Assembly (NCBI GenBank): GCA_021823625.1
Contig: JAKANS010000001.1
Location: forward strand, 16,483-80,482
DNA length: 64,000 nucleotides
Direction: 5' to 3'
Source: a bacterium
Lineage (GTDB): Bacteria > Verrucomicrobiota > Verrucomicrobiia > Limisphaerales > J093
Below the pieces are notes generated by a model, which was not told where the DNA came from, did not search any database, and worked only from the letters and a program-made list of their open reading frames with translations. This document shows positions 1-64,000 of this stretch, one piece after another; position 1 is the first letter of the stretch; the number at the start of each line of letters is the position of its first letter. The translations under genes and the position numbers were made by a program.

Positions 1-340
1 CCGCCTCGACAACAACTCACCACTGAAGCGTCCAACCCCGCCGCTACAGACCATCGACGCCCAGGCGCAACGGTGGAGAGCCGCAGCAACGCAGGCTCGG
101 GAACGAAATCAGGCTCATCCTCTGCGTCTTCGCGCCTTGGCGGTAAGAACTGCCCGACATCCCCGTCGAAGGGCCGCGCAACAGCCGAAGCCGAGATGGA
201 CGACCCAGCCACCTTGAGAACCGCGGCGACATCAAATTGCGCGACATTTCGCACCGTTGAGCTGACTTGGGGATCCAGCAAACGCCTTCCCGGCCAGCAT
301 GCGGTTTGACTTGCGCGGGCGATGTTCTTAAGGTTCCGGC

Positions 341-544
341 ATGAACGCTGTCGAGGAACGCCGCCTCAAAAGCCTGTTGAAAGACGCCGTCGTCGAAGTT
401 CTCCAGGAACGTCACGATCTCCTGCGCGTGGCGGTGCAAGAAAGTCTGGAGGAGGTGGCCATGCTGAAAGCCATCCAAGACGGCGAGAAGACCCGCCTCA
501 CGAGTCGCAAACGAGTCTTTCAACAGCTCGCCCGCGCGGTGTGA
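341..544 (+). CDS. putative type II antitoxin (partner of RelE/ParE toxin)
   Basis: 67-aa ORF in track. Its TGA (542-544) overlaps the GTG (541) of the downstream toxin (GTGA coupling). Small, charged, helical-looking; no motif I can name. Confidence 0.55.
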   Translation: MNAVEERRLKSLLKDAVVEVLQERHDLLRVAVQESLEEVAMLKAIQDGEKTRLTSRKRVFQQLARAV

Positions 545-807
545 GGACGGCCTTTCGGGAATCCTTTGCCGCGGACCTCTCTGCCATTGCCGACGCCGCG
601 CTGCTGGCTCGGATCAAGAAGGTGATCGAGCAAGCAGAGGCCGCACGAACCTTCCAGCAGATTCCCAATCTCAAACGTCTCGCAGCCACCGGCAAATACT
701 ACCGCCTCCGCGTGGGGGATTACCGCATCGGTCTTGTTTTCGAGCGCGGCACGCTGACGTTCGTTCGCTGCCTCAACCGCCGGGAGGTTTACCGCTACTT
801 CCCGTGA
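541..807 (+). CDS. RelE/ParE-family type II toxin
   Basis: 88 aa from GTG 541 within ORF 322..807. The C-terminal ...GKYYRLRVGDYRIGLVFERGTLTFVRCLNRREVY... is the RelE/ParE core pattern. Confidence 0.75.
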   Translation: MRTAFRESFAADLSAIADAALLARIKKVIEQAEAARTFQQIPNLKRLAATGKYYRLRVGDYRIGLVFERGTLTFVRCLNRREVYRYFP

Positions 808-975
808 TGGTCGCGCCACCGAAACTCCTGCCGCAACCGGCGAAGATGGAAGCCGCGATGGACCAACCAGCCGCCACTGTGTGGAGCACTCGCACCGCCG
901 AACTTCGGACGCTTCAGTCCGGCTTGCCTGACCCGCGCGGAACGAACTCGCACTCCCTAAGCGCGGTCGCTGGGG

Positions 976-3900
976 TCACTTGCCTGGCGGGCGATTTGTG
1001 CGGCCGGCCCCTCCATCGGGCGCTGTTGGGGGTCGGGAGCCAGGCGAAGAGGAGCCGGGGGCGGACGAGCGACCCTGATACGTTCCGCCTTTGTATGTTC
1101 CACCTCGGACGCTGCCGCCCTGCACCGTTCCACCTTGGGAGCTTCCGCCGCCGTGACCCCATCCGCCTTGGGAGCTTCCACCTTGGACGCTTCCACCGCC
1201 ATGGACCGTTCCGCCTTGGTAGGTGGTCCCCTGATATGACGAGCCACCGGAATACGATGATCCTTTCGCAGTGATCGAGCCGGTCGCCGCGTCTGAGCCT
1301 CTGCCGGGTTGCAGGTCCAACACCAGTCGAAAACCGTAGGCATCGGACCGAACATCGCTCGAACGAGCGGCGCGATATGCCGTTTGCAGTTGTTCGCGGG
1401 GGTTGGGCCCCCAGGAGCCCCCGCCCAGGAAGTAACTTGGCTTTGCAGGCTGGCCCCCCTGCGATTGGGGGCCGCTGCCCCCCGTGTTCTCCGATGCGGA
1501 AGTATCCAAGACCTGCACCGGTAACGTGAGCACGCCCTTCAGCAGACCGCCAAGGCCGCTTGCCTTCGGGGGCGAGTTGATTCTTGCCAACTCCCCGGCC
1601 GTCGGCCTGTCTTCGCACCACTGCCACACATTGCCGCCGAGGTCGTAGATCCCGAACTGGTTCGGCGAGAAGCTGCCAACCGGCGCAGTGCGATGAAAGC
1701 CGTCGCGGTACCCGGCAATGCCGTACTTCGGGTGGTCGAACTCCTTGCCGGCGTAATTGCCTGCCCCCGGCGGTGGCGGCCACTGATTACCCCACGGGTA
1801 CAGGGAACCACCGCAGGCTTGCCTCCACTCGCTGCTTGTCGGGAGCCGATACGCTTGGTCCAACGCAATCACTTCCTCATTCCTCTCCTTTGCTGTGAGC
1901 CACTGACAAAACTCCTTGGCATCATCCCAACTCACGCCGACGACAGGATCATCCGGCGTTTGAACGAACCCTGGGCTGCGCCAACTGTTTTCCCGCCGCG
2001 CCCACCCTCGAGGTCCAATACACTCCATGCCGCTCGGGGTCTGGCGGCTGGTTGCCGTGGCGAACGCCTCGAAGTCCTTCACACGGGTGTCCCAAACGCA
2101 GAAGCCGACCGCCGTCCCGGGGACCGGCACGAATTTCGATCCCAAGCCGTTGGTCCACGAAGTACCGGCGCTTGGCCCCACCTTCTCCAGCGCAATGCGC
2201 AATGGAGCTTCGCGGTTCGCAATTATGCTGCCACGTAGCCTGGCTGCCTTGTAACCTTTAAGCTTCAGGTCGCAAATGATCTCGCCCGGCGGCAAGTCCG
2301 CGAGCGCCAAGGGCGTCACCCCCATTCCCTTCCCTGCAACGATGACCACCGCCCCGGCCGGCTGGCTGCTCACCTTTAAGCTGCCGGACGGAAACTGGAA
2401 ATCGGCCATCGCCCTGCCTCCCTGGTCAATCGTGATTCGCTTCGTCTGCTCAGGCCACCTGTCCCGCTTCACCGACACTTGGTATGTACCAGTCGGCAAG
2501 TCTTCAAGGGTCTGCGGCGTGCGACCGAATCGCTTACCGAACTCTCGATTCTCGATTTCGAATGCCACCCCTTCGGGTGTCGAGACGATCTTTGCAATGC
2601 CAACGCTGCGGACTAAACGAAGCACGCCCAAGTCAACCACATCGCTCCCTCGTATCCTGACCTCCCTTGTCAAAGGCTCATAACCATCCATCGAGACTTC
2701 TATCCGGTGGTTTCCCGAGGAGACATCTTCAAATGTCGCAGGGCTCTTTTGCGGTTCGGCGTTGTCGAGTCTCACCGTTGCTCCGGGTGGCTGGGTGCTT
2801 ACTTTCAAGCTGGCCACCGCATTTGCTGCCGTCTCCTCTGAACCGGAGGCGGACGCCTCACCCAAGACCATCCGAAACCCTACTCTGTCCTGGCGACCGT
2901 CGGAGGTGCCGTAGGCGCGGCACGACGACAAAAGGGTGTCGGGGTTGCTGTTGCCCCACGACCCACCGCGCAATACGTGGGTCCCGCTCTTTCCACCGTA
3001 GAAGTCTTCACACCACTCCCAGACATTTCCTGCCAAGTCATAAAGCCCATACTGGTTCGCTGCAAAACTCCCCACTGGTGACGCCGTCGCATACCCGTCG
3101 TCATAGCCTGCGATAACCGTCGAGCCAGAGAATTTCCGCCTCGCGCTCTCGTCCGCAAAATTGCCCGCGCCGCGCGGCGGCGGCCACTGCGCGCCCCAAG
3201 GATACACGCCTTGGACCTTGCTGTCGTGTCTCGGCGTCGTGTTTCCGCTTTCATTCTGCAACCCCACCGCCACGCCCCACTCCAGGTCCGTCGGCAGGCG
3301 ATACTCTTGGTTTGGCGCCAACTTGCCTTCGCCCCGCTCCTTCGCCGTCAGCCATCGGCAGAACGCTTTAGCATCTTCCCAACTCATGTTCACCACCGGA
3401 CAGTCGCTACCCGCTGTCACCAGCACGTTCTGGTACCGCGGACTCCGCCATGAGCCATCCACCCCGCCGTTCGCGCCGGCATACGCCGCATAGTCCTGCA
3501 CCCGCGTCTCCCCAATGCTGAACAGCGCCTTGGTGCCAGGTACCGGCGTGAAAACCATGCCCAAGCTGTTCGTCCACCACGCGCCCGGCGCCAGACTTTT
3601 CGGGGCTGCCACAACTGCCGATGGCACAGGCACCCGATTAGCCTCCCCGGCTGCGCTTTGTGCACCTTGCCGTTCCGTCGTCTCCCGGTTAATTGCGGCA
3701 ACGATTTGGAGCAATATTAGGAGGCTCCACACGCCACCTACGAGGGTGCCGACGACTGCCTTCCACATTCCCACTTGGCTTTGGCAAAAGCCATATTCAC
3801 TAAGCGACCGGATGCCGTACGTTAGACCAACTGGTGACAACGGAACACATAGTAAGCCCCAAAGGGACAAGCGAAGTGAGGCATTCCCCCATCGGGGAGC

Positions 3901-5397
3901 TCGCTCAGCCGCCAAGGGAGCTCGGCGGGCAATTTCTGTGGCCTTCTCCGCTGCCGCCTGTTCTGCGAGCAGGAAAGCCCTCTCCACGGTTTTCGCCTGA
4001 CTCAAACGGGAGACGTAGTCCGAATAGCTCCCGGTTTCCTCGAACGTCGCTTGACCGCGGCTAAGCAATTCCTCCGCGTGAGACAACGCACGCCAAGCAT
4101 GTTGTTGCATGGCGCGGAGGTTCCTTTCGCGACATCTGTTTGCCGCCGCAAGTGCTTCGTTAAACTCGATGCGCAAACCGGTCTCCTGCTTTTCTGTGGC
4201 TAGGTTGGCAAGCGAAACCGCTTGCGCCGCCCGTTGCTCTGCGTCCAAGTAGCCTTCAAATGTCTGCTGGTCACGGAAAGTGGACGCTTGCCCAAGCGCA
4301 GCCAGGCTGGCGTCCCATTCTTTCAGCGCTCTCTCATTTGCGTGCCATTCTCGCATCGTATCCACTGCTGCTGTCGCCTCGGAAATCCGCAACGCCACCT
4401 GCTGGCGTGAATTCTCGAATTGCTGGTGTGTCACGTGCTGTGAACGTTCGGATGCCAGAAGCAGGATGGCCTCGAAGTCTTGCTGATTCTCCTGTGTCAG
4501 GAGTTTGGCGAGTACTGGATTCCGGCTGGTGTGTAGGGCTTTCCGGAGCTCAAGCAACTCGGACTTCAGTAAGCTAGCACCCCCGCCTGGTTCCCCGGGT
4601 GCGAGGACCAGCACTGGCGGCCTCATCTCGACCTTGGGAACCACCCGGCCACTAAGCGAAAGGGTGACCAGTGGTACTCGCGGGCTGGAAGTGCGCACGT
4701 GCACGACATCGCTGTATGTTTCGCTGTGTGTGACTTCCGGCGCATGGAATATAGCGGTGACCAACAGGCCCTGGACCTTCACCTCGAACGGGCCCCGCCA
4801 CGTCTGAGTGGAGGTCAGGGCCAAGTTTCGCAGGGCTCGCGCCTGGAAGATCACCGTTTCCGTGGCCCGCTCGCCCGGGCTGAGCTTCCCGAATTGGACG
4901 TTCCTGGGTTCGTATGAAAAGTCCGGGATCACTTCCGCTCGCAGGCGGCCAACTACGATGTAATTCGTGGTGCTCACCCGCAGGACCGCCTCCACTGCGG
5001 TGGTAATCGGGCCATTCCGGCCAGCGGTGTTGAGGCGGACTGCCACCGGGATTTCGCCCTGCGGGGCGAGGATTTCTCCCAGTATGTTCGTGAATACCAG
5101 CGTGCAGGCGCAATCCGTTCGCAGCGCCACCATCCGCAGCTTCATCTCGCTCCGATTCCGCAGGGGAAAGGTCCGCACGACCGTCTCGTTCTGTAAAACC
5201 TTGCCGGCGTCGAGCTCGTCCGGGTCAAAAGCCACAGGGGGCAGCAGTCGCGCCAGCGGCACGCTATCCGCCGGTGCTCCTGCCGGCTTAGCGGGATGGG
5301 GTCTGGACAGCCGTGGGGCAACGAAAAAGAGGAATCCGATGATGCAGACGCCGAGAAGACAACCCAGTATTCTTGCCGATCTACTCAACTCAGCCAC
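976..5397 (-). CDS. giant membrane-anchored multidomain protein (2x DUF1573-like, coiled coil, TM hairpin, 2x FGE-sulfatase/SUMF1 domains, 3x PEGA, Gly-rich tail)
   Basis: 1473-aa ORF with GTG start and GGGAG about 10 nt upstream. N-terminal TM (ILGCLLGVCIIGFLFFV). FGE-sulfatase signatures LAGNVWEWCEDF...LRGGSWG and LGGNVWQWCED...LGGGSWG. PEGA-like modules lie between them. Hydrophobic pair LSLWGLLCVPL / AVVGTLVGGVWSLLILLQIVAAI. Confidence 0.85.
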   Translation of the reverse strand: MAELSRSARILGCLLGVCIIGFLFFVAPRLSRPHPAKPAGAPADSVPLARLLPPVAFDPDELDAGKVLQNETVVRTFPLRNRSEMKLRMVALRTDCACTLVFTNILGEILAPQGEIPVAVRLNTAGRNGPITTAVEAVLRVSTTNYIVVGRLRAEVIPDFSYEPRNVQFGKLSPGERATETVIFQARALRNLALTSTQTWRGPFEVKVQGLLVTAIFHAPEVTHSETYSDVVHVRTSSPRVPLVTLSLSGRVVPKVEMRPPVLVLAPGEPGGGASLLKSELLELRKALHTSRNPVLAKLLTQENQQDFEAILLLASERSQHVTHQQFENSRQQVALRISEATAAVDTMREWHANERALKEWDASLAALGQASTFRDQQTFEGYLDAEQRAAQAVSLANLATEKQETGLRIEFNEALAAANRCRERNLRAMQQHAWRALSHAEELLSRGQATFEETGSYSDYVSRLSQAKTVERAFLLAEQAAAEKATEIARRAPLAAERAPRWGNASLRLSLWGLLCVPLSPVGLTYGIRSLSEYGFCQSQVGMWKAVVGTLVGGVWSLLILLQIVAAINRETTERQGAQSAAGEANRVPVPSAVVAAPKSLAPGAWWTNSLGMVFTPVPGTKALFSIGETRVQDYAAYAGANGGVDGSWRSPRYQNVLVTAGSDCPVVNMSWEDAKAFCRWLTAKERGEGKLAPNQEYRLPTDLEWGVAVGLQNESGNTTPRHDSKVQGVYPWGAQWPPPRGAGNFADESARRKFSGSTVIAGYDDGYATASPVGSFAANQYGLYDLAGNVWEWCEDFYGGKSGTHVLRGGSWGNSNPDTLLSSCRAYGTSDGRQDRVGFRMVLGEASASGSEETAANAVASLKVSTQPPGATVRLDNAEPQKSPATFEDVSSGNHRIEVSMDGYEPLTREVRIRGSDVVDLGVLRLVRSVGIAKIVSTPEGVAFEIENREFGKRFGRTPQTLEDLPTGTYQVSVKRDRWPEQTKRITIDQGGRAMADFQFPSGSLKVSSQPAGAVVIVAGKGMGVTPLALADLPPGEIICDLKLKGYKAARLRGSIIANREAPLRIALEKVGPSAGTSWTNGLGSKFVPVPGTAVGFCVWDTRVKDFEAFATATSRQTPSGMECIGPRGWARRENSWRSPGFVQTPDDPVVGVSWDDAKEFCQWLTAKERNEEVIALDQAYRLPTSSEWRQACGGSLYPWGNQWPPPPGAGNYAGKEFDHPKYGIAGYRDGFHRTAPVGSFSPNQFGIYDLGGNVWQWCEDRPTAGELARINSPPKASGLGGLLKGVLTLPVQVLDTSASENTGGSGPQSQGGQPAKPSYFLGGGSWGPNPREQLQTAYRAARSSDVRSDAYGFRLVLDLQPGRGSDAATGSITAKGSSYSGGSSYQGTTYQGGTVHGGGSVQGGSSQGGWGHGGGSSQGGTVQGGSVRGGTYKGGTYQGRSSAPGSSSPGSRPPTAPDGGAGRTNRPPGK
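1063..1260 (-). repeat. in-frame tandem pentapeptide repeat G-G-x-x-[QHRK], about 11 units, in the C-terminal tail of the giant protein
   Basis: Translation SSYSGGSSYQGTTYQGGTVHGGGSVQGGSSQGGWGHGGGSSQGGTVQGGSVRGGTYKGGTYQG. The DNA shows a recurring ccaccttgg/gcttcc periodicity. Confidence 0.8.
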
Positions 5398-5433
5398 CCT
5401 GACCTGACTCCCGCCCGCTTGGCAGCTTCACCT

Positions 5434-5950
5434 TCATGCGTGGCTCTGTGCGTTCGTGGTCTCGTGCCCGGGGCGGTCGGTGGCGGTTACCTCAATCGAC
5501 ACCTGCTGGCCGGCCGGCAGCGCGGCCTTCGTGACGTGGTTCCAAGCGCCGTCGCTCGCCGTGCTCCAACGCCGTGCCGCCGGCCCCGGTGATGCTCACC
5601 TCCACGCCCGTCGCCACGAAGGCGTCACTGGCCCGGAAGCGCCTCGCCGCCCCTGCTTGGCCCGTGTAACCGGAGAGATCGATCGGGGCCACCGCGGGCG
5701 CAAGTTGGGTTCGCTCTGCAAGCGAGGAGTCTTGCGGGCGCTTGGCGGGGGAAAGCCAAGGCAAAGCCGGCACCTCGCCCCGCCGCGGGTGGCGGCAGCC
5801 CTCCGCCCGGGACTCAGTTCGCTCTGCTGCGCCTTGCAGCGGGAAAGCGCGGGGCGGCTGTACCGCCGCTGGGGAACCGGTTTCCCACGCCAAACCGTCT
5901 TGCGCCGGGTGGTTTCGCTCCCATCCAGTCTGTTTGTCGCCGGCAGTCAT
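5434..5950 (-). pseudogene. hypothetical small beta-rich protein with an apparent 1-nt frameshift near 5555-5560
   Basis: ORF 5492..5950 has high third-position GC up to ...GGTALEHG. Downstream, the alternate frame (ASDGAWNHVTKAALPAGQQVSIEVTATDRPGHE..., stop 5434-5436) has 34/39 GC3, versus 10/20 in the track frame. Confidence 0.3.
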
Positions 5951-6156
5951 CTAATTCTTCCGGTTCGTCCCCGGTGAACGGGTGAACGCGGGTAGCACAA
6001 GGGGTGGAAAAGTGTCAACCGATTTTTTCGAGATCTTTTCGCGCGCGGCGGTGGCAGCAGTGTCTCGCTAAACCGCTGCCGCGACTCGAGGCGAGTAGCA
6101 GGCAGCCCGCCGCACCTGTGAATGCCCAAGGAGACGAGAAGACACCGCGAACGCGT

Positions 6157-6253
6157 GAGGAACGCAGGATTGGCGTGACCGCCGTCTTTTGGCTTCCGGC
6201 CTTCCTGGCTTCCAAACTCAACCTCCGCGCCTTTGCGTCTCGGCGGTTGAAAA
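6157..6253 (+). repeat. hairpin repeat family, copy I (related to 53950..54056)
   Basis: gaggaacgcagga ... ttcctggcttccaaactcaacctcc gcgcctttgcgtctcggcgg. The right arm plus tail aligns 32/45 by hand with copy II. Confidence 0.5.
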
Positions 6254-6323
6254 GGCGGGGCTCGCCCGGAGCCTCACCCTCCCGGCGCGCCGGTTCACGA
6301 GCGCTCTCCGGCGCCGGCCCGGC

Positions 6324-7643
6324 TCACTGGTACAGCGCCAGGAACTGCTGGCGGTAGGCCGCCTCCTGTTCGGGCAGGCGCTGGCGGAGCTGGGCCTTGG
6401 GCAGGGCGCCGTGCTGGAACCGGCGTTTCTCGAACACCGGCATGTCCAGACCGGTGATGGCCTTGATGCCGCGCGCCACCACTTCGCCCTTGAGCGCGTA
6501 CAACCGCGCCACGTCCATTTCAGTCAGCGCAGAGAACGGAATGCCTTCCGCCACCTCGACCACGCCGGGCCGTGTGAACGGGCTGAAGCCCTCGAATCCA
6601 AAGTGCCGCGCCGGCGCATAAGTGCGGGCGTAGCTGCGGCTCAACCCGCCGCTGTACGTGAGCGAGTGTTTGATGCGGCCCACGCCCCAGCCCTCGTGAT
6701 AGAGCATGAGATTGTTCACCACGCTGCGGATCGTGAGTTCCGGATTTTCCTCGATCGGATAGTCCTTGAGGTTTTCGTCACCGCCGTCGCCGTCGAGGAG
6801 GTACTTCCAATCCGGATAACGTGCGCGGATGCCGCGGCACAGCGCCAGCACCATGCTGGCCGCTTCGATGTCGAGCGGTTTGTAATCCTCCACCACGCGG
6901 ATCGTCTCCGCCGGATCGAGCGACGCGAGTTCGGCTTCGATCGGTTCGAGGAACAGGCCGAGACCAAGCCGGTCCAGGAACGTGCGGGCCTGCTTCAAGT
7001 CCGGGCCTTCGCCGAAACTGAGCGTAAACGCCTTGAGCCGCGCCGGGCTGAGGCCCAGTAGGCGCATCACGTGGTACGTCGTGAGAAAGACCGCGCCGCT
7101 GTCGATGCCGCCCGAAAAGCACACGCCGACCGGCTCGCGCTCCGGCACGGTGCGGAGCCACTTCGCGATCTCGTCCGCGAGCGCGCCGATGTAGCGCCGG
7201 CCGATCTCGTCCAAGTCGGTGGAGAAACGGTTCCGCTCCGGCGTAAAAAAGCGCGTGTAAGTCGGGTCGGGATCGGGGCAACCGAGAAGCTGGATTTCCA
7301 CGACGTAATGCGCGGGCACCATGCGCGTGTAGCTGGGATGAAACTGGCCGTCCAAGCCCTCGGCCGCGAGCGCGTCGCGAATCCGGTCCATGCGGTCGGC
7401 GACGACCAAGGCCGGGCCTTCGGCGCGCTTGGCGAGGAAGTAGCGCATCGGCCGGTCGAGCGACCGCGCCATGCGCACGGTCTTGCCGTCGCGGGCGAGC
7501 AAGGCGAAGGAGCCGTCGATCTCGCGCACGGCTTGGGGCCGGCCGCTGAGCACGCGGGCGCGGGCTTCTTCGAGGGTGACGTTGTACAGGCGGTTCAGGC
7601 TCGGATCGAGCAGGTCCACCACGCGTTCAATGTATTGGTCCAT
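6324..7643 (-). CDS. asparagine synthase-like PP-loop ATP pyrophosphatase without an N-terminal glutaminase nucleophile
   Basis: 439 aa. PP-loop VGVCFSGGIDSGAVF. C-terminal KYLLDGDGGDENLKDYP. Starts MDQYIE (no Cys2). Confidence 0.8.
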   Translation of the reverse strand: MDQYIERVVDLLDPSLNRLYNVTLEEARARVLSGRPQAVREIDGSFALLARDGKTVRMARSLDRPMRYFLAKRAEGPALVVADRMDRIRDALAAEGLDGQFHPSYTRMVPAHYVVEIQLLGCPDPDPTYTRFFTPERNRFSTDLDEIGRRYIGALADEIAKWLRTVPEREPVGVCFSGGIDSGAVFLTTYHVMRLLGLSPARLKAFTLSFGEGPDLKQARTFLDRLGLGLFLEPIEAELASLDPAETIRVVEDYKPLDIEAASMVLALCRGIRARYPDWKYLLDGDGGDENLKDYPIEENPELTIRSVVNNLMLYHEGWGVGRIKHSLTYSGGLSRSYARTYAPARHFGFEGFSPFTRPGVVEVAEGIPFSALTEMDVARLYALKGEVVARGIKAITGLDMPVFEKRRFQHGALPKAQLRQRLPEQEAAYRQQFLALYQ

Positions 7644-7789
7644 AGGTCAGGGCGAAGTGCCGGCGAGCGTACGGGCGGGGAACCCGTTTGGCAACCCGCC
7701 GCCGCGTAAACGTTCGGCCCCCATCCTCGCCGAGGAGCCGGAAAACTTGTCCGGTGGGTGAAGCGCGCGCGACCGGGTCGAACGTGGAC

Positions 7790-7825
7790 CAATTTATGTC
7801 GCAATTGCGACATTTTTTGCACCAT
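7790..7825 (+). promoter_or_regulatory. conserved 36-nt block: perfect 16-bp palindrome TGTCGCAATTGCGACA (7797-7812) followed by T6 (copy 1)
   Basis: 33/36 identical to 33647..33682. Either an operator or a plus-strand intrinsic terminator hairpin. Confidence 0.5.
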
Positions 7826-7832
7826 CCAAGTA

Positions 7833-7913
7833 AACGGCGTGCGACCCAGTCGCAGGCCAGCCGCGGCCACGCCTGCAACCGGCGGCGGATCGCGGGTGAC
7901 ACCACCGCGCGTC
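7833..7913 (+). repeat. degenerate copy of the A/B-module structured repeat
   Basis: aacggcgtgcgaccc..gcaggcc.. and gcgggtgacaccaccgcgc resemble modules A and B of 29884..29989 and 33478..33618. Confidence 0.3.
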
Positions 7914-8003
7914 GCTTCGCGCAAGATTCGGGTTCGGAAAAGACGGGACAAGCCATCGCGTCGCGGTTACGAATGGCTGCGCCGAAGAATACACCGGCGC
8001 GCC

Positions 8004-8543
8004 ATGCTCAAACCCGACCAAACCGTCCTCGTCCTGATCGACATCCAAGGCAGGCTTGCCCAACTCATGCATGAGCGGGAGGCGCTCTTTGCGAACCTTC
8101 AGCGCCTGGTGAAAGGCGTGCAGGCGCTGAGCCTGCCGATTCTGTGGCTGGAGCAATATCCACAAGGCCTCGGCCCGACCATCCCCGAGGTAGCGGAGCT
8201 GTTGCCGGATCTGCACCCGGTCGCCAAAACGTGCTTCAGCGCGTGCGGCAGCGAGGCGTTCCTGGCGCAACTGACCGGCACCGAGCGCAAACAAGTGTTG
8301 CTCGCCGGCATTGAGGCGCACGTGTGCGTCTATCAAACCGCGATGGATTTGCAGGCTGCCGGCTACGAGGTCGAGGTTGTTGCCGACGCGGTGTCGTCAC
8401 GCACTGCAACCAATCGCGACTTGGGCCTGCAACGGATGCACGACGCCGGGGCGCGGTGGACCAGCGTGGAGATGGCGCTGTTCGAGCTCTTGCGAACCGC
8501 GCAGGCGCCGACCTTTAAAGAAATCGCGCGGCTGGTTAAGTAG
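8004..8543 (+). CDS. isochorismatase-family hydrolase
   Basis: 179 aa from ATG 8004. Motifs TVLVLIDIQ and LAGIEAHVCVYQTA (catalytic Cys context). Confidence 0.85.
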   Translation: MLKPDQTVLVLIDIQGRLAQLMHEREALFANLQRLVKGVQALSLPILWLEQYPQGLGPTIPEVAELLPDLHPVAKTCFSACGSEAFLAQLTGTERKQVLLAGIEAHVCVYQTAMDLQAAGYEVEVVADAVSSRTATNRDLGLQRMHDAGARWTSVEMALFELLRTAQAPTFKEIARLVK

Positions 8544-9813
8544 CGGGCTGAGCCGGCGACTTCGATCGCGGCAGCAGAAAGCACAGCGCCGCGGCGAGGA
8601 ACATTCCAGCGCCCAGGAGCGCGAACGGCAGATCGGTGCTGCCGGTCTGTTGTTTGAGCGCGCCCACGAAGGCATTCCCCGCCCAGCCGCCCACGTTGCC
8701 GATGGCGTTGACCAGCCCCATGACGCCGCCCACCACGGCGCGCGGCAGCGCTTCGGCGGGCACGGCCCAAAACGCCGCCTGCCCGGCGAACGGCCCTTGA
8801 ATCGCGACGCACAGGAAGCCGAACGACAGCCAGAACGAGTACCTCGCGGCCAGCACGCTGCCGATCAGGCCCACGCCGCTGAGCGCATACACCCAGGCCA
8901 CGTGCATCCGGCGTTCCTGCCGGCGATCCGAGCTGCGCGAGTTGACGACCATCAACACCGCTGCCACGAGGTACGGCACCGCGTACAAGACACCCGTCTG
9001 CAGGCCGGTGAAATTACGGCCGGGCGATTTCAGCGCCTCGCTCAGGAAGGTGTTGCAGCCGTATGCGGCGCAATTTTGCAGGAAATAGATCGGCACCAGC
9101 ACGAACACCAGCGGGTGCAACAACGCCCGCCAAAACGGTGTCTTGGCCGCCGGTTCGATTTGCTGGGCCTCACGCGCCAGCGTGGTTTCCAAGTGCTCGC
9201 GCTCCTCGGGCGAGATCCATTTCGCGTCGCGGGGCGAATCGCTGATGAAGAACCACCAGATCGGCAGCCAAAGGAACGGCAGCGCGCCTTCGGCAATGAT
9301 GGCCACCCGCCAGTTCGTCTGGCCGAGCAACCAGCCGGTGACGGGCGCGGCGCCGGCCACCGCCAGCGGTTGGCAGAGGATCCAGTAGGCATTGGCGCGC
9401 GCGCGCTCGGCCGTGGGGAACCAGTTGGCCAACAGCACCAGCGTGGCGGGGTACACGCCGCTTTCCGCCACGCCGAGCACAAACCGCATCCACTTGAACT
9501 GGTTGGCGGTTTGCACCAGGCCACAGCCCACGGCCGCGACGCCCCAGGCAATCAGGAAAAGGCTGATCAGCTTGCGCGGACTCCAGCGGCTGGCCAGGTA
9601 GCCACCGGGAATTTGCAGCGCGAGATAACCCCAAAAGAAGATGCCGATGGCATTGCCCTTGAGCTTGTCGTCCATGCCCAGATCGCGCATGGCGGTGGAC
9701 AGGGCGGGATCGAAGGCGAGGGCGACGTTGGTGCGATCCACGTACGAAATCGTGTACATGATCAACGCCACCGGGATGATGCGGAGCCACCGCTCTTGGG
9801 GAATCGTCTTCAT
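8536..9813 (-). CDS. MFS transporter (anion:cation symporter-like)
   Basis: 425 aa from ATG at 9813 (MKTIPQERW). ISYVDRTNVALA motif and 12-TM-like hydrophobicity pattern. Confidence 0.85.
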   Translation of the reverse strand: MKTIPQERWLRIIPVALIMYTISYVDRTNVALAFDPALSTAMRDLGMDDKLKGNAIGIFFWGYLALQIPGGYLASRWSPRKLISLFLIAWGVAAVGCGLVQTANQFKWMRFVLGVAESGVYPATLVLLANWFPTAERARANAYWILCQPLAVAGAAPVTGWLLGQTNWRVAIIAEGALPFLWLPIWWFFISDSPRDAKWISPEEREHLETTLAREAQQIEPAAKTPFWRALLHPLVFVLVPIYFLQNCAAYGCNTFLSEALKSPGRNFTGLQTGVLYAVPYLVAAVLMVVNSRSSDRRQERRMHVAWVYALSGVGLIGSVLAARYSFWLSFGFLCVAIQGPFAGQAAFWAVPAEALPRAVVGGVMGLVNAIGNVGGWAGNAFVGALKQQTGSTDLPFALLGAGMFLAAALCFLLPRSKSPAQPAT

Positions 9814-9968
9814 CGGTGTCGGCGGGCTTCCTAACAGCGACGGGGGCAGGTGTCGATACGATAGGCGGAATTCGCACGAATTTCCGTGGCGCGGGTCCGG
9901 AAGAGTGAAACGCGGCGCAGTGAGCTTTGACAGTTGGGGCACACTGGGGCATCGTCCCTGTCAAGATC

Positions 9969-10292
9969 ATGGAAGAGCACTATCATAATATGGTGGCAGA
10001 CCCGAACGAGTTGACACGCGAGCGGTTGGTCGAGGATTTGCGCACGCTGGTCCACGATGCCGAGCAGTTGCTGAAGTCTGGGGTCGGCGAGGCCGGGGAA
10101 AAGGCGGCAGAATTACGCGCCCGGCTCCAGGCCTCGATCGCGAAGGCCAAAGAGACCTGCCAGCGGCTCGAAGATCGCGCGATCGCCGGCGCCAAAGCGG
10201 CGGATCGCGTCATTCGCGCCCATCCGTACGAATCCATGGGTGTGGCCCTTGGGTTCGGACTGCTTTTGGGCGTGCTGATCAACCGGCGCTAA
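9969..10292 (+). CDS. DUF883 / YqjD(ElaB)-family membrane-anchored protein
   Basis: 107 aa. Helical N-terminus and C-terminal anchor HPYESMGVALGFGLLLGVLI. Confidence 0.8.
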   Translation: MEEHYHNMVADPNELTRERLVEDLRTLVHDAEQLLKSGVGEAGEKAAELRARLQASIAKAKETCQRLEDRAIAGAKAADRVIRAHPYESMGVALGFGLLLGVLINRR

Positions 10293-10296
10293 ACGC

Positions 10297-10686
10297 ATGC
10301 CTTCCGGCGACCCGCCGACCGGCAGCCTTTTCGATTCGCTCCGCCGGATGTTGGAGGCCGTCTTGGGCCTGGCCCAGCGGCGGCTCGAACTGTTTGCCGT
10401 CGAAGCGCAGGAGGAGAAGTTCCGCGTCCTCGACCTGCTGTTTCGCGCCGCGGCGGTGATCGTGCTGAGTTTGCTGACCTTGGTGGCAGCGACCGCCACA
10501 CTCGTGGTTGCCTTGTGGAACACCTCGCCGGTCCTGGTGTTGGTGCTGGTGACCGTGGGCTACGGCCTCGCTGCGGTCGCATTGGCAGCAAGTCTCCGGC
10601 GACGCCTCCGCGAAGGACCGAAGCCTTTCGCCGGCACCCTCGAAGAGTTCCGGAAGGATCACGAATGGTTGGGCAAACCGAAATAA
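10297..10686 (+). CDS. YqjE-like (DUF1469 / holin-X-like) membrane protein
   Basis: 129 aa with two TM helices, directly after the YqjD-like gene as in the E. coli yqjDEK arrangement. Confidence 0.7.
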   Translation: MPSGDPPTGSLFDSLRRMLEAVLGLAQRRLELFAVEAQEEKFRVLDLLFRAAAVIVLSLLTLVAATATLVVALWNTSPVLVLVLVTVGYGLAAVALAASLRRRLREGPKPFAGTLEEFRKDHEWLGKPK

Positions 10687-10967
10687 ACCAGCTCGCCGAG
10701 CACAAGCGTCGCCTCATCGAGGAGTGCGACCGCGAGCGGAGCGCCATTCGTTCGCACGCCCACATGGTCGCCACGAAGCTCAGTTGGATCGAGCAGGTTC
10801 GTGAAATCTACCATCTCGCGCGGCCGGCGGTCTGGGTGGGCGCCTCGCTGGTGGGCTTGCGGGTGGCGTCGCGGCTGTCGCGGGCAGCCCGGTTGCTGGG
10901 CAGCGCGTTCTGGCTGGTGCGCCACGGATCCAGACTGCTCCGCCGGCGACGGGCTCGGGCGCATTGA
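10665..10967 (+). CDS. YqjK-like small membrane protein
   Basis: 100 aa from ATG 10665. Overlaps the previous gene by 22 nt. Charged N-terminus plus a TM segment. Confidence 0.55.
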   Translation: MVGQTEINQLAEHKRRLIEECDRERSAIRSHAHMVATKLSWIEQVREIYHLARPAVWVGASLVGLRVASRLSRAARLLGSAFWLVRHGSRLLRRRRARAH

Positions 10968-11094
10968 CCTGGCTATCCGTTGTTATCGCCCGCCGCTCGC
11001 GTCGCCGTGAGGTCGCCGCCGGCGATGCGCCGATTCGGCGCTCGCGAATCTCCTTGCTGGTCTGGACGCGGCGGTTAGCCTGCAACCCGCTTTT

Positions 11095-11186
11095 GCCAGG
11101 GCCCGCGGAATGTGGACTTACGAACCCCGCCAGGGCCGGAAGGCAGCAACGGTAGTTTGCTCTGCATCTGCCGCGGTCACCCTGGC
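11095..11186 (+). ncRNA. ffs: signal recognition particle RNA (small bacterial 4.5S type)
   Basis: Domain IV signature AGG-GCC-GGAA-GGC-AGCA at 11132-11148. Terminal helix GCCAGGG (11095-11101) pairs with CCCTGGC (11180-11186), and CCGCGG/CCGCGG forms an inner helix. Sits immediately upstream of dnaX (conserved synteny). Ends are approximate, +/-15 nt. Confidence 0.75.
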
Positions 11187-11273
11187 TTGATTTCAACTCC
11201 AAAGGCGGAACGTGGAAGGCGGAATCTCCTGTGCGGGGCGTTCTGCCTTCTCCACTCTGCCGGTCGCCTTGCC

Positions 11274-13073
11274 GTGAGTTACCAGGTCATAGCTCGCAAG
11301 TACCGCCCGCAGCGGTTCGCCGATGTCGTCGGCCAGGACCACGTCACCCAGACGCTGGCCAACGCCATCGCCCGCGGGCGCATCGCCCATGCCTACCTCT
11401 TTTGCGGCCCGCGCGGCACGGGCAAAACCACCGTCGCCCGCATCTTCGCCAAGTGCCTCAATTGCACCGGCGGGCCGAAGGTGGATTTCGACGACGCCGA
11501 CCCGAAATGCGCCGAGATCGCCGAGGGCCGGTCGATGGACGTGCTGGAAATCGACGGCGCCAGCAACAACGGCGTCGAGCAGGTGCGCGAACTGCGCGAG
11601 ACCTGCCGTTACGCGCCCGCCAGTTCCAAGTTCAAGATCTACATCATCGACGAGGTGCACATGCTCTCGGCGGCGGCGTTCAACGCGCTGTTGAAGACGC
11701 TCGAAGAACCGCCGGCGCACGTGAAGTTCATGTTCGCCACCACGGACCCGGAGAAGGTCCTGCCCACGATCCTGTCGCGCTGCCAGCGGTTCGACCTCCG
11801 CCGCATCCCGGCGGCGCTGATCGTGAAGCACCTCGCCGCCATCGCAGCCCAGGAGGAGGTGAAGGTGGACGAAGCGGCGTTGTACGCGATCGCCCGCGGC
11901 GCTGACGGCGGGATGCGCGACGCCGAGTCCACGCTGGACCAGCTCATCAGCTTTTGCGGCAACGAAATCGCCGAGGCGGATGTGCTCTCGATGTTTGGCC
12001 TGGCCGCGCGCGGACAACTGCTCGGTCTGGTGGACGCCGTCATCGACGGCGACGCCGAAAAGGTCCTGCGCGAACTCGACGAACTGGGCCGTAATGGCAA
12101 GGACCTCGGCCGCCTTCTGTCCGACTTGCTCAACCATTTTCGCAACCTGCTGATCTTCCAAGTCACCAAAGGCCAGGCGGCGATGCTGGAGGTGAGCGAA
12201 GCGGAGGCGGAAGCCTTGCGGGCTCAGGCCGGACGCTGTGCCGTCGATGCCGTGACGCGCGTGATGGAGGTGCTGACCGAAACCGAAGGCCGGCTCCGCG
12301 ACGCCGTTTCCAAGAAGATCTCGCTCGAGGTCGCGCTGCTGAAAGCCATCCAGGTGCGCAGCGCGGTCAGTCTCGACTCCGTGCTGGGCCAGCTCAAAGC
12401 CTTGCGCGGCGAGGCCGGCAGCACGCCGCCGGTCGCGACAGCGTCCGCAGCACCGGCCATCGCCGCGGCACCGACACCAGTCCGCAGCGCCGCACCGGCT
12501 CCTGTCTTGCGCGAAGCTCCCGTGCCGGCCGCCGCCGCGCCGGTGGCGACCGCACCCGCGACGCCGGCGGCGGGCGATCTCGCGGCCCACTGGAACGCCG
12601 TTCTCGATGGCGTGGCGCGGACGAGTCCTTTCCTGCGCAATTACCTGCTCAAAGGCTTTGCCGTGTCGCTCGACCGGGAACTGCTCACCGTTGGCTTCCC
12701 CCCGGCCAGCGCGCATTTCCTGCCGCTCATCGACAACACCAAGAACCACAAACTGATCGCGGAAGTGCTCAAGGCGGTGGGCTTGAAAGACCCGCGGGTG
12801 AAGTTCACCCAGCGCGACGCCCCGCCGCCCGAAACACCGGCAACAACCGTCGCTTCAACTCCCGCGCCTGCGCCCGCCCCGGCTGAAGCGCCGCCACCGC
12901 CTGCCGCGCCCGTGCCCTCCGCCACCGAGGCTGCGCCGGCCAAACCGGCCAAATCCGCGATGACGCGCCTCGATCCCAACGCGTTCAAGGACGATCCGCT
13001 CATCAAGGAGGCGGTGGAAATTTTCAAAGGCCGCATTGCCCAGGTGGTTGCCCCGGCGTCCCAATCCTCCTAA
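11274..13073 (+). CDS. dnaX: DNA polymerase III subunit gamma/tau
   Basis: GTG 11274 gives (M)SYQVIARKYRPQRFADVVGQ. Walker A GPRGTGKTT. Ala/Pro-rich linker. Confidence 0.9.
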   Translation: MSYQVIARKYRPQRFADVVGQDHVTQTLANAIARGRIAHAYLFCGPRGTGKTTVARIFAKCLNCTGGPKVDFDDADPKCAEIAEGRSMDVLEIDGASNNGVEQVRELRETCRYAPASSKFKIYIIDEVHMLSAAAFNALLKTLEEPPAHVKFMFATTDPEKVLPTILSRCQRFDLRRIPAALIVKHLAAIAAQEEVKVDEAALYAIARGADGGMRDAESTLDQLISFCGNEIAEADVLSMFGLAARGQLLGLVDAVIDGDAEKVLRELDELGRNGKDLGRLLSDLLNHFRNLLIFQVTKGQAAMLEVSEAEAEALRAQAGRCAVDAVTRVMEVLTETEGRLRDAVSKKISLEVALLKAIQVRSAVSLDSVLGQLKALRGEAGSTPPVATASAAPAIAAAPTPVRSAAPAPVLREAPVPAAAAPVATAPATPAAGDLAAHWNAVLDGVARTSPFLRNYLLKGFAVSLDRELLTVGFPPASAHFLPLIDNTKNHKLIAEVLKAVGLKDPRVKFTQRDAPPPETPATTVASTPAPAPAPAEAPPPPAAPVPSATEAAPAKPAKSAMTRLDPNAFKDDPLIKEAVEIFKGRIAQVVAPASQSS

Positions 13074-13083
13074 GCTCCCGCCC

Positions 13084-13395
13084 ATGTCGAGCATCGGCAA
13101 ACTCATGAAACAGGCCGCGCGGATGCAGCAGCAGATGGAACAGGTGCAGGCGCAACTCGCCCAGCGCACCGTCGAAGCGACCAGCGGCGGCGGCATGGTC
13201 AAGGTCACCGCGAAGTGCGATGGCACCCTCGCCGCCATCAAGATCGACTCGCAGGCCATCAACCCCGCCGACGCTCAAATGCTCGAAGACTTGGTGCTCG
13301 TCGCGGTCAACCACGGCCTCACCCAGGCGAAGGAACTTGCCGCCGCCGAGATGGGCAAACTGACCGGCGGCCTGGGCATGCCCGGCTTGATGTGA
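13084..13395 (+). CDS. ybaB: YbaB/EbfC nucleoid-associated protein
   Basis: 103 aa: MSSIGKLMKQAARMQQQMEQVQ...GGGMVKVT. Follows dnaX. Confidence 0.9.
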   Translation: MSSIGKLMKQAARMQQQMEQVQAQLAQRTVEATSGGGMVKVTAKCDGTLAAIKIDSQAINPADAQMLEDLVLVAVNHGLTQAKELAAAEMGKLTGGLGMPGLM

Positions 13396-13719
13396 CGCGA
13401 CGGATGCCGGACCCGTGAAACGGTATCGGGCTCGGGCATTTGGAATCTCGCCTCGCGACCGGCAATTCCCCGCTGACCGGCGGCATCAGGAACGAGCCTG
13501 CCGGGGAAAATGACTGCTCTGCCCAGCGGTGAATCTGCCCTCAAGTCCGCGGGTGATTACGGTTTCGGCGCCCTTTGTATGTCGTTTTCCAGCTTCCTTG
13601 TTTGGTCCCGGCCAGACGGGAAGCTGAACTCGTTTCCCGCTGGCGCTGGCCCAAGCCGGGCGCGTCAGGTGTCCATTTCGGGCTTGGCGTTGAGGTTGGC
13701 CGATCCCTAGTCTGCCACC

Positions 13720-14904
13720 GTGAGAGCTTCACATGGTGCGGGCCTCTCCACCGCTGGCGTGCGCGGCTACACGCGTCATCGGTCAGGGACCAGCGCTGGT
13801 CTCGCCACCCGCCTGTTCCTTGCGCTGGCCTGCGGTCTGTCGGCCGCCGGCTGCCGCCGCAGCGGACCGGTGTCTGGGCCGCCCCCCACGGTCGTGCGGT
13901 ACGAGCCGGCCCAGCGGCTGGGGGACGTGAAGATGCAGACCCGGCAGACTTACCTCGGCGTCGTCCGCGGCGAAAACGAAACGGACCTGAGTTTCAAGGT
14001 GGGCGGCCTCCTCGACCTGATCGGTTCCGAGCCGGGCAAGAGCTGGGGCGAGGGCGATCCGATCGAGGCGAACCAGGTGCTGGCCCGACTCAAGCAGGTG
14101 GATTTCAAGGCCGAACTCGATTCTTCCAAGGCCCGCGCCGAGTTGGCCCGCAGCCGGTTCGCCCGCGCCGAACAATTGCTCCGCGACCAGGCCATTTCGC
14201 CGCAGGAGTCCGACGTGATCAGGGCCGGCCAGGATGAAGCCCGCGCGGCGCTGGATCGCGCACAGCAGGCCTTCCTCGACTCGACCTTGCGCGCGCCGTT
14301 TGCCGGCCGCGTGCTTGCAAGGCTCGCGACCGGCGGCGAAATCGTCATGCAGGGCCGGCCGGTGCTGCGCATCGCCGACTTGAGCGTGGTGTCGGTGGAT
14401 CTTGGCGTGCCGGACCGGGTCGTGAACCAGATCCGCCCCGGCCAGCACATTCCGCTGGTGGTGACTGCACTCGAGGGGCGCCAGTTCGACGGCGAAGTCT
14501 CGGAAGTGGGCGTGGCCGCCCAGGAAGGTTCGCGGCTGTTCAAGGTGGTGCTGAAGGTGCCGAACCCCAAAGGCGAGCTGCGCTCCGGCATGACCGCCAC
14601 CGCCACTTTCCAGGAGACGCCGCGGGAGTTCCAAGACGCCGTGCTGGTCCGGCTTTCCGCGCTGGTGTCCTGGTCGCAGGCCGGAACCGCCGACGCGAAC
14701 CGCGACGCGCTGGCCGTCTTCGTGGTGGACGATTCCGGGCGCGTACAGGAACGCCGCGTGGAAACCGACGACCTGATTCGCAGTTCGATCGTGGTGACGC
14801 AGGGAGTGAAGCCGGGCGAGAAGGTGGTCGTGGTTGGGGCCAGCCGGCTCCACGATGGCGAACCGGTCGCTGCGCGGGAATTCGTGACGGACCGGGGCGA
14901 TTAG
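13720..14904 (+). CDS. efflux RND periplasmic adaptor (membrane fusion protein)
   Basis: 394 aa with GTG start. Lipobox-like LSAAGC. HlyD-type hairpin and barrel pattern. Confidence 0.85.
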   Translation: MRASHGAGLSTAGVRGYTRHRSGTSAGLATRLFLALACGLSAAGCRRSGPVSGPPPTVVRYEPAQRLGDVKMQTRQTYLGVVRGENETDLSFKVGGLLDLIGSEPGKSWGEGDPIEANQVLARLKQVDFKAELDSSKARAELARSRFARAEQLLRDQAISPQESDVIRAGQDEARAALDRAQQAFLDSTLRAPFAGRVLARLATGGEIVMQGRPVLRIADLSVVSVDLGVPDRVVNQIRPGQHIPLVVTALEGRQFDGEVSEVGVAAQEGSRLFKVVLKVPNPKGELRSGMTATATFQETPREFQDAVLVRLSALVSWSQAGTADANRDALAVFVVDDSGRVQERRVETDDLIRSSIVVTQGVKPGEKVVVVGASRLHDGEPVAAREFVTDRGD

Positions 14905-14916
14905 CGGGAGACAACC

Positions 14917-17900
14917 ATGCCGGCGAAAGCGGACCCAACGACACGGCGCGGCGGCCTGGCGCAATACTTCGTCGAGCATCGCGAGGTCGGCTGGCTGGCG
15001 CTGTTGGCGGTCCTGGTCTGGGGTGGGATTTCGTACCGTCACCTCGCGCAGCAGGAGGACCCCAAGATTCCCGAACGGCAGGCCGTGCTGGTGACGCAGT
15101 TTCCCGGCGCCGACGCGGGCAAGGTGGAGCAACTCGTGACGCAGAAGCTCGAAGCGAAACTCGACGAGCTGGAATCCGTGGAGAAACTCAAGTCCCAGTC
15201 GCGCCTGGGCGTCTCGATCATTTACCTCACCCAACGGCCGGCGACCCAGGCCACGGTGGATCAGGAGTGGGACAAGCTGCGGGCCAAAGTAAGCGAGGCC
15301 CACCTGCCTGAAGGTTGTCGGCCGCCGTTCCTCGACAGCGGCTACGGCGACACGATCACGCTGCTGTTCGCCCTCGCCAGTCCGCCGGCGACCGACGCGG
15401 AAGTCCAGGTGCGGGCGAACCTGATTCGCGAGCGGTTGGCGCGGTTGCGGGCCGGCGCCCCGGCCGGCGGACGCGCGGCGGCCTTCGCCTTCTTCCCGGC
15501 CGACGTGGCCGAAACCTACCGTGCGAGCCTTCTGCAGAAGTTTGTCCACCAACTGGTGCTGGGCGGCCTGGCCACGGAACCCCCGCGGATCGACCGTGGA
15601 GAGGCGTTCATCCTGGCGGACTTCGCAACGCAGGCGACGCGGGCGCAACTGGAGGCGTTCATGCAGCAGTTCCAGCGCGGCGTGGCGGGGAGCGACGGCG
15701 AACTGCCCCCCGATTTTCTCGGCGGCGTGATCGTGATGGGCGAAGCGTCGGACGCGGAACTGCGGCGGCTCGTGGCGGCGGTCACGCCGCCGCGTTACAG
15801 CTACCGCGAACTGGAGTTGGCCGCCGGCAAACTCGAAGACGACCTCAAGCAGGTCGCCAGCGTCGGCCGCGTGCGCAAGCTCGGCGACGTGCCCGAGGCC
15901 CTTTACCTGCTGTACTCCACGCCCAACGTCGAAGGGTACCGGCTGGATCCGTCGTTGGTCATCCAGGCCATCGCCACCCGCAACGCGATCATCCCCGGCG
16001 GCGTGCTGCGCACTGAAGGGCAGAATTTTCCGGTCCAGCTTTCCGGCGAATTCGGGACCCCCGACCCGCTGACCGGCCAGCGGCGGTTCACGGACGATTT
16101 GCTCAACACGGTCATCGGCGTCGCGGGCGAAGGCGGCTTGCAGGCGCTCGGTTCCACAGCGGCGGCCAAAGGCCTGCCCATCTACCTGCGCGATTTGTTC
16201 GAGGTGCGCCGCGGGTACGAAAACCCGATCGGCTTCAAGGTGGACGTGCTGCGGCGAGACGCGCCGGGCCAGCCGTTGCAGGAGCGCCGCGCGGTGCTGC
16301 TCGCGGTGGAGATGAAGGAAGGCAACAGCATCGGGAATTTCAGCCGCGAAGTCCGTCAGGCGGCGAGTACGTTCCAGAATCCCGCCCAGTCACGCCTGCC
16401 GGAAGGCATGGAAATCCTGACGCTCTCGGACCAACCCGCGGCGGTGACCGGGCGCATCCTCCAGTTCACACGCTGCTTCGTCGAAGCCGTGATCGTGGTG
16501 GTGCTGGTGGCTTTGTTGCTGATGGATTGGCGCTCGGCGGTGGTGGTCGCCACTGCCATTCCGCTCACGATCGCGCTCACTTTGGGCGGCATGAGTTTGT
16601 TCCGCGTGCCGCTGCATCAGATCTCGATCGCCACGCTGATCCTCGCGCTGGGGATGTTGGTGGACGACCCGGTGGTGGCGTCCGACGGCATCAACCGTGA
16701 ACTCGCGCACAGCCAGCCGCGGGGCGTGGCGGCGTGGCTGGGGCCGTTCAAACTGCGTCGCGCGATCCTGTTCGGCACGCTCATCAACATCGTGGCCTTC
16801 CTGCCGTTGCTGCTGCTGCCCGGCGACAAAGGCGCGTTCATCTGGGCGCTGCCGGTGGTGGTCACGCTTGCGCTGATCGCCTCGCGGCTCGTGTCGATGA
16901 CCTTCGTCCCGCTGCTCGGCTTCCACGTACTGCGTGGACAGAAAGGGCTCGAAGCCGGCGGCGAAGTGCGGCGGTTTCCGCTGTTCCGGCCGGTGGACCG
17001 CGCGTTGGCGGCGCTGTTGCCGCGCTACCGGCAGTTCCTCGAAAATTCGCTCGGCCGGCCCGGCCGAACCATCGTGGTCGCTTACGGTTTGCTGGCGCTC
17101 AGTTTCGCTTTGGTGCCGTTTTTCGGCCAGCAGTTCTTCCCGCCCGCCGAGCGCAACCAGCTCCTCATTGACCTCGATTTGCCCGAGTCCGCGTCGATCG
17201 TGCAAACTCGCGAGGTCTGCCGCGACGTGGTGCGTCTGCTGTGGCAACACGCCGAAGTGCGGAGCGCAGCCGTGTTTTCCGGCGGCACCGCGCCGCGCTT
17301 CTACTACAATGTTTCGCCGCGCACGCCGGGTGGATTCCTCGCCCAGGTGCTCGTGAACACCGAACGCGCCGACCAGGTCCCGCCGCTGCTGGCGCAGTTG
17401 CGCGAAGATCTGGACCGCGAGATCGCCGGCGCGCGGTGCGTGGTCAAACAGCTCGAACAAGGCCCGCCGGTCGAGACGCCCATCCAGATTCGCCTGACCG
17501 GCGCGAACCTGGACGAACTGCGCCGCCTCGCCGACCAGGTCACGACGGAATTGCACCATGCCGGCGCCTATAAAATCCACGACGACCTGGGCCGCCGCAT
17601 GCCTACCCTCGAGATCGACATCGACCAGGAGCGCGCGAATTCGCTCGGCATCGACAACGCCCAGATCGGCCGGCTCAGCCAGGCGGCGTTTCAAGGCGTG
17701 CCCGTCACGGAGTTGCGCGACGGCGACCGGCTGATCCCCGTCACCATCCGCCTGCGCACCGAAGAGCGGAACGAGGCCGACAAAATCCGGAGCCTGTATG
17801 TCCGCTCCGCGCGCGATCAGCTTGTGCCGCTCGACAATTTCGCCTCGGTCCGGCTCGCGCCGCAGTATGCGACGATCGCCCATTTCAACCAGCGCCGCGC

Positions 17901-18537
17901 GGTCACGGTGAAGGCGTTCTCGATGGTGGGCGAACTGCCGTCGCGGGTGCTGGCCCGCGCCCGGCCGGGCCTTGAACGACTGGAACGGCCGCCGGGTTAC
18001 CGCTTGGAGTTTGCGGGCGAAGACAAGGAATTGAAGCAAAGCCGCGCGGAAATGGGCGGGGTCATGGCCGTCTCGCTCTCGCTGATCGCGCTGGCGCTGG
18101 TCATCCAGTTCAACTCGGTCACGAAAGCCGTGGTGGTGCTGCTGACGGTACCGCTGGGTTTGATCGGCGCGTTCGTGGGGGTGGCGGCGTTCCGCGCGCC
18201 GTTCGGCTTCATGGCCTTGCTCGGGCTGGTCAGCCTGGCCGGCGTGATCGTCAGCCACATCATCGTGTTGAGCGACTTCATCGAAGAAGCGCGGGCGGAA
18301 GGCATGGAACTCAAGCAGGCGTTGGTGCAAGCAGGCCTGGTGCGGCTCCGGGCCGTGCTGGTGACCGTGCTGGCGACGGTGGGCGGCCTGGTGCCGTTGG
18401 CGGTGAGCGGCGGCGAATTGTGGAAGCCGCTCACGGCCGTGCATATTTTTGGCCTGCTGTTCGCAACGCTGCTGACCCTGGTTCTGCTGCCCACGCTCTA
18501 CTACCTCTTCGCGACCCGGCTGCGGTTGATCAAGTAA
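14917..18537 (+). CDS. efflux RND permease (AcrB/AcrD/AcrF family) with an extra periplasmic insert
   Basis: 1206 aa with a 12-TM RND layout. About 120-135 extra residues lie between ITLLFALASPP and YSYRELELAAGKLEDDL. Confidence 0.9.
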   Translation: MPAKADPTTRRGGLAQYFVEHREVGWLALLAVLVWGGISYRHLAQQEDPKIPERQAVLVTQFPGADAGKVEQLVTQKLEAKLDELESVEKLKSQSRLGVSIIYLTQRPATQATVDQEWDKLRAKVSEAHLPEGCRPPFLDSGYGDTITLLFALASPPATDAEVQVRANLIRERLARLRAGAPAGGRAAAFAFFPADVAETYRASLLQKFVHQLVLGGLATEPPRIDRGEAFILADFATQATRAQLEAFMQQFQRGVAGSDGELPPDFLGGVIVMGEASDAELRRLVAAVTPPRYSYRELELAAGKLEDDLKQVASVGRVRKLGDVPEALYLLYSTPNVEGYRLDPSLVIQAIATRNAIIPGGVLRTEGQNFPVQLSGEFGTPDPLTGQRRFTDDLLNTVIGVAGEGGLQALGSTAAAKGLPIYLRDLFEVRRGYENPIGFKVDVLRRDAPGQPLQERRAVLLAVEMKEGNSIGNFSREVRQAASTFQNPAQSRLPEGMEILTLSDQPAAVTGRILQFTRCFVEAVIVVVLVALLLMDWRSAVVVATAIPLTIALTLGGMSLFRVPLHQISIATLILALGMLVDDPVVASDGINRELAHSQPRGVAAWLGPFKLRRAILFGTLINIVAFLPLLLLPGDKGAFIWALPVVVTLALIASRLVSMTFVPLLGFHVLRGQKGLEAGGEVRRFPLFRPVDRALAALLPRYRQFLENSLGRPGRTIVVAYGLLALSFALVPFFGQQFFPPAERNQLLIDLDLPESASIVQTREVCRDVVRLLWQHAEVRSAAVFSGGTAPRFYYNVSPRTPGGFLAQVLVNTERADQVPPLLAQLREDLDREIAGARCVVKQLEQGPPVETPIQIRLTGANLDELRRLADQVTTELHHAGAYKIHDDLGRRMPTLEIDIDQERANSLGIDNAQIGRLSQAAFQGVPVTELRDGDRLIPVTIRLRTEERNEADKIRSLYVRSARDQLVPLDNFASVRLAPQYATIAHFNQRRAVTVKAFSMVGELPSRVLARARPGLERLERPPGYRLEFAGEDKELKQSRAEMGGVMAVSLSLIALALVIQFNSVTKAVVVLLTVPLGLIGAFVGVAAFRAPFGFMALLGLVSLAGVIVSHIIVLSDFIEEARAEGMELKQALVQAGLVRLRAVLVTVLATVGGLVPLAVSGGELWKPLTAVHIFGLLFATLLTLVLLPTLYYLFATRLRLIK

Positions 18538-18597
18538 AGGCCCGCCGCTCGCGGTCGCGCCTGGACGCCAGCAGGCAGCGCGGTTAGAAAGCGCGCC

Positions 18598-19176
18598 ATG
18601 CGCCGCGCGAAGAAGCCATCTTCCGTTGCCGCCGTTCTGGCGGTGGCCATCGTGTTGATCGCCGCGCTGGGGTACCGGTGGCGCGCGACCCACCGCGAAC
18701 ACACCCAGGACCGCACCATCCTGGCGGCGGCGCGCCGTTACGGTGTGGACCCGGCGCTGGTCAAGGCGGTGGTCTGGCGCGAGAGCGATTTCGATCCGGA
18801 CGCCCGCGGTCGGGCCGGCGAGATCGGGTTGATGCAAATCACCGACGCGGCGGCCCAGGAATGGGCGGAAGCGGAGAAGATCTATCCGCTGGGCGAAGCG
18901 AAGCTGTTCGATCCGCGGACCAATATCCACGCCGGCGCCTGGTATTTGCGGAAGCTCCTTCAGCGCTATCGACAGACGGATCGGCCGGCGGTGTTCGCGC
19001 TGGCGGATTACAATGCGGGCCGCGGGAACGTGCTCAAGTGGGCGAAGGGGCCGGCGGCTACCAACAGCCAGGCGTTTGCGGGCGTGATCGGTTTTCCCAC
19101 CACCCGAGCGTACGTGAACGCCATCCTGGAACGGCGCAATCGTTACCTTGCCGACTTCGCGGGCGCGCCGCGGTAA
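18598..19176 (+). CDS. lytic transglycosylase (SLT domain) protein
   Basis: RESDFDPDARGRAGEIGLMQI and ADYNAG motifs. N-terminal anchor. Confidence 0.85.
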   Translation: MRRAKKPSSVAAVLAVAIVLIAALGYRWRATHREHTQDRTILAAARRYGVDPALVKAVVWRESDFDPDARGRAGEIGLMQITDAAAQEWAEAEKIYPLGEAKLFDPRTNIHAGAWYLRKLLQRYRQTDRPAVFALADYNAGRGNVLKWAKGPAATNSQAFAGVIGFPTTRAYVNAILERRNRYLADFAGAPR

Positions 19177-19251
19177 CAAAAACGCTCGCCGATCCAAGCC
19201 CTTCAACGCGGAGCGGCGCGGGCGCCAAACCGAACCCGGCGGACTCGCGGC

Positions 19252-19605
19252 CTACCGGAATATCGTCTGGCGGTTCAGGAACCCGGAGAGGGTGCTGGCA
19301 CCGGTGCGCTCGATCACTGTGCGGTCCATGATCTCGACCGGCGAGGTCGTGGCCGGGAAGCGTTCGAGTTTCGTGACCTTTTGGGTGCGGGAGCCGGTGA
19401 CTTCACGGGTGGCGACCTTCTTTTGCTTGGCTTTCTTGGTCGCCTTCGCCGCCTTGGCCGGGGCGCAGCAGCATGAGCCACAGGTCTTCGCTTTTGCGTC
19501 AGTGCCCTTGGCGTCAGCACCGGCCAAGGCGAGCGGCGTGGCGAGCGCCAGTCCAGCGATCAAGATTCCCAGCCCAGCCAGCCGGGCAGCGGGTGTTTTT
19601 CTCAT
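19252..19605 (-). CDS. small secreted Lys/Ala-rich protein with a CxxCCC motif and a TonB-receptor plug-like C-terminus
   Basis: 117 aa from ATG 19605. Signal peptide LAGLGILIAGLALATPLALA. KTCGSCCC motif. The C-terminus VEIMDRTVIERTGASTLSGFLNRQ resembles the start of a TBDR plug. Confidence 0.5.
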   Translation of the reverse strand: MRKTPAARLAGLGILIAGLALATPLALAGADAKGTDAKAKTCGSCCCAPAKAAKATKKAKQKKVATREVTGSRTQKVTKLERFPATTSPVEIMDRTVIERTGASTLSGFLNRQTIFR

Positions 19606-19776
19606 GGCTGTTTTCACGATCCGTAACGTGCCCGCTTCCGGGGCGCCGCGCAAGCGCTTCACGAGGCGGCGCCGCTGCTTGGGCGCAGGTCCACGAGGCT
19701 GGTCTTTCTGACCGCCGAGCCAGGCAAATGGACTCGTCAGGGAGCAGCCAAGCTCGAACCCAGCGCGCGGGAAGCC

Positions 19777-20535
19777 TCACAGGCTGCGCCGCCAGTCGTC
19801 GATGGCGGTGCGCATTTCGGCGAACGCCTGAAGGCGCGGCTTCACGAAACGCGGGGTAAACCAGGGAAACGTCCCGACCAGGTCATTGATGACCAGGATC
19901 TGCCCGTCACAGTCCGGACCTGACCCGATGCCGATCGTCGGGACAGGCACCGCGGCCGTGATCGCGCGGGCCACCGGCGCGGCCACTAACTCCAAGACCA
20001 TCGCGAACGCACCGGCCTCCACCAGCGCATAAGCATCGGCCAGCAACGCCTCCCGTTCGGCGGCCTCCCGTCCTTTGACGTGGTAACCGCCTTCTTCGAC
20101 GACGTGTTGCGGCAACATCCCGATGTGGCCCAGAAACGGAATGCCCGCCGCCACGATGGCACGCACCTGCCCCGCGATCGCCCCGCCGCCTTCGGCCTTT
20201 ACCGCTTCGGCACCAACCGCCATCAGACGACGGGCGTTGGCCACGGCCTCCTCCAAAGTCCGGTATGAATGGATGGGCAGGTCGGCCGCGAGCAAGGCGC
20301 GCGGGTGGGCGCGCGCAGCGGCGCGGGTGTGGTGTTCCATGTCCGCCATCGTCACGTGGGTCGTGTCGGGGTGGCCGAGCACCACCATGCCGAGCGAATC
20401 TCCCACCAGGATCAGCGGAACACCGGCTTCATCGAGGAGGCGGGTAAATGGATAGTCGTATGCCGTCAGGGCCGCGATCCTGGCGTGCCCCTTCATTGCC
20501 CGGATGGATTCCGCCGTGATTTTCGGCGATTGCAT
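19777..20535 (-). CDS. panB: 3-methyl-2-oxobutanoate hydroxymethyltransferase
   Basis: 252 aa from ATG 20535. Motifs LTAYDYPFTRL and LVGDSLGMVVLGH. Confidence 0.9.
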   Translation of the reverse strand: MQSPKITAESIRAMKGHARIAALTAYDYPFTRLLDEAGVPLILVGDSLGMVVLGHPDTTHVTMADMEHHTRAAARAHPRALLAADLPIHSYRTLEEAVANARRLMAVGAEAVKAEGGGAIAGQVRAIVAAGIPFLGHIGMLPQHVVEEGGYHVKGREAAEREALLADAYALVEAGAFAMVLELVAAPVARAITAAVPVPTIGIGSGPDCDGQILVINDLVGTFPWFTPRFVKPRLQAFAEMRTAIDDWRRSL

Positions 20536-20596
20536 GGGTGTCAAGGTCGCGTCGGCCCCGGAAGCCGACAAGCCGAATCTGGTTTGGCGACGGCCG

Positions 20597-20745
20597 GTGC
20601 ATCCCGAAGTTGTCGGCGTTTCAGACCCAGCGAGTTCCGGAACGCCGGCTTGGAGCCGGCTTGAGACCCAACTGGTTGTCCCGAGGCCGGCTCAGGCGCA
20701 AAGCCGGCTCCAAGCCGGCACGCCAGCGACAACTTCGGGATGCAC
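20597..20745. repeat. 149-nt nested palindrome (two perfect 19-nt inverted-repeat pairs)
   Basis: Outer arms 20597-20615 / 20727-20745 (GTGCATCCCGAAGTTGTCG). Inner arms 20644-20662 / 20701-20719 (GCCGGCTTGGAGCCGGCTT); each inner arm is itself a hairpin. Confidence 0.8.
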
Positions 20746-20824
20746 TGGTGGGCGCGCGGCGCGCGAACCGGCATTTCCCCCCTTGCGAACGAGGGAGGGT
20801 TCCTCCTTTAATCCCGCCGTCGTT

Positions 20825-22258
20825 ATGCGCGTTTGCTTTCGTTTGACCGCTTTGGCGAGCCTGGTGCTGGCCGGTTCGCTCTGGAGCCGGCCGGTTTCCG
20901 ACCCGGTGGCGGACCTGTTCACTCCACGGCCCCCGCTGCCTCCCGGCGCCGAAAACCAGGCCGCCGTCCCGTTGCGCCCGCCGGAGAATCCCAATCCCGC
21001 CGGCTTCAAGGTGTTCCCCTCGCCGCCTCAGACGATCCCCCCGCGCCGACCGCCATTTCGATTCCAGGCCAATGACCGGGTGCTCTTCCTCGGCGACGCG
21101 ATTCTCGAGGCGGAGGCGAAATATGGTTATATCGAGACGCGGATGGCCATCCAGGACCCCACCACGCCGCTCACTTTTCGGAACCTTTCCGCCAGTCCGA
21201 ACAACCGGCTGCGGGACGCCGATCCCGCAGCGGCAAACCGGGACTTTGCCTGGCTCACCAACCTCCTCGCCGAGGTGCGTGCCCTGGATCCAAACGTCGT
21301 CGTGCTCAGCTACGGGACGGCCGCCGCTCTTAACGGCCCGCCGAATCTGCCGGCCTTCACAAATGTGTACGAGCGCGTGATCGATGGTCTGCTGGCGCTC
21401 AAGCCGGCGACACCGCCCCGGCTGGTCCTGCTCAGCCCGCTCTGTCACGAACCGGTGACCGGCGAGCCGATGGAACTGATCGCCCACCGCGTGGCCCAGA
21501 TGTTTGAGTTCGCGGTGGCGTCCTGGATCCTCTCGACCAACCACAACACCGATTTCGTGGACCTCTTCGGCCTGACGCGCCTGAAGGTCAACGCGGCCTT
21601 GAAAACGGAAGCGAACGGTGAGTCCAAACCGCGGCTCACCGAGGATGGTTTGCGGCCCACCGCCTACGGCCAACGCTCGCTCACGTTCGCCCTCGACCGC
21701 GGCCTGCGGTGGTTTCCCAACAACTGGCGGTTCGGGCTCCTGGCGAACAACCAGTGGCGGGAGGGCGGTTTCGGCCTGAAATTCGAGTCGCATCGCCGAT
21801 CCGACCACGACCTGCGCGCGGTCTTCACCGAGGAAAGGCTCCCCAGCCCGCCGCTGCCGGTGCCGATTGCCGATCCGGAACAGGAATACGAACCGCACTG
21901 CTACATCCAACTACGCGACCTGGTGCCCGGCCGGTATGAATTACGCATGGATGGCCAACACGTGCTGACCGGCACGCACGAAGACTGGGCCCGCTACGAA
22001 GTGATCGCCAGCGGACCCTCCTGGGACCAGGCCGAAAAGTTGCGGCAGACGATCGTCGAGAAGAACGCCCGCTGGACGGCGTGGTGGCAGCAGCAGCGCG
22101 AACACGGTCCTGGACCACTCGGCGAACCAACGCCGGAAATCCTCGCTTTGGAGAAGGTAATTTCCACGTTGAAGCGGCCGGTCAAACACGCCTACGAGGT
22201 CGTCCGTGTCGGCGATGTCGCCCCGACGACGAACCAGCCCCCGCCGACCCCGCACTGA
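20825..22258 (+). CDS. secreted SGNH/GDSL-like hydrolase domain protein with an uncharacterised C-terminal half
   Basis: 477 aa from ATG 20825. Signal peptide. RVLFLGDAILE and VVVLSYGTAAAL blocks. Confidence 0.6.
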   Translation: MRVCFRLTALASLVLAGSLWSRPVSDPVADLFTPRPPLPPGAENQAAVPLRPPENPNPAGFKVFPSPPQTIPPRRPPFRFQANDRVLFLGDAILEAEAKYGYIETRMAIQDPTTPLTFRNLSASPNNRLRDADPAAANRDFAWLTNLLAEVRALDPNVVVLSYGTAAALNGPPNLPAFTNVYERVIDGLLALKPATPPRLVLLSPLCHEPVTGEPMELIAHRVAQMFEFAVASWILSTNHNTDFVDLFGLTRLKVNAALKTEANGESKPRLTEDGLRPTAYGQRSLTFALDRGLRWFPNNWRFGLLANNQWREGGFGLKFESHRRSDHDLRAVFTEERLPSPPLPVPIADPEQEYEPHCYIQLRDLVPGRYELRMDGQHVLTGTHEDWARYEVIASGPSWDQAEKLRQTIVEKNARWTAWWQQQREHGPGPLGEPTPEILALEKVISTLKRPVKHAYEVVRVGDVAPTTNQPPPTPH

Positions 22259-22540
22259 TCGCAGCGCGCAGCCACGAAGGCGCGACGGCAAAGGCGGGTG
22301 CAGTCCGCCGTCTCGCCAACAGTCTCCTCAGGGCCTTGAAGAAGGCCGCCGGGAATCCCTTCCCGCTTGGGTGGAAGCAACGTTTGCGCACGGCTTCCCC
22401 CGGCGGTGATCTGACGCCCGCCGGATCTGCGCGCTGCCCGGCCGGCGTGAGCGGGCCAAGAGCAGTCCTGTGCCCGGCCTTGCAAAACCGGCCCCGCAGG
22501 CGTACTGGTCCGCTATCTACCTCCCAACTCTGGTCGAGCC

Positions 22541-23485
22541 ATGAAGCCGGTCTTCAGCATTCCGAAGTCGCCGCGAACCGCGACCGTGGGAACTGGGTTC
22601 ACCTTGATCGAACTGTTGGTGGTCATCGCCATCATCGCGATCCTGGCGGCGCTGCTGTTGCCGGCGCTGGCCAGCGCCAAGGAAAAGGCGCGGCGCATCA
22701 AATGCCTGAGCAACCTGCGTCAGATCACGATCCCTTTCAAAATGGCCGTGGACGATGACTCCGGCCGGCTCGGCTACTATTGGCCTGCCGCGGCCCCTTA
22801 TCCGTACGGGAACGAAGGCTCAGCCATGCGGGACTGGGGCATCAACCATTGGGGCAAGACCAATGAAGGTTGGATCTGTCCCGCAGCACCCGAGGTGGTG
22901 CGGCGGCCAGGGACCACGCCGACGTTCGGCGGGCGGGGGCCCATCTACGCCGGCACGGTCCGCTCGGCTTGGCAAACCTACGCTCCGGGAGGTTGGTCGT
23001 GGTGGTGGGATGAGCGGCCTTGGACTGGCCCCCCTCAGCATCGGGCCGGCAGCTATGCCCAGAACAACTGGCTTGGCGGCTGGTGGTGGAGAGCGGCCGG
23101 ACCTTGGGGCCCGGGGGGACCGGACTATGCTTTCGGGCACGAAGGCGAGATCGACTACCCATCGCAAACGCCGCTCTTCGCAGATGGCGTCACGTTCTGG
23201 TGGGTCTGGCCGCGCGCCACGGACCTTCCAGCGGTGAATCTTGAAACCGGCCAAGGCCAGGGTGGCAGTTTTTCTCCTTACGGCATGAACTTGCTGACCA
23301 TCCCCCGCCACGGGCCGGGCGCCGGTCGGGCCTCCACGAATCATCCGCCACGCACGCCGCTGCCGGGGGCGATCAATGTCTCGTTTTATGACGGCCATGT
23401 GGAACTGGTCCGGCTGGAGCGGCTGTGGTCCTTGTACTGGCACAAGAACTACAAGCCGCCGGCCAAACGGCCGGGGTTGAGATGA
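22541..23485 (+). CDS. prepilin-type N-terminal cleavage/methylation domain protein (pseudopilin-like)
   Basis: [26 protein letters not shown]-terminal [10 protein letters not shown] motif. Confidence 0.85.
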
Positions 23486-23759
23486 AACGCGTATAGCGGG
23501 TGGGGTCTTTGGAACCGGGATCGTTTGCCGCATCGCGAACTGGCCCCCGAGTGGTTGCCTTAAGCAGGCATTCTCAGCCAAGGAGGATCATCCTTCGCTT
23601 TTGAGGTCCAGCCGCGAACTTACCGGTGCAGTGGTAGCAACGCGCCGAGCGTTTGAGGTCGTGCCTTGCTGAGGCACACTGATTCTGCTGCCGGTGGCGG
23701 ACTTGCTTTACGAACTCTCGCGATGATCGGACCATGAGCCCAAAAGCCGCGAATTCGAA

Positions 23760-24518
23760 ATGAAACCGAATGAACTGCAAGGCAAAGTGGCGTTGGTCAC
23801 CGGCGCCAGCAAGGGATTGGGCAAAGCAATGGCACTCGCGCTCGCCAAGGCCGGCGCGAAACTGGCTCTCGTCTCGCGCGACGAAAAGCTGCTCGCGGAA
23901 ACCGCTGCCGCCATCGCCGCGCTCGGCGCCGAAGCCGCGGTGTTCCCGGCCGACGTGTCGGAGGAGGCCCAGGTGCTCGCGCTCGAAAAAGCCGTGGCCG
24001 AACGGTTGGGTCGCGTCGCCATCCTCGTCAACAACGCCGGCATCAACCTTCGCAAGGCCATCACCGAATTCACGTTGGAGGAATGGAACCGCGTCCAGGC
24101 CACCAACGTCACCAGCGTGTTTTTGATGTGCCGCGCCTTCGTGCCGCACATGCAAGGCCGCGGCTACGGGCGCATTCTCAATCTCACGTCGATCATGAGC
24201 CACGTCTCGCTGCCGGGGCGCACGGCCTATGCCACGAGCAAGACGGCGCTGCTCGGCTTCACCAAGTCCCTCGCGCTCGAGCTGGCGCCCGACGCGATCA
24301 CCGTCAATGGCATCAGCCCGGGGCCGTTTGCCACGGAGATGAACCAGCCGCTCTTGGAAAGCGCGGAACTGTCGCAGTTCTTCCTTTCCCGGATTCCGCT
24401 GCACCGTTGGGGCCAGCCGGCGGAAGTGGCCGAGCTGGCCGTTTTTCTCTGTTCGGAGGCGGCCGGCTTTATCACTGGCACGGACATCGTCATCGACGGC
24501 GGCTGGACGGCGCAGTGA
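23760..24518 (+). CDS. SDR-family oxidoreductase
   Basis: TGASKGLG cofactor motif and YATSK catalytic motif. 252 aa. Confidence 0.9.
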   Translation: MKPNELQGKVALVTGASKGLGKAMALALAKAGAKLALVSRDEKLLAETAAAIAALGAEAAVFPADVSEEAQVLALEKAVAERLGRVAILVNNAGINLRKAITEFTLEEWNRVQATNVTSVFLMCRAFVPHMQGRGYGRILNLTSIMSHVSLPGRTAYATSKTALLGFTKSLALELAPDAITVNGISPGPFATEMNQPLLESAELSQFFLSRIPLHRWGQPAEVAELAVFLCSEAAGFITGTDIVIDGGWTAQ

Positions 24519-24541
24519 ACGTGGGTGCGCGTGGGGCATTG

Positions 24542-24580
24542 TCCGGCGGGCCGCCGGATAACACACGCCAGCGGCGTGTG
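24542..24580. terminator. two adjacent GC-rich hairpins between convergent genes
   Basis: TCCGGCGGgCCGCCGGA (24542-24558) and CACACGCCagcGGCGTGTG (24562-24580). No clear U-tract. Confidence 0.35.
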
Positions 24581-24608
24581 CTCCCCAACTTCGGAGTTCG
24601 GGTTCAAC

Positions 24609-27600
24609 TCAGTTCGGTCGCACCGAGCCATCGGCGCTGACCAGAACCTGCTTCGCCCCGGCCGGCAGAGCCAGCGTGAGCCAGCGCCCGCCCGGCCAGC
24701 GGACCTGAAGTTTCGTGGCCTCACCGGCGAAGCTCAGCACCTGCGTGGCCGCGTCGAGTGACCAATACCCCGCGCCGCCGTGGACTTCGCGGGCCGGCCC
24801 CCAGCGGGTGCCATCGCCGAGCCGGAGCACGACGCCGAAGCCGTCCGGGTTGCCCGGCGGTCCGGCCAATTTCACCCGCAGCCCCGGCTTGGCGCCGGCG
24901 TTCCGGTAGAGCCTGGTTGCGGCGCCGTTTTGCGTCACAACCAAGTCCACGCGGCCGTCGTGGTCGAAATCGCCCAGCGCGCACCCGCGTTGTTCGCCAT
25001 AGACCTTCACGCCGCTGTCCTGACCGGCCACCGCCTTGAACCCGCCGTGGCCGTCGCCGCGCAGACAGAGGCCCCGCCCGGCGTCCAGGCGCGTGTAATC
25101 CGGCGTCACGGCAAAGAAGTTCTGGCTGAGGAAAAGGTCTTCGTTGCCGTCGCCGTCCAGGTCTGCCACGCCCACGCCGAACGCGGGCGCCCACTGGGCT
25201 TCGCGCGGCAGCGCTTGCGCTTCGAAGTGGTCGCCGCGGTTCAGGAAAACCATCGAGGCCAGCGTGCTCGCTTCGAGCCTGGAGGCGTGCTGCAGACTGT
25301 CACCGTAAATCTGTTCCACGCTCGCGGTGCCGTAGGCCTCGAACGTCGGCACGCGCTCCTGGATGAACGGCATCGCCGCCACGACCGCCATGTAGCCGCG
25401 GTCGGGGGCGATCGCGTTCAAATCCGGGCTGAAGCTCGCTTCGACCAGTTGCACGGCGCCGCTTTCGTCGAGGTCGCCGAAGTACAGGAGCCGCGGGTGG
25501 GCGAGGCTGGCGTTGCGCCAGCGGTGGTTGAGACCCCAGTTCGAGGCGACGATGTCCAGGCGGCCGTCGTTGTCGAAATCGCCGGTGGTTACGCCGTTCC
25601 ACCAGCCAGTGAGCTGGGCGAGTGGGAGACGTTCACCGTCCAGCAACACCGGCGGATTCCATTCCGTGAAGGTGCCGCCCGCGTTATTGAAGATGCGGAT
25701 CGGACCCCAATCGCACGCGAGCACCAACTCCGGCCGGCCATCGCCGTCCAGATCGCTGAACACCGCGCCGCTCACGAGGCCCAGTTTATCGAAGCGCTGC
25801 GCCACCACGAAGCGCCCGCCCTGATTGCGGAGCAGCAGTGAATCCGCTGGCTCGGGGTACCGCCCGGGCACGACGCGCCCGCCGACAAAGAGCGCGAGCG
25901 TGCCATTGCCTTCCACGTCGCCAAACGCCAGCGGGCCAACGCTCGCCCGCTGGCCGATGAGGCTTTCGCCGCTGGCCTGGTGTTGGAGATCGTACAAGCG
26001 CAGGCAACCGCCGTTGGTCTGGCCATCCTCGTAATTGGCGGAGCCGAAAAACACCGTGCTCCCCACGGCGAGGACGGCGGTCAGATCGCGTTGGGTGGTC
26101 CGCGCGACGAGCGGCGTTTGGAGCGGCGCGAAGCTGCCGTGGCCGTCGTTTTTGAAGAAACCCGGCGTGCCGCCTTTGCCGCAGGCCACGATGAGGTCTT
26201 CCCAGCCGTCGCCATCGAAATCATGCCACGCCACGCCGGGGCCAAGCTGGCTGAGCTTGATCGGCAACAGCGGCTGACGCTCGAAATCGTCGAACGGATC
26301 TTCGTGATGTCGATAGTTGAGCCGCTCGCTGGCGTCCTCGAAGAGCGGCGGTGACTTGGGCGACGCCGGCGCCGGAGCGGCCGGAGTGGCGGCGTCGGCG
26401 GCGATTTCGTAAATGCAGTTCGGATTGGCAGCAGCGACCACGCTGCGGCGGCCGTCGCGCCAGGTGACCTCGATCCGCAGCCGGTTGGTGAGCGAGCTGG
26501 CGGCGAAGACGCGGAGCGGTTCGGAGCCGGATAAATAATGCCCGCCGCAGATGACTTCCTGCGATTGGCGCACCGGCCCGCCTTCGACGACAATCTTCGC
26601 GCCGATGCCTTGCGGGTTGCTTTTCGGACCGGCGAGCCGCACCGCCACGCGCGGCGCGATGCCGTCATTACGGTAAACGCCGGCCTGTTCATTGAGCTTG
26701 TTCACCACCACGTCGAGGTCGCCGTCGTGGTCGAGGTCGGCGACCGCCGTGCCTTGCGAAATGCCTTTGTCGTCGAATCCCCACCGGCCCTTCGTCTCCT
26801 CGAAGGTCCAGTCGCCGCGGTTGCGAAAGATCAGGCTGGGGGTACTAAAGTCCGGGAACATTTTCAGCAGATTGAGAATGTCCGCCTGGGTGAGCTGGCG
26901 CGACGCGCGTTGGGCGTCGATCCGGTTTTGCATGTCCACGTTCTGGAAGTCGCGCATCTGGCCGTTCGGGATGAGCACGTCCTCGAACCCATCGAGGTCC
27001 ACGTCCAGGAACAGCGGCATCCAGGACCAGTTCGACGCCTCGACGCCGGCGTACTGGGAAATCTCGGCGAAGGTGCCGTCGCCGCGGTTGACGTGGAGTG
27101 TGTTGCGCCAGACCTGCGGGCGGTTGTCGAATTCGCCGATCGGCCACTGGAGCGGCTTCTGCGTGCTCACCTGGGTGTGGCGGTCCTTGTGGCCGGTGGC
27201 GAGCATGTCCACGATCATGAAATCCACGTTGCCGTCGCGGTCGAGGTCCCCGAAATCCACGCCCATCGAAAACGTGGAGGTCGTGCGGAGCGCGAGCCGG
27301 TCGATGGCGCGGAACCGGCCCTTGCCGTCGTTGATCCAGCACCGGTCGGGACTGAACAGGTCGTTGCAGACGTAAATGTCCGGCGCGCCGTCGCCGTTAA
27401 GATCGCGAATCTGGACCGACAGGCCCCAGTCTCGCGGCGCGTCCGCCAAAGGCTGGCCGTCGTCCTCGTCGAGGAACGCGCCGCCGGTCCACGACACGGG
27501 CGTGAAATGGCCTTTGCCGTCGTTGAGGTAAAGCACGTCCGGCTCGCCCAGCTCCATCACCTCGCCGGTGGGCGCGATCACGAACCGGTTCGTCAAGTCC

Positions 27601-28346
27601 GGCGCGGTCGCGGACTCGCCGTTGACCGACGCCACGACGGGCCGGCCATTGACGAGGTTGATTTTGAAGGTCGTCCGGGGCTGGTCCATCACCGTCGTGG
27701 TCCGGTAGTTCACCACGTACAAATCCAGCGCGCCATCGCCGTTCACGTCCGCCAACGCGAGCGACATGCCGCCGGTCTGGGCGCGCACGCCGGCCTCGTC
27801 CGTGATGTCGGTGAAGTGGCCTCGGCCATCGTTGCGGAACACCCGCGGTCCGTGGCCGAGCGTGTTGACGAGCAAGTCGAGATCGCCGTCGCCGTCGGTG
27901 TCAGCGAACACCGCGGCCATGCAATCCAATCCGGCGCACGCGACGCCGGCGCTCGCGGTGATGTCCGCGAACTTCCAGCCGCCCAGGTTGCGATAAAGCG
28001 CGCAGGCGCTGTCCAGCCCGCAGAAGAACAGGTCGCACCAACCGTCGCCGTCCACGTCGCCCGCGGCCACGCCGCCGCCGCTGAGCAGGTTGCGGTTGAG
28101 GATGCTCCGCTCGTTGCTGAGCCGGTTGGTGAAAAGGATGCCCGTGCTGGCGCCGTTCAGCCGCTCGAAGCCGGTCCGACCTTGGTCCAGCACGGGCAAC
28201 CGCGCCCAGCGATAGCCAGCGGCCGGCTGCCAATCCAGATCCGCGGCGAAGGCGTGGCTGGCGAAAATGAGCGTGCCGCCTAACAGCGAGGCGAGGCGCG
28301 CCAGCCAGGGTTGGCGACGCGGGGTAAGCGGAACGGACGTTTGCAC
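24609..28346 (-). CDS. CRTAC1/ASPIC-family protein with two tandem FG-GAP/VCBS plus UnbV_ASPIC modules
   Basis: 1245 aa from GTG 28346, giving the signal peptide LASLLGGTLIFASHAFA. Many DxDGDGxxD FG-GAP motifs. Two ASPIC-like blocks (GAKIVVEGG...CGGHYLSGSEP and GFGVVLRLGDG...HGGAGYWS). Confidence 0.85.
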   Translation of the reverse strand: MQTSVPLTPRRQPWLARLASLLGGTLIFASHAFAADLDWQPAAGYRWARLPVLDQGRTGFERLNGASTGILFTNRLSNERSILNRNLLSGGGVAAGDVDGDGWCDLFFCGLDSACALYRNLGGWKFADITASAGVACAGLDCMAAVFADTDGDGDLDLLVNTLGHGPRVFRNDGRGHFTDITDEAGVRAQTGGMSLALADVNGDGALDLYVVNYRTTTVMDQPRTTFKINLVNGRPVVASVNGESATAPDLTNRFVIAPTGEVMELGEPDVLYLNDGKGHFTPVSWTGGAFLDEDDGQPLADAPRDWGLSVQIRDLNGDGAPDIYVCNDLFSPDRCWINDGKGRFRAIDRLALRTTSTFSMGVDFGDLDRDGNVDFMIVDMLATGHKDRHTQVSTQKPLQWPIGEFDNRPQVWRNTLHVNRGDGTFAEISQYAGVEASNWSWMPLFLDVDLDGFEDVLIPNGQMRDFQNVDMQNRIDAQRASRQLTQADILNLLKMFPDFSTPSLIFRNRGDWTFEETKGRWGFDDKGISQGTAVADLDHDGDLDVVVNKLNEQAGVYRNDGIAPRVAVRLAGPKSNPQGIGAKIVVEGGPVRQSQEVICGGHYLSGSEPLRVFAASSLTNRLRIEVTWRDGRRSVVAAANPNCIYEIAADAATPAAPAPASPKSPPLFEDASERLNYRHHEDPFDDFERQPLLPIKLSQLGPGVAWHDFDGDGWEDLIVACGKGGTPGFFKNDGHGSFAPLQTPLVARTTQRDLTAVLAVGSTVFFGSANYEDGQTNGGCLRLYDLQHQASGESLIGQRASVGPLAFGDVEGNGTLALFVGGRVVPGRYPEPADSLLLRNQGGRFVVAQRFDKLGLVSGAVFSDLDGDGRPELVLACDWGPIRIFNNAGGTFTEWNPPVLLDGERLPLAQLTGWWNGVTTGDFDNDGRLDIVASNWGLNHRWRNASLAHPRLLYFGDLDESGAVQLVEASFSPDLNAIAPDRGYMAVVAAMPFIQERVPTFEAYGTASVEQIYGDSLQHASRLEASTLASMVFLNRGDHFEAQALPREAQWAPAFGVGVADLDGDGNEDLFLSQNFFAVTPDYTRLDAGRGLCLRGDGHGGFKAVAGQDSGVKVYGEQRGCALGDFDHDGRVDLVVTQNGAATRLYRNAGAKPGLRVKLAGPPGNPDGFGVVLRLGDGTRWGPAREVHGGAGYWSLDAATQVLSFAGEATKLQVRWPGGRWLTLALPAGAKQVLVSADGSVRPN

Positions 28347-28415
28347 GGGCCGCAGTGTACCGGGCGGGCGGTTGGATAGACAACAAGCGGGTGGGGCGCG
28401 CTCCGCCGCGCGCCC

Positions 28416-28441
28416 AAAAAGCGCCGGCCCCCAACCAGCGC
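28416..28441 (-). terminator. intrinsic terminator downstream of the GH-like gene
   Basis: Minus strand GCGCTGG-ttggggg-CCGGCGC followed by TTTTT. Confidence 0.55.
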
Positions 28442-28512
28442 GCGCTGCGGCCGGAGACCGGCCGCGGTCCGGTGAGGCGGCGGGCCAGCTTCGAGGCGCA
28501 GAACGACTCAGT

Positions 28513-29772
28513 TCACGGCCGCGTCCGCACCAGCACACCGCCGCCGCGAGGCAGATGCAGCTTGGCGGGGCTGGCTGCCGGCAACCATTGGCCGGTGGCG
28601 GCGTCGAAGATTTCCAGGGCAGCGGGTCCGCGCAGGCCGATGTCCGCCTCCGCGGCGTAGTCGAGATTCACGATCACCGCATGGGTCGGTTTGGCGTTTT
28701 CGCCCGCAGGTCTGGCCGGGCCGAACAACCCGAGCAAAGCGCCTTTGACCGGTTCGGGCGCCTTGTAGGCGCGCTCCGGCAAAGGCGGGTCAAACGCGAA
28801 CACCGCCTCCGCCGGCAACGCTTCCGCACCCGGAGGCAGCATCCCGGCGTGGAAGACGCCGAGCGAACGCAGCGGCTGCAACTGCCCGGCGATGGCGGCG
28901 AATTCGCGGTTCAACTTCGACAGCACCGGGTAAAGCACCGTGGGCGTGCCGTCGGCATTCGCAATCGCGCCTTTGTGCCCCGGATGGCAATACACGTAGT
29001 AGGAGATGCCTTGGGCGCCGTAGGCGAGGGTCGTGTAAACGAGGTAACGCATTTCGTCGCCGTCGGGCACGCGCATCGACGGCGTCCAGGTGCAGGCCTG
29101 GACGATGTTGAGAAACGGGAGGCCGGCGTCCTGCGCCGCGCGCCGGATCAGCGCGAGGTTGAGAAAGTACTGGCCGGAATCGCCGTGGGTCGTGAACTGG
29201 TAGTGGTCGTAGCTGATCAGGGCCGGCTTCACGACGTCCACGAACTGACGAAGATGTTCGCGGTAGGCGGTGACGACGTCGCCGCGATTGCCGAGTTGCT
29301 CGTTGCTGGCGTAAGTCGGGAACAAGTTGATGTAAGCCAGGTGTCGCGGGTCGCGCTCGCGGAGATGCGCGACCAGCCGGCCCAGCGACGGGAAGTTGGT
29401 GGCGTTGGGCTCGTCGGTGATGAAGTACGCGTAGAGCGCCGGGTGCGGCGCCACGCGGGCGATCAAGGCATCGAGTTGCTGGCGCCGGGCCGGGTCATCC
29501 AGCGAAGCCGGCGACAGCAAGCCGTCGGTGAGTTGCGCGCGCAGGCCGTGTTTGCGCGCCACGTCGAGTTCCTTCTCGCCACACCAGACGAGGTTCCAAC
29601 CGCCATTGGCCATTTGTTGGGCAGTGGCGTCGGTCATGGCCGGACCGGCCCAGTACGTGACGATGGGCGTGCCGACTTCCCAGCGAGGCGGAGCAGGCGT
29701 TTCGGCCGCGTCGGCAAAGATGGGAAGCGTGGCCAGCGCGGTAGCCAAACAGGCATGAGCAAGCGGTTTCAT
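28513..29772 (-). CDS. secreted hypothetical protein, TIM-barrel glycosidase-like
   Basis: 419 aa from ATG 29772 with a signal peptide. Pattern resembles GH42-like / hypothetical glycosyl-hydrolase families. Family not firmly recognised. Confidence 0.5.
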   Translation of the reverse strand: MKPLAHACLATALATLPIFADAAETPAPPRWEVGTPIVTYWAGPAMTDATAQQMANGGWNLVWCGEKELDVARKHGLRAQLTDGLLSPASLDDPARRQQLDALIARVAPHPALYAYFITDEPNATNFPSLGRLVAHLRERDPRHLAYINLFPTYASNEQLGNRGDVVTAYREHLRQFVDVVKPALISYDHYQFTTHGDSGQYFLNLALIRRAAQDAGLPFLNIVQACTWTPSMRVPDGDEMRYLVYTTLAYGAQGISYYVYCHPGHKGAIANADGTPTVLYPVLSKLNREFAAIAGQLQPLRSLGVFHAGMLPPGAEALPAEAVFAFDPPLPERAYKAPEPVKGALLGLFGPARPAGENAKPTHAVIVNLDYAAEADIGLRGPAALEIFDAATGQWLPAASPAKLHLPRGGGVLVRTRP

Positions 29773-29883
29773 AATCAGGTGAGTGTGAGGTTCAAGGTTG
29801 CACGCATTGGGGGTATGTGGTCGCGACGCAGTCCATACCACAGCCAGTTCGCACAAGCCAGCGCGGAGGCGGTTCGACTTCGG

Positions 29884-29989
29884 GCGGGTGGCACCCCGCT
29901 TTGGCGCGCGACCGTCTCGGTCGCAGGCGCGGGGTCTCGCAACCGACCGACATCCGCTGCGTCGCGGATTGGACATCCGCGCTCCCGCC
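29884..29989 (+). repeat. A/B-module structured intergenic repeat, copy 1
   Basis: B'-hairpin GCGGGtggcacCCCGC. Module A is TTTGGCGCGCGACCGTCTCGGTCGCAGGCGCGGGGTCTCGC. Module B hairpin is GCGGATtggacATCCGC. Confidence 0.7.
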
Positions 29990-30033
29990 AGCCAGCGATA
30001 CCCGCGGCTCCAGAGTCGGCGGCGAGCCGGCGA

Positions 30034-33000
30034 TCAATTCGAAAAGGGCGCCGTGAACACGTAATGGCCGGCCAGCACCTCGAACGTCGCCGCGTCGGCG
30101 TCCGTACCGGCCAACCGCACTCCCGTCGCGCGGGCGGCGGGCTCCTTGCCTTCGCGGACTTGCTGTGGCGCGCTCGTGGGCACGCGGAGGGTGGCGGTCG
30201 TGTTCGCCGGCACGCGCACGTCCAGCGTGATCAAGCCTTCCTCGATTTGCCATTCCACCGCGATCGGCCCACGGATCGAATCGTACCGGGCGCGCGCCCA
30301 GGTCACGCCGCCACCCGGACGCGGCGCGATCACGAAGTGCCGGTAGCCCGGAGCCGAGTCGTCGGGGTTGATGCCCGCCACGTTTCGCCAAAGCCATTCG
30401 CCCACCGCGCCGAGCGCCCAATGGTTGAACGAATTCATGCCGGGATCCTGGAACCCACGACCTTTCACATAACCGTCCCAGCGTTCCCAAATCGTCGTGG
30501 CGCCGTTGTCGATCATGTACCGCCACGACGGAAAGGTGCGGTTGGTCAGAAGCTGCCACGCGAGGTCGGTCTGGCCCTGGCGCGGCAATTCCAGCATCAG
30601 CCGGTGCGTCGTCTGAATGCCGGTCGAGAGATGATCGTGGTAGCGGTGAATCGCCTCGACGACGTGCCGCGTCGCGGCCGGGCGCAGGTCCGCCGGCAGG
30701 AGATCGAAGGCCAGCGCGAGCGCATAGCCGCCCTGGGTGTCGCCGCGGATTCGTCCGTCGGCTTGCACGAAGATCCGGTTGAACGCCACCTTGATCTGCG
30801 TGGCCAGGTCGGCGTAGCGCCGGACCTCGGCTTCGCGCCCCAGCACCTGCGCCATCCTGGAAACCAGTTCCGTGGAGTGCGCGAAAAACGCGGTGGCGAA
30901 CAGGTCGTTGGGCACGGAGGCGCCCTTGGTTGGCCAGTCCGCTTGTTTGATCCAATCGCCGTTCAGCCAGTCGTTGTAGTCGTTGTTGCGGCCGTGCGTC
31001 CAGATCAGGTCGGGATTCAGCCGGTGCACGCAGTCCACCCAACGGCAGGTGGCCGCGAAATGCTCGGCGAGCAGGCGCGTGTCCGCGTAGTTCTCGTAGG
31101 CGCGCCACGGGACGATCACGCCGGCATCGGCCCAGGCGGGCGCGCCGGAGAACTGCGCGTTCGGATTGCCCGGGTGGGGCGCGAAATCGGGAAAGCGGCC
31201 GTCGTCGGCCTGGTCATCCTGGATGTCGCGCGTCCATTTCGTGAAGAACGCCGCCAGGTCCATGTTGAACATCGCGGTCTGGCTGAACGCCTGGATGTCG
31301 CCCATCCATCCGAAGCGCTCGTCGCGTTGCGGGCAGTCGTTGGGCGTGCTCATCAGGTTGGCGCGCTGCGTCCAAAGGATGTTGCGCCAAAGCCGGTTGA
31401 TCGCCGGGTCCGAACACTCGAACGCGCCCACTTCCCGCGCCGATGAGTGAAACACGCGACCGCGCACCGCATCCGGGCGCGGCGCCGACGCCAGGCCGCT
31501 CAATTCCACGAAGCGGAAACCGTGATACGTGAAGCGCGGCTCGAACCGGAACCAGCCCCCGACGCGGGGCGTGTAGCGGTCGATCTGCGGCGCGCCGCGC
31601 AGGTTCGCGGTGTACAGCGTGCCGTCCACGTTGGTCATTTCGGCGTGGCGGACGGTCACGGTCTGACCCTCGGCGCCGCGGGCTTCGACCCGGCACCACC
31701 CCACCAGGTTTTGACCGAAGTCGAACACGTAAGCGCCCGGCTTCGGTTCGGTCATGCTCATCGGGATGAGCTCCTGCGTCACGCAGATCGGTTCGTTGGG
31801 CTGCCAGACCAGGCGCTCGCGGCCGAGGTCGGATGCGTGGGCTGACGGCCACGCGCGATCATCGAAACCGGCCGCGTCCCAGCCGGCGAATTCGCGGCAC
31901 GCGTCATAGTCCTCGCCGTCGTAAATCCCCGCGGCGCGGACCGGCCCCGCGAGTGTGCTGCGCCAGGTTTCGTCCGTGACGATCGTTTCTTTCCGGCCAT
32001 CCGCGAACTCGACCTCCAGTTGGCAGAGCAATCGCGGAACGGTGCCGTAAGCGAAGCGCCCAACCGCCATCAGCCGCCCCGCGTACCAACCTTCGCCGAG
32101 CCACGCGGCCAACACATTCTCGCCGTCGCGGACCAGGTCGGTGACATCGTAGGTCTGGTACTGGATGCGATGACGGTAGCTGGTCCACTCCGGCGCCAGC
32201 AGTTGATCGCCGACGCGCCGGCCGTTGATCCGCAATTTGTACAAGCCCTGCGCGGTGGCGTAAGCGGTGGCGCGGCGAATGTCGCCCCGCAGCGGAAACG
32301 CCTTCCGGAGCATGGCCGCGGGCAACGCACCTGGGCCACCGCCCGGCGCGACCGTGACGGTAACGCCGTCGGTGAGATTGGTCCGGGCCCAGGCGCCGGT
32401 CTCGATCGAGTCAGCCGCCGTCACCGCCGCGCCTTGCGCGAGGTTTTGCCCGCCAGCGAGCACCTGCATTTCCGCCAGGGCAAAAGCGAAGTTGGTGGCA
32501 TCGCGCGGCGCCAATTGCGTCACGGTCAACCGCACAAGCCGCGCTGTCGTTGGCGAAAACTGGTACAGCGGCGCGTTCGTGCCGGGATTGGGTTCCTCGT
32601 TCGCGGTGCGGTCCAGCACCACGCGGGCATCGGAGAAATCGGCCTGGCCCGCCGCCTCGACCTTGAACCGGCGGGGGAACAGAAAACCCGGCGTGTCCGG
32701 CTGCCAATCGTAAGGCCGGGCCGGGAAAAGGCGGACGGCTTCGATGGTTGCCGGGCGGCCGAGATCGAGGGTCACCCATTTGGCGACGGCCGGCGAGGGG
32801 GCGAACTCGCTGTGATAGCCGTTGTGCGCCGGGCGCGCGGCCACGTTGGTGAGGCTGGCCAGGTCGGCGATCCAGCGGGCCTGCCAATCCGTGCGTTCCA
32901 GCAACCCCATCGTCCAGGAAGCTGGCTGGCTCCAGGCGGACTCGTGGTCGTCGCCATCCCAGACGCGCACCTTCCAGAAATAACGCCCGCGGCTGACCAG

Positions 33001-33399
33001 CGGTTTGCCCGCATAGACCACGTGGATCGTCTGGTCCGACGACACCTTGCCGCTGTCCCATTCGGTGCCCAGGTTGCGGCGGAGCGCAGACAGCGAATCG
33101 GCGACGAGGACGCGGTACGCCGTCTGGCGTTCGCCGCGGCGATCGGATTGGAGGATCCAGCTCAGCCGGGGCTCCCGGACATCCATGCCGACCGGGTTGC
33201 TCCGGTATTCACAGCGCAACTGCTGAACGACCGGTCCGGCCGCGTGGGCCGGAATCCCGGCCAGGCCGAGCGCCAGAATCAGAATCCAGGCAGGACCGAC
33301 CGCGGCGAAGTTATTTGCGAGGTGCCCGGCAGGGCAGTTTCTCGGGCCGCCGGAATCGCGCCGGCAAATGGCGTGCGTGGACAGGCCAGGGAGGTGCAT
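30034..33399 (-). CDS. alpha-L-rhamnosidase (GH78)
   Basis: 1121 aa from ATG 33399. N-terminal LRCEYRSNPVGMDVREPRLSW and overall bac_rhamnosid layout. Confidence 0.85.
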   Translation of the reverse strand: MHLPGLSTHAICRRDSGGPRNCPAGHLANNFAAVGPAWILILALGLAGIPAHAAGPVVQQLRCEYRSNPVGMDVREPRLSWILQSDRRGERQTAYRVLVADSLSALRRNLGTEWDSGKVSSDQTIHVVYAGKPLVSRGRYFWKVRVWDGDDHESAWSQPASWTMGLLERTDWQARWIADLASLTNVAARPAHNGYHSEFAPSPAVAKWVTLDLGRPATIEAVRLFPARPYDWQPDTPGFLFPRRFKVEAAGQADFSDARVVLDRTANEEPNPGTNAPLYQFSPTTARLVRLTVTQLAPRDATNFAFALAEMQVLAGGQNLAQGAAVTAADSIETGAWARTNLTDGVTVTVAPGGGPGALPAAMLRKAFPLRGDIRRATAYATAQGLYKLRINGRRVGDQLLAPEWTSYRHRIQYQTYDVTDLVRDGENVLAAWLGEGWYAGRLMAVGRFAYGTVPRLLCQLEVEFADGRKETIVTDETWRSTLAGPVRAAGIYDGEDYDACREFAGWDAAGFDDRAWPSAHASDLGRERLVWQPNEPICVTQELIPMSMTEPKPGAYVFDFGQNLVGWCRVEARGAEGQTVTVRHAEMTNVDGTLYTANLRGAPQIDRYTPRVGGWFRFEPRFTYHGFRFVELSGLASAPRPDAVRGRVFHSSAREVGAFECSDPAINRLWRNILWTQRANLMSTPNDCPQRDERFGWMGDIQAFSQTAMFNMDLAAFFTKWTRDIQDDQADDGRFPDFAPHPGNPNAQFSGAPAWADAGVIVPWRAYENYADTRLLAEHFAATCRWVDCVHRLNPDLIWTHGRNNDYNDWLNGDWIKQADWPTKGASVPNDLFATAFFAHSTELVSRMAQVLGREAEVRRYADLATQIKVAFNRIFVQADGRIRGDTQGGYALALAFDLLPADLRPAATRHVVEAIHRYHDHLSTGIQTTHRLMLELPRQGQTDLAWQLLTNRTFPSWRYMIDNGATTIWERWDGYVKGRGFQDPGMNSFNHWALGAVGEWLWRNVAGINPDDSAPGYRHFVIAPRPGGGVTWARARYDSIRGPIAVEWQIEEGLITLDVRVPANTTATLRVPTSAPQQVREGKEPAARATGVRLAGTDADAATFEVLAGHYVFTAPFSN

Positions 33400-33477
33400 G
33401 GCGCAGTAATAACTCCCTGCCCGCGCGGACGGCAATCTCCGTTCCGAGTCAGCGTTCCGGCGGAGCGCATGTCTGTT

Positions 33478-33618
33478 TTTGGCACGCGACCGTCTCGGTT
33501 GCAGCCGCGGGGTCTCGCCGACGGAAAGGTTCACTGACTTCGGTTTAGCCAATGGTCAGCGCCCTCGCGGCTTCAGAGTTTGGCGCAACATTGCGGGTTG
33601 GACACCCGCGCTCCTGCC
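33478..33618 (+). repeat. A/B-module structured intergenic repeat, copy 2 (with about 65-nt internal insert)
   Basis: Module A has 3 substitutions relative to copy 1. Module B hairpin is GCGGGTtggacACCCGC (compensatory A-T to G-C). Confidence 0.7.
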
Positions 33619-33646
33619 GCGCTGCGTCACGTTTTCCCCGATGGGG

Positions 33647-33682
33647 CAATTTTTGTCGCAATTGCGACATTTTTTGTGCCAT
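33647..33682 (+). promoter_or_regulatory. conserved 36-nt block: palindrome TGTCGCAATTGCGACA (33654-33669) followed by T6 (copy 2)
   Basis: 33/36 identical to 7790..7825. Flanks are otherwise unrelated. Confidence 0.5.
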
Positions 33683-33844
33683 GCGGTACCGACGCTTCCC
33701 GTTTCCTATGGCGGGACAAGGGGGCCTGGCCGATCCGGCCGTTGGCAAGCAGTCGGGTCCATGATCCTCTGCCGGAAACTGAGATGCGCTCACTCCGGCA
33801 CGGTGGCCACGAAAACCCGCGGCGGTTTCCGGTCGGTGAGCGTT

Positions 33845-35527
33845 TCAGGCGGCGCGGGCAACAGACTGGGCGGCCTTCCAAGTCCGGTACGAGCCGGTGA
33901 GGTTGCGCACGCGAAAGCCTCTTTGCGACAGCATCCGGCAGGCAAAATAGGATCGCTGGCCGCTCTGGCACGTGACGACGATCTCGCGGTCGCGCGGCAG
34001 TTCGTCCAGCCGGGCGCGCAATTCGGGCAACGGGATGTGCACCGAGCCGGGGATGTGGCCGACAGTGCGTTCCTGCGGGCTGCGCACGTCCAGCACCAGC
34101 GTCTGCGCCGGGTCGAGGTGCGGCAACTCGTTCCATTGAGCGAGTTCCACGTAGCCATCGAGGACGTTCTGCGCGGCCATGCCGGCAAGATTCACCGGGT
34201 CCTTCGCCGAGCCGAACGGCGGCGCGTAGCTGAGTTCGAGTTCCGCAAGATCGTGAACCGTCATGCCGGCCTTCAGCGCGGTGGCCAGCACGTCGATACG
34301 CTTCGCCACGCCGTCGCAACCGACGGCCTGGGCGCCGAGCAGGAGGCCGTTTTCGGCCGCGAACAGAACCTTGAGCGCGATCGGCGAGGCGCCGGGGTAA
34401 TAACCCGCGTGTGACGCCGGATGCAAGTGGAGCGCCTGGTAAGGCCGGCCGGACTTGAACAAGGCGGTCTCGTTCGCGCCGGTGCACGCGGCGGTGAGCT
34501 TGAACAGCCGCAGCACCGCCGTGCCCAGCGTGCCTTCGTAGCGGGTCTCGCGGCCGAAAATGTTGTCCGCGGCGATGCGCCCCTGCCGGTTCGCGGGGCC
34601 GGCCAGCGGGATCAATTGCCAGTGGCCGAGGACGGCGTGCCGCACTTCCACCGCGTCGCCCACGGCCCAGATGTGCGGGTCGCAGGTCTGCATCTGCGGG
34701 TTCACGCGGATGCCTCCGAGTTCCCCGATTTCGAGGCCCGCCGCGCGCGCCAACCCAATGTCCGGTTTCACGCCGAGACCCAGCACCACGATGTCCGCTG
34801 GCAGACGCGCGCCGCTGCGGAGCACGACCACCGAGGCCGCGCCCGCCTGGCCTTCGTCGGGCGCCTCGAACGCCGCCACCGGGTCGGCCAGGTGCAGCGC
34901 CACGCCGTTGGCCTTCAATTCCGCGTGCAGCCAGGACGCCATCTCGGGGTCGAGCGGTGCCATGACCTGCGGCAACGCCTCGACGAGCGTCACCGTCAGG
35001 CCGAGGCGGACGAGTTGCTCGGCCATTTCCAGGCCGATGTAGCCGCCGCCCACCACCACGGCGCGGCGCGCCTGCCCGTTTTTGATCCAGGACTTGATGC
35101 GGTCGGCGTCCGGCACATTGCGCACCGGGAAATGACCTTCGCGATCGAGGCCGGGAATCGGTGGCCGCAACGGCGCGGCGCCGGTGGACAGAATTAAGGC
35201 GTCGTAAGCCTCCTCGGCTTCGCGGCCCGAGGTCAGATCGCGCACCCGCACGCGGCGGTTCGCGCGGTCGATGGCGACAACCTCGGTTTGGACGCGCACA
35301 TCGAGGTTGAAACGTGCTTTCAGGCTGGCTGGCGTTTGGAGCAGGAGTTCGTCGCGGTCGGCGATCTCGCCGCCGATGTAGTACGGCAAACCGCAATTCG
35401 CGAAGGAGACGTGCGGGCCGCGTTCGAAGACGACGATCTCCGCGTCCTCGGACAAACGGCGGGCCCGCGCGGCGGTGCTCATGCCTCCCGCCACGCCACC
35501 GACAACGAGCAACCGTTTTCCGTTCAT
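33845..35527 (-). CDS. CoA-disulfide reductase-type FAD oxidoreductase fused to a C-terminal rhodanese domain
   Basis: 560 aa from ATG 35527. GGVAGGMSTAARA, redox Cys in SFANCGLPYYIGG, and rhodanese loop VVTCQSGQRS. Confidence 0.85.
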   Translation of the reverse strand: MNGKRLLVVGGVAGGMSTAARARRLSEDAEIVVFERGPHVSFANCGLPYYIGGEIADRDELLLQTPASLKARFNLDVRVQTEVVAIDRANRRVRVRDLTSGREAEEAYDALILSTGAAPLRPPIPGLDREGHFPVRNVPDADRIKSWIKNGQARRAVVVGGGYIGLEMAEQLVRLGLTVTLVEALPQVMAPLDPEMASWLHAELKANGVALHLADPVAAFEAPDEGQAGAASVVVLRSGARLPADIVVLGLGVKPDIGLARAAGLEIGELGGIRVNPQMQTCDPHIWAVGDAVEVRHAVLGHWQLIPLAGPANRQGRIAADNIFGRETRYEGTLGTAVLRLFKLTAACTGANETALFKSGRPYQALHLHPASHAGYYPGASPIALKVLFAAENGLLLGAQAVGCDGVAKRIDVLATALKAGMTVHDLAELELSYAPPFGSAKDPVNLAGMAAQNVLDGYVELAQWNELPHLDPAQTLVLDVRSPQERTVGHIPGSVHIPLPELRARLDELPRDREIVVTCQSGQRSYFACRMLSQRGFRVRNLTGSYRTWKAAQSVARAA

Positions 35528-35531
35528 GGCG

Positions 35532-35780
35532 TCAGGCGTTGGCGGGGTGGGTTTGTTTCCAGCGTTCGCGCAGGGCGGCATGGAGACGCTCGCGGCAGGC
35601 CGCGGGAATTTCGACGGCCTGTCCGTGGCGATAAACGGTGATGGTCTGGCGGATGTTGTCCACCACCACCTGGCAGGGATTGCAGCCGCTCAAGTGCCGC
35701 TGCAGATCCCCGCTCACACCGGGTTCCAAGGTGCCGTCCACATATTCGTTGAGGGCGGCGAGCAGTTCATCGCAATTCAT
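35532..35780 (-). CDS. small zinc-binding anti-sigma-like (ZAS, zf-HC2) protein, no TM segment
   Basis: 82 aa. H-x3-C-x2-C motif (HLSGCNPC). Its stop is 4 nt before the CoADR start. Confidence 0.7.
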   Translation of the reverse strand: MNCDELLAALNEYVDGTLEPGVSGDLQRHLSGCNPCQVVVDNIRQTITVYRHGQAVEIPAACRERLHAALRERWKQTHPANA

Positions 35781-35825
35781 GACCGTGTTCTGCCGCGATG
35801 GAACCGCAACCCGGCGGGAAGTTAC

Positions 35826-35867
35826 AGGACAAACAAATTCCGGGCCGACGCGCCAGTGGCCGTCGGC
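35826..35867 (-). terminator. putative intrinsic terminator after the CBM48 gene
   Basis: Minus strand GCCGACG-gccactggcg-CGTCGGC, then ccggAATTTGTTTGT. Confidence 0.45.
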
Positions 35868-35911
35868 GAAATCCGGGACGAAGTGTCGGAGCGGAAGGCC
35901 GCGTCCGGCGG

Positions 35912-36319
35912 TCAGACGGCCGCCACCACGCGCACCACCGAGTTCAGGCCGCCGAACGGATTCGGCACTGTCTCTGCCGACGCAGGATCATGCACCCAGG
36001 CGCCGTCCACGATGAAGCGGTATTCGTAAATGCCGGGCGGCAGTTCCAGTTCCACGCTCCAGCAGTCGGCACCGGTGCATTGCATCGGCGTCGCCGTCGG
36101 GTGCCATTGATTGAAGGTGCCGGCCAGGAAGACGGCTTGGGCACCTGGATGCCTGTAAGCCAGACGGACGCAGGGCGGGAGCGGTGGGGCCGCGGGCTTC
36201 GCGGGGACCGCTTTCGCAGGAACGGGTGTTGCGGCGGCGGCTTTCGCGGTTACGGGCGGTTTCTTCGTCACGGGGGTTTTCGCCGATTTCGGTTTGTTCG
36301 GTTTCGTAGTCATGGTCAT
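35912..36319 (-). CDS. stand-alone glycogen-binding (CBM48 / AMPK-beta-like) domain protein with a basic Pro/Ala/Lys tail
   Basis: 135 aa from ATG 36319. N-terminus TKPNKPKSAKTPVTKKPPVTAKAAA. C-terminus VFLAGTFNQWHP...YEYRFIVDGAWVHDP. Confidence 0.75.
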   Translation of the reverse strand: MTMTTKPNKPKSAKTPVTKKPPVTAKAAAATPVPAKAVPAKPAAPPLPPCVRLAYRHPGAQAVFLAGTFNQWHPTATPMQCTGADCWSVELELPPGIYEYRFIVDGAWVHDPASAETVPNPFGGLNSVVRVVAAV

Positions 36320-36600
36320 AGCAGTGTCAGGCGCGGGGGCGAGCCGAACCGACGAGAAGACTTTTCGCTGTGACGTTTCCCCGTGGGTTTTGGGGCACCG
36401 CCTCCACGACATGGCGGAAAGTACGCCGCCAGGCGGGTTTTGCCAGTTCTTTTGCAGAAACACGCTTTGGTCACGGATGCGCAGGTTACGATTGATGGGG
36501 TCGGGCTGTCCCCAGAACTGGTGACTGGTTGGGGGCGGCCCGTCGCGTATCTTGTCGTCGTTGTTGGCGCACTCCGTTCTCAGGTGCGCGTGTGTGAAAG

Positions 36601-36632
36601 GGCCGGACCTGTTTGTCCGGCCTTTCTCTTTT
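36601..36632 (+). terminator. strong orphan intrinsic terminator
   Basis: GGCCGGAC-ctgttt-GTCCGGCC followed by TTTCTCTTTT. No annotated plus-strand gene upstream. Confidence 0.6.
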
Positions 36633-36769
36633 CCGCCTCCAAGTTTGTTCGCCCCTGTCGGTCGGAACGCGTGAAAAGCCGTAGAGCTTGCATTCATAAC
36701 ACATGCCCAGTTGGCACTCCCGAATCGCCGGTTCCTTGAAGGCGCCGGAAGCTCTTGCCGCCGCCGGGT

Positions 36770-37936
36770 ATGCGCACTAGGTTCGCCGAGCGTATGGACA
36801 ACCCGCCGAACCCGGACGCCCAGCCGCCTGTCATGCCGCCGCCGCCGCCGGTGCCCCTACCCTTGCTGTCCGCGACCTCGCCCGCCCGCCCACGCGGCGG
36901 CCGGTCTGGGCGCGGGTGGATGATCTTTTCGTTGATCCTGCTGGTGCTGCTGGCGATCAGCTTTCTCGGGAATCTGAAAAGCATGGTGCTCGCCATGCTC
37001 CCGATCTCTCCTGGCGCGGCTTATGTCAGCGGCCCGCAATTGCACGAAGTGCTCGTCGAGGACAATCGCAGCAGTGCCAAGATCGCCATCGTCGATATCG
37101 ACGGCGTCATCTACGGGGGTTACGTCGGTGCGGGCGACGGCAGCCCGGTGGAGTTGGCCGCGAGCCAATTGCAGCGCGCCCGCGAGGACCCGCGCGTCAA
37201 GGCCGTGATCCTGCGCGTCAATTCGCCTGGGGGCGAAGTCCTGGCCGCGGACGAGATCGCCCGCGCGGTGACCGAGTTCCAAGACAAGTCCGGCAAGCCG
37301 GTCATCGTCTCCATGGAAGGCCTGGCTGCGTCCGGCGGTTATTACGTGTCGGCGCCGTGCCGGTGGATCGTCGCGAACGAGTTGAGCCTCACCGGATCCA
37401 TCGGCGTGATCATGCACGGCTACAACTACCGCGGCCTGCTCGACAAGGTGGGCGTGCGCCCGCAGGTGTACAAGAGCGGCCGGTTCAAAGACATGCTCAG
37501 CGGCGAAAAGGCCGTGGTCTCACCGGAGGAGGACGCGATGATTCAGAAACTCATCGACGAAACCTTCGGCCGGTTCAAGGCCGTCATCGCCGAAGGCCGC
37601 GGCCGTGCCAACCGCGCCAACGAAGGCAAGGGTCGTAAGCTCGCCGGTAACTGGGAAGACTTCGCCGACGGCCGGGTGCTGTCCGGCAGGCAAGCCTACG
37701 ATCTCGGCTTCGTGGATGAACTCGGCACCTTCAAAACCGCGGTGAGCCGCGCCAAGGCCATCGCGGGCGTCGCCAGCGCGAACCTGGTCCGCTACCAGCA
37801 GCCGCCCAGCTTCAGCGACTTCTTCCGCCTGTTTGGCAAGGCCGAGAGCACCACGGTGAAACTCGACGTCGGCCTGAGCCTGCCGAAGCTCGAAGTCGGC
37901 CGGCTTTACTTCCTGTTCGCGCCCGGCGCGCGTTGA
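36770..37936 (+). CDS. sppA: signal peptide peptidase SppA (36K type, S49)
   Basis: VKAVILRVNSPGGEV and GLAASGGYY motifs. Start uncertain (ATG 36770 or 36794; the track begins at TTG 36755). Confidence 0.85.
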   Translation: MRTRFAERMDNPPNPDAQPPVMPPPPPVPLPLLSATSPARPRGGRSGRGWMIFSLILLVLLAISFLGNLKSMVLAMLPISPGAAYVSGPQLHEVLVEDNRSSAKIAIVDIDGVIYGGYVGAGDGSPVELAASQLQRAREDPRVKAVILRVNSPGGEVLAADEIARAVTEFQDKSGKPVIVSMEGLAASGGYYVSAPCRWIVANELSLTGSIGVIMHGYNYRGLLDKVGVRPQVYKSGRFKDMLSGEKAVVSPEEDAMIQKLIDETFGRFKAVIAEGRGRANRANEGKGRKLAGNWEDFADGRVLSGRQAYDLGFVDELGTFKTAVSRAKAIAGVASANLVRYQQPPSFSDFFRLFGKAESTTVKLDVGLSLPKLEVGRLYFLFAPGAR

Positions 37937-37983
37937 ACTACGCAGGCCGTCCGCCGCCTCCGCAAACCCGCTGTTCGTCCTCC

Positions 37984-39324
37984 ATGAAGGTTCCGTTCAA
38001 AACCGTTTCCGGATCGATCGTCGCCCCGCAAGGCTTCCTCGCGAGCGGCGTGTTTTGCGACATTAAACGCCTCGGCACCGGCAAAGGCTCGGACAAAGGC
38101 CGGAAGCGCGACCTGGCGTTGATCGTTTCCACGATGCCCGCCACGGTCGCCGGCCTGTTCACGACCAATCAGGTCTGCGCCGCGCCGGTCAAGGTGTGTC
38201 TCGAACGCGTGAAAACCGGCGTCGCGCAGGCCATCGTGGTAAACTCCGGCAACGCCAATGCCTGCACCGGCCGCCAGGGTTACCGCGACGCGCTGGCCAT
38301 GACGGAGCTGGCGGCCGCGCCATTTCATCTCCCGTCCGAACAAGTCCTGGTGGCCTCGACCGGCCGCATCGGCGTGCCGTTGCCGATGGCCAACGTGCGG
38401 GCCGGCATCGCGGCGGCGGCCCAGTTGCTGGGCGACGACGCGGCGCACGCCGCGGAAGCCACCGAGGCCATCATGACCAGCGACACGCGGCCGAAGCAGA
38501 TCGCCGTCGAGTTCAAGCTAGGCGGCCAGACCGTCCGCCTGGGCGGCATCTGCAAAGGCGCGGGCATGATCCAACCCGGCATGAGCGCCACCGGCGCGCG
38601 GCCCTCCGCCACGCCGTTGCACGCCACGATGCTGGCCTTTTTGACGACCGACGCCTCCGTTGCGGCCGGGACGCTCCAGGCCTGTTTGCAGGAAGCGGTC
38701 GCGCAGAGCTTCAACCGCATCACCGTGGACGGCGACATGAGCACCAACGACACCGTGCTCATTCTGGCCAACGGCGCCGCGGACAACCCCCAACTTCGCC
38801 ACCCGAACGCGCAGACTCGAAAGACCGAACTGAGCACCTTCCAGGCCGCGCTGAACCACGTCTGCCTGGAACTGGCCAAGAAGATCGTGCGCGACGGTGA
38901 AGGCGTGACCCGCTTCGTCACCGTGCGCGTCAGCGGCGCGCGGACCTTCGCGGAGGCCGACGCTGCGGCGCGCGCCGTGGCCAACAGCGCGCTGGTCAAA
39001 ACCAGTTGGTGCGGCGGCGATCCCAACTGGGGCCGCATCATCGATGCACTGGGGTACTCGGCGGCGACCGTTGTCGAAGAGCAGGTGGACATTGGCTACA
39101 GCGCGCCTGGCGGGCGCGCGGTCCTGTGGAGTCTGCGCCGTGGCCAGCCCACCCGGGCGACCTTCAAATTGCTTTGCGCCGCGGTCGCCGCCAAGGAGTT
39201 CGACCTGCACATCCGGCTCAACTTGGGCAAGGCGGGCGCGGTGATGTATGCCGCCGACCTGACCGAGGCCTACGTCGATTTCAACAAAGGCGACGTGAAC
39301 GACCCGGCCTCGCTGGGCGGCTGA
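37984..39324 (+). CDS. argJ: bifunctional glutamate N-acetyltransferase / amino-acid acetyltransferase
   Basis: 446 aa from ATG 37984. Autoprocessing context LHATMLAFLTTDA. Confidence 0.9.
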   Translation: MKVPFKTVSGSIVAPQGFLASGVFCDIKRLGTGKGSDKGRKRDLALIVSTMPATVAGLFTTNQVCAAPVKVCLERVKTGVAQAIVVNSGNANACTGRQGYRDALAMTELAAAPFHLPSEQVLVASTGRIGVPLPMANVRAGIAAAAQLLGDDAAHAAEATEAIMTSDTRPKQIAVEFKLGGQTVRLGGICKGAGMIQPGMSATGARPSATPLHATMLAFLTTDASVAAGTLQACLQEAVAQSFNRITVDGDMSTNDTVLILANGAADNPQLRHPNAQTRKTELSTFQAALNHVCLELAKKIVRDGEGVTRFVTVRVSGARTFAEADAAARAVANSALVKTSWCGGDPNWGRIIDALGYSAATVVEEQVDIGYSAPGGRAVLWSLRRGQPTRATFKLLCAAVAAKEFDLHIRLNLGKAGAVMYAADLTEAYVDFNKGDVNDPASLGG

Positions 39325-39459
39325 GCGCCGGGCCTGCACGTCTCTCGCGGGTGAGGTCCAGCCCCGGGCCTGAAGCGCGGATTTCCCGCCGACAACCTGG
39401 CACCGCTCGCTGCTTTCCAGCGCCGGCTGGTGAATTACCTCAAGCCCGTCCCGGTCGAG

Positions 39460-39535
39460 ACGATCCTGGAACAAGTCCGGTTGGCGGTCCGCGAATGCTC
39501 GAAGGCGGAGTTCATTCCCGAGCGATTTCGGGAAC
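39460..39535 (+). repeat. 76-nt direct repeat, left copy (islet boundary)
   Basis: 73/76 identical to 43373..43448. Lies at the 3' end of a start-less ORF remnant (39352-39546). Confidence 0.85.
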
Positions 39536-39799
39536 TCCGCGGCTGAGGCACCCGGCTCAGCCTGAAGGCCGCCGGTGGAGGCAGATGAGCACGGCAGGAG
39601 AAGCCCGCTGAGCACGACTGCTAGAACGGGAAAACACCGCCATTGCTGGCGCTCTGTGATTGTGAATAGCACTTTACCCACGTGCTCCTGGTGGCGTCTT
39701 GGGTTTTTTGGAGTAGGCTGCAACCCTTTATTTTGCGCCGGCCTTGACAAAACGTGTGGATTGACGCGGGAACGCGTACGGAAGTACAAAATACGCAAG

Positions 39800-41077
39800 A
39801 TGCCTCAGGTTAAGTTTGGGAAAGCGATGGGGGCGAGGGTAACGCTTGGCATGGAAGCCTTGCTGCTCGCTTGCGTTATCCTCCGAACCCTCCTGGGTGC
39901 GATGGCTCAGGGCGCCGAGAGCCGTGGCCCCGTCCCGATTTATGCCTACAGTCCCGATGGGTGGCTGATCGAGTTGTGCTTTGACAAGGCGATCGAGCGG
40001 ACCAGTGCGACGAACGTGGCGAACTATGCGCTTTCCGATCCTCGCTATGAAACCACCTCCGCGATTCTGCGAGAAGACGGTCAATCGGTGATCCTGCGCC
40101 TGGCGCGCCAGTATCCTTTCGGTGTGGCGAAGCTTGAAGGGACAAACATTGTCGGTCTCGACGGGCAATCCACTCCTTGGGTATATACCCTCCACTTCGG
40201 TGACTATGGTGCGACGGATGTCGGCAACCCGGGCACTGATCCCAAGGAACCCGGCAGCTATTTCAATTGTAGGGGTGATGAATTCCAAATCGTCAGCAGC
40301 GGCGCGGGATGGGAGGCGGCCAGCGACGGCTTCTTCTTCGTACACACGCCCGTCGGTCCAGCAGTGCAAGGGATTTACGTCTGGCAGATCTCGTCGCTGG
40401 AAGCGGCAAACAAGGATTCGAGCGTTGGCGTGATGCTCCGCGAGGACCTGAGTGCGATCAGCCGCTTTGTGTGTGTTTCGATCACCGCAACGGACGAAGC
40501 TGCGCGCGATGGTTCCGGCCCCGGAAGCGCTCTGGTGAAAGTGCTCTGGCGCGACCAACCGGGCGCGTTACCGACAGAGACGTCGGGTACTCGCTCCATC
40601 CAGGGACTCGTTTTGACGAATCTTTGGTTTAGTATCTTCCGATACGACCGGACAATAGAGGTGGGTTGGCGCACTCGACCGGGGGACAGCGCGGAGACGC
40701 TCGCAAATGTCACATTCTCCATGCCTGTTACGGAGAAGTGGCAGATTGGCTTGGCCGCGGCGTCACACAACAATGCACCAGGTTTCTCGGGCCGGTCTGT
40801 GTCTTCATTCTACGAGTTACACGGCGACCCATTCACGCTCCCGAGACTGAGAGCCAAGCTGGGGGAAGGCGAGTTGACGCTCAGCTGGACCGTTGACTCT
40901 ATCGAGGACGAGTACCTATTGATGTCGAAACCGACCCATGGCCCCGATACCTACTGGGATGTGGTCACGAACCCGGTTGTGACCACCGCCGGCCCCACTG
41001 GTGTGACCAATTTGGTCCGCGTGCCGGTCGAACCGGCCGCCAAGTTTTTTGCGTTGGGAGTCGGCCGGGGTTTTTAG
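39800..41077 (+). CDS. secreted hypothetical protein (SbsA-type Ig-like N-domain plus jelly-roll / LamG- or DUF1349-like domain)
   Basis: 425 aa from ATG 39800, with internal alternative starts possible. Hydrophobic leader MEALLLACVILRTLLGAMA. IELCFDKAIERTSATNVANYAL. Confidence 0.6.
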   Translation: MPQVKFGKAMGARVTLGMEALLLACVILRTLLGAMAQGAESRGPVPIYAYSPDGWLIELCFDKAIERTSATNVANYALSDPRYETTSAILREDGQSVILRLARQYPFGVAKLEGTNIVGLDGQSTPWVYTLHFGDYGATDVGNPGTDPKEPGSYFNCRGDEFQIVSSGAGWEAASDGFFFVHTPVGPAVQGIYVWQISSLEAANKDSSVGVMLREDLSAISRFVCVSITATDEAARDGSGPGSALVKVLWRDQPGALPTETSGTRSIQGLVLTNLWFSIFRYDRTIEVGWRTRPGDSAETLANVTFSMPVTEKWQIGLAAASHNNAPGFSGRSVSSFYELHGDPFTLPRLRAKLGEGELTLSWTVDSIEDEYLLMSKPTHGPDTYWDVVTNPVVTTAGPTGVTNLVRVPVEPAAKFFALGVGRGF

Positions 41078-41217
41078 TTCTAGGAAAACCGATGCCCGAC
41101 TGGATTAGCCCATTGGGCTGGTGCAGAAGACACTGTGGTGCATACATCCGTAATGTGGGGTCCTAATGAGTGTCATAGCATTGAAACGGGCATCTTTGCG
41201 GTTTGGAAAGTAACAAA

Positions 41218-43314
41218 ATGTCAATCCTTATGAAAACTGTAACACAGACTCCTTGGAGAACAACAATAGCAATCTCTGCGGCTCTCACTCTGATCGGCGA
41301 ATACATATCGCTTGGACAAGCCTTGCTAGGTGTGCCACAAGCTCCGCCCAGCTTGCCAGATGCTACCAGATCAATCTCCAAACCAGGAAATGCTTTTCTT
41401 GAGATCGACCCGATTGACCGGTTGGTGGCTCCATCTTCGCCGTTGTCAAAGAAGGAAAGACTAGATCGAATCAATTCACTCTGGTTTAGCGGGTCCACAC
41501 GGAGGCTTAATATGAATCTCTTCGACGATGCGAAACTCAGCGTCGTCATTGACCGATATGAAACCATGCGCGACGTCAGAGTATTTTACGGGCACGTTGA
41601 AGGCGACGACGAACTTATGGTCTTGATTGCTCATCGGGATGATACTATTGCTGCGCGCATTCGCGGCCCCGACGGGCGAATTTTCTATGTCGGCTACGTC
41701 GGCGACGGAATTCATAGGATCTGCGAGCTTGACCCGCTCAAGCTGCGAGACGTGGTGCAGGATGATGTTTTGTCCGAGAGTAAAGAACTTCAACCGGTTG
41801 TCGAGGCGACTCGTCCGGGAGCAATAGCCAGCCGGACCATTACCACACCGCCTGTGATCGACGTTATGATCCTGTACACAACAGAAGAAAAGGACATGCT
41901 AGGCGGTCAAGCAGCCACTGAAGCGAGAATCGCCCTGAGCGTCGCCTACGCGAACGAAGCCTTCCGTCGCAGCTTCGTTGACGCCAGACTGCAATTGGTC
42001 CACATAGAAGAGGTCACCTCAGAATGGCATCAGCCCACTCATACTGCGCTGGGCGAGCTAAGTTGGGTAGCATTCGATCCAGTCGTAGCGCAGAGACAGG
42101 CTAGCTACGGTGCCGACTTGGTGAGCCTACTGAGCTATTTTACAGACTGGGGCGGGATGGCCTATTGTTCGGATTATTGGTCTGTCTATTGTCATTACCC
42201 AGAGCACTTTACGCATGAAGTTGGCCACAGCTTTGGCTGTAACCACGAGCGCGATTGTTCGTTTCCCCCGTACTGCGGAAGTCAAGACTATAATTACGGT
42301 TACCATTTTACCTCTCCGGTGGATGGGGTGCATTACGGAACGATTATGTCCTATCAAGGATTTTATTCCGACCTTTTCTCCAATCCCACGAACTATTTTC
42401 GCGGAGCTGCGACCGGCATTCCAGAAGGCCTGACAGATGCCGCGGATAACGCTCGCCAGTTAAATTCCGCTGCGGCAGGGGTCGCCTCTCGGAGGAGCCC
42501 TGCAGTTACCGTATTGTCGTCACCCGCTTTGATCAACAACGGAACCCAGTTCTCGTTTCAGATCGTTGGGCCTAATTCCGGAGTGTATCGCGTCGAGTAC
42601 ACCAGCGACTATGCTTCATGGTCCACACTTGGGGACTACACTCTCAGCTCTGGAAACGTGGCGATGGCAGACAGCATTGGGAATAGCCCCTATCGGTTCT
42701 ACCGGGCGAGGCTGGGCAGCGCGTATTTGGGTACACAGATTGGGTATATCAAGATGACCGTTCCGGCGGGTTTCAGCATGATTGGCAACCAACTCGATAA
42801 CGGGGACAACACTTTCGACGCGCTTTTCCCGCTGGGATCCGTGCCGGAAGGGACAACCGCCTACAAATACGATGAGCAAGCAAATCCACCCGGGTACGTG
42901 ATCAAGTCCTATGTTTCTGGCGAGTGGACCTATCCCTGGATGACGCTTCGACCAGGGGAGGGTGTGCTCTTTCAACCCCCGACCGCGGTCAACCTGGCAT
43001 TCGTCGGTGAAGTGTTGCCCGCGTTTAACCGTAGAGTGCGTACGGGATTCAGCATTCAAAGCTCGGCTGTACCTCAGGCTGGCTTGGTTACGTCAGTCCT
43101 GCGTTTTCCAGGTGTCGCCCCAGATGGAGAGAGCATCTCCGCGGGAGATGTTGCGTACAGGATGATCAATACTGCCGGCGATTACCAGATGTTCACCTGG
43201 AGCGGTACAGCGTGGACGCCATCCGAACCAGTGATGGGCATCGGTGAGGCCTTTTGGTCGAACAAGCAGAACCAGACAGGTTATTGGAAACGGGTGTTTT
43301 GGACTTGGCCGTAA
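41218..43314 (+). CDS. secreted zinc metalloprotease (metzincin / reprolysin-like) with a long beta-rich C-terminal region
   Basis: 698 aa from ATG 41218. HEVGHSFGCNHE zinc motif with downstream GTIMSY (Met-turn candidate). N-terminal hydrophobic segment. Confidence 0.75.
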   Translation: MSILMKTVTQTPWRTTIAISAALTLIGEYISLGQALLGVPQAPPSLPDATRSISKPGNAFLEIDPIDRLVAPSSPLSKKERLDRINSLWFSGSTRRLNMNLFDDAKLSVVIDRYETMRDVRVFYGHVEGDDELMVLIAHRDDTIAARIRGPDGRIFYVGYVGDGIHRICELDPLKLRDVVQDDVLSESKELQPVVEATRPGAIASRTITTPPVIDVMILYTTEEKDMLGGQAATEARIALSVAYANEAFRRSFVDARLQLVHIEEVTSEWHQPTHTALGELSWVAFDPVVAQRQASYGADLVSLLSYFTDWGGMAYCSDYWSVYCHYPEHFTHEVGHSFGCNHERDCSFPPYCGSQDYNYGYHFTSPVDGVHYGTIMSYQGFYSDLFSNPTNYFRGAATGIPEGLTDAADNARQLNSAAAGVASRRSPAVTVLSSPALINNGTQFSFQIVGPNSGVYRVEYTSDYASWSTLGDYTLSSGNVAMADSIGNSPYRFYRARLGSAYLGTQIGYIKMTVPAGFSMIGNQLDNGDNTFDALFPLGSVPEGTTAYKYDEQANPPGYVIKSYVSGEWTYPWMTLRPGEGVLFQPPTAVNLAFVGEVLPAFNRRVRTGFSIQSSAVPQAGLVTSVLRFPGVAPDGESISAGDVAYRMINTAGDYQMFTWSGTAWTPSEPVMGIGEAFWSNKQNQTGYWKRVFWTWP

Positions 43315-43372
43315 CCGATGTCAGAAGGTTCACCTGCAGTCAGGACAACGCGCGCGTGTCCCTCGGATCAAA

Positions 43373-43448
43373 ACGATCCTCGAACAAGTCCGGTTGGCGG
43401 TCCGCGAATGCTCGAAGGCGGAGTTCATTCCCGAGCAATTTCAGGAAC
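43373..43448 (+). repeat. 76-nt direct repeat, right copy (islet boundary)
   Basis: 73/76 identical to 39460..39535. Confidence 0.85.
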
Positions 43449-43471
43449 CACGCGCCCGAACCGCGTGGTTC
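43445..43471. terminator. 10-bp GC-rich hairpin abutting the aldolase stop codon
   Basis: GAACCACGCG-cccgaac-CGCGTGGTTC. No U-tract on either strand. Confidence 0.35.
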
Positions 43472-44222
43472 AAATGCTGAGCTGCCCTTGCCGGTAGGCC
43501 TCGTCCGGGCGGGTGGTGATGCGCTCGACGTGTTGCGGCAACAGGAAGGTCGGCCCACCCATGGCCGCCGCGCCGGCGAAAATGCGCGCCGCCTTGTCCG
43601 CCATCAACAGGCAGGAAAGGACCGATCTCGGCGAGCCGCCCAGCGCGATGACCCCGTGGTTTTGGAGGAGGATCAACTTGGGCACGTTCCCGTGATCGCG
43701 GATGAAATCCTTGGTGCGCTCGCGAATCTGCCAGGCCAGCGCCAGCCCAGGGTCGGCGTAAGGCACATAGACCGACGCGGCGCCGCAGAAGACGATTTCG
43801 TCCGGGAACATTCGCAGCTCGGCGAAGTCGCGGGCGCGCGGCGAACACAGGATTTGGTTCACGCTGGTCGGATGGCAGTGGCCGATGAAACGGACGCCCT
43901 CCAGGGTGAGCAACCAGGCATGGAACATCGCTTCAATGCTGGGCTTCTTCGCGTTCGGATCCAATCGCGCCTCAAGCAACGCCTTTTCGACCACCGCATC
44001 GGGCAGGCTCTTCTTGTCCAGCAACGTGACCAGCCGGCCGGTGTCGCAGACCGTGACCTCGGCTTCGGTGAGCGAGGCCAGCCGCGTGCCGCTGGCCTTC
44101 ACGGCAAGCTGGGTGGGGCTGAGCCGGACCGAGGTGTTGCCTTCACCGAGGAGGGCGAGGTCGCGGTCTTCGCGGCCCATTTCGTGGGAAAGCTCCAGCA
44201 ACGCGGCGATGTCGTCGTGCAT
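43470..44222 (-). CDS. class II aldolase/adducin-family protein
   Basis: 250 aa from ATG 44222. Motifs FIGHCHPT and LLQNHGVIALG. Confidence 0.85.
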   Translation of the reverse strand: MHDDIAALLELSHEMGREDRDLALLGEGNTSVRLSPTQLAVKASGTRLASLTEAEVTVCDTGRLVTLLDKKSLPDAVVEKALLEARLDPNAKKPSIEAMFHAWLLTLEGVRFIGHCHPTSVNQILCSPRARDFAELRMFPDEIVFCGAASVYVPYADPGLALAWQIRERTKDFIRDHGNVPKLILLQNHGVIALGGSPRSVLSCLLMADKAARIFAGAAAMGGPTFLLPQHVERITTRPDEAYRQGQLSI

Positions 44223-44343
44223 GGCGACGATTGAAGCCGTCGCGCCCCGCGCCGCCAAGCGGCAAAGCACTCGCGGCCAGTTCAGCCGCGCTGCGCCACT
44301 CAGCGCTGGCGCGGGCGGACCGGGCCGCTAATCTCCGCGGCTC

Positions 44344-46209
44344 GTGAACGCGCAATCGACTCCGGTTTCCCGCAAAGGCGGTCCCGCCCGCCGCTGGCTC
44401 AAAGTGGTCGCCGCCTCGATCGGCGCGGGAGGGCTCGTTCTGGCCGCGCTGGTGGTAAATGTCGTGTGGTTCAAGCCGTTCAGCTTCCGGCTTTTTTGCG
44501 AGCGGGTGTTCATCCGGGTGGCGCTCCAGTCGCCGGAAATGATGACCCAGCTCGGCCTCGCCGATTCGTTGGGGATCGATTACTTCAATTCGCGGCTCAC
44601 GGATCGTTCGGAGGCCCACGTCCGGCACCTGCTCGCGCAAGGCCACGAGGACCTGGACACCTTGCGGCGGTACGACCGCGCGAAGCTGACCGCGAGCGAG
44701 CGGCTTTCCGCCGACATTCTCGGGTGGTTCCTCGAAACCGCGGTCAACGGCGGCGACCGGTTCTTCTACCACCCTTACGCCATCGAGCAAATGGACGGCA
44801 TCCAGGTGGCGCTGCCCAACTTCATGGTGAACGTGCATCCGCTGCGCACCCGGCGGAATTGCGAAGATTACGTGGCCCGGCTCGCCGCGTTCGGCCGCGC
44901 GTTCGACGACACGATCGCGTTCGGCCGCGCGCAGACCGGGCGGGGCATCGTACCGCCGCGGTTTGTGATCGCGAAGGCGCTGGATCAGCTCCGCGATTTC
45001 ACCGCCCGGGAGCCGAAGCAGTGCGCGCTCTACACCGTCTTCGCCGAGAAGACCGCCGGTGTGAAAGACCTTGAAACGGCGGACCGCGAGGCGTTGCTGG
45101 CCCAGGCGCTCACGCAGGTCGAACAGACGGTTTATCCCGCCTTTCGCCGGCTGACCGCGCACATGGAAACGATCGAGGCCAGGGCCACGGACGACGCCGG
45201 CGTCTGGAAACTCCCGAACGGCGAAGCCTATTACGCGTTCTGCCTGCGCGAACACACCACGACCGATCTCACGCCGGCACAGGTCCACCAAATGGGCCTG
45301 GCGGAAGTCGAGCGCATCACGCACGAAATGCGCGGAGGCCTCGAGAAGCAAGGATTGCACGGCAAGTCGGTGGCGGAACTCATGCACGACCTCGCGAAGG
45401 ACCGCCGCTTCCTCTACGCGAACGACGCCGCCGGGCGGAAGGAGGCGATCGCGCACTTGCAGCAAATGTTGGACGAAGCCAACGCCGGCATGTCCAACTA
45501 TTTTCGCCACCGGCCGAAGGCGGGAATGCTGGTGAAGCGCTTCGAGCCGTTTCGCGAACAAGCCGCGGCGATGGGCGAGTACATGGAGGGCTCCTTGGAC
45601 GGCAAACGGCCGGGCATCTTCTTCGCGAACCTCCGCAACATGGACGAGTTCCCGCGGTTCTTCATGCGGACGCTGGCCTACCACGAAGGCATCCCGGGGC
45701 ATCACTTCCAGATTTCACTCGCCGCCGAGTTGAAGGGCGTGCCGACGTTCCGGCGGGTCATCCCGTTCAGCGCCTACGTGGAAGGCTGGGCCTTGTACGC
45801 CGAGCGGCTGATGTGGGAGGTCGGGTTTCACCAGGATCCCTTCGACAACCTCGGCCGGCTCCAGGACGAACTGTTCCGCGCGGCGCGGCTGGTGGTGGAC
45901 ACCGGCATCCACTACAAACGGTGGCCCCGCCAGCAGGCCATCGATTACCTCCAGCAGACCACCGGCATGGCCGAGACGGATGTCGCGAACGAGATCGACC
46001 GCTACATCGTCTGGCCCGGCCAGGCGTGCGCATACAAAACCGGCATGCTCAAGATTCTGGAACTGCGGGAAAAGGCGAAGAACGCGCTGGGCGCAAAGTT
46101 TTCGCTCAAAGATTTCCACGACGTCGTGCTGCTCAACGGCGCGATGCCACTGGGTGTCTTGCAGCAAGAAGTCGAGCGCTACGTCGCGCGGGTCAGCGCC
46201 GCGCCGTAA
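44344..46209 (+). CDS. DUF885-family protein
   Basis: 621 aa with GTG start. YHEGIPGHHFQ and YVEGWALYAE motifs. Confidence 0.85.
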   Translation: MNAQSTPVSRKGGPARRWLKVVAASIGAGGLVLAALVVNVVWFKPFSFRLFCERVFIRVALQSPEMMTQLGLADSLGIDYFNSRLTDRSEAHVRHLLAQGHEDLDTLRRYDRAKLTASERLSADILGWFLETAVNGGDRFFYHPYAIEQMDGIQVALPNFMVNVHPLRTRRNCEDYVARLAAFGRAFDDTIAFGRAQTGRGIVPPRFVIAKALDQLRDFTAREPKQCALYTVFAEKTAGVKDLETADREALLAQALTQVEQTVYPAFRRLTAHMETIEARATDDAGVWKLPNGEAYYAFCLREHTTTDLTPAQVHQMGLAEVERITHEMRGGLEKQGLHGKSVAELMHDLAKDRRFLYANDAAGRKEAIAHLQQMLDEANAGMSNYFRHRPKAGMLVKRFEPFREQAAAMGEYMEGSLDGKRPGIFFANLRNMDEFPRFFMRTLAYHEGIPGHHFQISLAAELKGVPTFRRVIPFSAYVEGWALYAERLMWEVGFHQDPFDNLGRLQDELFRAARLVVDTGIHYKRWPRQQAIDYLQQTTGMAETDVANEIDRYIVWPGQACAYKTGMLKILELREKAKNALGAKFSLKDFHDVVLLNGAMPLGVLQQEVERYVARVSAAP

Positions 46210-46242
46210 AGTTGGCCGGCCCGCCACCAAGGCGGCGGAGCC

Positions 46243-47565
46243 TCAGGGCGCGCGCCGGGGCCAGGCGAGTTCGACCGGACAGATCAGCACCTTGTCGATG
46301 CGCTGGCGGTCCATGTCGATGACCTCGAAACGGAACCCCTGCCAGTCAAAGGTGTCGCCTTCTTTCGCCGCGCGGCCGAGTTGTCCGGCTACGAACTCGG
46401 CCACGGTCGCGTGCTCCGTTTGCGCCCCGGCCGGCAGAGGCACGCCACCGAGCAGCGGTTCGAGTTTGGCCAGGAGAAACCGTCCGTCCACGAGCAGCGA
46501 GCCGTCAGGGCGCCGCCGGGCTTCCGGCCGGAGCCGGTCCTCAAGGGACGGGATCTCGCCGACGATCGCTTCCAGCACGTCCACGAGCGTGACCAGACCG
46601 ACTACCGCGCCGTTCTCGCCGACCACCAAAGCGATGTGCTGACCAGTCTGCTTGAACCGATCGAGCAAGTTCATCACGGTCTGCGTGGCCGGCACCGTGA
46701 GCGGCCGCGTCATCAGGTCCGCCAGCCGCACGCCCACCTGGGCGGCCAGATTGGCGTAAATCGCCTTCACCGAAACGACTCCCACCACCCGGTCCCGCGC
46801 GCCGTCATAGACGGGGAAATTCGAATGGCCCGACACGACGATCTTGTGCCAGACGGCCTCATGCGGGTCGGTTCGGTTCAGGAAAATGATCTTTTCGCGC
46901 GGGGTCATGATGTCTTGGACGGGACGCTGGTCGAACGCCAAAACCGAAGCGACCATCTGCGGCTCTGCGGCGTGGAACACGCCGGCTTCCATGCCTTCCC
47001 GGAGCAACAGTTTCACTTCGTCGTCGGACACGGTCGGCGCGGGCTTGAGCTTCACGCCAAGCAGCTTCAGGGCGAGATCGGTGGACGCGCCCAACAACTT
47101 CACGGCGGGCCGGGCCAGGTGGCTGAGCCAGTCCATCGGCCGGGCCATCCGCCGGGCGATGCCTTCGGGATTCGCCAGCGCCAGGCGCTTGGGGACCAAC
47201 TCGCCGATGACCAGGGAGAAATAGGTCAACGCCACCACCACGACGCCGACGCCCGCCGCTTCCGCGTAAGGCGCCAGGGGCGCAAACGCGGCCAGCGCCA
47301 GCGCGATTTGGCGCGCCACCGTGGCGCCGCCGAACGCGCCGGCCAGCAGACCGATCAAGGTGATTCCGACCTGGACCGTCGGCAGGAAGCGGTTGGGCGC
47401 TTCGGCCAAATCCAGCGCCACCCGCGCGCGGCGATCACCGGCCTCGGCGAGTTGCTTCAAGCGCGCGCGGCGCGCGGAGATCACGGCCAGCTCGGTCATC
47501 GCGAACACGCCGTTCGCGACGAACAGGAGGAGGATGACGACACTTTCGAGGAGGAGCGAAGTCAT
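46243..47565 (-). CDS. CNNM/hemolysin-family protein (DUF21-CBS pair-CorC_HlyC)
   Basis: 440 aa. N-terminal 4-TM DUF21, CBS region, and C-terminal transporter-associated domain. Confidence 0.85.
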   Translation of the reverse strand: MTSLLLESVVILLLFVANGVFAMTELAVISARRARLKQLAEAGDRRARVALDLAEAPNRFLPTVQVGITLIGLLAGAFGGATVARQIALALAAFAPLAPYAEAAGVGVVVVALTYFSLVIGELVPKRLALANPEGIARRMARPMDWLSHLARPAVKLLGASTDLALKLLGVKLKPAPTVSDDEVKLLLREGMEAGVFHAAEPQMVASVLAFDQRPVQDIMTPREKIIFLNRTDPHEAVWHKIVVSGHSNFPVYDGARDRVVGVVSVKAIYANLAAQVGVRLADLMTRPLTVPATQTVMNLLDRFKQTGQHIALVVGENGAVVGLVTLVDVLEAIVGEIPSLEDRLRPEARRRPDGSLLVDGRFLLAKLEPLLGGVPLPAGAQTEHATVAEFVAGQLGRAAKEGDTFDWQGFRFEVIDMDRQRIDKVLICPVELAWPRRAP

Positions 47566-47632
47566 GGTTCAACCACGGTTTGCGAGCGTTTTGCTCTCGT
47601 CCGGCGGGTGTGCCGGGGTCGAGAGCCACAGA

Positions 47633-48575
47633 CTACTTTGGCCACAGCCACGCCAGGTAACCGGCATAGACTGCCAGCAGCAAGCCGCCTTCCCAGCGCG
47701 CCAGCCGGTGACCGGTCCACACGATCGGCAGCAGCAAGGCGGACGACCCCACCATCACCCAGACATCCACGCGGCTGATTCCGGCGCCGTCCAGCGGCGC
47801 CACCAGACCCGAAGCGCCGAGGATCGCCAGCACGTTGTAGCTGTTCGAGCCAACGATGTTTCCAACGGCAATGTCCGTTTGCTTGCGCCGCCGCGACCAC
47901 GGATGCCGCAAGCTCAGGCAAGCTCGTGCCAGCGGCCACGATGGTCAACCCGATCACGGCTTCGCTCAGGCCGAGTTGCCGGGCGAGATCGACCGCGCCG
48001 TGCACAAACCAGCGCGAACCCAACACGAGCACGATCAATCCGCCGACGATTAACGCGGCGTCCTTCCACCAGGCGGCGCTGGGCGCGGGCAGACTTTCCA
48101 CGGGCGGCAACTCGCCGGTCTGCCTGGCCCCCCGCCGGGCCAGCACCACGTTCAAGGTGATGTAAGCCGCCAACCCCGCGAGCAACAGCGCCGCCTCCCA
48201 GCGGTCCAGCCTCCCGTCGCGGAAGAACAGGAGGAACACGGCGGCCACGCCGATCATCACCGGCGTGTCGAACTTCACCAACTGGGACTGCACGCGCAGC
48301 GGCGTGATCAGCGCGGTCAGACCAAGAATGAAGCCGAGGTTAAAGATGGTTGAACCCACTACGTTGCCGATGGCGATGGCGCCCTGACCGCTGGCGGCGG
48401 CGGTGAGGCTGACGACCAATTCGGGCGAACTGGTGCCGTACGCGACCACCGTCAAGCCGGCCAGGAGCGGGGTCATGCCGAGCCGCAACGCCAGCGCGGC
48501 GCTGCCACGGACGAGCCATTCCGCGCCGAAGTACAGCGCGACCGTGCCTGCGAGCAGCCAGAAGGCGATGAGCAT
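47633..48575 (-). pseudogene. Ca2+/Na+ antiporter (YrbG-like) interrupted by a 1-nt frameshift
   Basis: The N-terminal part (MLIAFWLLAG...GTSLPELAASVVAA) is in the frame of ORF 47562..49556. The C-terminal part (RKQTDIAVGNIVGSNSYNVLAILG...) is in the frame of ORF 47633..47911. The switch falls in the gcgccgccgcg run at about 47885-47897. Confidence 0.75.
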
Positions 48576-48733
48576 GGTATCGGCAAATCCTTCGCGCCCT
48601 TGCCCGCCGCAGCCGCCGTCGGATGCCAGCGCCAGCCCGGCGCGGAAACGCGCGGAGCGTAGCCCGCCGCAGCCGCGGCGCAAAACGGCTTTCCTTTCTT
48701 TGGCCGTTCGCACACGGGCCGCGGAAGCGCCGG

Positions 48734-49582
48734 TCAGTCGTCCCAGCGAAATTCCACGACCAGCGGCAGGTGGTCGGAAGCTTCCGTGCGCGGCACCCAC
48801 GCCCGCAGCGGCTTGAGCGGCGAGCCTTTCCCCAACCAGAGATAGTCGATGCGCCGGTCCGGCTTCGGGCTGGGAATGGTGAAACCATCGCCGCTCCCGG
48901 CGAGCTTCCAGGCGTCGTCGAAAAGTGCCGCCATCGCCAGGTCCGTGCGGCTGCCGGGTGTGTCGTTGAAGTCGCCGCCGAACAGGACCGGCAGGTCCGG
49001 ATAGCTCGCCAGCACTTCCTTGAACTGCGTCACGTTTTGCAGCCGCTCGGCGTCGTCGCGGCGAAAATCGATGTGCGTGGCCAGGAACAACAACTCCCGA
49101 CCGTGGAGGTCGAGGACGAGCTGGAGCACGCCGCGCTGCTCGTTCGGGCGCAGCATTCGCAGGTGGGTGTTGGTCCAGCGTTTCACCGGAAATCGCGTGA
49201 GCACCGCGTTTCCGTACTCGCCGCCCTGATAGTGAAAGTTGTTGCTGAACACGCATGCCAGGCCGGTCAAGGCCGCCAGTTCGGCCGGAAAATCGCGCCG
49301 GGCGGTGCGTTGCACGCCTTTGTCCACTTCTTCGAGCGCGACGACGTCGGCCTGCTGCTGGCGGATGACACCGGCGATGCGCCCCAGGTCCACGCGCCCA
49401 TCCACGCCTTCGCCGTGGTGGATGTTGTAGGTCATGGCGCGAAAGGTCACCGGCTGGGCGGCGGGAGTGTCCGCGGCCCCAGCGTTCACCGCGAAAAGCG
49501 TCACCAGTACCCCAACGACTCCCGTGGCTCGCCGGATTTGCCCGAGCCACCGGCAAGCGACCTGCCGTTTCGGTAGCCGCAA
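48734..49582 (-). CDS. endonuclease/exonuclease/phosphatase (EEP) family protein
   Basis: MTYNIHHG, GGDFND and SDHLPLV motifs. Start uncertain (TTG 49582 gives a signal peptide; ATG 49696 is the alternative). Confidence 0.7.
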   Translation of the reverse strand: MRLPKRQVACRWLGQIRRATGVVGVLVTLFAVNAGAADTPAAQPVTFRAMTYNIHHGEGVDGRVDLGRIAGVIRQQQADVVALEEVDKGVQRTARRDFPAELAALTGLACVFSNNFHYQGGEYGNAVLTRFPVKRWTNTHLRMLRPNEQRGVLQLVLDLHGRELLFLATHIDFRRDDAERLQNVTQFKEVLASYPDLPVLFGGDFNDTPGSRTDLAMAALFDDAWKLAGSGDGFTIPSPKPDRRIDYLWLGKGSPLKPLRAWVPRTEASDHLPLVVEFRWDD

Positions 49583-49816
49583 GGCAATGAGCGCAGGCGG
49601 ACGATCCAGAAGTTGGCAGCCGCCGGGCGGTTCGAGGTGCGTGCGCCGGCCGGTGGCGCCGGCGAACTGATTCGAAGAGTTGGGTGAGCGTCGCATCGGC
49701 GAACCATCCAAACAGATCGTCCGCGGCTGGCCAGCCCGAAGCTTCCAGGCGCCTACGAAACCCGCGCCGCTCAGGGGGGACTTGCCAGCCCGGCCGGGGC
49801 GTGGTTCAAGGGGGCC

Positions 49817-50224
49817 GTGAAGCGCACCCGCCGCCTGCCGAAGACCCGCCCCAAACCTGCCTGGACGAGCCGCGACGACGTGCTCGCGGAATGGCGACGG
49901 GTCGATCTTGCGCCGTTGGAAAAGGCCGGCCACATGGCGGCCATCCCGGTGGGCGACCTCCTGCCGGCGTTGGTCAAGAAACTGGGCCTGACCCAGCGGC
50001 GCGCGGAAGCGGAGTTGCTCAAGGCGTGGAACAGCCTCGTCGATCCCAACATTGCCGCTCATGCCCAGCCGGCCGGCGTTCGCAAGGGCACGCTGTTCGT
50101 GAAAGTGGACAGCAGCGTGTGGTTGTCCGAAATCGTGCGCTACCGGCGACGGGAAATCCTCGAGCGCCTGCAGAGTTGTTTCGGCCGCGAATTGATCGCC
50201 CGCATTTCCTTCCGTGCCGGCTGA
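49817..50224 (+). CDS. DUF721 (DciA-like) protein
   Basis: 135 aa with GTG start. LKAWNSLVDPNIAAHAQPAGVRKGTLFVKVDSSVWLSEI pattern. Confidence 0.75.
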   Translation: MKRTRRLPKTRPKPAWTSRDDVLAEWRRVDLAPLEKAGHMAAIPVGDLLPALVKKLGLTQRRAEAELLKAWNSLVDPNIAAHAQPAGVRKGTLFVKVDSSVWLSEIVRYRRREILERLQSCFGRELIARISFRAG

Positions 50225-50241
50225 ACGCGGCGGCGGGCGGG

Positions 50242-51216
50242 TCAACGCGCTGCGCTGGGGTTGGTCAAGGCAGGTGGCGCGGGTGGGCGCCCGGTTGGCG
50301 GCGGCGGCGGAAGCTGGGTGCGCAACCGCCGCCACGCCTGTTGTTCTGCCTTCGACATCGCCTGCCAGCGGGCGGCGTTGCGCAGGAACTTCTCGCGTTC
50401 CGCTGGCGACAATGCGCTGAACCGGCGGAAGGCTTCGAGCGACTTCGCCCGCTTGTCCGCCGGCAGCTCTTCCAAGGCCCGCACCATCCGGGACACCTGC
50501 TCGCGCCGGGTGTCGTCCAGGCGCGCGAGGGTCTTCTCTTGTTCGCGGTCGCCCAGCTTCAGGAAGGTCTCGAACCGCGCGGTCACCCGCTGGCGCTCGT
50601 CGGCCGGCAAGGCTTGCCAGCGGGCCAGATCGGTTTCGAGCTGGTGGCGGCGCTCGGGCGCAAGCTGGGTTCGCGCCGCCTGTTGTTCGGCCGGTCCCGC
50701 GCGATCGAGCAAGGGCAGGCCGGCGAACACCGATTCGCTCTGGAGCATTTCGCGCTGCTGGTCCGGTCCGAGTTTGTCCCACGCTGCGAGCCGTTCGCGC
50801 ACAATCCCTAGATAGTCCACGGGGATCAGCCGCAGACTCGCGGTGCGATTGGTGGGCGCGGTGCGTAACAAAGGAAGGAGGTAGTGCCGCAGCGTCAGCA
50901 ACTGGAAACGCAACTCGCGCTCGGGGGGCGTCAGGCGATCGAACTCCGCGAGCCGCGCCTGCAAGTATTCGCGCTGCGCCGGCGTGCGGGTGGCCAGCGA
51001 CTGTTCGCGCGCGGCCGGGCTGAACGCGAGCAGTTCGCGAAAGCGGTCGATGGGCGTCAGTGCCGGCGGCAAAACGGGCGGCAAGGCCGGCGGCATCGGC
51101 GGTTGGCCGGCACGCGGCTCACCTTGGGCGGGGGTGCCGGAGCGCAACGCGGCCCCAAGCGCCAAGGCCCCCATCAGGGCGGCGAGCAGGAGGCGATGTT
51201 GGGCAGCGTGCCGCAT
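50242..51216 (-). CDS. DUF3106-like periplasmic repeat protein
   Basis: 324 aa from ATG 51216 with a signal peptide. Repeated W..L.P.ER motifs (LTPPERELRF, LPADERQRV, LSPAEREKF). Confidence 0.7.
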   Translation of the reverse strand: MRHAAQHRLLLAALMGALALGAALRSGTPAQGEPRAGQPPMPPALPPVLPPALTPIDRFRELLAFSPAAREQSLATRTPAQREYLQARLAEFDRLTPPERELRFQLLTLRHYLLPLLRTAPTNRTASLRLIPVDYLGIVRERLAAWDKLGPDQQREMLQSESVFAGLPLLDRAGPAEQQAARTQLAPERRHQLETDLARWQALPADERQRVTARFETFLKLGDREQEKTLARLDDTRREQVSRMVRALEELPADKRAKSLEAFRRFSALSPAEREKFLRNAARWQAMSKAEQQAWRRLRTQLPPPPPTGRPPAPPALTNPSAAR

Positions 51217-51223
51217 GGCGGAT

Positions 51224-51727
51224 TCACTCGAAGGCCTGGGCCAGCTCCTGCTCGTCCAGCAGCGGCCCGCTGGGCAGATGATAGACCACCTCGAAATCGG
51301 CGAGCGCTTCCACACTGGGCAGGTCCGCCAAGGCGGACATGGCGGCGACGCTTTCCGCCATTCGGGCGCGGTACTGCGCCTGTTGCCGCAACTGCACCGA
51401 CACCAGGATTGCCGCCAGTGCCGCCCCGGCGGTGGCCAGACGCCAGCCCAGCCCGAACGAACGCCACCACCGCGGCCGGACGCGCCGTTCGCGGGCGGCG
51501 TCCCGTTCGAGGCCTTCGACTGCGTGGACGACCCGGGCGGTGAAATTGGAGGCCAGCGGCGCGGCGGGCATCGCGGCCAGGAGACGGTTCAGCGCGGCTT
51601 CTTCGGCCCACGCCGTGCGCAACTCCGGATGCGCCGCCAGCCAGGCTTCCAGTTCGGCGCGCTCCGTCGGCGTCAATTCCCGCCGCTGGGCCGCGTCCAA
51701 CAGTCGCTCGTAGCTGAGAGGGTTCAT
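51224..51727 (-). CDS. membrane anti-sigma factor
   Basis: 167 aa, directly downstream of the ECF sigma gene, with a single TM (LATAGAALAAILVSV). Confidence 0.65.
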   Translation of the reverse strand: MNPLSYERLLDAAQRRELTPTERAELEAWLAAHPELRTAWAEEAALNRLLAAMPAAPLASNFTARVVHAVEGLERDAARERRVRPRWWRSFGLGWRLATAGAALAAILVSVQLRQQAQYRARMAESVAAMSALADLPSVEALADFEVVYHLPSGPLLDEQELAQAFE

Positions 51728-51776
51728 GGCACGTTCTGGAAAAGAAAAACCGGCGGGGGGCCAAAGTTGCGCCGCC

Positions 51777-52385
51777 TCACGGCGAATCCTGCCACTCGCC
51801 GGTGCGCAAATACGGTTTGAGCCGCGCCTTGAGCGTTTCGCGTCCGCGGTGGATCAGCGACTTGACCGCGGTGAGCGAGCAGCCCAGCACCTCCGCGATG
51901 TCTTCGTAGGCGAGCTCCTGTTCACGGCAAAGCAGGATCGCGAGCCGCTGGTTCGGCGGCAGGGCGTTCAAGCCTTCCTGAATCTTGGCCTCAAGCTCGC
52001 CGTGCAGGAGGTCGTCGGTTGGCGGTGACTGGCGAAGGTCGGCGAGGGCGCGCTGCGGTTCCTCCTCGTGGCCGGGGAGCGGCTCGTCGAGCGACTCCGC
52101 CGGATGCCGCGAGCGGCGCCGCAGTTCGTTCAGGCACAGGTTGCGGGCGATGGTGAACAACCAGGTGGAGAACTTCGCCGACACGCGGTAGCGGTGCGCC
52201 GACTTGAACACCTGCACGAACACGTTTTGGGCCAGGTCCTCGGCCTCGACGGCATCGCCCAGCGTGCGGTACGCCAGGTTCGCGACGGGTTGCTGGTACT
52301 TGGCGACCAACTCCTCGAAGGCGCGCACGTCCCCGCGCTTCACGCGCAACATCAAGGTGGCATCGGGGTCGCGTCCGGAACCCAT
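51777..52385 (-). CDS. ECF-type RNA polymerase sigma-70 factor
   Basis: 202 aa from ATG 52385. Region 2 is AEDLAQNVFVQVF...FSTWLFTIARNLCLNELRR. Region 4 is YEDIAEVLGCSLTAVKSLIHRGR. Confidence 0.9.
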   Translation of the reverse strand: MGSGRDPDATLMLRVKRGDVRAFEELVAKYQQPVANLAYRTLGDAVEAEDLAQNVFVQVFKSAHRYRVSAKFSTWLFTIARNLCLNELRRRSRHPAESLDEPLPGHEEEPQRALADLRQSPPTDDLLHGELEAKIQEGLNALPPNQRLAILLCREQELAYEDIAEVLGCSLTAVKSLIHRGRETLKARLKPYLRTGEWQDSP

Positions 52386-52537
52386 CGGGTCGGACTGTAG
52401 CAAACACCCGGACGCGGACAAGGTTGCGGACCGGCGGCGCGGCGTCTCCGGCGGCGCCCGCACACTGGCGGGTCAGAGACTTGAATCGGGGGCGCGGTTT
52501 GCCCAAGCTCCGCGGCGGAACGCCTCGATCCCACACC

Positions 52538-53863
52538 ATGCGCAATCTGGACTCGTTCTTTGCCCTCACCGCCAACCGAACCGCGGTGCGGACCGAGATC
52601 ACCGCCGGGCTGACGACTTTCGCCGCGATGGCTTACATCCTGGCGGTGAACCCCAGCATCCTCTCGGTGACGGGCATGGATCGCGGGGCGCTGGTCACGG
52701 CCACGGCGTTGGCGTCCGCCTTGATGACCGTGGTTTTCGCGCTCGCCACGAATTACCCGCTCGCACTGGCGCCCGGCATGGGCATGAACGCCTTTTTTGC
52801 CTACACGCTTTGCGTGGGTATGAAACTCCCCTGGCAGGCCGCGCTGGGACTCACCTTTCTCAGCGGCCTGGTATTTCTCGGATTGACGGTGACCGGTCTG
52901 CGCCGACGGATCATCGAGGCCATCCCGGCCGAACTCAAAACCGCGATCAGTTGCGGGATCGGCCTGTTCATCGCCTTCATCGGATTGAAGAACGCCGGGA
53001 TCGTCGCCGCCGATCCCAACACGTTCGTGAAGGCCGGCGACCTGGCAGCGCCGGCCGCGCTACTGGCACTGGCGGGAATCGTCCTCACGGCCACGCTCGT
53101 CTGGCGCAAGATGCGCGGGGCGATGATCCTCGCGATCCTCTTGCTTACCGTCGCGGGCCTGTTCATCCCCGCGTCGGACGGCAAAGGGCAGCTCACGCAA
53201 CTTCCGTCGGCGTTGATCGCGTTGCCGGCGTCGCTGGCGCCGACCTTCCTCAAGCTGGACCTGGGCTACGTTTTCGCGCACTTCCTCGAACTCCTGCCGG
53301 CGTTGCTGGCGCTGCTCTTCGTGGACTTGTTCGACAACATGGGCACGCTCATCGGCGTGTCGCAACGGGCCGGGTTGCTGGACGCGCAAGGCAACCTGCC
53401 TCGCATCGGGCGGGCCTTGGCTGCTGACGCCGGCGCCGCGATGGTGGGTGCCTGTCTGGGAACGTCCACGGTGACCAGCTATATCGAGTCGGCGGCCGGC
53501 GTGGAGGAAGGCGGTCGCACGGGGTTGACGTCGCTGGTGGTGGCGGCGTGCTTCCTCCTGGCGCTTTTTTTTAGCCCGGTAATCCTGGCGGTGCCGGCGG
53601 TTGCAACGGCGCCGGCGCTGGTCGTGGTGGGCATTTTCATGATGCAAGGCGTCACGCGCCTCGACTTGAGCGATTTTTCCGTGGCGGCGCCGTGCGTGCT
53701 GACGATGTTGTTGATGCCGCTCACCTCCAGCATCAGCGAAGGCTTGTCGCTGGGCTTCCTCTGCTATGTCGTGCTCAAACTCGGCACCGGCCGCTGGCGC
53801 GAACTGACGCCCACGGCCTGGGTGCTGGGCATGCTGTTCCTGCTGCACGTCTTGTTCCGGTGA
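52538..53863 (+). CDS. NCS2-family purine permease (AzgA-like adenine/guanine/hypoxanthine)
   Basis: 441 aa from ATG 52538. TEITAGLTTFAAMAYILAVNP and GMGMNAFFAYT. Confidence 0.85.
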   Translation: MRNLDSFFALTANRTAVRTEITAGLTTFAAMAYILAVNPSILSVTGMDRGALVTATALASALMTVVFALATNYPLALAPGMGMNAFFAYTLCVGMKLPWQAALGLTFLSGLVFLGLTVTGLRRRIIEAIPAELKTAISCGIGLFIAFIGLKNAGIVAADPNTFVKAGDLAAPAALLALAGIVLTATLVWRKMRGAMILAILLLTVAGLFIPASDGKGQLTQLPSALIALPASLAPTFLKLDLGYVFAHFLELLPALLALLFVDLFDNMGTLIGVSQRAGLLDAQGNLPRIGRALAADAGAAMVGACLGTSTVTSYIESAAGVEEGGRTGLTSLVVAACFLLALFFSPVILAVPAVATAPALVVVGIFMMQGVTRLDLSDFSVAAPCVLTMLLMPLTSSISEGLSLGFLCYVVLKLGTGRWRELTPTAWVLGMLFLLHVLFR

Positions 53864-53949
53864 GTTTGTCCTACACGGGGTGGGGCGAGACTGACGCCGG
53901 GCCATGCCCGCCGGGCGAGGGGTTGGTCATCCTCAGCTCGATGAGGCCC

Positions 53950-54056
53950 GGAGGATGAATGAGGAAGGCAGGAAAGCCGGAAAGCTCAGCGGGCGCCTCC
54001 TGAGTTCCTGCGTTCCTCATTGACCCTCCGTGTCTCTGCGACTCCGTGGCCATTCG
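53950..54056 (+). repeat. hairpin repeat family, copy II (25-nt imperfect inverted arms plus tail)
   Basis: Arms GGAGGATGAATGAGGAAGGCAGGAA (53950-53974) and TTCCTGCGTTCCTCATTGACCCTCC (54005-54029). Tail gtgtctctgcgactccgtgg. Confidence 0.6.
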
Positions 54057-54119
54057 TGATAGTGGGGTTCCGCAGTCCATGCTTGCCTCGACCGGGCGGG
54101 CTTTTGAAGATCGCGGCGC

Positions 54120-54920
54120 ATGAACCGCATTGTCGAACGCTTCGCCGCGCTGCGTCGCCAGAACCGCAAAGGCCTGGTCATTTACATCGGCGCCGGTGAT
54201 CCGGACCTGGAGGCGACCCGGCGCCTGGCGCTGGCGTTCGACGGCGTCGGCGTGGACGTGCTCGAACTCGGCGTGCCGTTCAGCGATCCGCTCGCCGACG
54301 GTCTGGTGAACCAACTCGCCGCCCAGCGCGGTCTGACCTCCGGCACCACGCCGGCGAAGGTGTTGGAAACCGTGGCCGCCATCCGCCGCGAGTCGCAGAT
54401 CCCGATCGTGCTCTACATCTACTACAACCTGGTGTTCCACCACGGCCAGGAGCAGTTCATCCAAGAAGCCGCGGCCGCGGGCGTGGACGGCCTGCTGGTG
54501 CTCGATCTGCCACCGGACGAGGCGGGCGATTACGAAGCGCAGATGCAGGCCGCAGGCCTGTGCGCGATTTACCTGGTCGCACCGACGACGCCGGAAGACC
54601 GCATCGAGACCATCGTCAAACACGGAGCCGGGTTCGTTTATTATGTCTCGCGCGAAGGCGTGACCGGCATGCAAAGCAAAATCAGCGACACCATCGCGGC
54701 GATGACGGCCAGAATCCGGGCGCACACCGACCTGCCGGTCGCGATCGGCTTCGGCATCTCGAACGCGGAGCAGGCGCGGGCGGTGGCGCAGCACGCCGAG
54801 GCCATCGTCGTGGGCAGCGCGGTGGTGAACCGGATCGGCGAGCTGGGAAAGTCGCCGGAACTGGTGCCGCAGGTGAGTGCGTTCGTGCGGTCGCTGGCCG
54901 ACGCGGTCAAGGCGCCATGA
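54120..54920 (+). CDS. trpA: tryptophan synthase alpha chain
   Basis: LELGVPFSDPLADG and GFVYYVSREGVTG motifs. 266 aa. Confidence 0.9.
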   Translation: MNRIVERFAALRRQNRKGLVIYIGAGDPDLEATRRLALAFDGVGVDVLELGVPFSDPLADGLVNQLAAQRGLTSGTTPAKVLETVAAIRRESQIPIVLYIYYNLVFHHGQEQFIQEAAAAGVDGLLVLDLPPDEAGDYEAQMQAAGLCAIYLVAPTTPEDRIETIVKHGAGFVYYVSREGVTGMQSKISDTIAAMTARIRAHTDLPVAIGFGISNAEQARAVAQHAEAIVVGSAVVNRIGELGKSPELVPQVSAFVRSLADAVKAP

Positions 54921-54978
54921 AGACCGCGGCGCAACCCCACGAACGTCCCCACGCCCGCGGCACGCTTGACCGACGGAA

Positions 54979-54991
54979 GTTATCCGATAAC
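54979..54991. promoter_or_regulatory. inverted repeat GTTATC-c-GATAAC 10 nt upstream of the antitoxin start (candidate TA operator)
   Basis: Seen directly; followed by a second TTATCCGA half-site. Confidence 0.4.
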
Positions 54992-55000
54992 TTATCCGAC

Positions 55001-55237
55001 ATGAAGAAGACGGCGTCGGTCGCGGAATTCACGAAGCAGTTTGGGCCGATCACCAACGCGCTGGCCCCCGGCGAATCGGTCGAAGTGACCAGTTATGGCA
55101 AGGTCCACGGACGTTACGTGCGCGAAGGCCTTCCGCAGCGTCGCCAGCGACTGGATCTCGGCGAACGCCTGGCGCAGCAGGAGTATTCCGAGGTGGACGG
55201 CCAGCGGCTGATCGCCGCGATCCTCGCGGAATCGTGA
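55001..55237 (+). CDS. Phd/YefM-like antitoxin
   Basis: 78 aa: MKKTASVAEFTKQFGPITNAL..GESVEVTSYGKVHGRYV. Alternative start at ATG 54917 overlaps the trpA stop. Confidence 0.6.
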   Translation: MKKTASVAEFTKQFGPITNALAPGESVEVTSYGKVHGRYVREGLPQRRQRLDLGERLAQQEYSEVDGQRLIAAILAES

Positions 55238-55677
55238 CGCACTATCTCGACCTCGGCTTCCTGCTGTGCCTGGTCACCAAGGCGCCGGGTTCGGCCGTGG
55301 CGTGGGAGGTCACGCGGACGCTGGCCCAGCCGATCCCCATCACCGGCCTCCAGGCCATGCAGGTGGAAAACGGCCTGCGCAAGCGGTTTTTCCAGCGCGA
55401 CGCAAAGGCTCAGGCGGTTGCGGCCAAGGCGTGGGGACTGTGGGAGTTCTACAAGGGCGAAATGGTGTTCGCGTTGGAGCCGGCACCTTGGGACGCCGCC
55501 TTCGCGCTGGCTCGCTCGTGGAACGAACGCCTGACCAACGAACCGCCGGCCAGCACCTTCCTGTTGCACCCCGCAGTCGCCGCCGCCTGTGGTTGCACCC
55601 ATTTTCTCAGCTTCCAGCCCGAGAGCCGCGTGCTGGCCGCTGCCGCGGGATTGAAACTGTTGCCGGCGAAACTCTGA
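55234..55677 (+). CDS. PIN-like domain protein (VapC-like fold, acidic residues partly missing)
   Basis: 147 aa. GTG 55234 overlaps the antitoxin TGA (GTGA). YLDLGFLL N-terminus. C-terminal THFLSFQPES stands where T.D is expected. Confidence 0.5.
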   Translation: MTHYLDLGFLLCLVTKAPGSAVAWEVTRTLAQPIPITGLQAMQVENGLRKRFFQRDAKAQAVAAKAWGLWEFYKGEMVFALEPAPWDAAFALARSWNERLTNEPPASTFLLHPAVAAACGCTHFLSFQPESRVLAAAAGLKLLPAKL

Positions 55678-55707
55678 ACGAACGCCCCCCTCTGGGCCGA
55701 GGAATCG

Positions 55708-56853
55708 ATGAAAAAGAACCCAAGCACCCAATCTCCCAACGACCGTTACGTCATCATCATGGCCGGCGGGCGCGGTGAACGCTTCTGGCCGGTGAGCCGC
55801 GAGCAGACGCCCAAGCAACTGATCAAGCTCCTGGGCGACCGCTCGTTTCTCCAGCAGGCCGTGGACCGCGTCCTGCCGCTGGTGCCGCTCAAAAACATCC
55901 TCGTCATCACCAACGCGGCCCAGGCGCCCGAGGTGCGGAAACAGTTGCCCAAGCTGCCCAAGGAAAACGTCGTCGCCGAACCGATCGGACGCGACACCTG
56001 CGCGGCGGTGACGCTCGGCGCGGCGATCATGGGCGCGCGCTCGACCACGGCGGTCATGGCGGTGTTGCCGGCGGACCACGTGATTCCCGGCGAGAAGAAG
56101 TTCCAGCAGGTGCTCGCGGACGCGTTCGATCTCGCCAGCCGCGGGCAGGTCATCGTGACCATCGGCATCCAGCCGACCGAGCCGGCGACGGGCTACGGCT
56201 ACATCAAGCTCGGCCACCAACTGCCGCCGCCCGCGGGCGCGAAGCGGTACAAGACCGCGTTCTTCAAAGCCGAGCAGTTCAAGGAAAAGCCGACCCATGA
56301 AACGGCGGTCGAGTACGTGAACAGCGGCCATTACCGGTGGAATGCCGGCATGTTCGTCTGGTCGTTTGTGACGATCACGAACGGCTTGGAAATGCACCAG
56401 CCGGAGATGTGCGCCGCTTGCCACCGCTGGTTCGAGGCCGCCGGCAGGAGTGCCGCGGCGCTCGCGAAGGTGCTGGCGAAGGAATACCCGGACCTCAAGA
56501 AGATCAGCATCGACTTCGCCTTGATGGAAAAGGCGCACAATGTCGTCTGCGCGGACGGCGATTTCGAGTGGGACGACCTCGGCGCGTGGCCCGCGCTCGC
56601 CCGCCATCTCAAACCGGACGCCGCCGGCAACGCCGCCGTCGCGGATTTCATCCACGTGGACGCCGCGCGGAACATCCTTTACGACGCGCGCTCGAAGGCG
56701 AGGCGGACGCCCATCGCGCTGGTCGGTGTGCACGACGCGATCATCGTCCAGACCGACGACGCCACGCTGGTCGCCCAGAAGAGCCAGGCCCAAAAGATCA
56801 AGGAATTGGTGAAGAAACTCGCGGAGTCCAAGCCGTACGCGAAACTCGTCTAG
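55708..56853 (+). CDS. mannose-1-phosphate guanylyltransferase
   Basis: IIMAGGRGERFWPVSRE nucleotidyltransferase motif. 381 aa. Confidence 0.85.
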   Translation: MKKNPSTQSPNDRYVIIMAGGRGERFWPVSREQTPKQLIKLLGDRSFLQQAVDRVLPLVPLKNILVITNAAQAPEVRKQLPKLPKENVVAEPIGRDTCAAVTLGAAIMGARSTTAVMAVLPADHVIPGEKKFQQVLADAFDLASRGQVIVTIGIQPTEPATGYGYIKLGHQLPPPAGAKRYKTAFFKAEQFKEKPTHETAVEYVNSGHYRWNAGMFVWSFVTITNGLEMHQPEMCAACHRWFEAAGRSAAALAKVLAKEYPDLKKISIDFALMEKAHNVVCADGDFEWDDLGAWPALARHLKPDAAGNAAVADFIHVDAARNILYDARSKARRTPIALVGVHDAIIVQTDDATLVAQKSQAQKIKELVKKLAESKPYAKLV

Positions 56854-56865
56854 CGCTCCGCAACC

Positions 56866-59800
56866 ATGCCGGCAACCTCGTTCTTCCGCTTCAGGCTCCT
56901 TCTGGTGATGGCGCTTGCGACGGTTTGTCTGGGGTCTGTTCAAGCCTCAGCCCGCCGGGAGTTATCCCTGGAAACCGGCTGGTTCTTCCAAACCAACGGC
57001 GCGCCGGCGACGGCATGGAAGCCGGTGCGAGTGCCGGCGACGTTCCAGGATTACGAAGGCACGAACTTCCACGGCATCGGCTGGTATCGGACCGCGTTCA
57101 AACTCGAACCACCGCCGCCAGGCCAGCGTGTGCTGATCCACTTTCAGGCCGCAGCCACGGTGGCCGAAGTCTGGTGCAACGGCGTTCGCCTCGGCCGCCA
57201 CCTCGGCGGCTGGACACCGTTTCGATTCGATCTGACCGAGGCCCTTCACAGATCGACCGCGCCGGGCACGAACGAACTCCGCGTCCGCCTTGACGAAAAG
57301 GTCGGCCACAACACCCAAGGTTTTCTGCCGATCGTCGAGCCGCACTTTGGTGGCCTCTGGCAAGGCGTGGAGTTGCTCACGGTGGCGGCGACCACCATCG
57401 ATGACCTTCGCCTGCGCGCCGTCGGCAATCCAAAAACCGGCCGGCTCGAACTGGAGATTCCGCTGGCCGGCGAGGACGCAGGCGAAGTCTCCAGTTTGAC
57501 GGTAGCAGTGCGCCCGCCGGGATCGAGGAAGTCGCAGAAGCTCGACCTCGCGCTCAGTACCTCGCCGCCTGCTGAACCACCGACGGCTCTCCCCACGCTC
57601 CGCCGCGAAGGGAACTCGCTGTTCGCGGAAATTCCGGTGGCGCATCCGCGGCTTTGGTCGCCGACGGATCCCGCGCTTTACGAGGTGGTGATCACCTTGC
57701 CAACGCTGAATGGCGGACGGGCGGGAGGCGATCAAGTCAAGATGCGCGCGGCTTTTCGCACGGTCGAGGCCAGCGGCCACCAGCTTCGGCTCAACGGCCA
57801 ACCGTTGAACGTCCGCGGTCTGCTGAACTGGGGTTATTACCCGCCGGAGCTTGCGCCGATCCCGGACGAAGCGCGGTTCCGTCGCGACCTCGAATTCGCC
57901 CGACGCCGCGGCTTCAACCTCATGAAATTCTGCCTCTGGGTGCCGCCGCCGCGCTACCTCGAACTGTGCGACGAGTTCGGAATGCTCACCTGGATGGAGT
58001 ATCCGACTTGGCATCCGCAACTCACGCCGGAACACCTGGAGTCGCTGCGACGCGAGTTCGCCGAGTTCTTCCATTTCGATCGCAACCACCCGTCGGTGAT
58101 TTTGCGCAGCCTCACCTGCGAAACCGGCGCGAGCGCGGACCTGGGTGTTATCAAGTCACTTTACGACACCGCCAAGCGGCTGATTCCCGGCGCGCTCGTG
58201 GAAGACGATTCAAGCTGGATCGAGTGGAATCGCGTCACCGATTTCTACGACGACCATCCTTATGGCAACAACGACACGTGGGTCGCGACCCTGAGCCGCC
58301 TGACGAACTACGTCGCCGGGCACGACACCAAACCACTGGTGCTCGGCGAGGCGATGGCGGCGGACACCTGGCCGCGCTTGCGCGACGTTGAACGCCGGCT
58401 CGGCAAGGACCGGCCTTACTGGGCGCCGAAGGCGCTGGACGCGCAGCAGGCTTGGCTGGCGCGTATGAAAGCGATCGCCGGCCCCGAGCCCTTGCGACAC
58501 CTGCTCCCAGATTCGTTGCGTTATGGCCTGCTGATGCGGAAGTACCAGGCCGAAACCTATCGTCGCGAAGTGCCCGCCGGCGGCTATGTCATCAGCGTGA
58601 TTCGCGACATTCCCAGCGCCACGATGGGGTTGATCGATTACCTCGACGATCCCAAATGGGCGGCCACGGATTGGGCCTGGCAGCGTGACACGATTTGCCT
58701 GCTCCAGACCGAGAACGACCGACGCAGCTTCGCCGCGGGCAAATGGCTCAAGGGCGCTTTGCTGGTCAGTCATTTCGGCAGCGCGCCGATTCGGAACGGC
58801 CGGCTCGAAGTCACGCTGGCCGGCGCTCGCGCCAAAGCGGAAAAATCACAGGAACCCGGCACGCTGAAGCCGTGGCTGGACTTGGATCTGCCGCTGCCCG
58901 CCAGCCTCGCGAAACCAGAGCGGTTGGTGCTGCGCGCCCGGCTGAAAACCGCCGCGGCGGAGTTTCGCAACGAATGGCCGGTCTGGGTGGTGCCGGCCTC
59001 GCCGGCGGTGTGCGCGAACCACGTTTGGGTGGACCCGGCCCTGGTCCCGGCCCTGAACCTGCCGCCCGCTCCCGGACCGCTTTCGGACGCGGCGCGGGAC
59101 GATGTTGTGGTGGCCGCACGCCTCGACGACGCGCTGGCCCGTCGCCTCGAAGCCGGCGGTCGCGTGCTGCTCCTGCCCGACGGCGGCAAAGGCAGTTTCA
59201 AGCTGGAGGATCACTGGTTTCTGCGCGGCGCACCTTACGTTAATACGGCGGCACTCGGCGACTCCGTGCCGCGCGAGTTGCTGGTGGAATTGCAGCACTT
59301 CGATCTCGCGAGCCGCGTGATTCCGAACCTGCCCTGGCTCGATCAGATCGACCCGATTCTGATGCTCTGGGACACGCACGACCTGAGCACCGTGAAGACC
59401 CACGGCTTGATCTTCGAAACTCGCGTCGGCCCCGGCCGGCTGCTGGTCAGCGCGGTGAATCATCGCGGCGCCACCAACGCGGTCGGCCGGTGGCTCTTGG
59501 GCGTGCTGGCGGACCACCTCGCAAACGGCCGTCCTCCGCGGCACCAGCTCTCGGACAGTCTGTGGCGCGGGCTCAAGGCGAAGCTGCACGAAGACAAGTT
59601 GCCGTTGGTGGACCGCACATGGCGGTTCAAACCCGAGCTGAAAGAGGCTGGTTTCCAACCCGGGTGGGCAGCGCCGGATCTGGACGACTCGACCTGGAGC
59701 GAGATCAAGATCGGTCGCGACTGGGAATCGCAAGGCTGGCCGAAGCTCGACGGCTGGGCTTGGTATCGATTGAAGGTGAGGGTTCCGGAGAAGTGGCAGG

Positions 59801-60069
59801 GCCGCTCCGTTTATCTCACGTTCGAAGGCGTGGATGACCTCTACGAGTTGTTCATCGACGGCAAGCTGTTCGCCAGGCGCGGTGACCTCGCCGCGCACAA
59901 AGACACGTTCAACGAAACCTTCAGCCACGATCTGACCGCGGTGGCGAGGCCAGGCGAAGAGTTGACGATCGCCGTCCGCGTCCACGATTGGTATGGCGCC
60001 GGCGGCATCTTCCGACCGGTGACGCTGGCCACCGCGCCGTGGGCGCCGGAACTGGAAGTGTTCCGCTGA
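56866..60069 (+). CDS. glycoside hydrolase family 2-like protein with a second C-terminal sugar-binding jelly-roll domain
   Basis: 1067 aa with a signal peptide. GH2 N-domain pattern GIGWYRTAFKL...VWCNGVRLGRHLGGWTPFRFDLT, which recurs as WAWYRLKVRVP...LFIDGKLFARRGD. Confidence 0.75.
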   Translation: MPATSFFRFRLLLVMALATVCLGSVQASARRELSLETGWFFQTNGAPATAWKPVRVPATFQDYEGTNFHGIGWYRTAFKLEPPPPGQRVLIHFQAAATVAEVWCNGVRLGRHLGGWTPFRFDLTEALHRSTAPGTNELRVRLDEKVGHNTQGFLPIVEPHFGGLWQGVELLTVAATTIDDLRLRAVGNPKTGRLELEIPLAGEDAGEVSSLTVAVRPPGSRKSQKLDLALSTSPPAEPPTALPTLRREGNSLFAEIPVAHPRLWSPTDPALYEVVITLPTLNGGRAGGDQVKMRAAFRTVEASGHQLRLNGQPLNVRGLLNWGYYPPELAPIPDEARFRRDLEFARRRGFNLMKFCLWVPPPRYLELCDEFGMLTWMEYPTWHPQLTPEHLESLRREFAEFFHFDRNHPSVILRSLTCETGASADLGVIKSLYDTAKRLIPGALVEDDSSWIEWNRVTDFYDDHPYGNNDTWVATLSRLTNYVAGHDTKPLVLGEAMAADTWPRLRDVERRLGKDRPYWAPKALDAQQAWLARMKAIAGPEPLRHLLPDSLRYGLLMRKYQAETYRREVPAGGYVISVIRDIPSATMGLIDYLDDPKWAATDWAWQRDTICLLQTENDRRSFAAGKWLKGALLVSHFGSAPIRNGRLEVTLAGARAKAEKSQEPGTLKPWLDLDLPLPASLAKPERLVLRARLKTAAAEFRNEWPVWVVPASPAVCANHVWVDPALVPALNLPPAPGPLSDAARDDVVVAARLDDALARRLEAGGRVLLLPDGGKGSFKLEDHWFLRGAPYVNTAALGDSVPRELLVELQHFDLASRVIPNLPWLDQIDPILMLWDTHDLSTVKTHGLIFETRVGPGRLLVSAVNHRGATNAVGRWLLGVLADHLANGRPPRHQLSDSLWRGLKAKLHEDKLPLVDRTWRFKPELKEAGFQPGWAAPDLDDSTWSEIKIGRDWESQGWPKLDGWAWYRLKVRVPEKWQGRSVYLTFEGVDDLYELFIDGKLFARRGDLAAHKDTFNETFSHDLTAVARPGEELTIAVRVHDWYGAGGIFRPVTLATAPWAPELEVFR

Positions 60070-60123
60070 AAGCACCGTCGCGACTTGCCAACCTGCGGGA
60101 GCACTCCTAGCTTGGCCGCCTCT

Positions 60124-61053
60124 ATGGAAAAAGTCGTCATCATCGGCACGGGTTGCGCCGGGCTCACCGCAGCGGTCTATACCGCGCGCGCCAACCTCGC
60201 GCCGCTCGTCCTCACCGGCATCATGCCCGGCGGTCTGCTCACCACCACCAGCATCGTCGAGAATTTCCCCGGTTTTCCGGAAGGCGTGGACGGCTATGAG
60301 TTGATGACGCGGATGCAGGCGCAGGCCGAAAAGTTCGGCGCGCGGGTGAAATACGGCACGGTCGAGTCGGTGGATTTGTCGAAGGCGCCCTTCACGTTGA
60401 GCGTGGACGGCGAACCGGTGCACACCCAAACGCTCATCATTGCGAGTGGCGCGAGCCATCGGCATCTCGGCCTGGAGAGCGAGGACAAGTTGGAGAAGAA
60501 AGGCGTCACTTACTGTGCGACCTGCGACGGCGCCTTGCCGCTGTTCCGCAACCAACCGCTGGTGGTGGTTGGGGGTGGTGATTCCGCGGCCGAGGAAGCG
60601 CTGTACCTGACCCGGTTCGGCTCGGTGGTGTACCTGATCCACCGCCGTGACCAGCTCCGCGCTTCGAAGATCATGGCCGAGCGCGTGCTCGCGCATCCGA
60701 AGATCAAGCCGGTCTGGGATTCGGTCGTGACCGACATCTTGGATGTAAACCAGGACAAGGTGACCGCCGTGCGGATCAGGAACGTGAAGACGAACGCCGA
60801 ATCCGAACTGGCCTGCGCCGGCGTGTTCATCGCCGTCGGCCACGTGCCGAACACCCAGCTTTTCAAAGGCGTCATCGACATGGATGACGCTGGTTACATC
60901 GTGCCCAAGCGCGGCTCCGAAACCAACGTCCCCGGCGTGTTCGTGGCCGGCGATTGTTCGGACCGGGTGTATCGCCAAGCCGTCACCGCCGCTGGCATGG
61001 GCTGCGCGGCGGCCATCGACGCGGAACGCCATCTCGCCGCGCTCAACCAATAG
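60124..61053 (+). CDS. trxB: thioredoxin-disulfide reductase
   Basis: 309 aa from ATG 60124. GTGCAGLTAA, CATCDG and GGGDSAAEEA motifs. Confidence 0.9.
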   Translation: MEKVVIIGTGCAGLTAAVYTARANLAPLVLTGIMPGGLLTTTSIVENFPGFPEGVDGYELMTRMQAQAEKFGARVKYGTVESVDLSKAPFTLSVDGEPVHTQTLIIASGASHRHLGLESEDKLEKKGVTYCATCDGALPLFRNQPLVVVGGGDSAAEEALYLTRFGSVVYLIHRRDQLRASKIMAERVLAHPKIKPVWDSVVTDILDVNQDKVTAVRIRNVKTNAESELACAGVFIAVGHVPNTQLFKGVIDMDDAGYIVPKRGSETNVPGVFVAGDCSDRVYRQAVTAAGMGCAAAIDAERHLAALNQ

Positions 61054-61089
61054 CCGGCGACCTCACCAACCCCCAAACCCAAGACCGCC

Positions 61090-61443
61090 ATGATCAAAAG
61101 CATCGCGTTCGTCCTCTACCCGGTCAGCGACATCGCCGCCGCCCGCGCCTTTTACGAAGGCCGGCTCGGACTGAAGGTCACGCTGAACTACCAGGACTTC
61201 TGGCTCGAATACGACCTCGGCGACAGCACCTTCGCCATCTCGAAGGCCGACGCCGAGCACCCGGTGCCGGTGCGCGGCGCGCTCGTCGCCTTCGAGGTGT
61301 CCGACCTCGACGGTTTTGTCGCGCGGCTTAAATCCGAGGGCGTGAAGTTCAACAAGGACATCGCCGAAACGCCGGTCTGCCGGATGGCCTTCGCGCTCGA
61401 TCCCGACGGCAACGAGGTCTTGCTCCACCAGCGCAAGAGCTGA
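61090..61443 (+). CDS. VOC (glyoxalase/bleomycin-resistance) family protein
   Basis: 117 aa with the typical beta-alpha-beta-beta-beta pattern (IAFVLYPVSDIAAARAFYEGRLGL). Confidence 0.8.
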   Translation: MIKSIAFVLYPVSDIAAARAFYEGRLGLKVTLNYQDFWLEYDLGDSTFAISKADAEHPVPVRGALVAFEVSDLDGFVARLKSEGVKFNKDIAETPVCRMAFALDPDGNEVLLHQRKS

Positions 61444-61575
61444 GCCTTGTTGGCCGGCGAATTTGCGCCGCACGCCGCCGGGGCTGTAGTTGCAGAAACA
61501 GGCCCGGGGGTGGATAGTTTTTTCGTTCGCCGCGGCGGCGGCCGTTGCTGGGCCTCCCGCGCGAATCTGCCACGA

Positions 61576-63048
61576 ATGAAGATTCTTCTGGTTTACCCGC
61601 CCACACCGGACACGTTCTGGAGTTTCAAACACGTCGTGCGGCTCGTCTCGAAACGCGCAGCCATGCCGCCGCTCGGCTTGCTGACCGTGGCCGCGATGCT
61701 CCCGGCGGACTGGGATCTCCGGCTCGCGGACATGAACGTCGAGCACCTGCGTGACGAAGACCTCGCCTGGGCGGACTATGTTTTTCTCAGCGCGATGCTC
61801 ATCCACAAGTCAGCGGTGCCCGGCATCGCGGCGCGCTGTCGGGCCTTGGGCAAGCCGCTGGTGGCGGGCGGCCCGCTCTTCACCGCCAGCCCCGAGGCGT
61901 TTCCCGAAATCCCGCACTTTGTCTTGGGCGAAGCGGAGGAGTTGCTGCCGCAAGTCGTGGCCGATCTGCGCCGCGGGGCCTTGCAGCCACTGTACCGGGC
62001 CGGCACGCATCCGAGCCTCGCGACCGTGCCGGTGCCGCGCTGGGACCTGATCGACCTGCGGCACTACGTCACGATGGCGGTGCAGTTCTCGCGTGGCTGC
62101 CCGTTCAACTGCGACTTCTGCGACATCACCGTCATGAACGGCCGCGTGCCGCGCACCAAAAGCCCGGCGCAGTTGATCGCTGAGCTGGAGCCGCTGCGCC
62201 AACGCGGTTGGCGCCAGATGGTGTTCGTCGTGGACGACAACTTCATCGGCAACCGCCATCACACGAAGGCACTGCTCCGGGAACTCATCGCCTGGCGCGC
62301 GCGGACGCAGTCGGAGATGGGCTTCCTCACCGAAGCCTCGGTCAACCTTGCCGACGACCCCGAACTGGTCGCGTTGATGGTCCAGGCCGGATTCAAGAAA
62401 GTCTTCCTCGGCATCGAAACGCCTTCCGCGGAAGCGCTCGCCGAATGCCACAAACTCCAGAACCGCGGCCGCGACCTCGTGGCCGACGTCGCCACGCTCC
62501 AACGCGCCGGCTTGCAGGTCATGGGCGGCTTCATCGTGGGGTTCGACAGCGACCAGACCGACATCTTCAAGCGCCAGTTCGACTTCATCCAACGCTCGGG
62601 CGTGGTCACCGCGATGGTGGGGCTGCTCACCGCCTTGCCGCACACGCGCCTCTACCAGCGTCTGAAACAAGAGGGCCGGCTGCTGGCCACGAGCACGGGC
62701 AACAACACCGAGGCCTCGCTCAACTTCCGGCCGCGATTGAGCGCCGAGTTCCTCCTCAACGGCTACCGCGAGCTGATGAAAAAGCTCTACGAGCCGCGCA
62801 CCTACTACCAGCGCATCCGCACCTTCCTGAAACAGCACAAGCCCGAAGGCCCGCGGCTGCGGGTGTCCTGGCCGGACACCCAGGCGTTCCTGCGCTCGTT
62901 CTGGGTACTGGGCCTGCGGCACCGCGGCCGCTGCGCGTACTGGCGGTTCTGTGCCAGCACGCTGCTCAAACGGCCGGCGCAATTCCGCCAGGCGATGGAA
63001 CTGGCCATCATCGGCTACCATTTTCGCCGCGTGGCCAGCCTGCTCTGA
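61576..63048 (+). CDS. B12-binding radical SAM protein with a DUF4070-like C-terminus
   Basis: 490 aa from ATG 61576. Cluster motif CPFNCDFC. N-terminal KILLVYPP cobalamin-binding-type fold. Confidence 0.85.
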   Translation: MKILLVYPPTPDTFWSFKHVVRLVSKRAAMPPLGLLTVAAMLPADWDLRLADMNVEHLRDEDLAWADYVFLSAMLIHKSAVPGIAARCRALGKPLVAGGPLFTASPEAFPEIPHFVLGEAEELLPQVVADLRRGALQPLYRAGTHPSLATVPVPRWDLIDLRHYVTMAVQFSRGCPFNCDFCDITVMNGRVPRTKSPAQLIAELEPLRQRGWRQMVFVVDDNFIGNRHHTKALLRELIAWRARTQSEMGFLTEASVNLADDPELVALMVQAGFKKVFLGIETPSAEALAECHKLQNRGRDLVADVATLQRAGLQVMGGFIVGFDSDQTDIFKRQFDFIQRSGVVTAMVGLLTALPHTRLYQRLKQEGRLLATSTGNNTEASLNFRPRLSAEFLLNGYRELMKKLYEPRTYYQRIRTFLKQHKPEGPRLRVSWPDTQAFLRSFWVLGLRHRGRCAYWRFCASTLLKRPAQFRQAMELAIIGYHFRRVASLL

Positions 63049-63234
63049 AAAGGCGCTGTCTCTTTACTCGCGGGGCGTGGGGGGCAGCGTTGCGGTGGCG
63101 TGAGCGGGCCTGGCACCGAGGTCGGGGCCGCGGGTAAGCCGCCCGCAGGTGACGGCAGACTCCCGACCGGACCGGTCAAGGTGCACTCCATCTCACAAAG
63201 AGGATTATCCTACAGTGTTCTTACTTACTGCCTA

Positions 63235-63263
63235 TTGACACACTTTATCTTCACAGCATACTT
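63235..63263 (+). promoter_or_regulatory. sigma70-like promoter candidate for vapBC
   Basis: TTGACA (63235-63240), 16-17 nt spacer, then CATACT/ATACTT, in a local AT-rich patch. The GTG start is only about 8 nt downstream. Confidence 0.35.
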
Positions 63264-63269
63264 CGACTC

Positions 63270-63563
63270 GTGAATACAACCACGAAGAACGACACCGTCT
63301 GGTTCACGACGAAGGGCCAGGTCGTCATTCCCGTCTGGTTGCGGCGGCAGTTCCAGATCGAGGAAGGCACCCGTGCCATCGTTTCCGCCACGCCGGATGG
63401 CATCCTGCTCAAGCCCGTGACCAAACACGCCATCAACCGCCTGCGCGGCATTCTCAAACGCAAGCCCGGCGACAAGCCCTTCGCGGTGGAGTGGCAGGAG
63501 CACAAACGGCAGGAAAAAGAACTCGAGGAGGCCAAGTATGCCCGCAGCACCGGTTCTCGATAG
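63270..63563 (+). CDS. vapB: AbrB/MazE/SpoVT-family antitoxin
   Basis: 97 aa with GTG start. WFTTKGQVVIPVWLRRQFQIEEGT looped-hinge-helix motif. Confidence 0.8.
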   Translation: MNTTTKNDTVWFTTKGQVVIPVWLRRQFQIEEGTRAIVSATPDGILLKPVTKHAINRLRGILKRKPGDKPFAVEWQEHKRQEKELEEAKYARSTGSR

Positions 63564-63942
63564 CCACGCCCTGCTGGCGTTCCTGCGCGGCGAAGCCGGC
63601 GACGACCAGGTGGCCGCCTTGCTGGAACAAGCCGGCGAACGCGACGCGCCGCTGCACATGACCGAGGTGAACTACGCCGAGGTCAAGTACCTGGTCGTTC
63701 GCAAGGATGGGGCGGAGCGCTGGGAGGAAATCGCCCGCGAACTGCCCACGCTCCCCATCGAATTCCATCCTGCCACCCGGGCGCTGGCCGACCTGGCCGC
63801 CGACTTCAAGGCCCGCCACAAGCTGAGCCTGGCCGACGCCTTCGCCGCCACGTTGGCCAAGGAGAAGAAAGTCGAACTCGTCACCGGCGACCCGGAGTTC
63901 AAAGCGCTGGAGAGGGAAATCAAGGTGCAATGGCTGGCGTGA
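63538..63942 (+). CDS. vapC: PIN-domain ribonuclease toxin
   Basis: 134 aa. Acidic quartet contexts VLDSHAL, TEVNYAEV, SLADAF and TGDPEF. Overlaps vapB by 26 nt. Confidence 0.85.
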   Translation: MPAAPVLDSHALLAFLRGEAGDDQVAALLEQAGERDAPLHMTEVNYAEVKYLVVRKDGAERWEEIARELPTLPIEFHPATRALADLAADFKARHKLSLADAFAATLAKEKKVELVTGDPEFKALEREIKVQWLA

Positions 63943-64000
63943 CACCACCTCCGGAGAACGATTTTCCTGACGATTCACGGGAGAACATGTCGCCGGCCGC

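Follow-up and report, generated by a model that had tools for sequence, protein, structure and literature searches.

A 64,000-nt stretch of Verrucomicrobiota DNA (the window) carries two low-GC genes that lie between argJ and an aldolase gene and are bracketed by long direct repeats. The initial annotation of this DNA read the repeats either as an att-like target duplication left by site-specific insertion or as the borders of a cargo cassette of an undescribed element type. The locus therefore raises the question of whether such repeats mark a new mobile element or an ordinary scar of insertion and rearrangement.

A repeat search of the window reproduced the bracketing repeat with its core of 76 nt (39460-39535 and 43373-43448; 73/76 identical, three mismatches) and extended it to a direct repeat of 105 nt at 86% identity (39455-39559 and 43368-43472). 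An exact 55-mer at 39469-39523 has only two occurrences in the window, where shuffled sequences are expected to give 0. Rfam and tRNA scans returned nothing at either copy, ruling out an RNA or tRNA gene as the identity of the repeat. The sole match of these scans in the window was an SRP RNA at 11094-11190. Homology identifies each copy as the terminal part of an AAA+ ATPase gene, so that the supposedly anonymous att-type 76-mer is in fact conserved coding sequence from the end of this gene. In alignments with two contigs of sister lineages (L016 and L040), the left copy (+ strand) comprises AAA codons ~531-557, the stop codon and the spacer, and ends exactly where the aldolase stop codon would fall. 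The right copy (+ strand) runs on colinearly and without a break into the aldolase 3' end, exactly as in L016 and L040. Frame and stop are intact in the left copy (ERFRELRG*), while the right copy has two R-to-Q changes and has lost the stop codon. The copies have in common a TTG codon that is absent from L016, L040, L001 and L021, and this shared, lineage-specific codon would fit a duplication within this lineage.

The AAA gene is present in the window as two fragments only, of 58 and 27 codons. The left copy sits in a remnant of ~60 codons that is fused directly to the argJ stop, and the start-less ORF whose 3' end had been recognized in the left repeat can now be named as the end of the AAA+ ATPase gene. 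The remnant is a mosaic. Its first part (39333..39414, + strand), directly after the argJ stop, is either strongly diverged AAA sequence or junction filler, and tblastn homology to the AAA gene of L001 begins at 39370. The sequence of this zone, GFPADNLAPLAAF, has its counterpart in AAA codons ~500-515. From 39373 to 39414, 16/39 nt and 8/14 amino acids are changed relative to L016 and L040 (41% nucleotide divergence), although those two are identical to each other across the matching region, and the zone shares the residues NLAPL with L001 and not with the sister lineages. The second part (39415..39546, + strand) is a preserved pseudogene remnant, holding the last ~43 codons, the stop and the left core, and its protein equals the intact AAA proteins P0398-P0400 apart from the final residue. 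Over the 121 nt of 39415-39535, nucleotide divergence from L040 and L016 is ~5% and every change is synonymous, so that the segment appears to behave like sequence under purifying selection. These divergence counts were taken by hand from the alignments. A GTG at 39427 was considered as a new start codon and rejected, since the residues LV stand at this place in the intact P0398-P0400 too. The cluster of the relatives contains a second AAA gene, which was rejected as the source of the remnant.

Comparison of the flanks establishes the ancestral state of the right side. The class II aldolase gene (43470..44222, - strand; Pfam Aldolase_II) was compared through the gene contexts L016-L020, L021-L024, L040 and L041. 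In the sister lineages (L016/L017, L040 and L041) pspA is followed by an undamaged AAA gene of 557 aa, which converges on the same aldolase gene across a 10-nt spacer and is free of any insert. The right copy must therefore be an in-situ relic of the AAA gene. The insert-free arrangement of pspA and AAA converging on aldolase occurs in three sister lineages and in relatives of 85% identity. Empty sites with an intact AAA gene were seen in L016, L040, L041 and L021, and no other occupied site was found; in L021 a glyoxalase gene lies between the AAA and aldolase genes, without AAA-end repeats. On the left, argJ is intact (37984..39324, + strand; Pfam ArgJ, 1.4e-129) and is not adjacent to the AAA-aldolase site in the sister lineages. 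Its nearest homologue, P0008 on L013 (90% amino-acid identity), shares upstream synteny with the window, but the genes downstream of argJ differ and similarity stops ~8 nt past the argJ stop codon, which places two rearrangement junctions within ~230 nt. More distant argJ relatives (80% identity) have no synteny and are thus uninformative. Insert-free relatives of the locus exist, but their empty state is an intact AAA gene beside aldolase and not an argJ-aldolase junction with a single 76-mer. The insert is fixed in the species of the window, all contigs of which carry the structure and none of which shows an empty site.

The DNA between the repeats is foreign in composition, as first noted from hand counts. 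Its GC content is 0.48-0.60 over ~39600-43400, against ~0.66 (flanks 0.63-0.71), making it the lowest-GC stretch of the 64 kb. A leader (39560..39826, + strand) contains, from ~39663, the non-coding motif GTGAA..ACCC.C.TGCTCC.GGTGG, which alignment also places upstream of the homologous gene in L010. Two co-oriented cargo genes, as previously described, almost fill the 3.8 kb.

The first cargo gene, ORF1 (39827..41077, + strand), encodes a 416-aa protein predicted to be secreted or anchored. Behind an N-terminal hydrophobic helix or signal peptide it is predicted to have an Ig-like domain and a ConA-like (DUF1349-type) jelly roll, with a beta-sandwich at the C-terminus. Pfam gives no match for ORF1 as such. 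Among its relatives (170 remote homologues), family members match DUF1349 in 8/23 cases and Big_5 in 4/23, and together with an AlphaFold2 model of pLDDT 85.7 these support the Ig-like and jelly-roll assignment; a single-sequence structure model (pLDDT 36) was of no use. Foldseek matched ORF1 to 3o12 (target-normalised TM-score 0.70, E = 2e-6), 3mep and legume lectins. The second gene (41203..43314, + strand) encodes a reprolysin/CpaA-like zinc metalloprotease. The gene caller placed its start at 41512, and the start is probably at 41203-41230. Its identity as an M12B-like (reprolysin/adamalysin) metzincin is confirmed by the HExxHxxGxxH motif, HEVGHSFGCNHE, and by Pfam scores above cut-off for Reprolysin_3 (39.2; cut-off 22.4), Reprolysin_4 (33.4; 22) and Reprolysin_5 (31.2; 27). 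A partial match to the Mep72 equivalog NCBIfam NF052434 reached 86.4 bits, far short of the cut-off of 645, and does not qualify the protein as a member. Profile searches also matched ADAMs and CpaA (PDB 6o38; 2.9e-7). Only six metzincin homologues were found, and the uncharacterised C-terminal region of ~300 aa has no Pfam match. The pair is conserved in L010 (ORF1 56% and metzincin 62% amino-acid identity), where it is again of low GC, in an unrelated context without flanking repeats or an AAA neighbour. The gene beside the metzincin in L039 was considered as ORF1-like and rejected. The insert is thus a conserved, horizontally acquired gene pair, and the adjacency kept in two genomes suggests that ORF1 and the metzincin are partners. 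On present predictions the locus would simply express two exported proteins, one lectin-like and one a protease.

Signals of mobility were sought in and around the insert. The genes called in the ~10 kb to each side include no integrase, transposase or recombinase, and a scan of ten large ORFs at window positions 1-33552 likewise showed neither an integrase nor a transposase, which bears out the absence reported earlier. Plasmid and phage searches gave no similarity to the insert, and no contig of an excised form was present among contigs with the identical aldolase gene. A search of the window, 41 loci, IMG/VR and the JGI metagenomes found no further copy of the repeat. The scan of IMG/VR with the core gave zero matches and that of JGI ten, of which only L032 is a true AAA homologue and none has two copies. 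With neither a transposase nor terminal inverted repeats reported, and with a duplication of 105 bp against the 2-15 bp target duplication expected of a transposon or IS, the insert does not resemble either. It shares with integrative elements the target-derived end repeats, here the 105-nt duplication of the AAA 3' end; no cognate integrase was found in the flanks and scanned ORFs, and neither the loci nor IMG/VR nor the scan of JGI yielded a related element that uses the repeat core as an att site. A GC hairpin does follow each repeat, as annotated, but only the right one is distinctive: at 43445-43471 a perfect 10-bp hairpin that is new and overlaps the aldolase stop folds better than shuffles (z = -3.3), whereas the left hairpin does not (z = -1.0). 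The right hairpin is probably a shared terminator of the metzincin and aldolase genes.

Our preferred reading, to which we assign a probability of about 45%, is that foreign DNA went into the AAA 3' end, duplicating 105 bp of its target, and that the AAA gene body was also lost. The starting point would be a Verrucomicrobiota chromosome with pspA and the AAA+ ATPase gene (557 aa) facing the class II aldolase gene convergently across 10 nt. A 3.8-kb low-GC acquired operon would then have been inserted at the very end of the AAA gene. The insertion would have copied 105 bp of target, namely the last 27 AAA codons, the stop and the spacer, creating the two "repeats". The AAA gene body and pspA would have left the locus in the same complex event or later, and ~60 terminal AAA codons would have remained, fused to the argJ end. 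We slightly favour a recombinase-independent route over site-specific integration; it would have been either one-sided homologous joining combined with illegitimate joining, or a template-switch rearrangement by which the argJ junction was made as well. Neither a donor genome nor a free form of the insert was found, and in this respect the mechanism of insertion is something we infer. Several observations count against a scar of this kind. A target duplication of 105 bp is unusual for illegitimate insertion. The mosaic of the left remnant (~5%, all synonymous, beside 41%) is not predicted by a single duplication with neutral decay, nor by a simple later deletion. The kept frame and stop of the left copy would be reminiscent of elements that restore their target gene.

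As a rival origin, the insert may be a decayed genomic island or a cis-mobilizable element (CIME), integrated by a tyrosine or serine recombinase at an attB in the AAA 3' end. Such an element would have brought its own gene end (attL) and displaced the old one (attR), its integrase being later lost or supplied in trans, and a separate deletion would have taken the AAA body. CIMEs, which have att sites at their ends but no integrase, form an established class of elements (reviewed in PMC5704250), and here foreign DNA is enclosed by direct repeats placed where a conserved gene ends, with the left end kept and the right end decayed. The core is more conserved than its surroundings: 38 nt of it are near-identical in DNA of the distant L002 and L004 and not in that of the closer L001 and L021. 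Also present in the core, as read from the sequence, is an inverted repeat whose 7-bp arms are 6 nt apart (TTCCCGA GCGATT TCGGGAA), and two of the three core differences between the copies fall in the spacer and right arm of this structure. Even so we regard such an origin as somewhat less likely than the preferred one, given that no recombinase lies in the flanks or scanned ORFs, that two cargo genes nearly fill the 3.8 kb, that no two-core locus, no viral or plasmid core copy and no excised form was seen, and that the homologous pair in L010 has neither repeats nor an AAA neighbour. The TTG common to both copies is more easily reconciled with resident DNA having been duplicated than with an attP of foreign origin. 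The att-like reading thus holds in so far as the copies bound a foreign insert and duplicate a gene end, and fails for want of a recombinase or any other repeat copy. For an undescribed element type there is no positive evidence, since the 76-mer is an AAA gene end, the L010 pair is unflanked, and recombinase and further copies are lacking. It is a long shot that a recombinase recognising the conserved last ~80 nt of the AAA gene acts in trans to mobilise the operon as a cargo cassette; the core would then be a 7-6-7 inverted-repeat site, and repeated integration and excision would explain both the conservation of gene-end DNA across distant Verrucomicrobiota and the resistance of both copies to decay.

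The mosaic could alternatively arise if each copy came from a separate AAA gene. In that case a relative would have supplied a linear fragment (its AAA 3' end with the two genes downstream) that replaced the region from just after argJ to AAA codon ~530 and left the resident gene end behind. The divergence of 39373-39414, far beyond neutral decay, and NLAPL shared with L001 suggest a different AAA source; gene-end DNA is conserved enough between distant lineages to pass as a repeat, and displacement with orphaned 3' ends is documented (PMC5361080). Yet the 121 nt from 39415 are only ~5% off the sisters and both copies carry the species-specific TTG, so this segment looks resident and not foreign; a donor with the cargo pair after an AAA gene is also needed, and two other metzincin contexts lack that arrangement. 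We consider this origin rather improbable. A chimeric contig joined at the short repeat could be suspected from MEGAHIT contig L027, which ends beside the right copy, and from Logan contig L009, which by its gene coordinates spans window positions ~39495-43411 and so begins and ends inside the repeat, with core matches only at its extreme ends. An artefact has next to no probability, however, and for the insert structure it is excluded: the order argJ, remnant, insert and aldolase is reproduced in independent assemblies of several ENA samples and in one Logan run, and L005, L006, L007, L008, L025, L026 and L028 are among the contigs spanning both junctions.

Under the preferred reading, the repeats are two leftover AAA gene ends, and the locus is accordingly an ordinary scar of insertion and rearrangement, and no new mobile element has been demonstrated. 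When a low-GC islet is found between long direct repeats, these are not necessarily the att sites of an unknown element; at this locus they are what is left of a neighbouring gene that was truncated. The locus represents a clean, datable gain of an exported protease and lectin-like pair by an uncultured soil species of Verrucomicrobiota, and since insert-free sister lineages are present in the same samples, the gain could be tied to niche differences. Unless the insert proves to be mobile in a site-specific way, little follows from it in practice.

Secreted metzincins encoded in operons with a partner include CpaA of Acinetobacter, with its chaperone CpaB (PDB 6o38), and Mep72 of Pseudomonas, with BamI. 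The cargo resembles both in that a protein with a reprolysin-like domain and beta-rich extras is encoded beside a gene of the same orientation whose product is an exported or anchored partner, although ORF1 (416 aa, Ig-like and ConA-like) has no detected similarity to CpaB or BamI. Compared with 3'-end islands and CIMEs, the locus has no cognate integrase or related element in the searched data, its target gene is truncated, its repeat is found at no other insertion, its cargo in L010 lacks repeats, and no excision product was observed. It is like them in that cargo of foreign composition, without recombination genes, lies between direct repeats duplicating the 3' end of a conserved gene, of which the upstream copy keeps frame and stop. 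C-terminal displacement and homology-facilitated illegitimate recombination at rhs and T6SS effector loci leave orphaned 3' ends (PMC5361080, which cites Jackson 2009 and de Vries & Wackernagel 2002). Unlike those loci, the site described here involves an AAA ATPase that is not a polymorphic toxin, has no orphan array or immunity-type gene, and has lost the anchoring 5' part of the gene. As in rhs and T6SS displacement, however, a new module has arrived, the old 3' end has been pushed downstream as an orphan, and the ends are repeated without a recombinase.

A repeat search of the window recovered 39455-39559 and 43368-43472 as a 105-nt direct repeat with 86% identity, the 76-nt core of which (39460-39535 and 43373-43448) contains three mismatches. 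An exact 55-mer inside the core occurs twice in the whole window, where chance predicts none. GC content is 0.48-0.60 between the copies versus 0.63-0.71 outside, and this interval is the lowest in GC anywhere in the 64-kb window. The initial annotation had described a direct repeat bracketing a foreign, low-GC segment with two co-oriented genes and no integrase or transposase, and these points were all borne out: the gene pair fills the interval, and neither enzyme was found among the called genes within ~10 kb on either side or among ten large ORFs scanned further upstream (1-33552), which include genes for an AcrB-type pump and a rhamnosidase as well as dnaX. A scan of the repeat positions found no tRNA or Rfam family. 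Elsewhere in the window, an SRP RNA (11094-11190, 74.9 bits) with dnaX directly after it (11112-13073) is an ordinary chromosomal arrangement, and a minus-strand gene at 976-5397, where GC is slightly reduced (about 0.60), encodes a protein of 1473 aa that combines DUF1573, PEGA and FGE-sulfatase domains.

Translation of both copies gives TILEQVRLAVRECSKAEFIPE. When species-representative genomes were scanned with the back-translated peptide, it turned up in Verrucomicrobiota MAGs as the C-terminus of a 556-aa AAA+ ATPase. The window contains just two pieces of the gene for this enzyme, 58 codons directly after the argJ stop (39370-39543) and 27 codons abutting the aldolase stop (43367-43447). 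In alignments, the right copy continues collinearly into the aldolase 3' end, just as the gene end does in the insert-free sister lineages L016 and L040, and the left copy extends past the AAA stop to the aldolase-stop position (39557-39559). The duplicated unit therefore comprises the 27 terminal codons with their stop, plus the spacer.

Comparison of the locus with relatives, proposed earlier as a way to find an empty site, did reveal an insert-free state, but this is an intact AAA gene converging on the aldolase gene. L016-L020 (94% aldolase identity), some of them from ENA samples that also contain the window's species, have pspA followed by an intact 557-aa AAA gene that converges on the aldolase gene across a 10-nt spacer. 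L040 and L041 have the same arrangement, and in 85%-identity relatives pspA-AAA is still found close to the aldolase gene and DUF885. L013, which has the closest argJ relative (90% amino-acid identity), shares the entire upstream gene order with the window and carries an ORF of 53 aa and a DEAD helicase downstream of argJ; similarity stops ~8 nt beyond the argJ stop, and argJ contexts in more distant relatives show no synteny. In the window, an argJ block is therefore joined directly with an AAA-end/aldolase block. Neither the AAA gene body nor pspA is present at the locus, and every contig of this species has the same argJ-remnant-insert-aldolase structure.

Several further features were observed around the aldolase gene. 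In sample ERZ27237554, two MEGAHIT contigs of the species, L027 (end 43439) and L008 (end 43579), share an overlap of exactly k = 141 beside the right repeat copy, which implies an assembly-graph branch that may stem from a strain variant or from an alternative junction. The aldolase gene's final 71 nt (43470-43540) are identical to L016 and the whole gene is ~9% different; local recombination or extra constraint at convergent gene ends may be responsible. Gene content between the aldolase and Exo_endo_phos genes (44344-49100) also varies, with DUF885, CNNM and Na_Ca_ex in the window, Na_Ca_ex only in L040/L041 and none of the three in L016, in what looks like stepwise deletion in sister lineages. 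DUF885 adjoins the aldolase gene in L021, an 85%-identity relative.

With moderate confidence, we propose that foreign DNA entered the 3' end of the AAA gene, duplicating 105 bp of target, and that the AAA gene was truncated along with the insertion. A route that needs no recombinase is ranked a little above att-type, site-specific integration at the AAA gene end. Speaking for the latter are a left copy that retains frame and stop, a right copy with two R-to-Q changes and a lost stop, a 7-6-7 inverted repeat within the core, and near identity of part of the core at the DNA level in the distant L002 and L004. Against it, and in favour of resident DNA having been duplicated, is a TTG codon found in both copies and absent from L016, L040, L021 and another AAA-end locus, L001. 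On the same side, no recombinase was found nearby, and no further core copy or second occupied site in the window, 41 loci, IMG/VR or JGI metagenomes.

Also in favour of resident duplication, a mere ~230 nt separate the argJ junction from that of the insert, a spacing that points to a single complex rearrangement. The left remnant is mosaic in a way that fits neither duplication of resident DNA nor att-type integration: 39415-39535 differs from sister lineages by ~5%, with synonymous changes only, and 39373-39414 by 41%. The neutral distance is about 0.25.

The first insert gene, ORF1 (39827-41077), has a signal-like N-terminus and 170 remote homologues. Its earlier reading as an Ig-like plus jelly-roll protein is supported by DUF1349 and Big_5 matches in family members and by a confident predicted structure (pLDDT 85.7) with an Ig-like domain, a ConA-like jelly roll and a beta-sandwich; in structure comparison the jelly roll resembles 3o12, 3mep and legume lectins. 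Profile searches likewise agreed with the identification of the second gene as a metzincin, here reprolysin-like, with Acinetobacter CpaA as the best solved relative and no family match for the C-terminal ~300 aa. Homologues of this gene are scarce; the search recovered just six.

The pair recurs at 56% (ORF1) and 62% (metzincin) amino-acid identity in an unrelated context, L010, where it adjoins an MFS gene and, as in the window, has a GC content below that of its neighbour. No flanking repeats were found around the L010 pair, and no plasmid or phage similarity was found for the insert. A non-coding motif, GTGAA..ACCC.C.TGCTCC.GGTGG, lies ~130-160 nt upstream of ORF1 and of its L010 homologue (window 39663-39700; L010 2134-2170) and might serve the operon as a promoter or leader. 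Immediately upstream of the L010 pair, at 1919-1996, is a spacerless palindrome whose 39-nt arms are 82% complementary. The unrelated contigs L010 (5865-5900) and L021 (~11780-11825) share a GC-rich intergenic palindromic motif, CCCTCxCCCCGACCCTCTCCC...GGAGAGGGAGAA, that looks like a REP-type dispersed repeat, and at L021 10780-11116 a 7-nt tandem array of GGGACTT forms a long inverted repeat.

Islets integrated at gene 3' ends, including integrase-less CIMEs, are a recognised kind (PMC5704250), and C-terminal displacement by homology-facilitated illegitimate recombination has also been described (PMC5361080). These two are the closest known kinds. The integrase expected of an integrative element was looked for and not found in the insert, within ~10 kb on either side or among the ten large ORFs scanned upstream. 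The insert itself belongs to a known kind: it is a small islet gained by horizontal transfer, and it sits at a rearrangement scar.
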